Source: Macrostomum hystrix (lineage: Eukaryota > Animalia > Platyhelminthes). Taken from it: a stretch of 64,000 nt of DNA. The stretch lies in NCBI GenBank assembly GCA_950097015.1, contig CATNEN010000024.1:7006001-7070000 (forward strand), given 5' to 3'. The translations under genes and the position numbers were made by a program. This document shows, piece by piece, positions 1 to 64,000 of the stretch (the stretch's first letter is position 1; each line of letters opens with the position of its first letter). Under the pieces are notes generated by a model, which was not told the DNA's origin, made no database searches, and saw only the letters and a program-made list of their open reading frames with translations.

Positions 1-634
1 ATTAGAACATTTTTCTCTACAGGTATTTCAATTACCCACTGCCTACTTCACGATAGCTCCCAAACCGAATGACCGAATTTCGTGAGAATCCGCCATTTAT
101 CAGCCGCCTTTTACAATGAGAAAACTTTCAAAGCCATCCGACGTCAGCATCTTCAAGATATTCAACTATTTTTTCGGAGACCCTGGTGACAAGGACAACT
201 AACATTGCACTGTATGAACCTCCTAGGCGATATTCTTGGTTCCGAAAGAAATTATATATATATTCCATTCAATATTGACGAGAGTCGTTGAATATCTCTG
301 ATTCTGGAAGTTGTTTCATCGGATGGAGCGTAAAATTTTGACCCGTTTCTGGATTTGCATGGCGATTGGTTGAATATTTTAGGTGATGCATGAAAAGAAA
401 AGTGTGGGTTTTTAAATGCCCCACTGAAAATGACGTACGGAGATGCATTTAAGAGTCTCATAAAATGCTTCACATACATACTTAAATTGTACCACTGCAG
501 CTCTGTCCCGTTGCACACTAAGGCAGCATTTCATTGAAAGCAAGCTGCATGACATTTTGCCATCTTCTGAATGCATATATCGCTTAAAATTGGACCTCAA
601 CTACTTATCTACGAGTTGGGCTCCCCGCACTGAC

Positions 635-3600
635 CCAGGTCGGCCTTGAGACAAAGCCATGCAGTTGCCGAGAACCTATAGAATCCAGCCGCAGTGCCGT
701 CCAGATCGCTGCGCCGACTCTCAGACGCTGGTGGCATCAGTCGGTCGTCCGAGGTGAGCAGGTCCAGCAGCTCTGTCTCAGTCAGGCCCCATTCAGAGGC
801 CAGCAGGAGGCCCAGCACAATGGAAACCAGCTGACGGCCGTGCCGCAGCTCCAGGCCGTCCATGCAGAGCAGGAGGGCGGAGCGCAGGTCGCTAGGCGGT
901 GCCGCAGCTCCGGCGCCCGCCACCACGCTGGTCATCAGGTGGCCGCATCTAGCCAGCAGGCGGGCCCGCTCGGCCGCCTCTGTCGGGCTGGGCAGACTCG
1001 ATGAAGCTGATTGCCTTGTGCCGGGCACGGAGGCACTGGCACCGGCGTCTGTGACAGCGGCGTCTCCCGCCTGCTCCCACCCGGTGATGCGCAGGCGGCT
1101 GTCGGTGCGCTGGGCGAAGACGTCGATGAAGGGCAGGCAGCGGCACTCCGGCTTGACCGTCACCAGCATGTGCACGTGCGGCGGCAGCCTCTCCAGCAGC
1201 CAGTGAAAGCGGGCCGCCACGGAGCCCCTGGAGCGGAGCATGACGCAGTCGAGATCGTCGACCAGCACAAGGCACTGGCGTCTGGCCCTGCCGCCCCGCG
1301 TTGGCAGGCGCGTCAGCTCGGCCAGCAGCGAGCGCAGAAGCGAGGCCAGGCTGTCCAGCGACATCGCTCGAGGCGGCGCCGGCTGTCGCTTCCGCGATCC
1401 TCCGCCGCCTCCATCGAGGGCTCCGCCGCTGCCGGGGGCCTGCAGTAAAAGCTGAGCCTGCCGACACAGCGACTGCAGCAGGTCGTGAGCTGACAGGACC
1501 AGGCCGCACTCCCTGAGGAAGCGGCAGATGACTAGGGTGTCCGGACTTGCTGCCAGAGCTCGGCGATGCACCCGAAGCAGCAGGCCAGTCTTGCCGGAGC
1601 CTGGCGGGCCCTCCACCATGATGGGATAGTGCAGTGCGGAGTTGCCCTGCTCCCACAGCCGGCCCAGGCGATCGTCCAGTTCGCGGCTGGACGAAGAGTC
1701 GGTGTCAACGAAGAGCTCGCGCTGCAGCTGCCGCTGCTCCAGCTGGCGCAGGAAGTGCTCGGAGTCGTAGATGTCGCACACCAACACCCGGCCAGTACAG
1801 GCCGTAGTCGCCGGCTCCGGCTCCATGTAGGCTGATGTCGTCGCGGCGGCGGCCGCAGCCGCCTCCTCGGCAGCGAAGAACTCCGCCCGCGCCGCCCGGA
1901 GCTCCTCGACACTCTGTCGCAGACGGCCGCGCACAAACCGGAGCAGTTCGTCGATGTAGTCCTTGTGCTCCGGAAAGTCGACGTCCAACTGTTGTCCTGC
2001 TTGGGTGGCCGGAGTGAAATCAAAGATTTAAACCATACTGCAGCCAGGTAGTACGCAAGCTCTACTCACCGTCGAGTGAGTCCAGTTCTACTCTCATTGT
2101 CCAGTCGGGATCGACTCGGTTCAGCATGGTTGGCCAGTCCGGTGTGGCCTGCAGGCTAGCTGGCAGCGGGGGCTGCTGAGCCGCTTTGGAGGGTGTCGCC
2201 GCCGCAGCCGCCTTGCCTCCCTGGGTGGCTGAAGATTGGCGAGTTTTTAGAATGACGTCAGGAGTGGCGATTTCTTAGAAAAACATCAGGAGTGGTGATT
2301 TCTTAGAATAGCATGAGGAGTGTCGATTTCATAGTAGAACATCAGGAGGGGTGATTTCTTAGAATGACGTCAGAAGGTGTGATTTCTTAGAAAAACATCA
2401 GGAGTGTTGATATCTTAGAAAAACATCAGGAGTGTTGATTTCTTAGAAAAAACATCAGAAGTGTTGATTTTTTAGAATTGCATCAGGAGTGGTGATTTTT
2501 TAGAATGGCGTGGAGTTGATTTTTTTCAGAATTCACTGCTCTATTATTCCCAGTTTTGTGTCGTGGATAATTTTTTTAAACACAAAGAAAGACAAACAGT
2601 GCATTTTTGCTTGTTGGTCCTAGCTTTGATTTTGGTTATAAATTTGAAACTAGTGTTGTCTGTTTGCGTGATATTTCTCTTCAAAATAGCAGCATTTAGC
2701 TCCAAGAATGCGTTTGTTGACAAAAGGAAATAAAAAACGAAAGTAGAAAATCGTTACAAGCCAACCCTGGCTTCAATAAGTAGCCAAGGTTTATACTTTT
2801 GACTTGCTTGCACTGTCTTAAGATGGCTAGAGTGCTGAGCTTAGGAGCCATGTAAACAGAACACTTCTCGAAACTAGAAGCTTCCCAACTGAGAAAATTC
2901 CTAAATCAGATGAGATGAGATGAGAAACTTTCAAACTGAGAAACTTCCTTAATCAGAAACTTCCCAAGTGATGAGAAACTTCCCAAATGATGAGAAACTT
3001 CCCAAATGATGAGAAACTTCCCAAATGATGAGAAACTTCCCAAATGATGAGAAACTTCCCAAATGATGAGAAACTTCCCAAATGATGAGAAACTTCCCAA
3101 ATGATGAGAAACTTCCCAAATGATGAGAAACTTCCCAAATGATGAGAAACTTCCCAAGTGATGAGAAACTTCCTAAGTGATGAGAAACTTCCCAACTGAG
3201 AAACTTCCTAAATCAGAAACTTCCCAAATGATGAGAAACTTCCCAAATGATGAGAAACTTCCCAAGTGATGAGAAACTTCCCAAAGGATAAGAAACTTCC
3301 CAAAGCATGAGAAACTTCCCAAGTGATGAGAAACTTCCCAAAGCATGAGAAACTTCCCAAAGCATGAGAAACTTCCCAAGTGATGAGAAACTTCCCAAGT
3401 GATGAGAAACTTCCCAAGTGATAAGAAACTTCCCAAGTGATGAGAAACTTCCCAAAGGATAAGAAACTTCCCAAAGCATGAGAAACTTCCCAAGTGATGA
3501 GAAACTTCCCAAAGCATGAGAAACTTCCCAAGTGATGAGAAACTTCCCAAGTGATGAGAAACTTCCCAAATGATGAGAAACTTCCCAAAGCATGAGAAAC

Positions 3601-6600
3601 TTCCCAACTGAGAAACTTCCTAAATCAGAAACTTCCCAAATGATAAGAAACTTCCCAAGTGATGAGAAACTTCCCAATTGATGAGAAACTTCCTAAATCT
3701 GAAACTTTCCTATTCTGACGCTTGGTAATTCCGCTAATCAGATTTCACCTCACTGTCACTCACGCCTGATGCACCTGTAGACAGCTATCAGTTTCTCAGT
3801 ATTGCGGCCAATGCCGAGAATCTTCTCGCACAGCTGCTCGCAAGCTGAAAACGGAATTTAAAAGATTCATAACAGAGTAGTAAAAGTGAAATGGCACAGT
3901 TTAGTTACTATGGCAACAACTGACCGGGTTTGCAGGGATTCTCCGGTGCTTCGGCTTCAGGTAGGATGCCGAGGCGGCGGCCCCAGGCTGTGCCCTTCTC
4001 AATCAGCTCAACCAGGCTGTCGTATTTGAGCACCGAACGACTGTGAATAAAGAGAGGTAGATAAATATAGATTACACCTAGCCAAAAGTCACTAACAAGT
4101 ACTCACTGATTTTTCCATTCGAGGTCGTCAACTGCGTAGCCAGGCTGTCCAACGGTGCTAGAAATCTCACGGTAGACAGCTGAGAACACCTCAGCAGCTG
4201 CATGGCCGGGTTTAGTGTCAGTGGCAATGCCAACTAGGGAAATGGCGGCTAGGAAATGGCGGCTAGGGAAATGCCAGTTAGGGAAATGGCAGCTAGGGAA
4301 ATCGGGTGATAGGGAAAATGGCAGCTAGGGAAATCGGGTGCTACGGAAAATGGCACCTAGGGAAATCGGGTAATAGGGAAAATGGCAGCTAGGGAAATCG
4401 GGTGATAGGGAAAATGGCAGCTAGGGAAATCGGGTGCTACGGAAAATGGCAGCTAGGGAAATCGGGTAATAGGGAAAATGGCAGCTAGAGAAATCGGGTG
4501 ATAGGGAAAATAGGGAAATGGCAGCTAGAGAAATCGGGTGATAGGGAAAATGGCAGCTAGGGAAATCGGGTGATAGGGAAAATGGCAGCTAGGGAAATCG
4601 GGTAATAGGGAAAATGGCAGCTAGAGAAATCGGGTGATAGGGAAAATGGCAGCTAGGGAAATGGCAGCTAGGGAAATCGGGTGATAGGGAAAATGGCAGC
4701 TAGGGAAATGGCAGCTAGAGAAATCGGGTGATAGGGAAAATGGCAGCTAGGGAAATGGCAGCTAGAGAAATCGGGTGATAGGGAAAATGGCAGCTAGGGA
4801 AATCGGGTGATATGGAAAATGGCAGCTAGGGAAATGGCAGCTAGAGAAATCGGGTGATAGGGAAAATGGCAGCTAGAGAAATCGGGTAATAGGGAAAATG
4901 GCAGCTAGAGAAATCGGGTGATAGGGAAAATAGGGAAATGGCAGCTAGAGAAATCGGGTGATAGGGAAAATGGCAGCTAGGGAAATGGCAGCTAGAGAAA
5001 TCGGGTGATAGGGAAAATGGCAGCTAGGGAAATCGGGTGATATGGAAAATGGCAGCTAGGGAAATGGCAGCTAGAGAAATCAGGTGATAGGGAAAATGGC
5101 AGCTAGAGAAATCGGGTAATAGGGAAAATGGCAGCTAGAGAAATCGGGTGATAGGGAAAATAGGGAAATGGCAGCTAGAGAAATCGGGTGATAGGGAAAA
5201 TGGCAGCTAGGGAAATCGGGTGATAGGGAAAATGGCAGCTAGGGAAATGGCAGCTAGAGAAATCGGGTGATAGGGAAAATGGCAGCTAGGGAAATCGGGT
5301 GATATGGAAAATGGCAGCTAGGGAAATGGCAGCTAGAGAAATCGGGTGATAGGGAAAATGGCAGCTAGAGAAATCGGGTAATAGGGAAAATGGCAGCTAG
5401 AGAAATCGGGTGATAGGGAAAATAGGGAAATGGCAGCTAGAGAAATCGGGTGATAGGGAAAATGGCAGCTAGGGAAATCGGGTGATAGGGAAAATGGCAG
5501 CTAGGGAAATGGCAGCTAGAGAAATCGGGTGATAGGGAAAATGGCAGCTAGGGAAATCGGGTGATATGGAAAATGGCAGCTAGGGAAATGGCAGCTAGAG
5601 AAATCGGGTGATAGGGAAAATGGCAGCTAGGGAAATCAGGTGATAGGGAAAACGGCAACTCACTGATCCCCTCCGCCCTGGCAAAAGCCAAGATCGCAGC
5701 ATGCTGAGCCGGTGTCAGGTGGGTCGGAATAACCTTGGATACCGACTGGTTGCTAAGCAATGCCTTGGAATGGATGAGGATTAAACGAAGTATGCTATCG
5801 AGCGGCAGCACGAACAGCAAACACGAGCTGCTCTGACAATCAGTTTATGAGTTTTGCTCAATATTTTCCTACTCGAGTCTTCAACACTGGGTTGGATCAA
5901 CTCACAAGCCACACAGAAAGCTCTAAACTTTGCGTGCAGGATATGTTACTCAGATATTTTGATCAGTAATTAAAAGCATTCTGCCATGCATTCGGTGCGG
6001 GTGAACGAACTTTAGTGAAAGAAAAAATCCCGCGTTTTTTTGTTTGTTTTCAAGTTCTGCTTGAAATTTCCATTCGCTAATAACTGACACAACTACTGCT
6101 GTATGATATTTATTTATAATATATCAATATGTATTAATAGTAATAATTTTCACCCGCACCAATCAGGCCAGATGTGCAGCCGACAGCACAGCCACAGCTA
6201 TTGCGCGGCGCATCTGAAGACTGCATACTACTACTACTGCTACTACTACTGCTACTACTGCAAGGCAGCGGCATACCAGGCAGCAGGCGCCACTGCCTTT
6301 AGCCGCAGTCTCAGTCAGGTCGGTTTCCAATGCGGCAAAGCTCGGCAGATCCAGGTACGGATGCCGTGCGTAATTGAGGAACGGATCTAATAGCAGAAAT
6401 TCCAGGCCGCATTCGCTGGCAAATGTTTGAATTTCTGGCAGCACCAGCTCCCAAATTAGCTGGCGCTCGTGGCAGAAATCTGAAATATTTTTGTGATCAA
6501 CAACATGCAGCGTGAGTGAGTGAGTGAGTGAGTGTGTATATATATATATTAGAATTATAATTGCAGGAGGGCTGCGGCAGTGGCACATCATTTGGTGACA

Positions 6601-7687
6601 CTAGACCCGCAGCCAGCGAGGAGGCAATTCTGCCCATTTCGCTGACTCCTGAGCACACACGCACACAGATACTGTACGCAGGCACACGCTCACACAGGTA
6701 CATCTGCCCTGACTTTCTCATCGTCAGGCAGTGTACATATTTCATTGTGCCTTGAATTTTGGCCCTCAAGGGCATAAATTGCACGACAAGCCTCCAAGCC
6801 TTCTCTCCGCGGCTGCGCCCCAAATAAATGTGGCATCGCCGTGGAATCGAACTTTGGAACCTTGGTGCGAGAGGCAAACGCGTTAACCGCTCTGCCACCG
6901 ACCCCCGTGGGTGTGTGTGAGTGTTCCAGTGTTTCCTGTTCCTCCAAAATTGCAGCAGCAACTCAACCGGAGAGAGAAAAATTCAGTCTCCGCCTGAGGC
7001 GTGAAAAGGGAGCAGCCCAACCTCCCTCATGGGAGAAACATCCGCAATATCGAATTCTGACGGCCTGTTGCTCCATGGAGGCCGGGAATGGGATTTATGA
7101 ATCTCGGCATTAATTAGGAGCCGAGATTCTATTTCAACACGCTGAAGGGAGAAACGCTGGAGGAATTAAAATTAGTCCCGGCTTAGCGTAGCACTTAATA
7201 TTCTCGCTTGAGCTGGGATGAATTTATTACAACATTAATTTCAAGGAAGGCCTCGTTTCAACATTCAGATTAGTCTCTAATTCCACAGTGCCTGCAAGAC
7301 CCTCAGGGTCTGGTCCATGTGGGATTTGTGACGTCCCAATGCTTCACCTACTGACGCGCCTTTCGATGCTTTTCTACCAGCTCTTCATTTTCCGATGATC
7401 TCCCTGAGTTCTCACTGACATGCCCCTTAGATCTCCCTGACGTCTCCATGACGTTTCTCGGACGTCTTCCTGAGGTCTCCCTGAGGTATTTCTGAGGTCT
7501 CCCCAAAGTATCCCTGATGTCTCCCTGAGGTCTCCCTTATGTCTCCCACGTGAATTCTCACCAGCTGATATCCCCCACCTGGTGTCACCCACTCACCAGC
7601 CCCGTTGGACAGCAGGAAGAGCTTGAGCTGTGGCCGGGGCTTCTCTCTCCAGCCGGCGTCCGGTCGAGTTCCTAGGTTGGCGCTCAT
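635..7687 (-). CDS. NACHT and WD repeat domain-containing protein (NWD1/NWD2-like STAND NTPase); 8 exons resolved, downstream exons (<635) unresolved
   Basis: Phase-consistent GT-AG exons built by hand: 7687-7597, 6479-6277, 5763-5664, 4233-4107, 4040-3925, 3844-3764, 2228-2070, 1996-635. The N-terminus (LKLFLLSN..DFCHERQLIWELVLPEIQTFASECGLEFLLLD) resembles the NWD2 DUF4062-like region. Walker A is GPPGSGKT (~1588-1611) and Walker B is LVLVDDLD. The post-NACHT segment GLTETELLDLL is typical of NWD/TEP1-like proteins. WD repeats are not seen in the window. Confidence 0.8.
2243..2520. repeat. Degenerate ~28-29 bp tandem repeat (ggagtggtgatttcttagaaaaacatca) in NWD intron 6
   Basis: About 9 imperfect copies visible, ending just inside the acceptor at 2229-2231. 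Confidence 0.85.
2875..3710. repeat. 19-bp minisatellite (cccaaatgatgagaaactt) in NWD intron 6
   Basis: Period 19 read directly (3001 to 3020). It produces the 19-aa periodic ORFs at 2906-3677. Confidence 0.95.
3904..3917. promoter_or_regulatory. RFX X-box (GTTACTATGGCAAC) in NWD intron 5
   Basis: Exact match to the 14-bp X-box consensus GTHNYYATRRNAAC. Function is untested. Confidence 0.5.
4234..5655. repeat. Composite 15/17-bp minisatellite (ggcagctagggaaat + cgggtgatagggaaaat) filling NWD intron 3
   Basis: Two alternating sub-units occupy nearly the whole intron, from the donor (5663) to the acceptor (4234). Confidence 0.95.
6555..6906 (-). mobile_element. tRNA-derived SINE, copy 1 (NWD intron 1)
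   Basis: Head GGGGTCGGTGGCAGAGCGG (A box) then AAGTTCGATTCC (B box). The body is shared with 5 other copies and ends in an ATT-rich tail. Confidence 0.8.
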
Positions 7688-7799
7688 GTCGTCGGTAGAC
7701 AATCAACCTGAGGCGAGTGTCTGACTGTGAATTGTCTTAGAAGCAGACTAAGGGTAGCGCCAGACTACACACAGCTCGCTACTGCTACTGCACTGGGAT

Positions 7800-8010
7800 A
7801 GAAGGAAGTTAGAGTCAGCGAGTGTGCAGCGTTTCTCATCCCTTAGAGCCGCGGGCGCCCCACCCATTTCTCATCCCATACAAGCGCGTCCGCCCCAGCC
7901 TCGCCTCATCTAGGACCTGGCGATCTTTCTTTTCTCCTAAAAGTCGAAGCCGTTAAGACTCGTGCGCAGATTTCTGCAGGCGTGCAGCCAATCCGAAGAC
8001 GGGAACAGAG
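7800..8010. promoter_or_regulatory. GC-rich candidate promoter upstream of the NWD-like gene
   Basis: CpG-rich patch with GC-box-like (gtccgcccc, gcgggcgccc) and CCAAT (agccaatcc) motifs 100-300 bp upstream of the putative first coding exon. Confidence 0.3.
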
Positions 8011-8117
8011 GTGAAGGGCCTCAGTTGACGGGGAGGTTTGGGGGGAGATGAGTGGGGAAAATCGGCCAGCAAGCTTTTGCCGGGATTAATAAATAAACAT
8101 TTTCATCCACCTCTCTG

Positions 8118-9125
<1,008 letters not shown>

Positions 9126-10483
9126 TCTGTCAAGATGCGACTATAATGTTTGTATAAAAAAGCTAAAATCCTCAAAAGTTTCAACGAGGGTGAATAAAGC
9201 AGATTAATTGGATATAGAAACCTTTGGCTGATTTATTGACTCTTAATTAGACTGAAGCAGTCAAGATGCCCTTGTCGAGTCATATCGATCAAACGGGGTT
9301 TGCATGCTCCGAGGAAAGATTGATTGTTATTGGCTTAGCCCTCAAGTAAAAAACCATAAATCTCACCTTTGGGCTTGGTTATTCCACCTAGAATGGATGC
9401 AAGCGAAGCCATCTTAATGCATATTATCAGCTGTACAGTTGCTGCTGTTGCTCGAGTAGAGCTCACTATCAGGAAAAATATTTGCTTCACAAGTGAAATA
9501 TTCTTCAATCGCAATTAAAACGATAATTAGACAGCAAGTCGTTTTACTGTAAAATGTTTTTGATTAACTAAATAATCTTTTGATCTTCGTTGAGGCACAA
9601 CTCAATTTTTTAGATCAAATCGCCTCTTTAAGGACTAACTTAACACTACTTTGTGCTAATTGTGACCTTGCTCTTCGATCACTTGTAGACAACGAAAACA
9701 TCGGCGAGGAATTAAGCTTAGTTATCGAGAAAAACATTTTTCTTCAGATTTTTGTCCAATTCTCCTACCGTTTGCTTCTTTGAAGTTGTATGATGAACAT
9801 TTTTCGAGGATCCTAGAAGCAGTTATTAAAGTAAAAAATTACAGGCAGAAATGTAAATTATAAAATGTTTTTATCTCTTGATAATGGGATAAGAACTAGT
9901 TGGCAAGGCAAGCACCGTGCCTGGGTTACTTTCCCGACTTCTACTTTTACTTTTCTCATTCGGTCCACTGTACATGCACTAACAATCAGGGAGCAATTAC
10001 ATATCCCGATTATGTCCAAAACTAATTCGTAAACAAAATTCGTGAGATAAACGAAAAAGAAAAAAGTCAATTTTAGGCACGGAGTGTAATTTTTAGAATT
10101 TACTATTATATCGTGTTATTTAATAATAAAGTGTAATAATTTTATGAGTACATGTTATTAAAATACACAGCCAAGCAGCCATGCCTACAGCCTAACGTTG
10201 CCCTCAAAAGTTGTTTAGCGTACCCTTTTTACAGTATAATCAAATGTTTTTTCTAAAAATATATATGTTTTTATGCTAACGAAAAGCGTTGTCTCAGCCT
10301 AAGTTTTTTATATAAGGGTTGTGTTTTGTTATGAATGAACTCGCTTCAATAGAAACTCACTCTTTTGGTTTTTAATTCTTGATTATTTTTATCGAGTTTT
10401 CTTTAGATGTGAGAAGTTGAAGACGGACTGAAAACGATCTATAATAACTTTATATAATATTTGAACATATAAAGCTGAAGAAA

Positions 10484-13400
10484 ATGTCACTGACAAGTCA
10501 TCAAATTGCTTCAATTACCCAGTCATCAATTAAAGGCCCAGCAACATTCAAGTCTTCACAAAGTTGTCATGCAAGAAAACGTGATCCTCAATCAAAGAAT
10601 CAAGCGGAAAATCTTTCACCGTACAAAGTACATGATGCAGTCCATTCGATACTAGAAAAATCTGGCGGTGATTTAGAAAAGGTTGGATATTGCTTTCAGT
10701 GTTATTATTATTCTTTGTTTATTTTCATTTAGATGTGTCCCAATATATCGTCGGCGCGGATTTGCTGTTGTGTGGCTTGTGGATGCTTTTTTATAGTTAT
10801 ACTCGTAGTTTACTAATTTATATAGTTTTTAAAGTTAATAGTTTGCAATTTAGCTGTCGGGGCTTAATATTTCACAAACTAAAATCGATATAAAGTTAAG
10901 TTATTTTACAATGATGTACAGACTCTGTCTCATCATACGAATGGGGTCAAAGTTTATTTTAATTAAATTTCGGCAAGCTAATAGTTTTCCCTATTTTGCA
11001 TCATCTGAGTAATATTTGTTCATTTTAATATATACGGTAACTGAAGCTTTGTACTTGATTTTAATCGTCGCAATTAAATTTAGAATAAGACTTTTTTCGC
11101 AAAAATACACAATACATTATAAACACTATGTTTTGCTATCACCAAAAATAATATCTTATGTATGCATATATACATATTGGTTCTGTATTGCATATGTTTT
11201 TATCTACCTTATACAATTATACTATATATACAACATATGTAATCAAAAGTCAAAACTTATTTATTTATATAAATATAATAAAACGTTTTATACAATTCAG
11301 TATATATATATATATGTAAATGTCATACTTACATAATATTGTAGGTATTGCATTAGTTATTATTTAAGTGTTTCTAAAATGTACCCTTATTCAACGGAAA
11401 ATCCGTGTGGTCTTTTAAAGGTAATTGATTGAAAAATAGTTTCACTACATTTCCCGGATTACGAGCCCGTCAGCAAAGGATTCAAATTTATAATAATAAA
11501 TAGCCAAAACCCGGAATTATCAATAACCTGTACAAAATTACTCATCAAAAAGCAACAATGATCTCATTGCTAACCCAAAAAGGCTTCCCAGCTGCTGGAC
11601 GAGCGCCTCAAAGCCGCCAACCGAATGATTCGCGAGCTCTCCGAGTCCGGCGACTCGCTCAGTCACGAAGAATTTCGTCAGCGAATGCGCCTGCTCAAGT
11701 CGCAACATCGCAACACCGTGGAAATGACTGAGGACCTGCGCACCGCGGCTGCTGCAGCCGCTGGCAGCAACGGTCGCTCCGTTGCCTTTCAGGAAGCCAG
11801 GAAACCGCCGCTGCCACCGTCAGCTGCTCATGGCCTGCCTGGCAGGCGTGTTGGCGGTCAGCCATCGGGCGATGTCGAATCGGATCAGGTTGGTTCAATA
11901 ATTTCTGACCCCAATGAATGTCACTGACTCGGAATCTTAGAAGTACAAGAATAAATTCTGCAGGCTACGGTGGAGACACGTTACGCTGATCAGCAGATGC
12001 AGCAGCAGCAGCAGGACCAGCTGCGCAGTCGTGTGAAAGCGCTCTGGTCTGACTTTGACGTGCACAGCTCCCGTCAGCGACCTCGCCGTTCCGCCTCTCT
12101 GGACCGCCACATCGGAATCGGGCGCCCTGGCTCCGCGGCTTCAGCGCCTGGCGAACGACGCCGCCAACCTGTCGCTCGACGCCGCGGTGGCAGTCAGAGC
12201 GGCGGCGACGGAGAAGAAGGCGAGATTGGTTATCTCGACGATGGCGACTACTTCGACTATGATGACGATGGCCTCTCGTCGTCAACGTCCTGGCGTCATC
12301 GCGTCACTGTGCCGCGACCGTTTAGCATGACCTTGCGCGAAGAGGCTGCCGCGGCAGCCGGCAGTGCGGACGGCCGGCAGCAGCTGTCGGGGCTGCGTAA
12401 GTCGCGCTCGATGCGCATCCTGGCAGCTGATGTGCAGCGTCAGCGCGAAGCGGTGGAGGCGGAGTGCCGCATTCGGCCACGGGCCGCCCCAGTTCCGGCG
12501 CATGTTTATCAGCCGCTGCTGCGCGAGCTCGAGCAGCAGCGAGAGGCTCGTCGTCGCGAGGTGCGCCAGCATAGCGCCGAAATCCTGCGCGCCACGGAGC
12601 GGCCGTTCTGCTTTACAAAACGCGAGGCGGAGCGCAAACGGCAGGGCCGCGACCGGCCGACCGAGGCCGACAAGAAGCGCGGCTATCACCGGAGCGGCGC
12701 CGGCGATCGGGAGGCCACGGTGATTCGCGCCAAGCCAGCGCCGGCCAGCTGCTCCGCCGAGCGAGCCAGGCAGCTCCGCCTGGAGGCCGAGCAGCGGCGC
12801 GAGAGGGCGCGCGCCAGATCCGAGGCCAACCTGCGCCGCTCTGCAATGCCCGGCGACATGGCCGAACGTCAGCGCATCATGGACGCCAAGCGCAGTGCCC
12901 GCCTGGCCGCCAGCGCGTCCACCGCGGCCGGCGGTAAGCAGGTTGTCGGACGCGACGCGCCTGACTTCGACCGTCTGCACCGGCAGTTCCAGCTGGGCAT
13001 GCTGGAGCGCCAGGCTGAGGTTCGAGTGACCAGGCCGGAGCCGTTTCGGCTGCTCACTGAGCAGAGGGCGAAGGTGGCTCAGGTGAGTTTGAGTCCGATT
13101 CTCAGCTTCTGTGCGAATTCAGATGTGCCAGAAAAATGTGGGGTGTCTGTAGATCCTTTTCTTTTGAGACTTTCGATTTTAACATCAGAAATATCACGGG
13201 AATAATAACAATGATAATTGCAGGAGGGCACATCATTTGGGGACACTAGACCCACAGCCAGCGAGGAGGCAATTATGTCCATTCCGCTGACTCCTGAGCA
13301 CATACTGTACGCAGGCACACGCTCACACAGGTGTGTACATCTGCCCTGACTTTCTCATAGTCAGGCAGTGTACACTTCACTGTGCCTTGGAGGTTGGCCC

Positions 13401-16221
13401 TCAAGGGCATAAATTGCACGACAAGCCTCCAAGCCTTCTCTCCGCGGCTGCGCCCCAAATGAATGTGGCCTCGACGCGAAGTCCAGCTCAGGGACCTTGG
13501 TGCGAGAGGCAAACGCGTTAACCGCTCTACACTCACCCTCTTTTGATGTTTAACAGTATAAACGGCTATTTAAACCCCAGTTCATCGTAAGAAACTCAGT
13601 TCGGGTTGGATCGTGAAGTTGGCAGTGGGTATTTGAAAAACCTCTGTGGTCTCTTCCCAGGTGGAAAATAGCGTGGCATTCCTACTGTTAAGGATTTCGG
13701 ATCCTGTCTGTAGGTCTGTAGATAAGTTGGATTGTCTGCACTCTTGCAGGTGCACACTGAAAAGTGTCTCGCTAGCGACCAAGATCCAAAGGCCAATAGG
13801 ACATTGTACGACTTCTCACTGCGCTATCCGACTGACCCGGCGGATGAGACGGAGGCTGCGGATGCGGCGGCAGCTGCCGCGGCTGAGAGAGAGCGGCGAC
13901 GCAGGGTAGAGCAGAAACGGTGAGACTACAGTACGATTCAACATGAGTACTTACGGAGAATGTATGCCACAATCCTACTGTCAGTTGTATACAAGTACAT
14001 TACATTATCCTACTGCCAGTAGTGCAGAACTTACTATCCTACTGTCAGTAGTGCAGAACTTACTATTCTACTGTCAGTAGTGCAGAACTTACTATCCTAC
14101 TGTCAGTAGTGCAGAACTTACTATTCTACTGTCAGTAGTGCAGAACTTACTATTCTACTGTCAGTAGTGCAGAACTTACTGTCCTACTGTCAGTAGTGCA
14201 GAACTTACTATTCTACTTTGAGTAGTGCAGAACTTACTATTCTACTGTCAGTAGTGCAGAACTTACTATTCTACTTTGAGTAGTGCAGAGGCAACTGTCC
14301 TACTTTGAGTAAATTGCAGTTTCTTTATCATGGCAAACCATTGCAGCACCAGTCCAGAGGACGAGTACAATGAGAAGCTACGCGAGCTAGACCGCAAGAT
14401 GAAGGAGAGAGATCAGCTGATTGCTGAGCAGGCAGGGGTGAGTAAAAAGTAACTTGTACGAGTATATTGACTTTAAGCCTTTTGTAGTAAAAGAGATATC
14501 CCTTTTCTAAAAGAAAGAAAATACATTAGTACATTCTGTAAAAGAAAGGAAACAACTTATTTAGTTAAAACAAAATTCCTTAGGAGAACGGAAATCCCTT
14601 ATTTAGGAGAACGGAAATCCCTTATTTAGGAGAACGGAAATCCCTTATTTAGGAGAATGGAAATCCCTTATTTAGGAGAATGGAAATCCCTTATTTAGGA
14701 GAATGGAAATCCCTTATTCATGAGAACAGAAATCCCTTATTTAGGAGAATGGAAATCCCTTATTTAGGAGAATGGAAATCCCTTATTTAGGAGAATGGAA
14801 ATCCCTTATTTAGGAGAATGGAAATCCCTTATTTATGAGAACAGAAATCCCTTATTTAGGAGAATGGAAATCCCTTATTTAGGAGAATGGGAATCCCTTA
14901 TTTAGGAGAATGGAAATCCCTTATTTAGGAGAATGGAAATCCCTTATTTAGGAGAATGGAAATCCCTTATTTAGGAGAATGGAAATCCCTTATTTAGGAG
15001 AATGGAAATCCCTTATTTAGGAGAATGGAAATCCCTTATTTAGGAGAATGGAAATCCCTTATTTATGAGAACGGAAATCCCTTATTTAGGAGTAAGGAAA
15101 TCTCTTTTTTAGTAGAACGGAAATCCTTCATCCAGTAGAAATTAAATCCCTTACTTAGGAGAAAGGAAATCCGTTTTCTAAGAAAAACACAAATCGCCTC
15201 TTTAAGTAGAACTCAATGCGCAAATCCTGTTTCGCCTGCGCAGCTGATCGCCCAGCAGAACGCATGCGCCCGCTACCGGCAGAGTCTGCTGCAGGCAGGT
15301 GTCGACCCGGCTCGAGTCGCGGCTCTGGTTGGAGCTTATCGGGAGCGCGAACTCGCGACCTTCGGCGGTGACGACGCTGGCAGCGACTATTTTAACGATG
15401 GCTTCTCCTCGAGTGAGTGCAATATTTAGCTATAAATGTCTAAAGCATTCTTGACAGATGCAAAGTACACTACTGTTGTGAGTAGAGTAACAATCTTTTA
15501 CGCTAAAATTAAATTACTGAACATAGAGTAGAGAAAACGTAGATAGCTAAGTCGACTGCATTTCTGATTGATTGCGGTCTGCTACGATTCCCACTGCCGA
15601 TTCTGCTACGAATCCAATTGTTATCCTGCTACGATTCCAATTGTTATTCTGCTGCGATTCCAATTGGTATTCTGCTGCGATTCCAATTGGTATTCTGCTA
15701 CGATTCCAATTGTTATTCTGCTACGATTCCAATTGTTATTCTGCTACGATTCCAATTGTTATTCTGCTACGATTCCAATTGTTATTCTGCTGCGATTCCA
15801 ATTGGTATTCTGCTGCGATTCCAATTGGTATTCTGCTACGATTCCAATTGTTATTCTGCTACGATTCCAATTGTTATTCTGCTACGATTCCAATTGTTAT
15901 TCTGCTACGATTCCAATTGTTATTCTGCTACGATTCCAATTGTTATTCTGCTACGATTCCAATTGTTATTCTGCTACGATTCCAATTGTTATTCTGCTAC
16001 GATTCCAATTGTTATTCTGCTACGAATCCAACATGGATATTCGTGCTGGAAACAATAACAATCATCATATCGTTTCGATTAAATTTTATTTGCCCGTCGC
16101 TCTTGCACCTCCAGAGCCGAATGAGAGCGAATTCGATGACGAACAGCTCGAGCAGCTGGACGAGACGCGATTCGGGGCGCCTAGTCCAGAACCACAGAGA
16201 TCTGCGGGCTGGAGGCTCTGA
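10484..16221 (+). CDS. FAM161A: FAM161A/B-like ciliary/centriolar microtubule-binding protein (UPF0564 domain), 7 exons, ~716 aa
   Basis: Phase-consistent exons: 10484-10681, 11592-11888, 11964-13082, 13750-13919, 14347-14437, 15244-15412, 16115-16221. Motifs RVTVPRPFSMTLRE, RAAPVPAHVYQPL, ERPFCF, PDFDRLH and TRPEPFRL match recalled FAM161 signatures. A versus B paralogue assignment is not resolvable. Confidence 0.85.
13201..13538 (-). mobile_element. tRNA-derived SINE, copy 2 (FAM161A intron 3)
   Basis: Same body as copy 1, with a short deletion near the 3' end and an (ATT)n-like tail at 13201-13218. Confidence 0.8.
13970..14310. repeat. 29-bp minisatellite (ctactgtcagtagtgcagaacttactatt) in FAM161A intron 4
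   Basis: Period 29 (14041 to 14070). The unit contains the palindrome CTACTG-T-CAGTAG. Confidence 0.95.
14580..15180. repeat. 23-bp minisatellite (ggagaatggaaatcccttattta) in FAM161A intron 5
   Basis: About 24 copies with degenerate edges. Confidence 0.95.
15583..16030. repeat. 23-bp minisatellite (ctgctacgattccaattgttatt) in FAM161A intron 6
   Basis: About 19 copies. It generates three 23-aa periodic ORFs. Confidence 0.95.
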
Positions 16222-16319
16222 GCTGCTTGATCTAAACTTCGAGCTGTTTCTTTCTACAACTTGGAGACTGATAGATATTGCGACTCTAAATAAGGGTAGC
16301 AGAGTCTAACAAGGGAAAG

Positions 16320-16890
16320 CGGCGACCCAGTGGAAGCTGTGGCGATCCAGAGGAATCTGAGGCGATCCAGGGGAAGCTGAGACGATCTAGGGGAAGCAGT
16401 AGCGATCCAGGGGAAGCAGTAGCGATCCAGGGGAAGCAGTAGCGATCCAGGGGAAGCAGTAGCGATCCAGGGGAAGCAGTAGCGACCCAATGGAAGCTGT
16501 GGCGATCCAGGGGAATCAGTAGCGATCCAGTGGAAGCAATAGCGATCCAGTGGAAGCAATAGCGATCCAGGGAAAAAGTAGCGATCCAGGGGGAAAGTAG
16601 CGATCCAGTGGAAGCAGTAGCGATCCAGGGAAAAAGTAGCGATCCAGGGGGAAAGTAGCGATCCAGGGGGAAAGTAGCGATCCAGTGGAAGCAGTAGCGA
16701 TCCAGGGAAAAAGTAGCGATCCAGGGGGAAAGTAGTGATCCAGTGGAAGCAGTAGCGATCCAGGGAAAAAGTAGCGATCCAGGGGGAAAGTAGCGATCCA
16801 GTGGAAGCAGTAGCGATCCAGGGAAAAAGTAGCGATCCAGGGGGAAAGTAGCGATCCAGGGGAAGCAGTAGCGATCCAGGGGAAGCAGCG
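16320..16890. repeat. 19-20 bp minisatellite (gcgatccaggggaagcagta) just downstream of the FAM161A stop
   Basis: Read directly; three-unit variant cycling in the distal half. Confidence 0.95.
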
Positions 16891-17616
16891 GAAACTTACG
16901 GAAGAATTAAATTAAAATTTGAAGTTTAGGCTACCTATCTGTCTCGAGACGGCCATTAATACAATCTGTATGTTTTTTGTTTAACTTACATTTTTTCTTG
17001 TGAAAATGTACTATAATTCTTACTAGCATATTTCCGCACTGAATACTTCAAATAATTTCTGTTGTTTATTTGTGAGACTATAAACACTACCAATATTTCA
17101 GTTCACTCTGTCAGGTAAATATTGAACAACAAAACATGGAAAACAACATTTTCTAGATGTCTTTGCTTTCTATTTTATTTGATGCGTATAGTACTTTTCT
17201 GATGCATTTACACAATGGACCAAATGCAGTGGAGTTCAACGGGATAAATTCTGTAGCTGTAAGTCTGTACCAAAGCAAGAAATCTTCATGTAACATACTA
17301 CTAGATGAATGGCATTCAAGTAGTACACAAGGCACTCGGCTCAGGCATAAAAATTATCAACACATATATATTGCTTCACCTGGCGTGATATGTGATTTAC
17401 TCAAATATTCTGTTGTTCAGCCTGTTTACTAAGCCCATTAATTTCTTTGACAATAAACTAAGGATAAAAAATAATATCCATGCTCTTTTATGTTTCATCT
17501 GAGCAGCACATTTTTTCTCGTATCTTAGAAAAATCTTGTAGCTAATTTGATAATATTTGTCAATAAGTCTTTTCATTGAAAGAAGGAGAACGTTGAAAAC
17601 TGTTTTAATAGCAATC

Positions 17617-20600
17617 AATCTCAGCCCACAGGTCTCTCAGCCCACAGGTCTCTCAGCCAACAGGTCTCTCAGCCCACAGGTCTCTCAGCCCACAGGTCTC
17701 TCAGCCCACAGGTCTCTCAGCCCACAGGTCTCTCAGCCTACAGATCTCTCAGCCTACAGATCTCTCAGCCCACAGGTCTCTCAGCCCACAGGTCTCTCAG
17801 CCCACAGGTCTCTCAGCCCACAGGTCTCTCAGCCCACAGGTCTCTCAGCCCACAGATCTCTCAGCCCACAGGTCTCTCAGCCCACAGGTCTCTCAGCCCA
17901 CAGGTCTCTCAGCCCACAGGTCTCTCAGCCCACAGGACTCTCAGCCCACAGGTCTCTCAGCCCACAGGACTCTCAGCCCACAGGACTCTTAGCCAACAGA
18001 TCTCTCAGCCCACAGATCTCTCAGCCTACAGATCTCTCAGCCCACAGATCTCTCAGCCCACAGGTCTCTCAGCCCACAGATCTCTCAGCCCACAGATCTC
18101 TCAGCCTACAGATCTCTCAGCCCACAGGTCTCTCAGCCTACAGATCTCTCAGCCCACAGGTCTCTCAGCCCACAGGACTCTCAGCCTACAGATCTCTCAG
18201 CCCACAGGTCTCTCAGCCCACAGGACTCTCAGCCCACAGGTCTCTCAGCCCACAGGACTCTCAGCCTACAGATCTCTCAGCCAACAGATCTCTCAGCCCA
18301 CAGATCTCTCAGCCCACAGGACTCTCAGCCCACAGATCTCTCAGCCTACAGATCTCTCAGCCAACAGATCTCTCAGCCCACAGATCTCTCAGCCTTCAAT
18401 CTCACCCTACAGATCTCTCAGCCCACAGATCTCTCAGCCTTCAATCTCACCCTACAGATCTCTCAGCCTACAGATCTCTCAGCCAACAGATCTCTCAGCC
18501 AACAGATCTCTCAGCCCACAGATCTCTCAGCCTTCAATCTCACCCTACAGATCTCTCAGCCCACAGATCTCTCAGCCTTCAATCTCACCCTACAGATCTC
18601 TCAGCCTACAGGTCTCTCAGCCTTCAGTCTCAGCCCACAGGTCTCTCAGCCCACAGGTCTCTCAGCCCACAGGTCTCTCAGCCCACAGGTCTCTCAGCCC
18701 ACAGGTCTCTCAGCCCACAGATCTCTCAGCCCACAGATCTCTCAGCCCACAGGTCTCTCAGCCCACAGGTCTCTCAGCCCACAGATCTCTCAGCCCACAG
18801 GTCTCTCAGCCCACAGGTCTCTCAGCCAACAGATCTCTCAGCCCACAGGTCTCTCAGCCCACAGGTCTCTCAGCCCACAGATCTCTCAGCCTTCAATCTC
18901 AGCCCACAGATCTCTCAGCCCACAGGTCTCTCAGCCCACAGATCTCTCAGCCTTCAATCTCAGCCCACAGGTCTCTCAGCCCACAGGTCTCTCAGCCCAC
19001 AGGTCTCTCAGCCCACAGGTCTCTCAGCCCACAGGTCTCTCAGCCCACAGGTCTCTCAGCCCACAGGTCTCTCAGCCCACAGGACTCTCAGCCCACAGAT
19101 CTCTCAGCCCACAGATCTCTCAGCCCACAGATCTCTCAGCCTACAGATCTCTCAGCCCACAGGTCTCTCAGCCCACAGGTCTCTTAGCCAACAGATCTCT
19201 CAGCCCACAGATCTCTCAGCCCACAGATCTCTCAGCCCACAGATCTCTCAGCCCACAGATCTCTCAGCCTTCAATCTCAGCCCACAGATCTCTCAGCCCA
19301 CAGGTCTCTCAGCCCACAGATCTCTCAGCCTTCAATCTCAGCCCACAGGTCTCTCAGCCCACAGGTCTCTCAGCCCACAGGTCTCTCAGCCCACAGGTCT
19401 CTCAGCCCACAGGTCTCTCAGCCCACAGGTCTCTCAGCCCACAGGTCTCTCAGCCCACAGGTCTCTCAGCCCACAGGTCTCTCAGCCCACAGGACTCTCA
19501 GCCCACAGATCTCTCAGCCTACAGATCTCTCAGCCCACAGGTCTCTCAGCCAACAGATCTCTCAGCCCACAGATCTCTCAGCCCACAGATCTCTCAGCCC
19601 ACAGATCTCTCAGCCTACAGATCTCTCAGCCCACAGATCTCTCAGCCCACAGATCTCTCAGCCCACAGATCTCTCAGCCAACAGATCTCTCAGCCCACAG
19701 ATCTCTCAGCCCACAGATCTCTCAGCCTTCAATCTCAGCCCACAGGTCTCTCAGCCCACAGATCTCTCAGCCCACAGGTCTCTCAGCCCACAGGACTCTC
19801 AGCCCACAGATCTCTCAGCCAACAGATCTCTCAGCCCACAGATCTCTCAGCCCACAGGACTCTCAGCCCACAGATCTCTCAGCCTTCAATCTCAGCCCAC
19901 AGGTCTCTCAGCCCACAGATCTCTCAGCCCACAGATCTCTCAGCCCACAGGTCTCTCAGCCCACAGATCTCTCAGCCTTCAATCTCAGCCCACAGGTCTC
20001 TCAGCCCACAGATCTCTCAGCCCACAGGTCTCTCAGCCCACAGGACTCTCAGCCCACAGATCTCTCAGCCAACAGATCTCTCAGCCCACAGATCTCTCAG
20101 CCCACAGGACTCTCAGCCCACAGATCTCTCAGCCTACAGATCTCTCAGCCCACAGATCTCTCAGCCCACAGATCTCTCAGCCTTCAATCTCACCCTACAG
20201 ATCTCTCAGCCCACAGATCTCTCAGCCCACAGATCTCTCAGCCCACAGATCTCTCAGCCTTCAATCTCACCCTACAGATCTCTCAGCCCACAGATCTCTC
20301 AGCCCACAGATCTCTCAGCCTTCAATCTCACCCTACAGATCTCTCAGCCCACAGATCTCTCAGCCTTCAATCTCACCCTACAGATCTCTCAGCCTACAGG
20401 TCTCTCAGCCTTCAGTCTCAGCCCACAGGTCTCTCAGCCCACAGGTCTCTCAGCCCACAGGTCTCTCAGCCCACAGGTCTCTCAGCCCACAGGTCTCTCA
20501 GCCCACAGGTCTCTCAGCCCACAGGTCTCTCAGCCCACAGGTCTCTCAGCCCACAGGTCTCTCAGCCCACAGATCTCTCAGCCCACAGATCTCTCAGCCC

Positions 20601-23535
20601 AAAGATCTCTCAGCCCACAGATCTCTCAGCCCACAGGTCTCTCAGCCCACAGGTCTCTCAGCCCACAGGTCTCTCAGCCTTCAATCTCAGCCCACAGGTC
20701 TCTCAGCCCACAGGTCTCTCAGCCCACAGATCTCTCAGCCTTCAATCTCAGCCCACAGGTCTCTCAGCCCACAGGTCTCTCAGCCCACAGGTCTCTCAGC
20801 CCACAGGTCTCTCAGCCCACAGGTCTCTCAGCCCACAGGTCTCTCAGCCCACAGGTCTCTCAGCCCACAGATCTCTCAGCCCACAGGTCTCTCAGCCCAC
20901 AGATCTCTCAGCCCACAGGTCTCTCAGCCCACAGATCTCTCAGCCCACAGGTCTCTCAGCCCACAGGTCTCTCAGCCCACAGATCTCTCAGCCCACAGGT
21001 CTCTCAGCCCACAGATCTCTCAGCCCACAGATCTCTCAGCCCACAGATCTCTCAGCCAACAGATCTCTCAGCCCACAGATCTCTCAGCCTTCAATCTCAC
21101 CCTACAGATCTCTCAGCCCACAGATCTCTCAGCCTTCAATCTCACCCTACAGATCTCTCAGCCTACAGGTCTCTCAGCCTTCAGTCTCAGCCCACAGGTC
21201 TCTCAGCCCACAGGTCTCTCAGCCCACAGGTCTCTCAGCCCACAGGTCTCTCAGCCCACAGGTCTCTCAGCCCACAGGTCTCTCAGCCCACAGATCTCTC
21301 AGCCCACAGATCTCTCAGCCCACAGATCTCTCAGCCCACAGGTCTCTCAGCCCACAGATCTCTCAGCCTTCAGTCTCAGCCCACAGGTCTCTCAGCCCAC
21401 AGGTCTCTCAGCCCACAGATCTCTCAGCCTTCAATCTCAGCCCACAGGTCTCTCAGCCCACAGGTCTCTCAGCCCACAGGTCTCTCAGCCCACAGGTCTC
21501 TCAGCCCACAGGTCTCTCAGCCCACAGATCTCTCAGCCCACAGGTCTCTCAGCCCACAGATCTCTCAGCCCACAGGTCTCTCAGCCCACAGATCTCTCAG
21601 CCCACAGGTCTCTCAGCCCACAGATCTCTCAGCCCACAGATCTCTCAGCCCACAGGTCTCTCAGCCCACAGATCTCTCAGCCCACAGATCTCTCAGCCAA
21701 CAGATCTCTCAGCCCACAGATCTCTCAGCCCACAGGTCTCTCAGCCCACAGATCTCTCACCCTACAGATCTCTCAGCCCACAGATCTCTCAGCCTACAGA
21801 TCTCTCAGCCCACAGGTCTCTCAGCCCACAGATCTCTCAGCCCACAAGTCTCTCAGCCCACAGGTCTCTCAGCCTTCAGTCTCAGCCCACAGGTCTCTCA
21901 GCCCACAGGTCTCTCAGCCCACAGGTCTCTCAGCCCACAGGTCTCTCAGACTACAGGTCTCTCAGCCTTCAATCTCAGCCCACAGATCTCTCAGCCCACA
22001 GATCTCTCAGCCCACAGATCTCTCAGCCCACAGATCTCTCAGCCCACAGATCTCTCAGCCCACAGATCTCTCAGCCCACAGATCTCTCAGCCCACAGATC
22101 TCTCAGCCCACAGATCTCTCAGCCCACAGATCTCTCAGCCCACTGGTCTCTCAGCCCACAGATCTCTCAGCCAACAGATCTCTCAGCCCACAGGACTCTC
22201 AGCCCACAGATCTCTCAGCCCACTGGTCTCTCAGCCCACAGGACTCTCAGCCCACAGATCTCTCAGCCCACTGGTCTCTCAGCCCACAGGTCTCTCAGCC
22301 CACAGATCTCTCAGCCCACAGGACTCTCAGCCCACAGATCTCTCAGCCAACAGATCTCTCAGCCCACAGATCTCTCAGCCTTCAATCTCACCCTACAGAT
22401 CTCTCAGCCCACAGATCTCTCAGCCTTCAATCTCACCCTACAGATCTCTCAGCCCACAGATCTCTCAGCCAACAGATCTCTCAGCCCACAGATCTCTCAG
22501 CCCACAGGACTCTCAGCCCACAGATCTCTCAGCCAACAGATCTCTCAGCCCACAGATCTCTCAGCCTTCAATCTCACCCTACAGATCTCTCAGCCCACAG
22601 ATCTCTCAGCCTTCAATCTCACCCTACAGATCTCTCAGCCCACAGGTCTCTCAGCCCACAGGTCTCTCAGCCCACAGGTCTCTCAGCCCACAGGTCTCTC
22701 AGCCCACAGGTCTCTCAGCCCACAGGTCTCTCAGCCCACAGATCTCTCAGCCCACAGATCTCTCAGCCCACAGATCTCTCAGCCCACAGGTCTCTCAGCC
22801 CACAGATCTCTCAGCCCACAGATCTCTCAGCCCACAGGTCTCTCAGCCCACAGATCTCTCAGCCTTCAATCTCAGCCCACAGGTCTCTCAGCCCACAGGT
22901 CTCTCAGCCCACAGATCTCTCAGCCTTCAATCTCAGCCCACAGGTCTCTCAGCCCACAGGTCTCTCAGCCCACAGGTCTCTCAGCCCACAGGTCTCTCAG
23001 CCCACAGGTCTCTCAGCCCACAGGTCTCTCAGCCCACAGATCTCTCAGCCTTCAATCTCAGCCCACAGGTCTCTCAGCCCACAGGTCTCTCAGCCCACAG
23101 GTCTCTCAGCCCACAGGTCTCTCAGCCCACAGGTCTCTCAGCCCACAGATCTCTCAGCCCACAGGTCTCTCAGCCCACAGGTCTCTTAGCCAACAGATCT
23201 CTCAGCCAACAGATCTCTCAGCCCACAGATCTCTCAGCCCACAGATCTCTCAGCCCACAGATCTCTCAGCCCACAGATCTCTCAGCCCACAGATCTCTCA
23301 GCCCACAGATCTCTCAGCCCACAGATCTCTCAGCCCACAGGTCTCTCAGCCCACAGATCTCTCAGCCCACAGATCTCTCAGCCCACAGATCTCTCAGCCC
23401 ACAGATCTCTCAGCCCACAGATCTCTCAGCCTACAGATCTCTCAGCCCACAGATCTCTCAGCCTACAGATCTCTCAGCCCACAGATCTCTCAGCCTACAG
23501 ATCTCTCAGCCCACAGATCTCTCAGCCTACAGATC
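17617..23535. repeat. 5.9-kb 16-bp minisatellite (cccacag[a/g]tctctcag) with 13-bp variant units
   Basis: About 370 units. The unit length is not a multiple of 3, and the 2003-aa ORF is a 16-aa periodic by-product. Confidence 0.97.
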
Positions 23536-23794
23536 TGTGTTGAAGAACTGAAGTGTGGCATTGAGTAAGTCCCCCAAAAAAGTCAGCGAGTCTGAGATCA
23601 AAGTTCGACTGACTCAAAGAAATGCTTATCTCGCCTGGTACGCCTTCGTGGGCTTAGCACTGGTACGGGAAGCGCAAAAGTGTGACGAAAAAGTTTAAGA
23701 TTTCTGATTAGAAAACTGTCAGAAATCAGCATTTTAATGACAACTCAAGGTCGCCAAAAAGCAATTAGCCCCATGTAGAAGAGGATTAATCAAC

Positions 23795-24070
23795 GACAGA
23801 GAGAAAAGTGACACTAAAACACAGACATACGAGACATGCATAAAATGCAGACAGATACGCACACACACAGACACAGACACACACAAAGAAAAAGACACAG
23901 ACACAGACAAAGACGCACGAGCACACAAACAAAGACACAGATACAGACAAAGACACAGAAACACAAATACGCGCGCACACACACAGACAAATACACAGAC
24001 ACAGATATTCTCAATAACTATACAGTAAATTCACACAGACATTCAAATAGACAATCACAGAGACACTGAA
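23795..24070. repeat. Compound (AC)/(ACAG)/(AGAC) low-complexity microsatellite
   Basis: Read directly. Confidence 0.85.
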
Positions 24071-25090
24071 ATATAGTTAGAGCATTAGGAAGACCTACTT
24101 CTAATATAAAGAAGGAGATGAAATAAAACCTAACTTATGAAAAATTCCGAACTGTTCCGGCTCTCTGATAGTTTATTTGCAGTGAATTAAGTCAAGCAAA
24201 TATGCAACAAGTTCGCAAATTCAATTCGATATTGAGAGGAATTCTAAAAAAATCATTAAAAAATAAGAAACGGCAGTTCGATAATTTACTTTCTGATATT
24301 CAGCTAGTAATAAGGCCAAAATTTCGCAGTTTGGAAAGACATGAAAAGTATATTTAATCACGAACAGAACGCATAGAAAAAGCTGGACCGGAGTGTTTTG
24401 CCGCATGCATTCGGTCGCCTTGATGATCTTCTGCAAGGCAACGTCATTCAAAGTTCACGCATTTATCAAATTGTGTGACTTATTTTGGAACATTTCGAAT
24501 GTCAACCTAAAAGTGAAAGCTCGGGTGCTCATTGTACTATATAGTTGTAATTTCTCTCATATTGCACTTTTACAGAAAAGATCTGGCACGGAGTGGATGG
24601 TATAGACCAGCTATTATCAGGAGCTACCAGGTGTCATGCCGTGCCAGTCTTCAGGGGGGGAGTCATAGTCGCCAAAGTCATATAGTTTCACTCTCTTATC
24701 ACAGATTTATCTAGCTAAATAGATTATGAGAGTTGACAGAGGCGAGAAACCAAAGCGCCTGGTACGAAATCAACGAGGAAAATTGTTCCAAAGAACTATT
24801 TGTTTAGATTAAAAAAATGTAATCGTCCGCTGTGGTGAATGCTGCGATGGGTCGAAAGTTACGATCATTCTAAACAAAAATCGACTAAATCCCAGGTATT
24901 TTCCAGCTCGAACAGACTCGAAATGTTAAATATTAATCTTCGGTATCCGTGGTATCCGGTGCGCAGTTGCTATGCGTCTATTTATAAGTACATACAGCCT
25001 AAACTGGCTCCGGGACAGAGCCACTCAGCTTCAGTTTGTCGTGGGGAGCAGTCAAAAGTACGAGTACATAGGCAGGTGGGCAGTGTGAGC

Positions 25091-26050
25091 TCATTCTCTC
25101 TTCTTGTCCTTGTCCGGCACCAGCTCGCCGTTCTCAGTGCCGCCCATCAGCTCCGTGGCGTGCTTGTTGATCCTCTGGCCGCGGCGCCTCTCCTCCCAGG
25201 CCAGCAGCCGCTTGCCCTTGACACCGCCGCCGGAGATGCCCGGACAGTCCCAGCCAAATAGGCGGTCCCAGGTGGAGAAGAAGGGCTGGTAGTTTGTCAG
25301 CGGCTTCATGTGGTGCATGTCGTGCTTTGGCCCGCCGCCGTAGATTGGCAGCCATTTGTGCGGGAAGATCGGCAGATCGTAGCCAGAGTGCGCCTCAACC
25401 GACATGCCAACGTTGAGAAGCATGAAGCACCAGTACGTCATCGGGTGGCACTCGAAGAACCAGCCGTCGATTGTAGTGAAGAAGCCCACCGTCACGAGCT
25501 CCCACGGGTGCAGGTACTGAGTTGTCCAGCCAAACGTGGCGTGGTACTGGTGGTGAATGGCGTGGAAGTTCTTGTACAGCCAGCGGTTGCGGTGATGGAC
25601 CATGTGCCAGAACCAGTACTGAAAGTCAAAGATCATCATCATGGCCACGCTCTGATAGGCGAAGTCGTAGAATTTCGGCGCAAGCTTCGGGAAAGGCGTC
25701 GGTGGCACCCAGATCCACTGAGCGATGATGGTTGGCAGGATGTACACAAAGTTATTGTAGAGCGTCTTCAAGATCGCTTTGCGCATCATTGGCCAGGTGA
25801 CCCTCTTGTCAGGTTGGATTTTGAAGCGCTTGACAATGCTCAGATCTTGGAAGTACAGATCCACGATGGTATAGGGAATATTGCACAGAAAGTAGAACCC
25901 GATGGAGAGGAAGACAGGAAACAATGGCGAAGTCATCCAGTCCTCGAAGCCTAGCCGGAGGTCCCAGATTGGCTGCAGCACGCGTTGCTCCGTGACATTC
26001 TCCTCATGGAGGGTAAAGTTGCGATCTTTTTTGAAGAACTTCAAGTCCAT
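25091..26050 (-). CDS. CH25H: Cholesterol 25-hydroxylase-like protein (fatty acid hydroxylase/sterol desaturase family), intronless, 319 aa
   Basis: Single ORF from ATG 26050 (the track's 26086 start is TTG). Di-iron His boxes WHMVHH, FHAIHH and KHDMHH, plus EAHSGY, QYLHPWE and NYQPFFSTWDRLFG, parallel recalled CH25H motifs. Hydrophobic segments are present. Exact activity is not established. Confidence 0.75.
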   Translation of the reverse strand: MDLKFFKKDRNFTLHEENVTEQRVLQPIWDLRLGFEDWMTSPLFPVFLSIGFYFLCNIPYTIVDLYFQDLSIVKRFKIQPDKRVTWPMMRKAILKTLYNNFVYILPTIIAQWIWVPPTPFPKLAPKFYDFAYQSVAMMMIFDFQYWFWHMVHHRNRWLYKNFHAIHHQYHATFGWTTQYLHPWELVTVGFFTTIDGWFFECHPMTYWCFMLLNVGMSVEAHSGYDLPIFPHKWLPIYGGGPKHDMHHMKPLTNYQPFFSTWDRLFGWDCPGISGGGVKGKRLLAWEERRRGQRINKHATELMGGTENGELVPDKDKKRE

Positions 26051-26953
26051 CGCTTGGAAGACTTGAAGAGACTTGAAAAAAAGCAAAAAAAGTTTGGCGC
26101 TCAGAAACTGCTCAAGGTCTCAGGGCGGAGCGCTGCCTCAAATACTGGTTGGACAACCCCAATACTGTCAGAGTACCTGACAGGTTGACGCCAGCGAACT
26201 CAGAACTATTCCGAGAATACCGTCACACCTGGTCAAAGGTTTTTTGGTCCCACCCTCTCAACAATGCCCTAGCACGGCTGACAGCTCACTGGCCAATTAG
26301 TTGCGACGTGCCAGGCAACCAACCAACAGCGCAGTAGATTAGGTGCCAGGCATTTAGCAGGAATGTGAACTCAGGTCAAGCTTCATTTCTAGAGAAGTGC
26401 ACTATCAGCTGACCGATGTTTGAATATTTTTGGAGATACAGAAAAATATATATGTAAGTATTTATAATATGTAAGTTACTTAAATATGTAAGTATTAAGT
26501 ATATGTAAGTATTTGACCACCACCCGGTGGTCTTTCTACTGTTGAAAAATATACGAGTACACTCATGGGCAGAAAAGTTCAAGAAATTTGGAACATTTGA
26601 TCATTCCAGGGCTGCAGACTGACGGACTGTTTGGTCATTGAGAAAAAACTATAGAGGCAAACAAAAAGTATTTTAACTATTCATATTAAAATTGTCAGAG
26701 TGCGATGATGCAATCATAGCTTACGCAATTGATGACTATGAAAACAAGAGAAATGGTCAATAGCAAGTCAAAGTTCGATTGAAATTTGATCGGTATGGAC
26801 AAATTGTAATTAATTTAGTCGAGAAACAAACCATTTCTTATATACTACTACGGCAGGGTGGTTGAGTAGTAAGTAATACTCATGAAAAGCTGACTTTATA
26901 ACAATTCTTGCGAGACCGAGGCCCCAGCGTTCCGCAATCAGTAGCGGTATCTA

Positions 26954-28183
26954 CAGTGTTGGTCGCGTTACCAAAAAGTAACGGCGATGGTGGTAAAAAT
27001 AGTAATAATTGCAGGAGGCTGCGAGCAGTGGCACAGTATTGGTGACACTAGGCCCGCAGCCAGCGAGGAGGCAATTCTGCCCTTTCCGCTGACTCCTGAG
27101 CACACACGCACAGAGATACTGTACGCAGGCACACGCTCACACAGGTGTGTACATCTGCCCTGACTTTCTCATCGTCAGGCAGTGTACACTTCACTGTGCC
27201 TTGTAGGTTGGCCCTCAAGGGCATAAATTGCACGACAAGCCTCCAAGCCTTCTCTCCGCGGCTGCGCCCCAAATAAATGTGGCCTCGCCGTGGAATCGAA
27301 CTTAGGGACCTTGGTGCGAGAGGCAAGCGCGTTAACCGCTCTGCCACCGACCCCCTTGGCGATGGCGGTAACGATCGTTACTGACCATTTGGTAACGTAA
27401 AAATTAGGTAACGAAAAAACACAAAATATTAACTGTCGTTACTTTTAATCGTTACTTTCAGTTTTTTTCGGTTAATTCCGAAGTTACTGAAAAAATACCA
27501 TAAATATGCTACTTTTTACGCCAGCATGTTATGAATATACGTGCTGATTTGTTTATCTGCCAGAACTCATATCATAATGTTGTAATTTCCAACATCGTCC
27601 CTTTTTAGACTCCGTTATCATATCACTCTGACAGATCTTGACCATTTCGGGCTTGGGTTTAGCAGCCATGAGATCACGTGAAGATTTTAGATTAGATTGA
27701 TAATGTTGATGATTGATAATGATCTCATAATTGACGTCAAAGTAAAGTAACAGACTACAGTCAGTCTATGGATTGACCAATAAATATTTAGCAAAGCCGC
27801 AGTTAGCAACAAAAACAAAGAAACTCAAATCCAAATAAATGCAAAATGTTATTAATATAAAGCAATAGAAATGGGAAGATGAACTTGCCAATTATATAAA
27901 TTTGACTATCTTTTTACTTGTAAGTAGAAAAGTCAAACAATTTAAAACGTTTCTTTTACACAGCAAAAGAAATAATTTACAGTGCTGCTAGTGTCCTACT
28001 AATTTTTTCGGAAACTGCTAACGAAAACAGGTACCGGGAAATGCACACGTACTGTTGGTAACGACTCGTTACCATCATTTTCGTTACCAGCCCGTGGTTA
28101 CGGAAAAAAAGTAACGTTGCGAAAAAGTAACGATCGTTACCAAATTGGTAACTAGTAACGAGTAACGCGCCCAAAACATCCTG
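26954..28183. mobile_element. Degenerate non-autonomous DNA transposon (MITE/hAT-like) interrupted by SINE copy 3
   Basis: Imperfect terminal inverted repeats (CAGTGTTGGTCGCGTTAC versus CAGGATGTTTTGGGCGCGTTAC on the reverse strand) and dense GTAAC/GTTAC subterminal motifs at both ends. No TSD found. Confidence 0.35.
27001..27355 (-). mobile_element. tRNA-derived SINE, copy 3 (full length, with target-site duplication)
   Basis: A box TGGCAGAGCGG, B box AAGTTCGATTCC, tRNA-like end CGAGGCCA and an ATT tail. Flanked by GGCGATGGTGGTAA (26983-26996) and GGCGATGGCGGTAA (27358-27371). Confidence 0.85.
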
Positions 28184-28576
28184 AATCTGTGAACCTCGTC
28201 TTCTAGAGCCCAATCCAATGTTGAGGACTTTCGGCGAGTTCAATTGAGTCAGTCGTGTCAGTCTCTTAGCATTAAAAAGGTAAGAGCTAGCTGTGTAGCT
28301 ACCTGAAGCAGTTTCTTTCTAAAGGTAAGTTAAGAAAAGAAACGACATAGCAGATTATGCGTTAAGTTGTTAGAAAACAAAGCTCTGCATTAAAACATCA
28401 TTGTTAACGCGTCTTAATTTGTATTTCTGTAGAACTGTTCAGTTTTCGATCGCACTTTATCACAAATTTGTTATATCAGGCTTTCAAATTTCAGATTGGA
28501 AATTCGAAACGATTGCTGGAATCCAAGATCTACCTGACGGTCACTGCTTATTCTTTCTAGGCTAAAAAGCAGTATT

Positions 28577-28582
28577 TTTATT
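28577..28582 (-). terminator. Polyadenylation signal AATAAA of the neuropeptide gene
   Basis: Located about 85 nt downstream of the stop codon on the coding strand. Confidence 0.5.
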
Positions 28583-28665
28583 CCAAACAGGATTCAGACA
28601 CTAAAGAGACAAGAGTCTAAACCAGTTGCATTGCATGAACGTTGGCGCGCTTTGTTTTGCTTTCT

Positions 28666-28968
28666 CTACCAGGTGCAGAACTTCAGCAGGCATGGCGTCA
28701 CACCGTAGGATCTGCGACGCACCACTGGACCCGAGGGCGTTGGCGCCGGCGGCTGCTGCGCCCTCTCGCGCTGCTCCTGGCGCTGCTGCTGCCAGTCCAG
28801 CATCATTTGGCGCAGCAGAAGCCGGCGAAGCATCGACTCGGAGCGCAGATCGGTGTCGTACCTCGGGTCGGTAGCAACTTCATCGTCTTCGGCGACTGTC
28901 ATGCAATGGACTCCATGCAGGACGGCCAGGCAGAGAAGAAGGGCGGTTGCAATGCTGATTGGGGCCAT
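28666..28968 (-). CDS. Secreted neuropeptide precursor; predicted mature peptide SYGVTPCLLKFCTW (urotensin II/somatostatin-related-peptide-like)
   Basis: Signal peptide MAPISIATALLLCLAVLHGVHC, then an acidic/Gln-rich pro-region, an RRR cleavage site (28711-28719) and a C-terminal 14-mer (28669-28710) with a Cys-X4-Cys ring. GC-rich coding-like codons. A non-coding first exon is joined by a 97-nt GT-AG intron (29079-28983). Confidence 0.75.
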   Translation of the reverse strand: MAPISIATALLLCLAVLHGVHCMTVAEDDEVATDPRYDTDLRSESMLRRLLLRQMMLDWQQQRQEQRERAQQPPAPTPSGPVVRRRSYGVTPCLLKFCTW

Positions 28969-29139
28969 ACCTTTTAGTTGCTCTGTAGGACTTTACAGAA
29001 AGAAAATAAGGAAAATTTAATTTTGCATCTCAAACGAAAAACTAGGCGTAGAGCAGCTTAAAAGACATGAATAGCTTACCAGTGTGACAAATTCTCTGTT
29101 GAAGCGGACTACAATAGACGCGATGCTCTTTGCTGGGTT

Positions 29140-29200
29140 CGGTGAATTTGACGGAAGCTGCAGTGGAGCCGGACTTATAGACGATTCCAACCAACCAATC
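29140..29200 (-). promoter_or_regulatory. Core promoter of the neuropeptide gene (TATA, inverted CCAAT, Inr-like)
   Basis: TATAAG at 29179-29174, CCAAT at 29195-29199 (+ strand) and a TCAAAT Inr-like motif ~30 nt downstream of the TATA, followed by an exon ending in CTG|GTAAGC at 29080. Confidence 0.5.
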
Positions 29201-30289
29201 AAATCTTCGGATGGGGTAGAGGGCGATGGGCCCACCGTTCGCGCCGCTCAACAGCCAGACTGGCATCGGAAGAGTGGTGAGAAAAGGCGGGGGCGTTCTT
29301 CATATTCTGAGGCTTTCCAATCAGAAATCAACCCCAGACCCTCAGTTACGATGCCTCCCACCGCTGCCACCTGCACCACTTGAGAACCTGTCGGGAGTGA
29401 GTGAATTGTATTTTGCACCCTTTTTCCATTCGCTTGATTCGTTCTGTAGATGCGCCCACAATAGGCAGCGTGCTCAGCAGACAATCTGATTATGCGAGCT
29501 ATTTCAATACATTTTTCCTGGGTGTGCAGGTAAAACAACACTGCTTTTAAATTTCAAAATCTGAATGATTCCCTCCCGAGGGTGGCCGTACGGCGGCTGG
29601 TCCAGGAGGTTTGAGAGTCCCCAGCAGTCTCGTGGGACTAAAGAACCAAAAGCAGCTGGGCAAAAAAGGTGGATTCCGCCCACCAAATTTAAATCTGGAG
29701 CTCTAGAGCGACTTCTAGGAAAACTAGATAGGATGGCTTTGTGGACATCTGTTTGATGTGCTCGCTTGTGTTGCAGAAAGCTAAATTAGAAGAGATGCGG
29801 AGGAGCAGCAGATGCTGCGGGCTTATCAGACGGACTGGGGGCCTGGGATCTATGGAAAATTGCTTCCACGACAGGCAACAACAGGCAGCTTGAAATGCAG
29901 GTAATTCAAGCACATATCGGAATGTCCTATCTCTAAACTGGAGCTTTAAATGCCTGCCTTCGCTATTCTAGCATACACAAGCATATTATGACGCAGTCTT
30001 TCTATTCGACATTTTAAGCAATGCTCAATATACACATGCCTTGAACTGAATTTAATAAGGAGCGCTTCAAGCTCTCTCGCTAACAATAATTACAGTCTGT
30101 CTGGCAATACCACTTAGGGCCCACTTGACACCAAACACGAGTCTCTTCTGACAGATTGTTTTAAGAATCGCTTTGGAATTGTCTGGATGGCGGCTTCTGA
30201 GCTTGGCTTCCTACTTCCCAAAGCTAGCCCCTAGCAGAGATAAGAAATATCCAGATATGCAGTAACTTCCTTATTGGCAATATGCCTAT

Positions 30290-32505
30290 GTGTTTCAGCC
30301 GGCATAGTGACCTGTGCTTGTGTCACAGCCGACATAGTGACCTGTGCTTGTGTCACAGCCTTCATAGTGACCTGTGCTTGTGTCACAGCCTTCATAGTGA
30401 CCTGTGCTTGTGTCACAGCCTTCATAGTGACCTGTGCTTGTGTCACAGCCTTCATAGTGACCTGTGCTTGTGTCACAGCCGGCATAGTGACCTGTGCTTG
30501 TGTCACAGCCGGCATAGTGAACTGTGCTTGTGTCACAGCCTTCATAGTGACCTGTGCTTGTGTCACAGCCAGCATTGTGACCTGTGCTTGTGTCACAGCC
30601 TTCATAGTGAACTGTGCTTGTGTCACAGCCTTCATAGTGACCTGTGCTTGTGTCACAGCCGGCATAGTGACCTGTGCTTGTGTCACAGCCGGCATAGTGA
30701 ACTGTGCTTGTGTCACAGCCTTCATAGTGACCTGTGCTTGTGTCACAGCCAGCATTGTGACCTGTGCTTGTGTCACAGCCTTCATAGTGAACTGTGCTTG
30801 TGTCACAGCCTTCATAGTGACCTGTGCTTGTGTCACAGCCGGCATAGTGACCTGTGCTTGTGTCACAGCCGGCATAGTGAACTGTGCTTGTGTCACAGCC
30901 TTCATAGTGACCTGTGCTTGTGTCACAGCCAGCATTGTGACCTGTGCTTGTGTCACAGCCTTCATAGTGAACTGTGCTTGTGTCACAGCCTTCATAGTGA
31001 CCTGTGCTTGTGTCACAGCCGGCATAGTGACGTGTGCTTGTGTCACAGCCGGCATAGTGACCTGTGCTTGTGTCACAGCCGGCATAGTGACCTGTGCTTG
31101 TGTCACAGCCGGCATTGTGACCTGTGCTTGTGTCACAGCCGGCATAGTGACCTGTGCTTGTGTCACAGCCGGCATAGTGAACTGTGCTTGTGTCACAGCC
31201 TTCATAGTGACCTGTGCTTGTGTCACAGCCAGCATTGTGACCTGTGCTTGTGTCACAGCCTTCATAGTGAACTGTGCTTGTGTCACAGCCTTCATAGTGA
31301 CCTGTGCTTGTGTCACAGCCGGCATATGACCTGTGCTTGTGTCACAGCCGGCATATGACCTGTGCTTGTGTCACAGCCTTCATAGTGACCTGTGCTTGTG
31401 TCACAGCCTTCATAGTGACCTGTGCTTGTGTCACAGCCGGCATAGTGACCTGTGCTTGTGTCACAGCCGGCATAGTGAACTGTGCTTGTGTCACAGCCTT
31501 CATAGTGACCTGTGCTTGTGTCACAGCCAGCATTGTGACCTGTGCTTGTGTCACAGCCTTCATAGTGAACTGTGCTTGTGTCACATCCTTCATAGTGACC
31601 TGTGCTTGTGTCACAGCCGGCATAGTGACCTGTGCTTGTGTCACAGCCGGCATAGTGAACTGTGCTTGTGTCACAGCCTTCATAGTGACCTGTGCTTGTG
31701 TCACAGCCAGCATTGTGACCTGTGCTTGTGTCACAGCCTTCATAGTGAACTGTGCTTGTGTCACAGCCTTCATAGTGACCTGTGCTTGTGTCACAGCCGG
31801 CATAGTGACGTGTGCTTGTGTCACAGCCGGCATAGTGACCTGTGCTTGTGTCACAGCCGGCATAGTGACCTGTGCTTGTGTCACAGCCGGCATTGTGACC
31901 TGTGCTTGTGTCACAGCCGGCATAGTGACCTGTGCTTGTGTCACAGCCGGCATAGTGAACTGTGCTTGTGTCACAGCCTTCATAGTGACCTCTGCTTGTG
32001 TCACAGCCAGCATTGTGACCTGTGCTTGTGTCACAGCCTTCATAGTGAACTGTGCTTGTGTCACAGCCTTCATAGTGACCTGTGCTTGTGTCACAGCCGG
32101 CATATGACCTGTGCTTGTGTCACAGCCGGCATATGACCTGTGCTTGTGTCACAGCCGGCATAGTGAACTGTGCTTGTGTCACAGCCGGCATAGTGACGTG
32201 TGCTTGTGTCACAGCCGGCATATGACCTGTGCTTGTGTCACAGCCTTCATAGTGACCTGTGCTTGTGTCACAGCCGGCATATGACCTGTGCTTGTGTCAC
32301 AGCCGGCATATGACCTGTGCTTGTGTCACAGCCGGCATATGACCTGTGCTTGTGTCACAGCCGGCATATGACCTGTGCTTGTGTCACAGCCGGCATATGA
32401 CCTGTGCTTGTGTCACAGCCGGCATAGTGACGTGTGCTTGTGTCACAGCCGGCATATGACCTGTGCTTGTGTCACAGCTGGCATAGTGACGTGTGCTTGT
32501 GTCTG
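30290..32505. repeat. 30-bp minisatellite (gtgacctgtgcttgtgtcacagcc[tt/gg/ag]cat[a/t]) with a 180-bp higher-order repeat
   Basis: The six-unit variant cycle repeats at 30481, 30661 and 30841. A 29-bp variant appears distally. Confidence 0.97.
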
Positions 32506-32524
32506 TGCACAGCAGTCATACTGA

Positions 32525-32870
32525 TCAGCGGTCTAGCGCTTGGTTAAGCGCTTGCCTCTCGCACCAAGGTCCCTGAATTCGCGGCGAGGCCACATTCATT
32601 TGGGACGCAGCCGCTTAGAGAAGGCTTGGGGGTTTGTTGTGCGATTTGCACCCCCGATGGCCAACCACGACTGTACACAGAGAGTGTACACTGCCTCACG
32701 ATGAGAAATTCAGGGTAAATTTTGCACACCTGTTAGTGTGTACCTGCGTATGCTCTGTGTGCGTGTGTGCTCAGGAGTCAGCGAAATGGGCAGAATTGCC
32801 TCCTCGCGGTTCTTCTGTGGCCGAATGATGTGCCATTGCGCGCAGTACTCTAGCAAATTTTTTTTATTAC
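32525..32870 (+). mobile_element. tRNA-derived SINE, copy 4 (diverged)
   Basis: cttgcctctcgcaccaaggtccctga...gcagaattgcctcctcgc and aatgatgtgccattg match the family. The head is degenerate. Confidence 0.75.
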
Positions 32871-33824
32871 TTGGATGCAATGAAATAAGATAAAATGTGC
32901 CTTGGCATTGAGAAAGTTCGGCAATGAAGCGTCGAGACAGGATAATACGGATACAAAACTTCAGCGTCAAATCTCAGATAAAAGCCGTGAAAATTCGGAC
33001 TAATTTTTTTATAAATCCGGTAAAAAAGTCGTGCACTCGTGCATGAAGCGGAGCTGTCTATCTAGTTCTAAAAAAAGTCAGTCTGTCGGCGCCTAGAAGG
33101 CTTAAAATAGTTCGTCCTTCCAGCTCGCTCCAGTATCAAACCGGCCAGAACTGGTTGACACCGGTGGCTCGGCTCAAGCCCAGATGGTCTGGAGTGAGCA
33201 ATTTGAACGGTGGAGAATGCCTAATATACACATTGGAGTTGCTCGGGTCGGGACGGCGACTACAATAGCGGTGAGGTAATTTCAGAGGTGAGGCAACGCG
33301 CTTTCATCATTGATTTTCAACGCGGATTGGGCTTTTGAGCCCAATACTGTAGGCATTTCAGCAGAATGCAGGCACTATACATACTGGCTGCTTTCAACTG
33401 CCATTTTAAGACCATTACCAAATTGAAAATGGCGGCACAATACCCCTGCGCCATTGCAGATTCAATTCCGTTTACCTTGCAAGTCTCGGAAAGCGAAAAA
33501 TATATCTTTAGCGGACGGAAAAACTAGATTGGGCCTAGATATGGTGGCCATTTTAGGGAATAAAAATACAGAAAGAGTTCCCGGATTGCGCAAAATAGAG
33601 GAGCCTAGCAACAATCACTTTGCTGTTGCTTTCCTAATTCTTGCTGGGTGACGTCTAAATCATGTTTACTTCCTTATGTGCTTTAGCATTTATTTCAAAA
33701 CAAATATCCACCCTAGTCCCTCTCACTTTCTCTCTTAATCAGATTCTCTGTCTATCTTTGTCTACGAGTACCCAACTTCTACACAACTCAACTCACTTGC
33801 CTAACGAAAGCGCTTATTAGATCA

Positions 33825-34250
33825 AGCATGTCCGCTCTCACTCTCTCCGCTCTCACACTCTTTCCGCTCTCACACTCTCCGCTCTCACACTCTCTCCGCT
33901 CTCACACTCTCTCCGTTCTCCCACTTTCTCCGCTCTTCAACTCTCTCCGCTCTCACTCTCTCCGCTCTCCCACTTTCTCCGCTCTTCAACTCTCTTCGCT
34001 CTTCCACTCTCTCCGCTCTCACACTCTCTCCGCTCTCCCACCCTCTCCGCTCGATCTCTCCACTCTCACACTCTCTCCGCTCTCCCACTCTCTCCGCTCT
34101 CACACTCTCTCCACTCTCACACTCTCTCCGCTCTCCCACTCTCTCCGCTCTCACACTCTCTCCGCTCTCCCGTCCTCTCCGCTCGATCTCTCCACTCTCA
34201 CACTCTCTCCGCTCTCCCACTCTCTCCGCTCTCCCACTCTCTCCGCTCTA
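33825..34250. repeat. 17-bp pyrimidine-rich minisatellite (ctctccgctctcacact)
   Basis: Read directly; degenerate. Confidence 0.9.
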
Positions 34251-36257
34251 TTTCCTCTTTTCCCATGTCTCCGCTCCCCTCTCTTGGATGACTCCTCGCC
34301 TCTTTCCTCTCCGTATGCGTTCTATCCTCTTACCTATGTCTTTCTATTTCTACTCCATTGTCGTATTTTTTCTCTCTCGATCTTCTCTGTATTCTGGATT
34401 TGTACTTCATCTGACCTCAGAACGAAATACTCTACAATTTATTCAATTTCTGACGAATCGTCGATGTAACGTATGCTTTACGGCGAAGCGCTAGAATATC
34501 ACCTAGCGATCAATTCTCCCATAAGTAATCAATGAGAGTCATTCATTGAATTTAATAGTAATATATTTTAGCTTCATAAGTCTGACGTCTCAGGGGCTAC
34601 AAACAAAATGCGATTATACGTGCGCCTTCTCTCAATCTACACCAGAAAGCATGTCAATAGCTGACTGAAATGACAACGTTAGTCGTGTCTGCACGTCTAA
34701 ATATCATTAAAAAGTAATATTTTATTACTTAAATGGAATTGCGTTCATAAGAGTTAAAAAATTCGCATTTATGGAGAATAATAATCAAAAGACAAAGAGC
34801 ACTCAAATTATACGCTCTTTGTCTCTCAATTGTATTTTTTCCTATCGTGGGCGAAGTGTCCAACGGGCAATAATTACCTGTCTCTTTGACTACACGGTGC
34901 GCGGGAGTTGTCCTAGGTTTAAAAAATAATTTAACAAATTTCATAAATTTAAGCATAGGAAGATATACAACATTAAACAACATAACAGAACGAGTCTGAA
35001 CGACAAAAAGTCGCGGTATTCCTATTTCCAAGAATCAAATTTAATTAGCAGCTACGGCGAATACATGTACTTACCGTAGCTCAACTAACATGCCCAAGTA
35101 TTATTGTGGCTCAGTAGAACTGTAGAAGTGGTCAATATTTAAAATAAAGCCTAAAAACTAACAATGCAACTCACAAGACACATTGCGATTGTTCTACTTT
35201 GGACTTTTTATTACTTTGCTCTCTGAATTATATTCACTAAATATAAAAATACCACACTGTAGTATAACGATTGTGTACTATTTTCTTTTCTTGTATTTGA
35301 TGTGTGGTTGCTGCAATTAATTATGTGTTACAAATATACTTGACCTTGTTTTTCACTAGGCCTAGGTATTATTAGGCCCCGTATATTAACTACAAGTTGT
35401 AATTTGTACTTCATTTGCCCTTTCTTAAAATATGTTTAGGAGCAAGACTGTTTCTGCCACATTGCCCAAACAAAAAATCAATACTTAGCACTCACTTAAG
35501 TTAATTTATGTTAGCTTAAGTAAACTTGTGAAAAAAATAAGTAAATACTTTTTAATTCACCTTAACAATATCATGAATCACTGTACTTCAAACGAGAATA
35601 ACTCCAATTAGATATCAGTAAAACACATTGTTTTTTCATAAGGTAGCAATATTGTGTCTGAGCAGTAATACACCTTTATACTATGTACTGGTTTTAGGGA
35701 TTCCAGTTGTACTTGGGATGCAAATGGACTAAAGTTGCCCAGTCAATCACTGGTTTTATTAGAAAAAGGCAGTTGTTTAAATTAAAACCAAAACTTTAAG
35801 TTTTCGGTGTTGACTATGTCTCCTGCATCTTGCTATACTGAGTAAATTTGACATTTTAAAAGCCTTAAGTTTTGAAGGGAATCAGATTCAAGGACCACTG
35901 TAGTATAACTACAGTGTAGTATAACTATTTATTTATTTATTAAATATTTATTTACAATCTACTATTTATTAAATAAATAAATAAGTATATTAAGAGGCAA
36001 TATATTAAGATATATATATATAAACGAAGACATAGTTGTTCCTTGATCCAGGCATTGGTCTGTCGGCAACCTAAAATTATATATAGATAGCATATAGATC
36101 AATTGCCCTTTTAGTTAGATAGGTTAGCTTTTAGTTTCCTAATTTGCCAGGGACTCAGCTAACTCAACAATGGATTTATATGATAAACATTTCTAAGAAA
36201 CGATGCCTACATGAATTTTACCACCACTTTGACATCAGTGGTTGACAGCAAAGTCAC

Positions 36258-36350
36258 TGTTAACCGGTTAACCGGACGAATAATCAAATGGCTATTTGTC
36301 CGGTTAACCGGACGAATAATCAAACGGCTATTTGTCCGGTTAACCGGACA
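36258..36350. repeat. 36-bp tandem repeat (2.5 copies) carrying the palindrome GTCCGGTTAACCGGAC
   Basis: CCGGTTAACCGGAC occurs at 36264, 36300 and 36336. Confidence 0.85.
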
Positions 36351-37914
36351 AAACAAATAACAACTACCTTAGAAAAAATCCCTAATTATTGGTTCCTCTC
36401 AGAAATTGTATATATTATTTATTGTTCAGTATGAGATGTATGTATCAATTGTAGGTAAATAAGTAAAACAGAATGAACTATTGGACTTAACACTTTTACT
36501 TTGAAAATTTCAACTTTCTAGTTTTTTTTGTTTCTACAATAGTAAGTTTTAACTTGCTGTAGATAACCTAGTCACATCCAAACTAGGAGCAGAAAGCAAG
36601 TTGGAGGTTTTGATAGAAAATTGCACACATATATATACTTGTATAATGTAATGAGGATGTTCCAGTGCATTATAACAATATTTGGTACAATTAAACAAGT
36701 AGTTTGAATTTTTTTCATTTTTGTGTAAATTTAATTTACAAAAAATACTATATTATAGTTTGTATTAGGCCTATCTCACTATCACACATCCTTGAACATT
36801 GAACTTTCCAATACTAACATTAAAGTCAATAAATATTGTATATTTATTCTAGCCCTCAAGCTCACCATTGCTTTTCTAATCATATAGGCCAAGTTAATAA
36901 AGTTTGAAAATATATTCCTAGCTATTTAAACTTGTTTACAGCTATGGTGTTCCTTGTTTATGGATTTGTCATATATCATTTTCATAACAATTTTACTAAG
37001 CTTCTTTATAGCGCTTTAAGTTTTGGTTTCTGTTTTGGTATTTCCTATATGTAGCCTAGAGATTGGTTGCAGTCTAGATATCTTAAAGGCTATAACTCCT
37101 AATGACTATCATTCTCAGTATTGCGGCTGTATGATGCGATCTCTTCCAGGTTTGTACCTCGGGATCAAATCAAGAAGGAACTCAAACACAGTTAGTTTCC
37201 TAATTAGTTAGCTTAATAGAGCTCGAAGATATGTCTCTCTTGCGCTCGTGGGCACTTTTTCCGCTCTCCATTCTGCCTTATATAATGTCTTTAAAACCCC
37301 TCATTCCGAGGAGAAGACAATACCATAGCAACAGTACACATGAGAATTTGGGGTGAGTGAGGTTGCAGTCTCGAGTCTAGTACAGTCATTATTATTAGAC
37401 TAGTTAGTTGGCAGGCACACCAACCCCTTTTCTATGGAGGGTGGGGAAAAGGCCTGAAAATGCCTTAGCTAAGTTAGGAAGTGTTCCCGCTTCTACCAAG
37501 GCCTCTTTCCTACTGTTCATTATCCCCTTCCCTTCATCGATCCAGTCTTCTTGTGTGGTCTGGGCCTCCACCAGATCTCGTTCCAGATCCAGGCTGCTCC
37601 GATTTCAGGCAGGGTGGGGTCAATGCAGGCCGCTGTGGGTCGGGATGGGCCGGGTTGGTTCGAGTCCAGCAGTTCTAAGTCAGCACAGATGCGGTTCGAT
37701 TTCAGGCAGCTCCACATCAGCATAGCTGCGGCCATGCCGGACCGGGTTTGCTCTGAAATGTATAGGTGAACTTGGGGCGAATCTTTGTCTTAACTTTCTG
37801 CTTTCAGTTGCTTGCCCTCTCTGCTGTTGCTATTTTTAGCCTAGTTTTATCCTAGAGCTCTCTTGAATTCCCTTCAGATTTTTAAGTCTTATGTTCTTGT
37901 TGTGTATCAATAAT

Positions 37915-38265
37915 AATTATAATAATTCTAGAAGGCAATGTCATATTATTTGGGGACACTAGACCTGTAGCCAGCAAGGAGGCAATGGATTCTGGCCATT
38001 TTAGCTTACTTCTAAGCATACACATACACACACAGGCACATGCTCACAGAAGTATGTAAATATGTCCTATGTAAATGTTTCTCATTTTTAGGCTGTGTAC
38101 ACCCTTATTGTGCCTTGGAGGTTGGCCCTCCAGGGTGTAATTTGCACAAGCCCCCAAGCCTTTTCTCTGCACATGTTTCCTGCAAATAAATGTGGCATTG
38201 CTACAGAATCAAGCTCAGGGACCTTGGTGCAAGTGTAAACCCATTAGACTGCTCTGCTACTCACA
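37915..38265 (-). mobile_element. tRNA-derived SINE, copy 5 (old or CpG-decayed)
   Basis: Colinear with the family (gcaccaaggtccctgag, ccacatttattt, gagggccaacctccaaggcaca, ggtctagtgtc), but no CpG remains. Confidence 0.75.
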
Positions 38266-39070
38266 CCATTTTTTCTTCTTATATACCTGAGCTATTTAGA
38301 TCCCTAAGTCAGGAATGTCACATGGACCCTAGAATATTTTAGCTTACACAAGACCATAAGACGTATTTTGGCATTTGGCATTTGGCATTCAGTTTACTAT
38401 TGACATATAGATATAGCCAAGACATTTGCCATCACTTTAACATTGTCCAAGCATAAATATATAACTTAACATTGTCTGAAGCCTAAAACTAAGAAAGGAA
38501 GAAATATACATTGTAGCCATTTATTTATTGACCATAGGAGGCATGACTCCTATTCTAGCTTGTGTATATTAACAGGGTGCAAAAGATGTGGGAAACTTTA
38601 ATAGATATCCCGATTTCAAAGTTAGCTATGTCAAATTTTTATTAATTGTGATTAATACTCATACCTTAACTTTATCTACTGGGCTTAGTACTACAGTACT
38701 AGCTATCTAGTATGATATGTTTAAAATATTGATAAAACTATAGTTAACAAATTAGAATATATTGTAGGGTTGGTTAACTCTAAAACAACCACTACTAATA
38801 ATTATTAATTAGCTACTTGGCTAAAATCAACTTCCTTATTAAACGATTGTGTTTCTGTTGGCCATAGACAGTTAGTTTTTATGTAGACTTGATTATTTCA
38901 CAATGCATGTCACTGCAGATGGATCGATGTTAGTTAAACGGCTCGAAGTGAAATCTAGTCGTTATTCTTATTTACTAAGTTATCTTATCCTGTAATTTAA
39001 TTTTGCCATGCCGCTGATAAGTGGTCGCAAGTCCGCCAATGTCAAATCCCGCAGCAACAATAGTAGAGGC

Positions 39071-41142
39071 ATGGGCAACTCGCACACTTCGATAGAGCCA
39101 AATCTGCGGCACGCCCAAGCTACTGGCGTGCTGCAACTGGTTGGAAAAAAACTGGAGGAATGGCCAGCAGCGGTGCACAAGCTAAATAGCAGTCTGCGAA
39201 CACTGGATTTGTCTAACAACCGCATAGCTTCTGTGCCACCCAGCATTGAGGCAATGACGCAACTCAAGCAGCTCACACTCGCTTCCAACCGACTGACGGG
39301 TGAGTAATACTGATACCAGAATCTCACTAATCTCACCCACTGATACCAGAATCTCACTAATCTCACCCACTGATACCAGAATCTCACTAATCTCACCCAC
39401 TGATACCAGAATCTCACTAATCTCACCCACTGATACCAGAATCTCACTAATCGCACCCACTGATACCAGAATCTCACTAATCTCACCCACTGATACCAGA
39501 ATCTCATTAATCTCACCCACTGATACCAGAATCTCACTAATCTCACCCACTGATACCAGAATCTCACTAATCGCACCCACTGATACCAGAATCTCACTAA
39601 TCTCACCCACTGATACCAGAATCTCATTAATCTCACCCACTGATACCAGAATCTCATTAATCTCACCCACTGATACCAGAATCTCATTAATCTCACCCAC
39701 TGATACCAGAATCTCATTAATCTCACCCACTGATACCAGAATCTCATTAATCTCACCCACTGATACCAGAATCTCACTAATCTCACCCACTGATACCAGA
39801 ATCTCACTAATCTCACCCACTGATACCAGAATCTCACTAATCTCACACACTGATACCAGAATCTCACTAATCTCACCCACTGATATCAGAATCTCACTAA
39901 TCGCACACACTGATACCAGAATCTCACTAATCTCACCCACTGATACCAGAATCTCACTAATCTCACCCACTGATACCAGAATCTCACTAATCTCACCCAC
40001 CGATACCAGAATTTCACTAATCTCACCCACTGATACCAGAATCTCACTAATCTCACCCACTGATACCAGAATCTCACTAATCTCACCCACTGATATCAGA
40101 ATCTCACTAATCTCACCCACTGATATCAGAATCTCACTAATCTCACCCACTGATACCAGAATCTCACTAATCTCACCCACTGATATCAGAATCTCACTAA
40201 TCGCACACACTGATACCAGAATCTCACTAATCTCACCCACTGATACCAGAATCTCACTAATCTCACCCACTGATATCAGAATCTTACTAATCTCACACAC
40301 TGATACCAGAATCTCACTAATCTCACCCACTGATACCAGAATCTCACTAATCGCACCCACTGATACCAGAATCTCACTAATCTCACCCACTGATACCAGA
40401 ATCTCACTAATCTCACCCACTGATACCAGAATCTCATTAATCTCACCCACTGATACCAGAATCTCATTAATCTCACCCACTGATACCAGAATCTCACTAA
40501 TCTCATCCACTGATACCAGAATCTCACTAATCTCACCCACTGATACCAGAATCTCACTAATCTCACCCACTGATACCAGAATCTCACTAATCTCACCCAC
40601 TGATACCAGAATCTCACTAATCTCACACACTCGTTGGCTCGGCAGGCCTACCTGACCAGCTGAGCAGTCTGAGCAGGCTAACCGTCCTGTCGCTCGAGCA
40701 GAACTTTCTGCAGTCATTGCCATCCGGCCTTGGCCAGTTGAAATCATTGAAGACCCTGCAGCTGGCTCACAACAGATTCAAAGAATTCCCTAGGCCAGCA
40801 CTGGAGCTGCCAGCTCTTGAACTGCTGGACCTGTCTGCCAACAGCATCACCCACCTACCTCCTGACATGTCCGTCCTGAAGGCTGTTGAACTCAATCTCA
40901 ACCAGAACCAATTGAAACAGCTCACAGACAGTTTGGCTGACTGTCCCAGGCTGAAGATTCTTCGGCTGCAGGAGAACTGCCTGCCGTTGGACCAGTTCAC
41001 GCCGGCATTATTGCGCAACTCGCAGCTCACCCTGCTAGCCGTTGAAGGCAATCTGTTCCTCATGAAACAGTTCGACCAGCTGGATGGCAGCGATGCCTAT
41101 CAGGAGCGCGTGACAGCCGTGCGTAGGAAGGCCGAACATTAG
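39071..41142 (+). CDS. LRRC57: Leucine-rich repeat-containing protein 57, 2 exons
   Basis: Exons 39071-39299 and 40646-41142 (phase 1). MGNS N-terminus, HAQATGVLQL, LRTLDLSNNRI, LKAVELNLNQNQ, CPRLKILRLQENCL and LAVEGNLF...YQERVTA closely follow the recalled human LRRC57 sequence. Confidence 0.9.
39310..40630. repeat. 30-bp minisatellite (tgataccagaatctcactaatctcacccac) filling the single LRRC57 intron
   Basis: About 44 copies. It starts ~10 nt after the GT donor and ends ~15 nt before the AG acceptor. Confidence 0.97.
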
Positions 41143-41203
41143 TGCTCTTGAACTCTTGGACTGCGATTTGGATTGCGTCATAATTGGTTGAGAGCTGAGG
41201 AAC

Positions 41204-41209
41204 AATAAA
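41204..41209 (+). terminator. Polyadenylation signal AATAAA of LRRC57
   Basis: About 60 nt after the stop codon. Confidence 0.5.
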
Positions 41210-41599
41210 AACTGTTTAATTGGACATTTGGTTCCGAAGACCATCACGATTGGCAAATTGGTTTCAATTATTTTATCAGTCTGTCTGTACAGCAAGTATT
41301 ACATTTTTGTATTGCTCGTGTTTGTTTTTTATTCCGAAAGTAAGACAACTCCTAGACTACTAGAAGTAGTTGAACAAAACTGTGTGTGTACTTACCTCTG
41401 CTAATTTTTATGCATATGTCAATAAGGCTATTAATAATTATTTATTGGGTAAATAACTACAAAAACTTAACCCCTTAAGTTCAAAGAACTACAAAATCTC
41501 ACATTAAGTAGTTTAGAATAATTCAAAATCTCACCCTGAAAAGTTGAACCCACAACAAAATCTCAGAAGGTTAAAACAAAGTTTAAAAGTTTATCCCTC

Positions 41600-44500
41600 T
41601 GAAGGTTAAAACACCACAAAATCTCACCACTGAAGGTTAAAACACCACAAAATCTCACCCTCTGAAGGTTCAAACTACAAAAAAATCTCACCCTCTGAAG
41701 GTTCAAACTACAACAAAATCTCACCCTCTGAAGAATCAAACTACAACAAAATCTCACCCTCTGAAGATTCAAACTACAGCAAAATCTCACCCTCTGAAGA
41801 TTCAAACTACAACAAAATCTCACCCTCTGAAGATTCAAACTACAACAAAATCTCACCCTCTGAAGATTCAAACTACAACAAAATCTCACCCTCTGAAGGT
41901 TCAAACTACAACAAAATCTCACCCTCTGAAGATTCAAACTACAACAAAATCTCACCCTCTGAAGATTCAAACTACAACAAAATCTCACCCTCTGAAGGTT
42001 CAAACTACAACAAAATCTCACTCTCTGAAGATTCAAACTACAACAAAATCTCACTCTCTGAAGATTCAAACTACAACAAAATCTCACCCTCTGAAGATTC
42101 AAACTACAACAAAATCTCACCCTCTGAAGGTTCAAACTACAACAAAATCTCACCCTCTGAAGGTTCAAACTACAACAAAATCTCACCCTCTGAAGGTTCA
42201 AACTACAACAAAATCTCACCCTCTGAAGGTTCAAACTACAAAAAGTCTCACCCTCTGAAGATTCAAACTACAGCAAAATCTCACCCTCTGAAGATTCAAA
42301 CTACAACAAAATCTCACTCTCTGAAGATTCAAACTACAACAAAATCTCACTCTCTGAAGATTCAAACTACAACAAAATCTCACTCTCTGAAGATTCAAAC
42401 TACAACAAAATCTCACTCTCTGAAGGTTCAAACTACAACAAAATCTCACCCTCTGAAGGTTCAAACTACAGCAAAATCTCACCCTCTGAAGATTCAAACT
42501 ACAACAAAATCTCACTCTCTGAAGATTCAAACTACAACAAAATCTCACTCTCTGAAGATTCAAACTACAACAAAATCTCACCCTCTGAAGGTTCAAACTA
42601 CAACAAAATCTCACTCTCTGAAGATTCAAACTACAACAAAATCTCACCCTCTGAAGGTTCAAACTACAACAAAATCTCACCCTCTGAAGGTTCAAACTAC
42701 AACAAAATCTCACCCTCTGAAGGTTCAAACTACAACAAAATCTCATCCTCTGAAGGTTCAAACTACAACAAAATCTCACCCTCTGAAGGTTCAAACTACA
42801 ACAAAATCTCACCCTCTGAAGGTTCAAACTACAAAAAGTCTCACCCTCTGAAGATTCAAACTACAGCAAAATCTCACCCTCTGAAGATTCAAACTACAAC
42901 AAAATCTCACTCTCTGAAGATTCAAACTACAACAAAATCTCACTCTCTGAAGATTCAAACTACAACAAAATCTCACTCTCTGAAGATTCAAACTACAACA
43001 AAATCTCACTCTCTGAAGGTTCAAACTACAACAAAATCTCACCCTCTGAAGGTTCAAACTACAGCAAAATCTCACCCTCTGAAGATTCAAACTACAACAA
43101 AATCTCACTCTCTGAAGATTCAAACTACAACAAAATCTCACTCTCTGAAGATTCAAACTACAACAAAATCTCACCCTCTGAAGGTTCAAACTACAACAAA
43201 ATCTCACTCTCTGAAGATTCAAACTACAACAAAATCTCACCCTCTGAAGGTTCAAACTACAACAAAATCTCACCCTCTGAAGGTTCAAACTACAACAAAA
43301 TCTCACCCTCTGAAGGTTCAAACTACAACAAAATCTCACCCTCTGAAGGTTCAAACTACAAAAAATCTCACCCTCTGAAGGTTCAAACTACAACAAAATC
43401 TCACCCTCTGAAGATTCAAACTACAACAAAATCTCACCCTCTGAAGGTTCAAACTACAACAAAATCTCACTCTCTGAAGATTCAAACTACAACAAAATCT
43501 CACCCTCTGAAGGTTCAAACTACAACAAAATCTCACCCTCTGAAGGTTCAAACTACAACAAAATCTCACCCTCTGAAGGTTCAAACTACAACAAAATCTC
43601 ACCCTCTGAAGGTTCAAACTACAACAAAATCTCACTCTCTGAAGATTCAAACTACAACAAAATCTCACCCTCTGAAGGTTCAAACTACAACAAAATCTCA
43701 CTCTCTGAAGATTCAAACTACAACAAAATCTCACCCTCTGAAGGTTCAAACTACAACAAAATCTCACTCTCTGAAGATTCAAACTACAACAAAATCTCAC
43801 CCTCTGAAGATTCAAACTACAACAAAATCTCACCCTCTGAAGATTCAAACTACAACAAAATCTCACTCTCTGAAGATTCAAACTACAACAAAATCTCACC
43901 CTCTGAAGGTTCAAACTACAACAAAATCTCACTCTCTGAAGATTCAAACTACAACAAAATCTCACCCTCTGAAGGTTCAAACTACAACAAAATCTCACCC
44001 TCTGAAGATTCAAACTACAACAAAATCTCACCCTCTGAAGATTCAAACTACAACAAAATCTCACCCTCTGAAGATTCAAACTACAACAAAATCTCACCCT
44101 CTGAAGATTCAAACTACAACAAAATCTCACCCTCTGAAGACTCAAACTACAACAAAATCTCACCCTCTGAAGATTCAAACTACAACAAAATCTCACTCTC
44201 TGAAGATTCAAACTACAACAAAAGCTCACCCTCTGAAGACTCAAACTACAACAAAATCTCACCCTCTGAAGATTCAAACTACAACAAAATCTCACTCTCT
44301 GAAGATTCAAACTACAACAAAAGCTCACCCTCTGAAGACTCAAACTACAACAAAATCTCACCCTCTGAAGATTCAAACTACAACAAAATCTCACTCTCTG
44401 AAGATTCAAACTACAACAAAAGCTCACCCTCTGAAGACTCAAACTACAACAAAATCTCACCCTCTGAAGATTCAAACTACAACAAAATCTCACTCTCTGA

Positions 44501-46100
44501 AGATTCAAACTACAACAAAAGCTCACCCTCTGAAGACTTCAAACTACAACAAAATCTCACCCTCTGAAGATTCAAACTACAACAAAATCTCACTCTCTGA
44601 AGATTCAAACTACAACAAAAGCTCACCCTCTGAAGACTCAAACTACAACAAAATCTCACCCTCTGAAGACTCAAACTACAACAAAATCTCACCCTCTGAA
44701 GATTCAAACTACAACAAAATCTCACCCTCTGAAGGTTCAAACTACAACAAAATCTCACTCTCTGAAGATTCAAACTACAACAAAAGCTCACCCTCTGAAG
44801 ACTCAAACTACAACAAAATCTCACCCTCTGAAGGTTCAAACTACAACAAAATCTCACCCTCTGAAGATTCAAACTACAACAAAAGCTCACCCTCTGAAGG
44901 TTCAAACTACAACAAAATCTCACCCTCTGAAGGTTCAAACTACAACAAAATCTCACCCTCTGAAGATTCAAACTACAACAAAATCTCACCCTCTGAAGAC
45001 TCAAACTACAACAAAATCTCACCCTCTGAAGATTCAAACTACAACAAAATCTCACTCTCTGAAGATTCAAACTACAACAAAAGCTCACCCTCTGAAGACT
45101 CAAACTACAACAAAATCTCACCCTCTGAAGATTCAAACTACAACAAAATCTCACTCTCTGAAGATTCAAACTACAACAAAAGCTCACCCTCTGAAGACTC
45201 AAACTACAACAAAATCTCACCCTCTGAAGATTCAAACTACAACAAAATCTCACTCTCTGAAGATTCAAACTACAACAAAAGCTCACCCTCTGAAGACTCA
45301 AACTACAACAAAATCTCACCCTCTGAAGATTCAAACTACAACAAAATCTCACTCTCTGAAGATTCAAACTACAACAAAAGCTCACCCTCTGAAGACTCAA
45401 ACTACAACAAAATCTCACCCTCTGAAGATTCAAACTACAACAAAATCTCACTCTCTGAAGATTCAAACTACAACAAAAGCTCACCCTCTGAAGACTCAAA
45501 CTACAACAAAATCTCACCCTCTGAAGATTCAAACTACAACAAAATCTCACTCTCTGAAGATTCAAACTACAACAAAAGCTCACCCTCTGAAGACTCAAAC
45601 TACAACAAAATCTCACCCTCTGAAGACTCAAACTACAACAAAATCTCACCCTCTGAAGATTCAAACTACAACAAAATCTCACCCTCTGAAGGTTCAAACT
45701 ACAACAAAATCTCACTCTCTGAAGATTCAAACTACAACAAAAGCTCACCCTCTGAAGACTCAAACTACAACAAAATCTCACCCTCTGAAGGTTCAAACTA
45801 CAACAAAATCTCACTCTCTGAAGATTCAAACTACAACAAAAGCTCACCCTCTGAAGACTCAAACTACAACAAAATCTCACCCTCTGAAGATTCAAACTAC
45901 AACAAAAGCTCACCCTCTGAAGGTTCAAACTACAACAAAATCTCACCCTCTGAAGGTTCAAACTACAACAAAATCTCACCCTCTGAAGGTTCAAACTACA
46001 AAAAGTCTCACCCTCTGAAGGTTCAAACTACAACAAAATCTCACCCTCTGAAGATTCAAACTACAACAAAAGCTCACCCTCAAACCTTCAAACTTACTTC
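41600..46100. repeat. 4.5-kb 33-bp minisatellite (caaactacaacaaaatctcaccctctgaag[g/a]tt) between LRRC57 and CTSB
   Basis: About 135 units with 1-bp indel units near 42231, 42824, 43351, 44510 and 45990, and a 3-unit (99-bp) cycle in 44100-45600. Confidence 0.97.
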
Positions 46101-46711
46101 AAACCACTACAAAAGCTCACCATTTGAAGATTAAAATACTGCAGAATCTGATCGTCTAAAGTTCAAACGACTTCAAAATGTGACAGTGTGAAATTATCAA
46201 TGCTAAATAATCTAGATCTAACCAGTGAAATTGTCAATTCTGCTTAATTATATGTTATGCTTTAAAATTCTCTTTAGCTATCATTTATACAGAAATGCAT
46301 TATTCCGCAATATCGCTAGGTGATAGTGCTGTTATTGAAAACCATAAAGCATGCCTTGTCCCATTTCTTCTACAGTTGTTAAAGTAAAAGTCGTTTGACC
46401 GCCCGCTTGTTCGTAATTGGACAATATCTAAATTAAGATCTGATAACTTTGCCATCAGCTTGTTAATGTAGTTCTGATTTCTGTGATTTTTTGTTGTAAA
46501 AATTTCTCCGGGTGTTTTATTATACTTTTACCCTTTTGCTGTTGTCAAAAAATTTATCTGTCAAAGGTTTTCTGATTTAGTAAAACATAAAACGAATGAT
46601 TGTGTAATGATATTTGCAAGACAAAAACCCTGAGTGCCGCCTCTTGCAAGAACAAAGTTGGATAACTACTTGCTGCTTAAAATTTTGTTTCATTCTCTTA
46701 TGATGCTTTGG

Positions 46712-47240
46712 ACACCTGAAGGACATGGGGATAATTGGATCCCCTGAAGGACATGGGGATAATTAAATCCCCTGAAGTACATGGGGATAATTAAATCCCC
46801 TGAAGGACATGGGGATAATTGGATCCCCTGAAGGCCATGGGGATAATTGGATTCCCTGAAGGACATGGGGATAATTGGATCCCCTGAAGTACATGGGGAT
46901 AATTAAATCCCCTGAAGGACATGGGGATAATTAAATCCCCTGAAGTACATGGGGATAATTAAATCCCCTGAAGGACATGGGGATAATTGGATCCCCTGAA
47001 GGACATGGGGATAATTAATTCCCCTGAAGGACATGGGGATAATTAATTCCCCTGAAGGACATGGGGATAATTAGATCCCCTGAAGGACATGGGGATAATT
47101 AATTCCCCTGAAGGACATGGGGATAATTAAATCCCCTGAAAAACATGGGGATAATTGGATCCCCTGGAGGACATGGATAATTAAATCCCCTATAGGACAT
47201 GGGGATAATTAAATCCCTGAAGGACTTGGGGATAATTAGA
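46712..47240. repeat. 28-bp minisatellite (ggacatggggataatt[aa/gg]atcccctgaa)
   Basis: Period 28. Each unit holds the inverted repeat GGGGAT-N6-ATCCCC. Confidence 0.95.
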
Positions 47241-47559
47241 TGCTCTGACAAATAGAGTTTAGAGGCCAACTGAAGGTTAGAGGACTCGAGGAGTAACTTA
47301 AAAAACAATTTTTGTGGAGTCACTGAAAAGTCATATTATTTGAAGTGTCTAAGCATTGGGTAATTAGGATTCTGTATATTTCTCAACATCCAGTGTTATT
47401 AGTTACTCATTTTGAATATAAAATTTGTTGACTCTGTTAGAAATTCATATCAATGTGGTTGATTCGTGGAGACTGTTAAATAGTAACAAAATCATTTAAT
47501 TAGACAACTAGTTGGACTCCGGTGTGCTCAGTTGGAAATCTAGAATTTCCATTGCAGTA

Positions 47560-49487
47560 TTAAGCCTTGGGTATGCCCGCCACAATGCTGCTCTCGATGC
47601 CGCACTCGTCCTTGCCGCGGAGGATCTTGAAGAAGCCGCCGAGGCCCCAGTCGGGGTTCCAGGAGTTGGCCACCAGCCAGTAGGGCGTGCCATTCTCAAC
47701 GCCCCAGCCCAGGATCTTGACAGCGTGGCCGCCCAGCTCACCGCCAGTGGTGTGCTGGTACACGCCGGACTTGTAGGTCGGGAAGTCGGCGTACACAGTG
47801 AACGCAGCCTCGACCGGGCCGTTGGTCATGATCTCCTTGGCGATGTCGTCCTGCTTGGAGGACACTGTGTAGACTGAGGCGCCTGTTAATCGGGACGCGA
47901 GATAGCCGGGTGGACTTGCTTATCCTTCGCTCGGTTTTTGTCAAATCTTAACAGCAGGACTACCAAGCTATTTTACCGCCCGCTTTTATAATCCCCCTGA
48001 ATTTTTTCTGGCAGCGCCTGAATGCTAACAGCGCCGGGTGGTGACTGATTGGTTGGCAGACTAGGCTTTGGTGTACAGTGGTTGAGCTGCGCCTAATATT
48101 TAGTCTTGATCGGTGAAATTGGAGAAATTCGCGTCAGGGTGTCCAGAGTGGCTTAGTTCCACCTGTTGTAGCCCTTGTAGGTCCAGTAGCTCCGTCTAGA
48201 TAAAGGTAGGTGACCACCGAAGACGGAGATGATGCAGGCACATTCGCGTGACATGCTGATAAATTTTGAAGGCCTGGCAAGGCCGCATGAGGCGCAGTGC
48301 TAATTCGTGTATAGGGGTGGATGAAATACACTAGCGCTTATAGGAAAAATCAGACCTTCGGCTAGAACCATTGAATATCTCGACCGTCTGAAGAGCTGGC
48401 GACTTGATTCTTGTTCCAGAAGATGCGCAACAAAAAGTTGACCCGTGTTCTTGAGTTTCGTGTGCTTGCGTTGCTCCGTTCGGATGCAGCAAAAAACAGT
48501 TTAAGGGGATTTTCCCATTGGTAGTTCTACTGTAAAACGAAAAGCGTGACAAAGTGCTCACCAAAGTGCTTGTCGCTGCTGTATGTCATATTGTAGCCGG
48601 AGATGCACTCCTTCTTGCACTTAGGCGTCTGGGAGTCTCCGCTGCACGGCTGGTACTTGCCGGTGGTGTGGTGGTCGCAGTGCGGCAGGCTGTACGGCTG
48701 GCAGCCCTGCTGGGTGCCGTACTGGCCGCCAGTGACGATGCCGGTCTTCTTCCAGTACTGCCAGGCCGACTCCGGGAAGCCGCCGTTGCAGCCCATGCCG
48801 CAGGAGAAGCCGCAGCAGCTCAGCAGGTCCTCGGCGCTGAGGTGCACTTGCACCTGCGGTGGTGGCAGATTTCGGGGTGATTCTTGAATTCACAACCAAT
48901 TAAATATCTGAATGAGTGACTTATCCAATCAGACGCTTCCACGTCACTTTTCAGGCTAATTTGGCAAATCCCAGTCTGACGATCAGCCAATCAAAATCTT
49001 GCACGTCATTAGAAGCCAATCAAAGGCTTTCATGTTATCAGTCACTTGGTATTAACTTGGTGTTAACCTTGCCACCGCTGTGGATGCAGTGCCGGTCGGA
49101 CATGGCCTCAACAGCGCCGAAGGCCCAACAGGAGCCGCAGTTGCTCTGGTCGCGCACCTCCTGAATTGTCGGACAGTTTGGCCACTGGGTGCGGGAGTCG
49201 AACTCGGTCGGCAGATCGCCAATGTCCGAGCTCGGATAGCTCAGCACGGGCATTTCCGGCTTGTTTGGATTCGGAATGACGCCGAGAACTTTGCGAATAT
49301 CGGACACAGTCTGAAACCTGTCAGTCTTGCCTGCTAGCCAGGTGGTGCCGGCATTGTTGACAAAGTCGATGAGCTCCTGGCTGAGCGGCTCGTGCATTGG
49401 CTGTACGATGTTCCTCTGGTCAGTGGCGTCCCTAGGATAAGCGCTGGTCGCAATGGCCAGAAGAAGCAAAAGGAACAGTCGCAGCAT
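47560..49487 (-). CDS. CTSB: Cathepsin B preproenzyme, 3 exons
   Basis: Exons 49487-49068, 48853-48562, 47882-47560. Signal peptide, propeptide, catalytic [16 protein letters not shown], occluding loop [15 protein letters not shown] and WLVANSW. Confidence 0.95.
48925..49030 (+). promoter_or_regulatory. Tandem ERSE-like elements (CCAAT-N9-CCACG) in CTSB intron 1
   Basis: Perfect CCAAT(48925)-cagacgctt-CCACG(48939), a near-perfect CCAAT(48987)-N9-GCACG(49001), and a third CCAAT at ~49016. Confidence 0.4.
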
Positions 49488-50454
49488 TGTTTTCTGGTGC
49501 GTTGTCTCTGGTTGTTAGTTCGACGAAAAAAATCTTCACCGATTGCCTGCTGTAGCGAGGCGAAACTTTTATTCGCCAGCTCTGCCTTATCATTTATCAA
49601 GCTAGCTATCTGGAACTCTCACTGTATTCTTGCTGTAGCGTCAGCATTGCTGTTTTTATCTTGTGTCTTTGGCAAGTACCAATCGACCAGGCCGTGCTGC
49701 AGCGTGAGCACGAGTCGCACCAAGCTAACTGATTAGAGTCTGATAGCTCAGAACTGACTCACAGCTAAATTTGACCCTTTCATGAAATTTTCTACTTAAT
49801 AAGTTGGCTTTCAAGACCTGTGGATGTACAGCTGTTTTGTCTATGGAATGGTGGCCGCCATAGGCCGTTGTTGTATACGCCAACGGCCAGCGATGTTGTA
49901 TATTGAAAATCAATTCGCAAAACAGTGTTTCTAGTTTCTTAGCAAGCTAATTTCGTAGATAAACTATGAAACAGAATTTTCTTTCCGAGGTATTGAAACT
50001 CTGTTAATACACATTTCAGTAGTATGAACAGTATCACAATTAGCAAAAAAAGGTTTCATATCTTCGTGAACTAAGGCAGCTTGAAATAGTGTTTATCAAG
50101 TGAGACTGCAAGCTAAGCGGGCACCACAGCATTCATTTGGATTCTAAGCTCTTTAGTGTCGCACAACTAGGTCATTCTTGTTCAGCTCTTTCTTTTCGTT
50201 CGAGACCCAAATTTGCGCCAACACATACAGGCACACACTGTGTTATGTACAAAGTTAATTCTATAATGATTCTGTGCAGTTACGACTAGACAGTTTTGGC
50301 GCTTATAATTCCTTGCACAATGAGTCAGTAATTAGGCCATACGGCAATCTGATGTATCAGGTCGGGGCTCCATCCTCGATAAAGATCTTTGTTAAAAAAT
50401 TGATTCCAGCCAGTTCAATATTTTAATTAGCAACTATTATTACCTGCTGCATTT

Positions 50455-52570
50455 TGAAACTGTTAGACTAGTGCCAGAACTGTCATACTAGTCCCAGAAC
50501 TGTCATACTAGTCCCAGAACTGTCATACTAGTCCCAGAACTGTCATACTAGTCCCAGAACTGTCATACTAGTCCCAGAACTGTCATACTAGTCCCAGAAC
50601 TGTCATACTAGTCCCAGAACTGTCATACTAGTCCCAGAACTGTCATACTAGTCCCAGAACTGTCATACTAGTCCCAGAACTGTCATACTAGTCCAAGAAC
50701 TGTCATACTAGTCCCAGAACTGTCATACTAGTCCCAGAACTGTCATACTAGTCCCAGAACTGTCATACTAGTCCCAGAACAGTTATACTAGTCCCAGAAC
50801 AGTTATACTAGTCCCAGAACTGTCATACTAGTCCCAGAACTGTCATACTAGTCCCAGAACAGTTATACTAGTCCCAGAACTGTTAGACTCGAACCAGAAC
50901 TGTTAGACTAGTCCCAGAACTGTCATACTAGTCCCAGAACTGTTTGACAAGTCCCAGAACTGTTAGACTCGAACCAGAACTGTTAGACTAGTCTCAGAAC
51001 TGTTAGACTAGTCCCAGAACTGTTAGACTAGTCCCAGAACTGTTAGACTAGTCCCAGAACTGTTTGAAAAGTCCTATAACTGTTAGACTCGACCCAGAAC
51101 TGTTAGACTCGACCCAGAACTGTTAGACTCGACCCAGAACTGTTAGACTCGACCCAGAACTGTTAGACTCGATCCAGAACTGTTAGACTAGTCCCATAAC
51201 TGTTAGACTAGTCCCAGAACTGTTAGACCAGTCCCAGAACTGTTAGACTAGTCTCAGAACTGTTTGACAAGTCCCAGAACTGTTAGACTCGAACCAGAAC
51301 TGTTAGACTAGTCCCAGAACTGTTTGAAAAGTCCTATAACTGTTAGACTCGACCCAGAACTGTTAGACTCGACCCAGAACTGTTAGACTCGACCCAGAAC
51401 TGTTAGACTCGACCCAGAACTGTTAGACTCGATCCAGAACTGTTAGACTAGTCCCAGAACTGTTAGACTAGTCCCAGAACTGTTAGACTAGTGTCAGAAC
51501 TGTTTGACAAGTCCCAGAACTGTTAGACTCGAACCAGAACTGTCATACTAGTCCCAGAACTGTTTGACAAGTCCCAGAACTGTTAGACTCGAACCAGAAC
51601 TGTTAGACTAGTCCCAGAACTGTCATACTAGTCCCAGAACTGTCATACTAGTCTCAGAACTGTCATACTAGTCTCAGAACTGTCATACTAGTCCCAGAAC
51701 TGTCATACTAGTCCCAGAACTGTCATACTAGTCTCAGAACTGTTAGACTCGACTCAGAACTGTTAGACTCGACCCAGGACTGTTAGACATGTCCCGGAAC
51801 TAGTTGAAAAGTCCCAGAACTGTTAGACTCGAACCAGAACTGTTAGACTAGTCCCAGAACTGTTAGACTAGTCTCAGAACTGTTAGACTAGTCCCAGAAC
51901 TGTTAGACTAGTCCCAGAACTGTTAGACTAGTCCCAGAACTGTTAGACTAGTCCCAGAACTGTTTGACAAGTCCCAGAACTGTTAGACTAGTCCCAGAAC
52001 TGTTAGACTAGTCTCAGAACTGTTAGACTAGTCCCAGAACTGTTTGACTAGTCCCAGAACTGTTAGACTAGTCCCAGAACTGTTAGACTAGTCTCAGAAC
52101 TGTTAGACTAGTCTCAGAACTGTTAGACTAGTCTCAGAACTGTTAGACTCGACCCAGGACTGTTAGACTAGTCTCAGAACTGTTAGACTAGTCTCAGAAC
52201 TGTTTGAAAAGTCCCAGAACTGTTAGACTAGTCTCAGAACTGTTTGAAAAGTCCCAGAACTGTTAGACTAGTCTCAGAACTGTTAGACTAGTCCCAGAAC
52301 TGTTAGACTAGTCTCAGAACTGTTAGACTAGTCCCAGAACTGTTAGACTAGTCCCAGAACTGTTAGACTAGTCTCACAACTGTTAGACTAGTCTCAGAAC
52401 TGTTAGACTAGTCTCAGAACTGTCAGACTCGTCCCAGAACTGTTAGACTAGTCCCAGAACTGTTAGACTAGTCTCAGAACTGTCAGACTCGTCCCAGAAC
52501 TGTTAGACTAGTCTCAGAACTGTTTGAAAAGTCCCAGAACTGTTTGAAAAGTCCCATAACTGTTAGACTT
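50455..52570. repeat. 20-bp minisatellite (cccagaactgt[ca/ta][t/g]actagt)
   Basis: About 105 units. A tcata-variant domain is followed by a ttagac-variant domain. Confidence 0.97.
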
Positions 52571-53984
52571 GTTTTTTTGACATGCAAATGATATGAAGAT
52601 GTTCTTAGAAAGCTGCAAAATCTCGGGCACGTTGGACAATTAGCTAGAATACAACCACGAGAATGAATATCGTCTATGGCCAGTAACGAGCCAACTATAG
52701 TTTTAAGAAAAGGCATTAATTTCTAGTATATGCAAGTGGAGTGTATCGGTTTGGCTCGCGAAATTTCATGCGAAAGCCAAACGAAAGTCTCTCTCGCAAC
52801 TGGGTCGCTGAGAGTGCTTGCGGCAGCGCAACTATAGAAGGAAAAATGAATTCTTTCTAACTTTCTTTCTCCAGTCTCGATCGGTGCGCAATACCAGTCC
52901 AGGAATGCTTCAACTTGTTGCATAGCTTCGAACTGAGCAATTTCTAAAAGAAGGCGCAGTTTTAGCTATCGTTTCTGCTCCGGTTCCTATATGTTTTAGG
53001 CGCAGAATGTGCACTGCTGAGCTTTGGCATAGTTTGCTAGGAGTTTGCTACGACTTGCTACGACTGCAGACAGCGAGGGGGTGGCGGTGGAGGCGGGCAC
53101 TGCATGCAGAATGTAGCAAGTGAACCTGCATTGCTTTGGTTGCGCGGGTGCATCAGAGAGAGAACTAGCCAGCTGCGCAATGGTTTCGGCCCAATGGAAG
53201 GTCGCTTCTTCTTCAAGGTCTAAATCAATTATTTCTCATAAAAGTGGATCGGATCGTGAGAGAGGCGGGCCAGGGAATGGATACACCAGAGTTCCTTTTT
53301 TAAAGAGCCCCCCTCTATACCGAAAAGCAGCGACGCAAATCCATTTTGTCCTCCTTCCCCACCAGCGCTATTGAAAAGGAGAGCAGCATTTCGCAATTTT
53401 AATTTCGCTCGACGCAGCATCCCCCCACTCCACGCCGCCAAGGGTTTCCGAGGCCAATTCAGGTAAAAAAATGTATTGCAGCCCGGCTTCGGGGTTGGTT
53501 GGGTCCCGGGGCGCGAGTTGCTAGGGGCGGAGGTGGGACGCTGGCGGGCAATTTAAAAAGGCTCGTGGCGCCCGGGCTCCAATCCTCAGCTCGGTTCCAG
53601 CAAACTTCCTTCGCATCTACGCTAGCCCTGAGAAGCTCAGCTCTGACTATCAGCGGAAGTCGTTGTGACTGCAGTGAAGAATTGAAACCTGCTTGTCTTG
53701 CCGGTGTACTGTAGGATTTGGGCTTGCAAAGCAATTGTTGTAAGCCATTCTACAGTGTACTAGCAGTCTGCAGTGAGCAGCATGTCACCTACTCAAGGGG
53801 GACCTACCCGCTATCAGTTTTCTAATTTTTCTCATTTGACTAACCAGTTTCAATGTGCATACACTAAACATTTGTGAGCTGAAAATCTTCCCCTGACCGA
53901 TCACAAATGGCCGGCCTTTTGCCATGCTGCGCAAGCTTTGCAATGTTCACAGATTCACAGAATCTCAGAATCATCATATTCACA

Positions 53985-54630
53985 AATCACTGCCTGTAAT
54001 TCAAAGCCCAATACCTGTAATTCAAAGCCTAATACCTGTATTCAAAGCCCAATACCTGTAATTCAAAGCCTAATACCTGTAATTCAAAGCCCAATACCTG
54101 TAATTCAAAGCCTAATACCTGTAATTCAAAGCCCAGTACCTGTAATTCAAAGCCCAATACCTGTAATTCAAAGCCCAATACCTGTAATTCAAAGCCTAAT
54201 ACCTGTAATTCAAAGCCCAATACCTGTAATTCAAAGCCCAATACCTGTAATTCAAAGCCCAATACCTGTAATTCAAAGCTGTACCTAATACCTGTAATTC
54301 AAAGCCTAATACCTGTAATTCAAAGCCTTATACCTGTAATTCAAAGCCTAATACCTGTAATTCAAAGCCTAATACCTGTAATTCAAAGCCTTATACCTGT
54401 AATTCAAAGCCTAATACCTGTAATTCAAAGCCTTATACCTGTAATTCAAAGCCTTATACCTGTAATTCAAAGCCTAATACCTGTAATTCAAAGCCTAATA
54501 CCTGTAATTCAAAGCCTAGTACCTGTAATTCAAAGCCTTATACCTGTAATTCAAAGCCTTATACCTGTAATTCAAAGCCTAATACCTGTAATTCAAAGCC
54601 TAATACCTGTAATTCAAAGCCCACTACCTG
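53985..54630. repeat. 21-bp minisatellite (gtaattcaaagcc[c/t]aatacct)
   Basis: About 30 units read directly. Confidence 0.95.
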
Positions 54631-54639
54631 CACTCATCT

Positions 54640-55392
54640 GCTATTCAGAGCCCTCACCTGTTAGACAGAGCCCTCATCTGTTAGACCGAGTCCTCACGTG
54701 TTAGACCGAGTCCTCACGTGTTATACAGAGCCCTCATCTGTTAGACAGAGCCCTCATCTGTTAGACCGAGTCCTCACGTGTTAGACCGAGTCCTCACGTG
54801 TTATACAGAGCCCTCATCTGTTAGACAGAGCCCTCTTCTGTTAGACCGAGTCCTCACGTGTTATACAGAGCCCTCATCTGTTAGACAGAGCCCTCATCTG
54901 TTAGACAGAGCCCTCTTCTGTTAGACCGAGTCCTCACGTGTTATACAGCGCCCTCATCTGTTAGACAGAGCCCTCTTCTGCTAGACAGAGCCCTCATCTG
55001 TTAGACCGAGTCCTCACGTGTTAGACAGAGCCCTCACCTGTTAGACAGAGCCCTCATATGTTAGACAGAGCCCTCATCTGTTAGACAGAGTCCTCACGTG
55101 TTAGACAGAGCCCTCACCTGTTAGACAGAGCCGTCTTCTGTTAGACCGAGTCCTCACGTGTTATACAGAGCCCTCATCTGTTAGACAGAGCCCTCATCTG
55201 TTAGACAGAGCCCTCATCTGTTAGACAGAGCCCTCATCTGTTAGACCGAGTCCTCATCTGTTAGACAGAGCCCTCATCTGTTAGACAGAGCCCTCATCTG
55301 TTAGACAGAGCCCTCATCTGTTAGACAGAGCCCTCATCTGTTAGACAGAGCCCTCATCTGTTAGACCGAGTCCTCACGTGTTAGACAGAGCA
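54640..55392. repeat. 20-bp minisatellite (gttagacagagccctcatct)
   Basis: About 37 units read directly. Confidence 0.95.
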
Positions 55393-56077
55393 ATGAAATT
55401 CAGTTACAAGGACAATTTTGACACAAAGTCAAATAAAACATTCACAAGAACTGTCAGTTTTGCGATGAAGGTTGTGACAGAACACAAAAAGCATCACACA
55501 GGATATGCTGAGCTGATTAATTAACTTTTTATTTTTTTGTACGTCTAAAACTTATTCCGCTAAAAGTACACTGATATGGGTTTAAATATATATTCAAGAT
55601 ATAAGCGATTTAGAATTAAACGGAAATATTATCCAATAAAATTTGGTGAACTAAAAAGTATTATTCATAATTTAGCATTTATGAAAACAAAGCACAAAAA
55701 AATTCTGTGGTGTTAAACAAAAATATTTGCTTGTCGTGTTACTATTATTCAATGGCAATATGAACTTAGAAAATCTGATAATCCACTAAATATCAAGGAT
55801 CAGTAAGTATTGCACGACATGAAGTATTTAAAATGTAATTTCTAATAATTTCTAATATTAAGAAATAATAAATAACTAAATTCTGAACAAACAGACTAGA
55901 CTAGAAAACTAATTCAAAGCAGGCTGCAGGATAATACTCGTATTTTCAAATTGTGATAAGAAAATACATAAAAAGACCAGCTTGTCTTCATTAATAGACT
56001 GTGACTGTATATTATATAATATTAAATTAGAAAATATTCTCTAGTTTTCGTTTGGAGGTGGACTCGTTGCACTGATG

Positions 56078-57165
56078 ACTCATCAATCTGCTAGCATTGA
56101 ATCTCTCCCCGTGAATGTACAAGTGTACACTGATGACTCATCAATCTGCTAGCATTGAATCTCTCCCCGTGAATGTACAAGTGTACACTGATGACTCATC
56201 AATCTGCTAGCATTGAATCTCTCCCCGTGAATGTACAAGTGTACACTGATGACTCATCAATCTGCTAGCATTGAATCTCTCCCCGTGAATGTACAAGTGT
56301 ACACTGATGACTCATCAATCTGCTAGCATTGAATCTCTCCCCGTGAATGTACAAGTGTACACTGATGACTCATCAATCTGCTAGCATTGAATCTCTGTCC
56401 GTGAATGTACAAGTGTACACTGATGACTCATCAATCTGCTAGAATTGAATCTCTCCCCGTGAATGTACAAGTGTACACTGATGACTCATCAATCTGCTAG
56501 CATTGAATCTCTCCCCGTGAATGTACAAGTATACACTGATGACTCATCAATCTGCTAGCATTGAACCTCTCCCCGTGAATGTACAAGTGTACACTGATGA
56601 CTCATTAATCTGCTAGCATTGAATCTCTGTCCGTGAATGTACAAGTGTACACTGATGACTCATCAATCTGCTAGCATTGAATCTCTCCCCGTGAATGTAC
56701 AAGTGTACACTGATGACTCATCAATCTGCTAGCATTGAATCTCTGTCCGTGAATGTACAAGTGTACACTGATGACTCATCAATCTGCTAGCATTGAATCT
56801 CTGTCCGTGAATGTACAAGTGTACACGGATGACTCATCAATCTGCTAGCATTGAATCTCTCCCCGTGAATGTACAAGTGTACACTGATGACTCATCAATC
56901 TGCTAGCATTGAATCTCTGTCCGTGAATATACAAGTGTACACGGATGACTCATCAATCTGCTAGCATTGAATCTCTCCCCGTGAATGTACAAGTGTACAC
57001 TGATGACTCATCAATCTGCTAGCATTGAATCTCTGTCCGTGAATGTACAAGTGTACACTGATGACTTATCAACCTGCTAGCATTGCATCTCTCCCCGTGA
57101 ATGTACAAGTGTACACTGATGACTCATCAATCTGCTAGCATTAAATCTCTGTCCGTGAATGTACA
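56078..57165. repeat. 58-bp minisatellite (~19 copies) with an embedded ATGACTCAT in each unit
   Basis: Period 58 (56101 to 56159). Unit gtacactgatgactcatcaatctgctagcattgaatctctccccgtgaatgtacaagt. Confidence 0.97.
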
Positions 57166-57616
57166 CTCATGTCTCATGGCTAATGTCGAAACCATTGTCA
57201 ACAAATTTGCTTTGATGAATCAGTGAAGTAAAGTTTTAGTTAACGTTAATATCAGTTTCACAACGAAAAATAAGAAAGAATGATATAATTGTCGGTGGTT
57301 ATGCAAAAGCAAACGAGACAAATGCACGACAAATATTTGACGAAAAGCTTTTACGATTAATCGCTTTAGCGACGAAAAATTTTTTTCTTGAAATACAATT
57401 TTAACGTTTCGCTACGACATGATAAGCATTGAGTGTATAACAAGCTGCAGAAACTAGAAACTGACAGAGATAAACATGTTTGTTATAATATACGAGCCAT
57501 ATCAGTTCCACTTTCCAACACAAAAATAGCATCGAATGACCAACAAACTCATCTTTAAACTGAAAAAGAAAATTTAAAACAGACTTGCAATTTTCTCTTA
57601 AAAACCCTCTTGAAGG

Positions 57617-60600
57617 TCACTGCGGCAACGTCTTCAGGACGTTGTGCACCTCCTCAGCGATAGCCGATACAACGAACTCAAACTGGTCCTGTTATGAATG
57701 AAGTGAAAGGTTTACAGTAACATGCCTGCTGTGCTGAGTGAGGATTGCTGTGCTGAATGAGGATTGCTGTGCTGAATGAGGATTGCTGTGCTGAATGAGG
57801 ATTGCTGTGCTGAATGAGGATTGCAGTGCTGAATGAGGATTGCTGTGCCGAATGAGGATTGCTGTGCTGAGTGAGGATTGCTGTGCTGAATGAGGATTGC
57901 TGTGCTGAATGAGGATTGCAGTGCTGAATGAGGGAGGTTACAGTACTGAATGAGGGAGGTTGCAGTACTGAATGAGGGAGGTTGCAGTACTGAATGAGGG
58001 AGATTGTAGTACTCAATGAGGAGATTGTAGTACTGAATGAGGGAGATTGCAGTACTGAATGAGGGAGATTGCAGTACTGAATGAGGGAGATTGCAGTACT
58101 GAATTAGGAGGTTGCAGTACTGAATGAGGAGATTGTAGTACTGAATGAGGGAGATTGCAGTACTGAATGAGGAGGTTGTAGTACTGAATGAGGGAGGTTG
58201 CAGTACTGAATGAGGGAGGTTGCAGTACTAAATGAGGGAGGTTGCAGTACTGAATGAGGGAGGTTGCAGTACTAAATGAGGGAGATTGCAGTACTGAATG
58301 AGGGAGGTTGCAGTACTGAATGAGGGAGGTTGCAGTACTGAATGAGGGAGATTGCAGTACTGAATAAGGAGGTTGCAGTGCTGAATGAGGAGGTTGTAGT
58401 ACTGAATGAGGAGGTTGTAGTACTGAATGAGGAGGTTGTAGTACTGAATTAGGAGGTGGCAGTACTGAATGAGGGAGATTGCAGTACTGAATGAGGGAGA
58501 TTGCAGTACTGAATGAGGGAGATTGCAGTACTGAATGAGGGAGATTGCAGTACTGAATGAGGGAGATTGCAGTACTGAATGAGGGAGATTGCAGTACTGA
58601 ATTAGGAGGTTGCAGTACTGAATGAGGAGATTGCAGTACTGAATGAGGGAGATTGCAGTACTGAATGAGGAGGTTGCAGTGCTGAATGAGGAGATTGTAG
58701 TACTGAATGAGGGAGGTTGTAGTACTGAATGAGGAGGTTGTAGTACTGAATGAGGAGGTTGTAGTACTGAATGAGGGAGGTTGTACTACTGATTGTGAGT
58801 GTAAATGTCTTAAAGTACTTCGCAGGCTCACCCGAGTCTTCACCAGTCCAGGCCTTTGATCCCGCAGGTGTTCGAGGCTGGCGGCCAGGTCGATCTCCTT
58901 GACGCCCTTGGCGATGCGGGCGAGTGCAAGGTCCAGCAGGCAGTAGGTGCCTGAACGGCCGCAGCCGTCGCTGCAGTGAATCACCAGAGGCGAGGTGCGG
59001 CCTTTGAAGGACTTGTTCACCTTGCTGCGGGTGTGACAGGCGGTGGATGAGTCTATCAGCGAAAAAATATAATAATGAAAAAATAGAGTTAAAAATGTGA
59101 ATATTACAGTAACCATGGATCAACTGGGATAAACCTGAGTCATCCGGGGATAAACCTGGGTCAACTAGGATAAACCTGGGTCAACTAGGATAAACCTGGG
59201 TCAACTGGGATAAACCAGGATCAACTAGGATAAACCTGGATCAACTGGGATAAACCTGGGTCATCCGGGGATAAACCTGGGTCAACTAGGATAAACCTGG
59301 GTCAAATAGGATAACCCTGGGTCAACTGGATTAAACCAGGATCAACTAGGATAAAACTGGGCCAACTAGGATAAACCTGGGTCAACTAGGATAAACCTGG
59401 GTCATCCGGGGATAAACCTGGGTCATCCGGTGATAAACCTGGGTCAACTGGGATAAACCTGGGTCAACTAGGATAACTGGGTCAACTGGGATAAACCTGG
59501 GTCATCCGGGGATAAACCTGGATCAACTGGGATAAACCTGGGTCAACTAGGATAAACCTGGGTCAACTGGAATAAACCTGGGTCATCCGGGGATGAACCT
59601 GGGTCAGCCATCTCACCGACGGAAGTCCAGCAGAGCCTTGGCACTGCGCGGCAGGCCGGCCTCCTCCCAGGTGAGGAAGTGAAACATGGTGACGGTGCGC
59701 GCCTCGCCACTGTCCAAATTCTTCAGGTAGAAGTTGCGCACCAGAAAGTCTTCGAACCAGACGTGCTCGGAAACCAGGTGGACCTGGGTTGTAGCAAACA
59801 AGGGAAATCTGTGAACAGGGGATATCTGTGAACAGCGAAATCTGTGAACGGGGGAAATCTGTGAACGGGGGACATCTATGAACAGGGGAAATCTGTGAGC
59901 AGGGGAAATCTGTGAACAAGGGACATTTATGAACAGGGGAAATCTGTGAACAAGGGAAATCTGTGAACATGGGAAATCTGTGAGCAGGGGAAATCTGTGA
60001 ACAAGGGACATTTATGAAGAGGGGAAATCTGTGAACAGATGAAATCTGTGAACAAGGGAAATCTGTGAACGGGGGAAATCTGTGAACGGGGGAAATCTGT
60101 GAACAGGGGAAATCAGTGCACAGGGGAAATCTGTGAACAAGGGAAATCTGTGAACAAGGGAAATCTGTGAACGGGGAACATCTGTGAACAGGGGAAATCT
60201 GTGAGCAGGGAAAATCTGTGAACAAGGGAAATCTGTGAACAAGGGAAATCTGTGAACGGGGGACATCTGTGAACAAGGGAAATCTGTGAACAAGGGAAAT
60301 CTGTGAACAAGGGAAATCTGTGAACAAGGGAAATCTTTGAACAAGGGAAATCTGTGAACAAGGGAAATCTGTGAACAAGGGAAATCTGTGAACAGGGGAA
60401 ATCTGTGAACAAGGGAAATCTGTGAACGGGGGAAATCTGTGAACAAGGGAGATCTGTGAACAGGGAGATCTGTGAACAAGGGACATCTGTGAACAAGGGA
60501 AATCTGTGAAAAAGGGAGATCTGTGAACAAGGGACATCTGTGAACAGGGGAAATCTGTGAAAGGAGGAGTATATAAAATATTGAATCCTGTAGCACATAA

Positions 60601-63600
60601 TCTAATAAAGCGGTGTTGAATCGCACCTCAAACCTGTTGAACAGCTTGGAGCCCTCAGCCGGCCAGTACATGACGCTCTGTTCATTAGCGCCAACACTGG
60701 CCAGGTTCACGATCGTCACGGAGCAGCACTCCCACAGCATCTGCCAGAAGTCGGCAGCTGTTGAATCCGTGGGTCCCTGGGCCAGGATGTAGGCCTTAAC
60801 CCTCGGGTCGGAGTCGTAGATGTAGCTGGCGTTGATGTAGTCTCCGCCAGTTGCGTTCAGTTCGCGCTTCAGTATCACCCGTGAATGGTCGTCTGCGCCC
60901 GAAAATGACAATAGAAGCCTTTTTAAGAGCTACTGACAGTAGTTAAGGAAGATTACCAACCTAATTCTTGCATTCTTGGGTTAGCAAGAAAAATTAAACA
61001 ATTAGTTGTCGCTATGCTCACAGACCCAGTGTAGTTAACCAAATTGAAAATCACAGATTATACGAGTAAAAATGACCCTAAAAACGTTTCACTCACACGG
61101 CAGAAGGTCCTGGAATCGATTCTTGGCCGCATTCTCCGGGGTAGCGCCAGCGATAGATGAGCTCTGTTCGGCCTCGTATGAGCACAGATCGGCCCATTCC
61201 TGCTCAAGCTTCTCCTTGCTACTCAGATAGTTCTCCATGTAACTCTGGGTTCGGCGGTGTGTGGGATCTCGTCTGTTCATGTGTGGGATCTCGTCTGTTC
61301 ATGTGTGGGATCTCGTCTGTTCATGTGTGGGATCTCGTTTGTTCATGTGTGGGATATTGTCTGTTCATGTGTGGGATCCCGTCTGTTCATGTGTGGGATC
61401 TCGTCTGTTCATGTGTGGGATCTCGTCTGTTCATGTGTGGGATCTCGTCTGTTCATGTGTGGGATCTCGTTTGTTCATGTGTGGGATATTGTCTGTTCAT
61501 GTGTGGGATCCCGTCTGTTCATGTGTGGGATCTCGTCTGTTCATGTGTGGGATCTCGTCTGTTCATGTGTGGGATCTCGTCTGTTCATGGGTGGGATCTC
61601 TTCTGTTCATGTGTGGGATATCGTCTGTTCATGTGTGGGATCTCGACTGTTCATGTGTGGGATCTTGACTGTTCATGTGTGGGATCTCGTCTGTTCATGT
61701 GTGGGATCTCGTCTGTTCATGGGTGGGATCTCTTCTGTTCATGTGTGGGATATCGTCTGTTCATGTGTGGGATCTCGACTGTTCATGTGTGGGATCTCGT
61801 CTGTTCATGTGTGGGATCTCGTCTGTTCATGGGTGGGATCTCTTCTGTTCATGTGTGGGATATCGTCTGTTCATGTGTGGGATCTCGTCTGTTCATGTGT
61901 GGGATATCGTCTGTTCATGTGTGGGATCTTGTCTGTTCATGTGTGGGATCTCGTCTGTTCATGGGTGGGATCTCTTCTGTTCATGTGTGGGATATCGTCT
62001 GTTCATGTGTGGGATCTTGTCTGTTCATGTGTGGGATCTCGTCTGTTCATGGGTGGGATCTCTTCTGTTCATGTGTGGGATCTTGTCTGTTCATGTGTGG
62101 GATCTCGTCTGTTCATGGGTGGGATCTCTTCTGTTCATGTGTGGGATATCGTCTGTTCATGTGTGGGATCTCGTCTGTTCATGTGTGGGATCTCGTCTGT
62201 TCATGTGTGGGATCTCGTCTGTTCATGTGTGGGATCTCGTCTGTTCATGTGTGGGATCCCGTCTGTTCATGTGTGGGATTTCGTGGGCATTGGTGGGCAC
62301 AATTGGCAACCAGAGGACTCACCAGAATGAGGTGTCCAGTAGTAATATCCATGTCAGTTGTGATTGGGTCATCACTCCTGTTCAATTGTGGAGAAGGTCA
62401 ATTGATAAGTCTTTGAGAAAAATGTGCGAAAAAGTGTTAATTAAAATAATCAGACACTTCATTAACACTCGTAGAGAGAAAACAATTATTGAGCAGAAAA
62501 AATCATGCGCAAAACACTCTACCTACAAGTAAGCCGAGAATGATATGCGAAGTATTTTTTGTTCTATCAATCAAGTTAAATTGCACACATAAAAAGAGCC
62601 AAATGATTGATTGAAAAATAGCAAAAATTTAATCGAATCAATCAGAGCTGTTTAATTGTTGAATAATCAAATTCCGAAGCAAACTATGCTTGACCAAAGA
62701 GACCTGACATGCAGAATGAACTTCATCCGTTTCTGATCGGCAACTGGCCATGCAGCTGAGTACATTCTCTGCGTGTCACTGGGTTGACGCGTGACAAGAT
62801 AGCTTTGTAAACTGATACGTATTTTCCATGACAAATTCTTAGATAGCCATTTAGAAATCGATTATCGGGCAGGTTAATTGTTACTCGCTACTAGTAACTT
62901 ACTAGTAACAAAAGTTACTAAATGATACAATATATTAATAAGTAATTAGTAACTGGAATTAAAAACTCGACAATCCTATTTACTGCTGATCATAAGCAGG
63001 GGAACACGGGGGTTGCAGAGCGGTTCAACCCGATTGTCTCTCGCACCAAGGCCGCATTCATCTGGTGCGGAGCCGCGGAGAGAAGGCTTGGGGGGCTTGT
63101 CGTGCAATTAACCGTCCTTGAGGGCCAACCCCCAAGGCAAAGTGAGAGTGTACACTGCCTGAAGATGAGAAAGTCAGGGCAGATGTACACACCTGTGTGC
63201 GCGTGTGCCTGCTTACGGTATCTGTGTGCGAGTGTGCTCAGGAGTCAGCGGTATGGGCAGAATTGCCTCCTCGCTGGCTGCGGGTCTAGTGTCACCAAAT
63301 GATGTGCCATTGCCCGCAGCCCTCCTGCAAATATTTCATCGGTATTAATACGATATTAATACGATATTAATAGTACGATATACGATATTAATTAATTAAT
63401 ACGTATTATCGGGGGGACGCGGATTTGTAACAGTGGAAATTGTTTTAAGTTGAATCCAAAGGCTGTGTACAGCTGTTCAGTCCATAGACTGGGAGGGGCT
63501 GCCACAACCACTGATATTTCTACCCCAGAAAATAATGAGACCCAATGTACAGCTGGATTAACTGAAGCACTAGCGAGTTATGGTTCTGGCACAATAACTA

Positions 63601-64000
63601 AATTCGTTTTCTTTAGAGGCTGAGACTCGAACTCTAGATGTTTTGGGCCTTCAAATTTAAGCAGCTCACCACGAGCCAGTTGAACTGTTCGGCGAGCCTC
63701 CAGTTGTCTTCTTGGCCGCGGCAGCCGTTGAAGCCAGGTGCTGGGCGGCGGACGCGGACACGGGTTCGCTCCCCAGACGGCCAGCTCCGACAGAGGCGGC
63801 TTTGTCGGCCATCCTCTGTCGCCAGAGGTCCTTGTAGTCGCTGCTGTCGCAAACCCCAGTCGAGGAGGTCATGTCTCGCAGTTTCTTCTTCGAGGATCGA
63901 AATCTTTGCACAATGAACAGCGCGAACAGAGCCAAGATCATCACCATGACGAGTCCGCAGACCAGCAGGGTAGTGGTCACCCGGCTGTGCTCACTCCAGC
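57617..64000 (-). CDS. PTPRN: Receptor-type tyrosine-protein phosphatase-like N (IA-2/phogrin, PTPRN/PTPRN2) orthologue, 3' part (TM and cytoplasmic PTP-like domain)
   Basis: Phase-consistent exons: >64000-63670, 62377-62323, 61244-61097, 60892-60627, 59783-59617, 59024-58832, 57688-57617. A TM helix, [47 protein letters not shown] and [12 protein letters not shown] all match the recalled IA-2 family. Confidence 0.92.
57730..58790. repeat. Related 19-bp and 22-bp minisatellites (tgctgaatgaggattgctg; tactgaatgagggagattgcag) in the last PTPRN intron
   Basis: Read directly; the two arrays grade into each other at ~57925. Confidence 0.95.
59115..59605. repeat. 20-bp minisatellite (ggataaacctgggtcaact[a/g]) in a PTPRN intron
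   Basis: About 24 units ending ~10 nt from the donor at 59616. Confidence 0.95.
59795..60565. repeat. 17-18 bp minisatellite (gtgaacaagggaaatct) in a PTPRN intron
   Basis: Period 17 (60252, 60269, 60286). Confidence 0.95.
61258..62285. repeat. 22-bp minisatellite (gtgtgggatctcgtctgttcat) in a PTPRN intron
   Basis: About 46 units ending ~12 nt from the acceptor at 61245. Confidence 0.96.
63005..63335 (+). mobile_element. tRNA-derived SINE, copy 6 (PTPRN intron)
   Basis: ttgcagagcggtt A-box, ctctcgcaccaagg, an internal deletion over the B box, a conserved hairpin and the 3' end cagccctcctgcaa. Confidence 0.8.

What the first reader, a model, noticed from the sequence alone, without database searches (positions are those of the whole stretch)
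28666..28968. Candidate flatworm urotensin-II/somatostatin-related neuropeptide with an altered pharmacophore (CLLKFC)
Seen: signal peptide, pro-region, RRR site and a terminal 14-mer SYGVTPCLLKFCTW with a 6-residue disulfide ring. The gene also has its own TATA/CCAAT, a 5'UTR intron and a poly(A) signal. Known: vertebrate urotensin II has the ring CFWKYC, and (from recall) spiralian UII/SST-related peptides have C-x-W-K-x-C rings at the precursor C-terminus. Inference: this is a family member in which the conserved Trp is replaced by Leu (CTG, two changes from TGG, so unlikely to be a single-base error). That may mean a new receptor specificity or a lineage-specific peptide family. Small ORFs like this are often missed by annotation.
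Basis: partly seen in the sequence, partly recalled or inferred. Interest (0 to 1): 0.8.

Follow-up and report, generated by a model that had tools for sequence, protein, structure and literature searches.

The report
Flatworm urotensin-like cyclic peptide gene
A small, spliced and expressed Macrostomum flatworm gene encodes a secreted precursor whose only strictly conserved part is a C-terminal disulphide-ringed peptide (ring CLLKFC), built like urotensin II/somatostatin-related hormones but without their hallmark tryptophan. It is either the first flatworm member of that hormone family or a convergent look-alike.

Summary
Window 28666-28968 (-) is a 100-aa ORF with a signal peptide, a pro-region, RRR and a terminal 14-mer, SYGVTPCLLKFCTW.

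- **Real gene.** Two runs carry a spliced contig that removes an 89-nt GT..AG intron from the 5'UTR, and a TATA box lies about 30 nt upstream of the contig's 5' end.
- **Conserved.** M. lignano has a syntenic ortholog. Its precursor is 60% identical overall, but the 14-mer is 14/14 identical. A paralog on contig C38 shares only the tail, ...GPVVRRRSNVTPCLLKFCTW.
- **No wider homologs.** Pfam and two very large protein searches found none outside Macrostomum.
- **Family resemblance.** A protein-language-model search places both paralogs nearest to urotensin II/URP precursors. The peptide matches the published protostome somatostatin-related (SSRP-like) pattern in ring size, aliphatic first residue, Lys and free C-terminal Trp.
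- **Family mismatches.** It lacks the defining Trp, and the coding sequence has no intron where that family has a phase-0 intron.
- **Receptors.** The genome holds at least seven somatostatin-receptor-like GPCR loci. Pairing with the peptide is untested.

Verdict: a genuine peptide-hormone precursor (about 0.85). SSRP/UII family membership is plausible but unproven (about 0.45). I found no published description.

The parts
29195..29199 (-). CCAAT box (reads ATTGG on the gene strand)
   Evidence: Read directly from the sequence. The same ATTGG-then-TATA layout occurs in the M. lignano ortholog and in the C38 paralog.
29174..29179 (-). TATA box (TATAAG)
   Evidence: It lies 25-30 nt upstream of the 5' end (29149) of the spliced RNA contig. 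The ortholog has TATAAA and the paralog TATATAAAA at the same relative place.
29080..29149 (-). Exon 1, non-coding 5'UTR (at least 70 nt)
   Evidence: Covered by X4 contig record 7, with 0 differences.
28991..29079 (-). 89-nt intron in the 5'UTR (GT..AG)
   Evidence: A joint from 28990 to 29080 is seen in X4 and X5 contigs, with ends CT..AC on the + strand. A 5'UTR intron just before the ATG is also implied by the M. lignano gene model and is predicted in the paralog.
28369..28990 (-). Exon 2: 22 nt of 5'UTR, the whole CDS and the 3'UTR
   Evidence: The X4 contig covers 28369-28990 and the X5 contig 28384-28990, both with 0 differences.
28666..28968 (-). Intronless CDS, 100 aa plus stop
   Evidence: Found by the ORF listing. 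It is 60% identical to M. lignano BOX15_Mlig030219g1.
28903..28968 (-). Predicted signal peptide (aa 1-22, cleavage after VHC)
   Evidence: Hydrophobic core with V at -3 and C at -1. Cys at -1 is conserved in the ortholog and the paralog. This is a heuristic; no SignalP was run.
28720..28902 (-). Pro-region (aa 23-83), fast-evolving, with an internal RR at aa 48-49
   Evidence: 36/69 aligned positions are identical to M. lignano, against 14/14 in the mature peptide.
28711..28719 (-). RRR prohormone-convertase site (aa 84-86)
   Evidence: RRR in the window gene and the paralog, HRR in M. lignano. The genome has several loci with a proprotein-convertase P domain.
28669..28710 (-). Predicted mature 14-mer SYGVTPCLLKFCTW. 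Ring Cys93 (28690-28692) to Cys98 (28675-28677). Free C-terminal Trp.
   Evidence: 14/14 identical in M. lignano and 12 of 13 residues shared with the paralog, with synonymous codon differences. Contigs from two further coded organisms (X1, X2) show no change in this stretch.
28577..28582 (-). AATAAA hexamer, 84 nt after the stop
   Evidence: Present in the sequence, but the RNA contigs extend about 200 nt beyond it. Its use is unproven.

Best explanation
This is a genuine two-exon gene of a Macrostomum flatworm. It encodes a small prohormone.

Inferred mechanism:
1. The signal peptide directs the precursor into the secretory pathway.
2. The two remaining cysteines form one disulphide.
3. A proprotein convertase cuts after RRR.
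4. This releases a non-amidated cyclic 14-mer, SYGVTPC[LLKF]CTW, which runs to the translation stop.
5. The peptide is secreted as a neuropeptide or hormone and acts on a G-protein-coupled receptor.

In build it is a urotensin-II / protostome somatostatin-related (SSRP-like) peptide. The aromatic Trp of the W-K pharmacophore is replaced by Leu, while the hydrophobic-hydrophobic-Lys-aromatic pattern of the ring is kept.

Shown: gene, splicing, transcription, and conservation focused on the peptide.
Inferred: processing, disulphide, secretion, signalling role and family descent.

My odds: real gene 0.97; processed secreted bioactive peptide 0.85; true evolutionary member of the SSRP/UII family about 0.45. 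The confidence given for this entry (0.6) is for the statement as a whole.
For: - **Transcript.** Spliced, minus-strand RNA contigs occur in two runs.
- **Ortholog.** M. lignano has an ortholog with conserved neighbourhood: FA_hydroxylase lies just downstream in both species.
- **Conservation profile.** Signal peptide 13/22, pro-region 36/69, and 16/17 over the three-residue basic site plus the 14-mer, with the mature 14-mer itself 14/14. Synonymous changes occur inside the peptide codons.
- **Paralog.** The C38 paralog shares only ...GPVVRRRS-NVTPCLLKFCTW, together with the same ATTGG/TATA promoter and 5'UTR-intron layout.
- **Cysteines.** Only two Cys lie beyond the signal peptide.
- **Processing enzymes.** Convertase P-domain loci are present. 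A PC2 homolog is known to be expressed in the M. lignano nervous system (PMC4490696).
- **Language-model search.** The ESM-Atlas feature search puts the window protein nearest to urotensin-2 (0.92, 191/256 features). It puts the paralog nearest to URP1, urotensin-2 and UTS2B (0.93-0.94).
- **Published family pattern.** Protostome SSRP-like peptides have a four-residue loop, I/V/L before W-K, Pro residues, a single Trp near the C-terminus and Gly/Ser at the N-terminus. Capitella Ct-SSRPL1 is pQASSGAQICIWKVCPPTPW-OH (PMC9048919).
- **Candidate receptors.** At least seven somatostatin-receptor-like GPCR loci exist in this genome; the three I tested had SSTR1 or SSTR3 as their best solved-structure match.
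Against: - The Trp of the defining W-K motif is absent.
- The CDS is intronless, whereas every SSRP, SSRP-like and AstC gene examined by Koch et al. has a phase-0 intron in the pro-region.
- No Pfam hit, including Urotensin_II.
- No homolog outside Macrostomum among 5.8 billion and 1.84 billion proteins.
- The Atlas 'recognition' values (2144 and 2129) are below the tool's reliability mark.
- Koch et al. judged the nematode NLP-56, with an F-K ring, not to be a secure family member.
- The SSTR-like receptors here carry His, Tyr or Asn where SSTR1/2 have the TM3 Asp. From my own knowledge, that Asp is the anchor for the ligand's Lys.
- Gamma-rhodopsin receptors were reported absent from Schistosoma and Schmidtea (PMC3261222).
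- Tissue of expression is unknown.
Confidence: 0.6

Rival explanations
1. It is a lineage-specific (macrostomid) neuropeptide family that reached a C-x4-C C-terminal ring by convergence and does not descend from the SSRP/UII gene.
For: No detectable sequence homolog outside Macrostomum. The Trp is missing. There is no pro-region intron. Resemblance over six to eight residues cannot be tested statistically. Koch et al. treated the F-K nematode peptide as uncertain.
Against: Several independent features co-occur with the published protostome pattern: position at the precursor end, ring size, aliphatic residue at ring position 1, Lys at position 3, terminal Trp and no amidation. Both paralogs hit UII/URP clusters first among 7.7 million Atlas clusters. 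Somatostatin-receptor-like receptors exist in the genome.
Confidence: 0.35
2. It is a secreted peptide with a non-signalling role, for example an antimicrobial, adhesive-gland or seminal-fluid peptide, rather than a neuropeptide.
For: The tissue of expression was not determined. The precursor is small, secreted and fast-evolving outside the tail. Ring-closed cationic C-termini occur in some amphibian antimicrobial peptides (my own knowledge).
Against: The released peptide is invariant between species while the rest diverges. This is typical of receptor ligands and the opposite of reproductive or immune effectors. It carries only one basic residue and has no amphipathic helix. The tribasic convertase site is conserved.
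Confidence: 0.1
3. It is an allatostatin-C-type peptide.
For: An allatostatin C cluster was the second Atlas hit for the window protein (0.91). The candidate receptors resemble somatostatin/AstC-type receptors.
Against: Protostome AstC loops always have six residues between the cysteines, usually with Asn and often F-x-P (PMC9048919). Here the loop has four residues and none of those features. For the paralog, the hits listed at 0.9 or above were all urotensin-type.
Confidence: 0.04

Closest known systems
Protostome somatostatin-related (SSRP-like) peptides, e.g. Capitella Ct-SSRPL1 and Aplysia apUII (Koch et al. 2022, PMC9048919; Romanova et al. 2012, PMC3493602)
   Same: - Small secreted precursor with the peptide at the C-terminal end, after a basic site.
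- One disulphide with four residues between the cysteines.
- Aliphatic residue at ring position 1 and Lys at ring position 3.
- Non-amidated, with Trp at the C-terminus.
- Gly/Ser-rich N-terminal part and a Pro next to the ring.
   Different: - Ring position 2 is Leu instead of the invariant Trp.
- The C-terminal tail is two residues (TW) rather than a Pro-rich tail.
- The CDS has no intron, whereas the family has a phase-0 pro-region intron, usually with a phase-1 intron as well.
- No sequence-level link between the precursors.
- The family has not been reported from flatworms in the papers I could search.
Vertebrate urotensin II / URP (ring CFWKYC; Pfam PF02083)
   Same: Six-residue ring at the extreme C-terminus of a precursor of about 100-130 aa. 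The pattern is hydrophobic, hydrophobic, Lys, aromatic. It is the nearest set of clusters in the language-model feature search for both paralogs.
   Different: F-W is replaced by L-L and Y by F. The PF02083 model gives no hit. UII genes have several introns. The UT-type Asp anchor is not seen in the candidate receptors.
Nematode NLP-56 (F-K ring)
   Same: A protostome cyclic peptide that resembles SSRPs but lacks the Trp.
   Different: F-K rather than L-K. It formed a solitary cluster in Koch et al.'s analysis, and no relation to the Macrostomum genes has been tested.
Allatostatin C
   Same: C-terminal disulphide-looped, non-amidated peptide. Its receptors belong to the somatostatin-like GPCR group.
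   Different: The loop has six residues, not four, and the motif differs (Asn, F-x-P).

Membership tests
SSRP-like / urotensin II family | Secreted precursor with the bioactive peptide at the C-terminal end, behind a basic cleavage site | tested here: met
   Signal-peptide-like N-terminus, RRR (HRR in M. lignano), and the peptide runs to the stop codon.
SSRP-like / urotensin II family | Disulphide loop with four residues between the two Cys (UII, URP, protostome SSRP-like) | tested here: met
   C-LLKF-C, invariant in three genes. These are the only two Cys beyond the signal peptide. Bond formation itself is not testable here.
SSRP-like / urotensin II family | Trp-Lys (W-K) motif inside the loop | tested here: not met
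   Leu-Lys, with codon CTG in all three genes. Koch et al. used C.WK.C as the family criterion.
SSRP-like / urotensin II family | Aliphatic (protostome) or aromatic (chordate) residue before W-K | tested here: met
   Leu at ring position 1; the published set is I/V/L.
SSRP-like / urotensin II family | Phase-0 intron in the pro-region | tested here: not met
   The CDS is one uninterrupted exon in the window gene (spliced contig), in M. lignano and in the paralog. The only intron lies in the 5'UTR. Intron loss is possible: two Dimorphilus genes lack the other (second) family intron.
SSRP-like / urotensin II family | Detectable sequence or cluster link of the precursor to known members | tested here: inconclusive
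   HMMER and word searches found nothing outside Macrostomum. Pfam PF02083 gave no hit. The language-model feature search ranks UII/URP clusters first for both paralogs, but below the tool's reliability mark.
SSRP-like / urotensin II family | Cognate receptor of the somatostatin/UT/MCH/opioid GPCR group | tested here: inconclusive
   At least seven SSTR-like receptor loci are present. Their TM3 Asp is replaced. Pairing is untested, and the co-fold job gave no verdict.
Allatostatin C | Six residues between the Cys in protostomes | tested here: not met
   Four residues here; the rule comes from PMC9048919.
Vasopressin/oxytocin | C-x4-C ring directly after the signal peptide, an amidated nonapeptide, and a neurophysin domain | tested here: not met
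   The ring lies at the extreme C-terminus. There is no Gly amidation signal and no Cys-rich domain.

The most novel reading that the evidence does not exclude
These genes are the flatworm representatives of the bilaterian somatostatin/urotensin-related peptide system, which has not been reported from Platyhelminthes in the papers I could search. In them the supposedly indispensable Trp of the W-K pharmacophore has been replaced by Leu. They signal through an expanded, Macrostomum-retained family of somatostatin-receptor-like GPCRs that has itself lost the classical TM3 Asp. Ligand and receptor would then have been remodelled together.
Probability: 0.35. Interest if true: 0.7.

Novelty: new variant of a known kind. 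Interest (0 to 1): 0.55.

Why it matters
Somatostatin-related peptides were only recently traced into protostomes: molluscs, annelids, brachiopods and rotifers. Flatworms are a gap in that picture, and a 2022 review table lists somatostatin in helminths as 'unknown'.

A conserved Trp-less ring would show that the W-K core, used both to define the family and to search for it, can be lost. Motif-based surveys would then miss members.

This genome also holds at least seven somatostatin-receptor-like GPCR loci, a class reported absent from Schistosoma and Schmidtea. Together with the peptide, they give a directly testable ligand-receptor question in a transgenic, RNAi-amenable flatworm genus.

The gene is unannotated here. 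In M. lignano it is labelled only 'hypothetical protein, partial', with 5'UTR wrongly translated.

Tried and rejected
- **Pfam scan** of the precursor at E up to 10: nothing.
- **Word-index search**, with the single protein and with a three-sequence profile: only the M. lignano ortholog.
- **Exhaustive HMMER search** of 1.84 billion representatives: the ortholog plus one spurious 951-aa repeat protein, which matches 'PTPAGGVIV'.
- **Exact-protein look-up** of the window product: not on record.
- **PF02083 on the whole genome**: best 15.7 bits, below the cut-off, inside a 223-aa frame.
- **Pattern C-x-W-K-x-C**: 751 hits against 201 in the control, too many to screen and not screened.
- **Pattern C-[aliphatic]-W-K-x-C-P**: one hit (C11:1080138). 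It lies antisense to a coding exon, with no signal peptide and not at a C-terminus, so I rejected it.
- **Pattern C-xxKx-C-x-W-stop**: 24 hits against 7 in the control. Apart from the three known loci, I read none as a credible precursor: nearly all lie in short open frames without a start codon or basic site, and the few longer frames (L065, L067, L077) have a Met but no signal-peptide-like N-terminus or basic site before the ring.
- **Capitella Ct-SSRPL1 19-mer against the genome**: no match, which is uninformative.
- **Co-fold** of one SSTR-like receptor with the last 30 residues of the precursor: no verdict (score 0.02). This is neither support nor evidence against binding.
- **Literature searches** for the ring sequence, and for flatworm/Macrostomum with urotensin, somatostatin or SSRP-like: no description found. 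McVeigh 2009 and Koziol 2016 are not held, so prior description there cannot be excluded.
- **Supplements of Koch et al.** are not held. A precursor-level alignment or cluster analysis with known SSRP-like sequences was therefore not possible.
- **Families considered and rejected** on loop size or position: AstC, vasopressin, CCAP, calcitonin, MCH, CCHamide.

Full report
**What is there**

Window 28666-28968 on the minus strand is an ATG-to-stop ORF of 100 codons. Its features are:
- A hydrophobic N-terminus (core TALLLCLAVL) ending in VHC, which fits a signal-peptidase site.
- An acidic, Gln-rich pro-region with an internal RR.
- RRR at residues 84-86.
- A 14-residue tail, SYGVTPCLLKFCTW, followed directly by TAG.
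- Only two cysteines beyond the signal peptide, four residues apart.

**It is a real, spliced, transcribed gene**

Four small runs of one 2020 study hold 63-70% of the sampled words of this stretch. I laid two of them, X4 and X5, on the window. Each carries one contig (692 and 659 nt) with no differences from the window. The contig covers 29149-29080, skips 89 nt (28991-29079) and continues from 28990 to 28369 or 28384.

The skipped piece begins GT and ends AG on the minus strand. The transcript is therefore minus-strand and spliced. No contig lies on the intron or on the flanks beyond 29207. These runs behave as RNA, although their record does not say so.

A TATAAG box (29179-29174) sits 25-30 nt upstream of the contig's first base, and a CCAAT box (29195-29199) lies just beyond it. 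The 3' end is open.

**Conservation picks out the tail peptide**

The only database relative is the Macrostomum lignano 'hypothetical protein BOX15_Mlig030219g1, partial'. Its first 40 residues are translated 5'UTR. From its Met onward it aligns end to end with the window protein.

The two M. lignano loci carry a FA_hydroxylase gene 1.7 kb downstream on the same strand. The window has the same gene at 26050-25091, with 93% amino-acid identity. The genes are therefore orthologs by synteny.

Identity between the two precursors is uneven:

| Region | Identical positions |
|---|---|
| Signal peptide | 13/22 |
| Pro-region | 36/69 |
| Mature peptide | 14/14 |

The basic site reads RRR here and HRR in M. 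lignano. Codons for Ser, Gly, Val and Thr inside the peptide differ synonymously, which shows selection on the amino-acid sequence.

Contigs from two differently labelled organisms (X1, X2) cover the peptide-coding stretch without change.

Within this genome there are two further loci:
- A copy on contig C6 that is 99.5% identical over 3.3 kb. It is probably the other haplotype or a very recent duplicate.
- A true paralog on C38, a 132-aa ORF. It shares nothing recognisable with the window protein except ...TPAGPVVRRRS-NVTPCLLKFCTW.

The paralog has the same ATTGG/TATA promoter. It also has a predicted intron of about 87 nt ending 16 nt before its ATG. The M. lignano gene likewise has an intron of about 93 nt, ending 9 nt before its ATG. 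A genome-wide pattern search for C-xxKx-C-x-W-stop found no further credible members.

**How it most likely works**

The anatomy is that of a prohormone: ER entry, one disulphide, and cleavage after RRR by a furin/PC2-type convertase. The genome has several loci with convertase P domains. A PC2 homolog is expressed in the M. lignano nervous system and is essential there (PMC4490696).

Cleavage directly yields the cyclic peptide. It has a free N-terminal Ser and the natural, non-amidated C-terminal Trp. No carboxypeptidase or amidation step is needed. Predicted masses are 1614.757 Da for the 14-mer and 1508.716 Da for the paralog's 13-mer.

A fast-evolving spacer with an invariant released peptide is what receptor ligands show. 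Processing, the disulphide, secretion and the signalling role are inferred; none was observed.

**Comparison with the urotensin II / somatostatin-related family**

Koch et al. 2022 (PMC9048919) define protostome SSRP-like peptides by a C.WK.C loop of four residues. Ile, Val or Leu precedes W-K. The peptides also have Pro residues, a single Trp towards the C-terminus, and Gly/Ser towards the N-terminus. The deorphanised Capitella peptide is pQASSGAQICIWKVCPPTPW-OH.

The Macrostomum peptide matches in these respects:
- position in the precursor
- loop size
- aliphatic first ring residue
- the Lys
- the aromatic fourth ring residue (Phe here; Tyr in UII)
- the free terminal Trp
- the Ser/Gly start

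It fails on the Trp of W-K, which is Leu with codon CTG in all three genes.

It also fails on gene structure. All SSRP, SSRP-like and AstC genes examined by Koch et al. share a phase-0 intron in the pro-region, while this CDS is intronless. That is a weaker failure, because two Dimorphilus SSRP-like genes have lost the other (second) family intron. An earlier, unchecked note of this scan also describes an intronless prohormone gene in this genome.

No sequence method links the precursor to known members.

A protein-language-model feature search does point that way. For the window protein the top cluster is 'putative urotensin-2' (0.92, 191 of 256 features), followed by allatostatin C. For the paralog the top clusters are URP1, urotensin-2 and UTS2B (0.93-0.94). 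The two queries share only about 25 residues, so this is a partial replicate. However, the tool's 'recognition' value is below its reliability mark for both.

Koch et al. treated the nematode F-K peptide NLP-56 as an uncertain member. That is the fair precedent for this case.

Allatostatin C is excluded by its invariant six-residue loop.

**Receptors**

Zamanian et al. 2011 found no gamma-rhodopsin (somatostatin/opioid/galanin, MCH) receptors in Schistosoma mansoni or Schmidtea mediterranea (PMC3261222). This genome is different.

A motif search followed by protein searches found a family of at least seven intronless or two-exon GPCR loci. They lie at C29:5.08 Mb, C14:2.32 Mb, C32:0.38 Mb, C39:6.08 Mb, C39:18.74 Mb, C7:4.67 Mb and C1:0.80 Mb. 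For the three I tested, the best solved-structure matches are somatostatin receptors 1 or 3, at E = 1e-28 to 7e-38, followed by opioid receptors. A separate receptor at C25 is galanin/allatostatin-A-like.

Candidate receptors of the right class therefore exist.

In the alignments, the TM3 Asp of SSTR1/2 is His, Tyr or Asn in all six receptors aligned. From my own knowledge, that Asp is the anchor for the ligand's Lys. The classical Lys-Asp contact is thus not conserved.

Three unchecked first-stage notes report AstC/somatostatin-like peptide genes elsewhere in this genome. Those peptides could be the ligands of these receptors instead. One co-fold job, receptor C29 with the last 30 residues of the precursor, gave no verdict.

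**Novelty and verdict**

I found no paper that holds the ring sequence, and none that links flatworms or Macrostomum to urotensin or SSRP-like peptides. A 2022 review lists somatostatin in helminths as unknown. Two key flatworm neuropeptide surveys are not in the library, so prior listing under an 'npp' number cannot be excluded.

- A genuine, conserved peptide-hormone precursor: about 0.85.
- Urotensin/SSRP-like in construction: shown.
- Family descent: about 0.45.
- Convergent, lineage-specific family: about 0.35.

It is a new variant of a known kind and of moderate interest. Its value lies in a concrete, testable ligand-receptor question.

Noticed in passing
G000 C29:5080512-5081699(+) (L047:616-1803), C14:2315188-2316198(-), C32:376843-377895(+), C39:6080901-6081854(-), C39:18736242-18737276(-), C7:4673264-4674367(+), C1:799668-801505(+): A family of at least seven somatostatin-receptor-like GPCR loci. 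For the three tested, the best solved-structure matches are SSTR1 or SSTR3. This receptor class was reported absent from Schistosoma and Schmidtea. All six receptors aligned have His, Tyr or Asn in place of the TM3 Asp of SSTR1/2.
   Followed up: partly
G000 C25:433921-434862(-) (L045:1092-2423:-): An intronless GPCR whose best solved-structure matches are galanin receptors 1 and 2 (E about 1e-44). It is probably an allatostatin-A/buccalin-type receptor.
   Followed up: partly
G000 C6:107474-110773 (L001) versus window 27169-30468 (L002): A second copy of the whole locus, 99.5% identical over 3.3 kb, near the start of contig C6. It is a haplotig or a very recent duplication. The SSTR-like receptor on C29 also has a near-identical copy at C29:12-13 kb, whose frame is split into two ORFs.
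   Followed up: partly
window 25091-26050 (-): An intronless fatty-acid hydroxylase (PF04116) gene, 93% identical in protein to its M. lignano ortholog. It is the conserved downstream neighbour of the peptide gene.
   Followed up: partly
window 28003-28174: A short element rich in GTAACG/CGTTAC inverted words. It appears in RNA-run contigs with other flanks and with internal rearrangements ('goes back 57'), so it is a dispersed, transcribed repeat, possibly MITE-like.
   Followed up: no
window 17619-23536, 30289-32503, 39309-40631, 41595-46081, 50458-52569 and about 20 further arrays: A large share of the window is made up of minisatellite arrays with periods of 16-58 bp. The 2003-aa 'ORF' at 17557-23568 lies almost exactly over the 16-bp array (about 376 copies) and is probably just that array read through.
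   Followed up: no
M. lignano loci L012 and L013, 6001-6540: The public M. lignano gene model starts at the TATA box and translates 40 codons of 5'UTR in frame across the 5'UTR intron. The deposited 'partial' protein is therefore mis-started; the true product begins at its Met41.
   Followed up: yes
G000 C37:2791761-2791787 (L072): A short tandem repeat that reads SWKEC-SWKEC-SWKEC-SW-stop. It mimics a C-x-W-K-x-C ring but has no start codon or signal peptide, so it is not a gene.
   Followed up: yes
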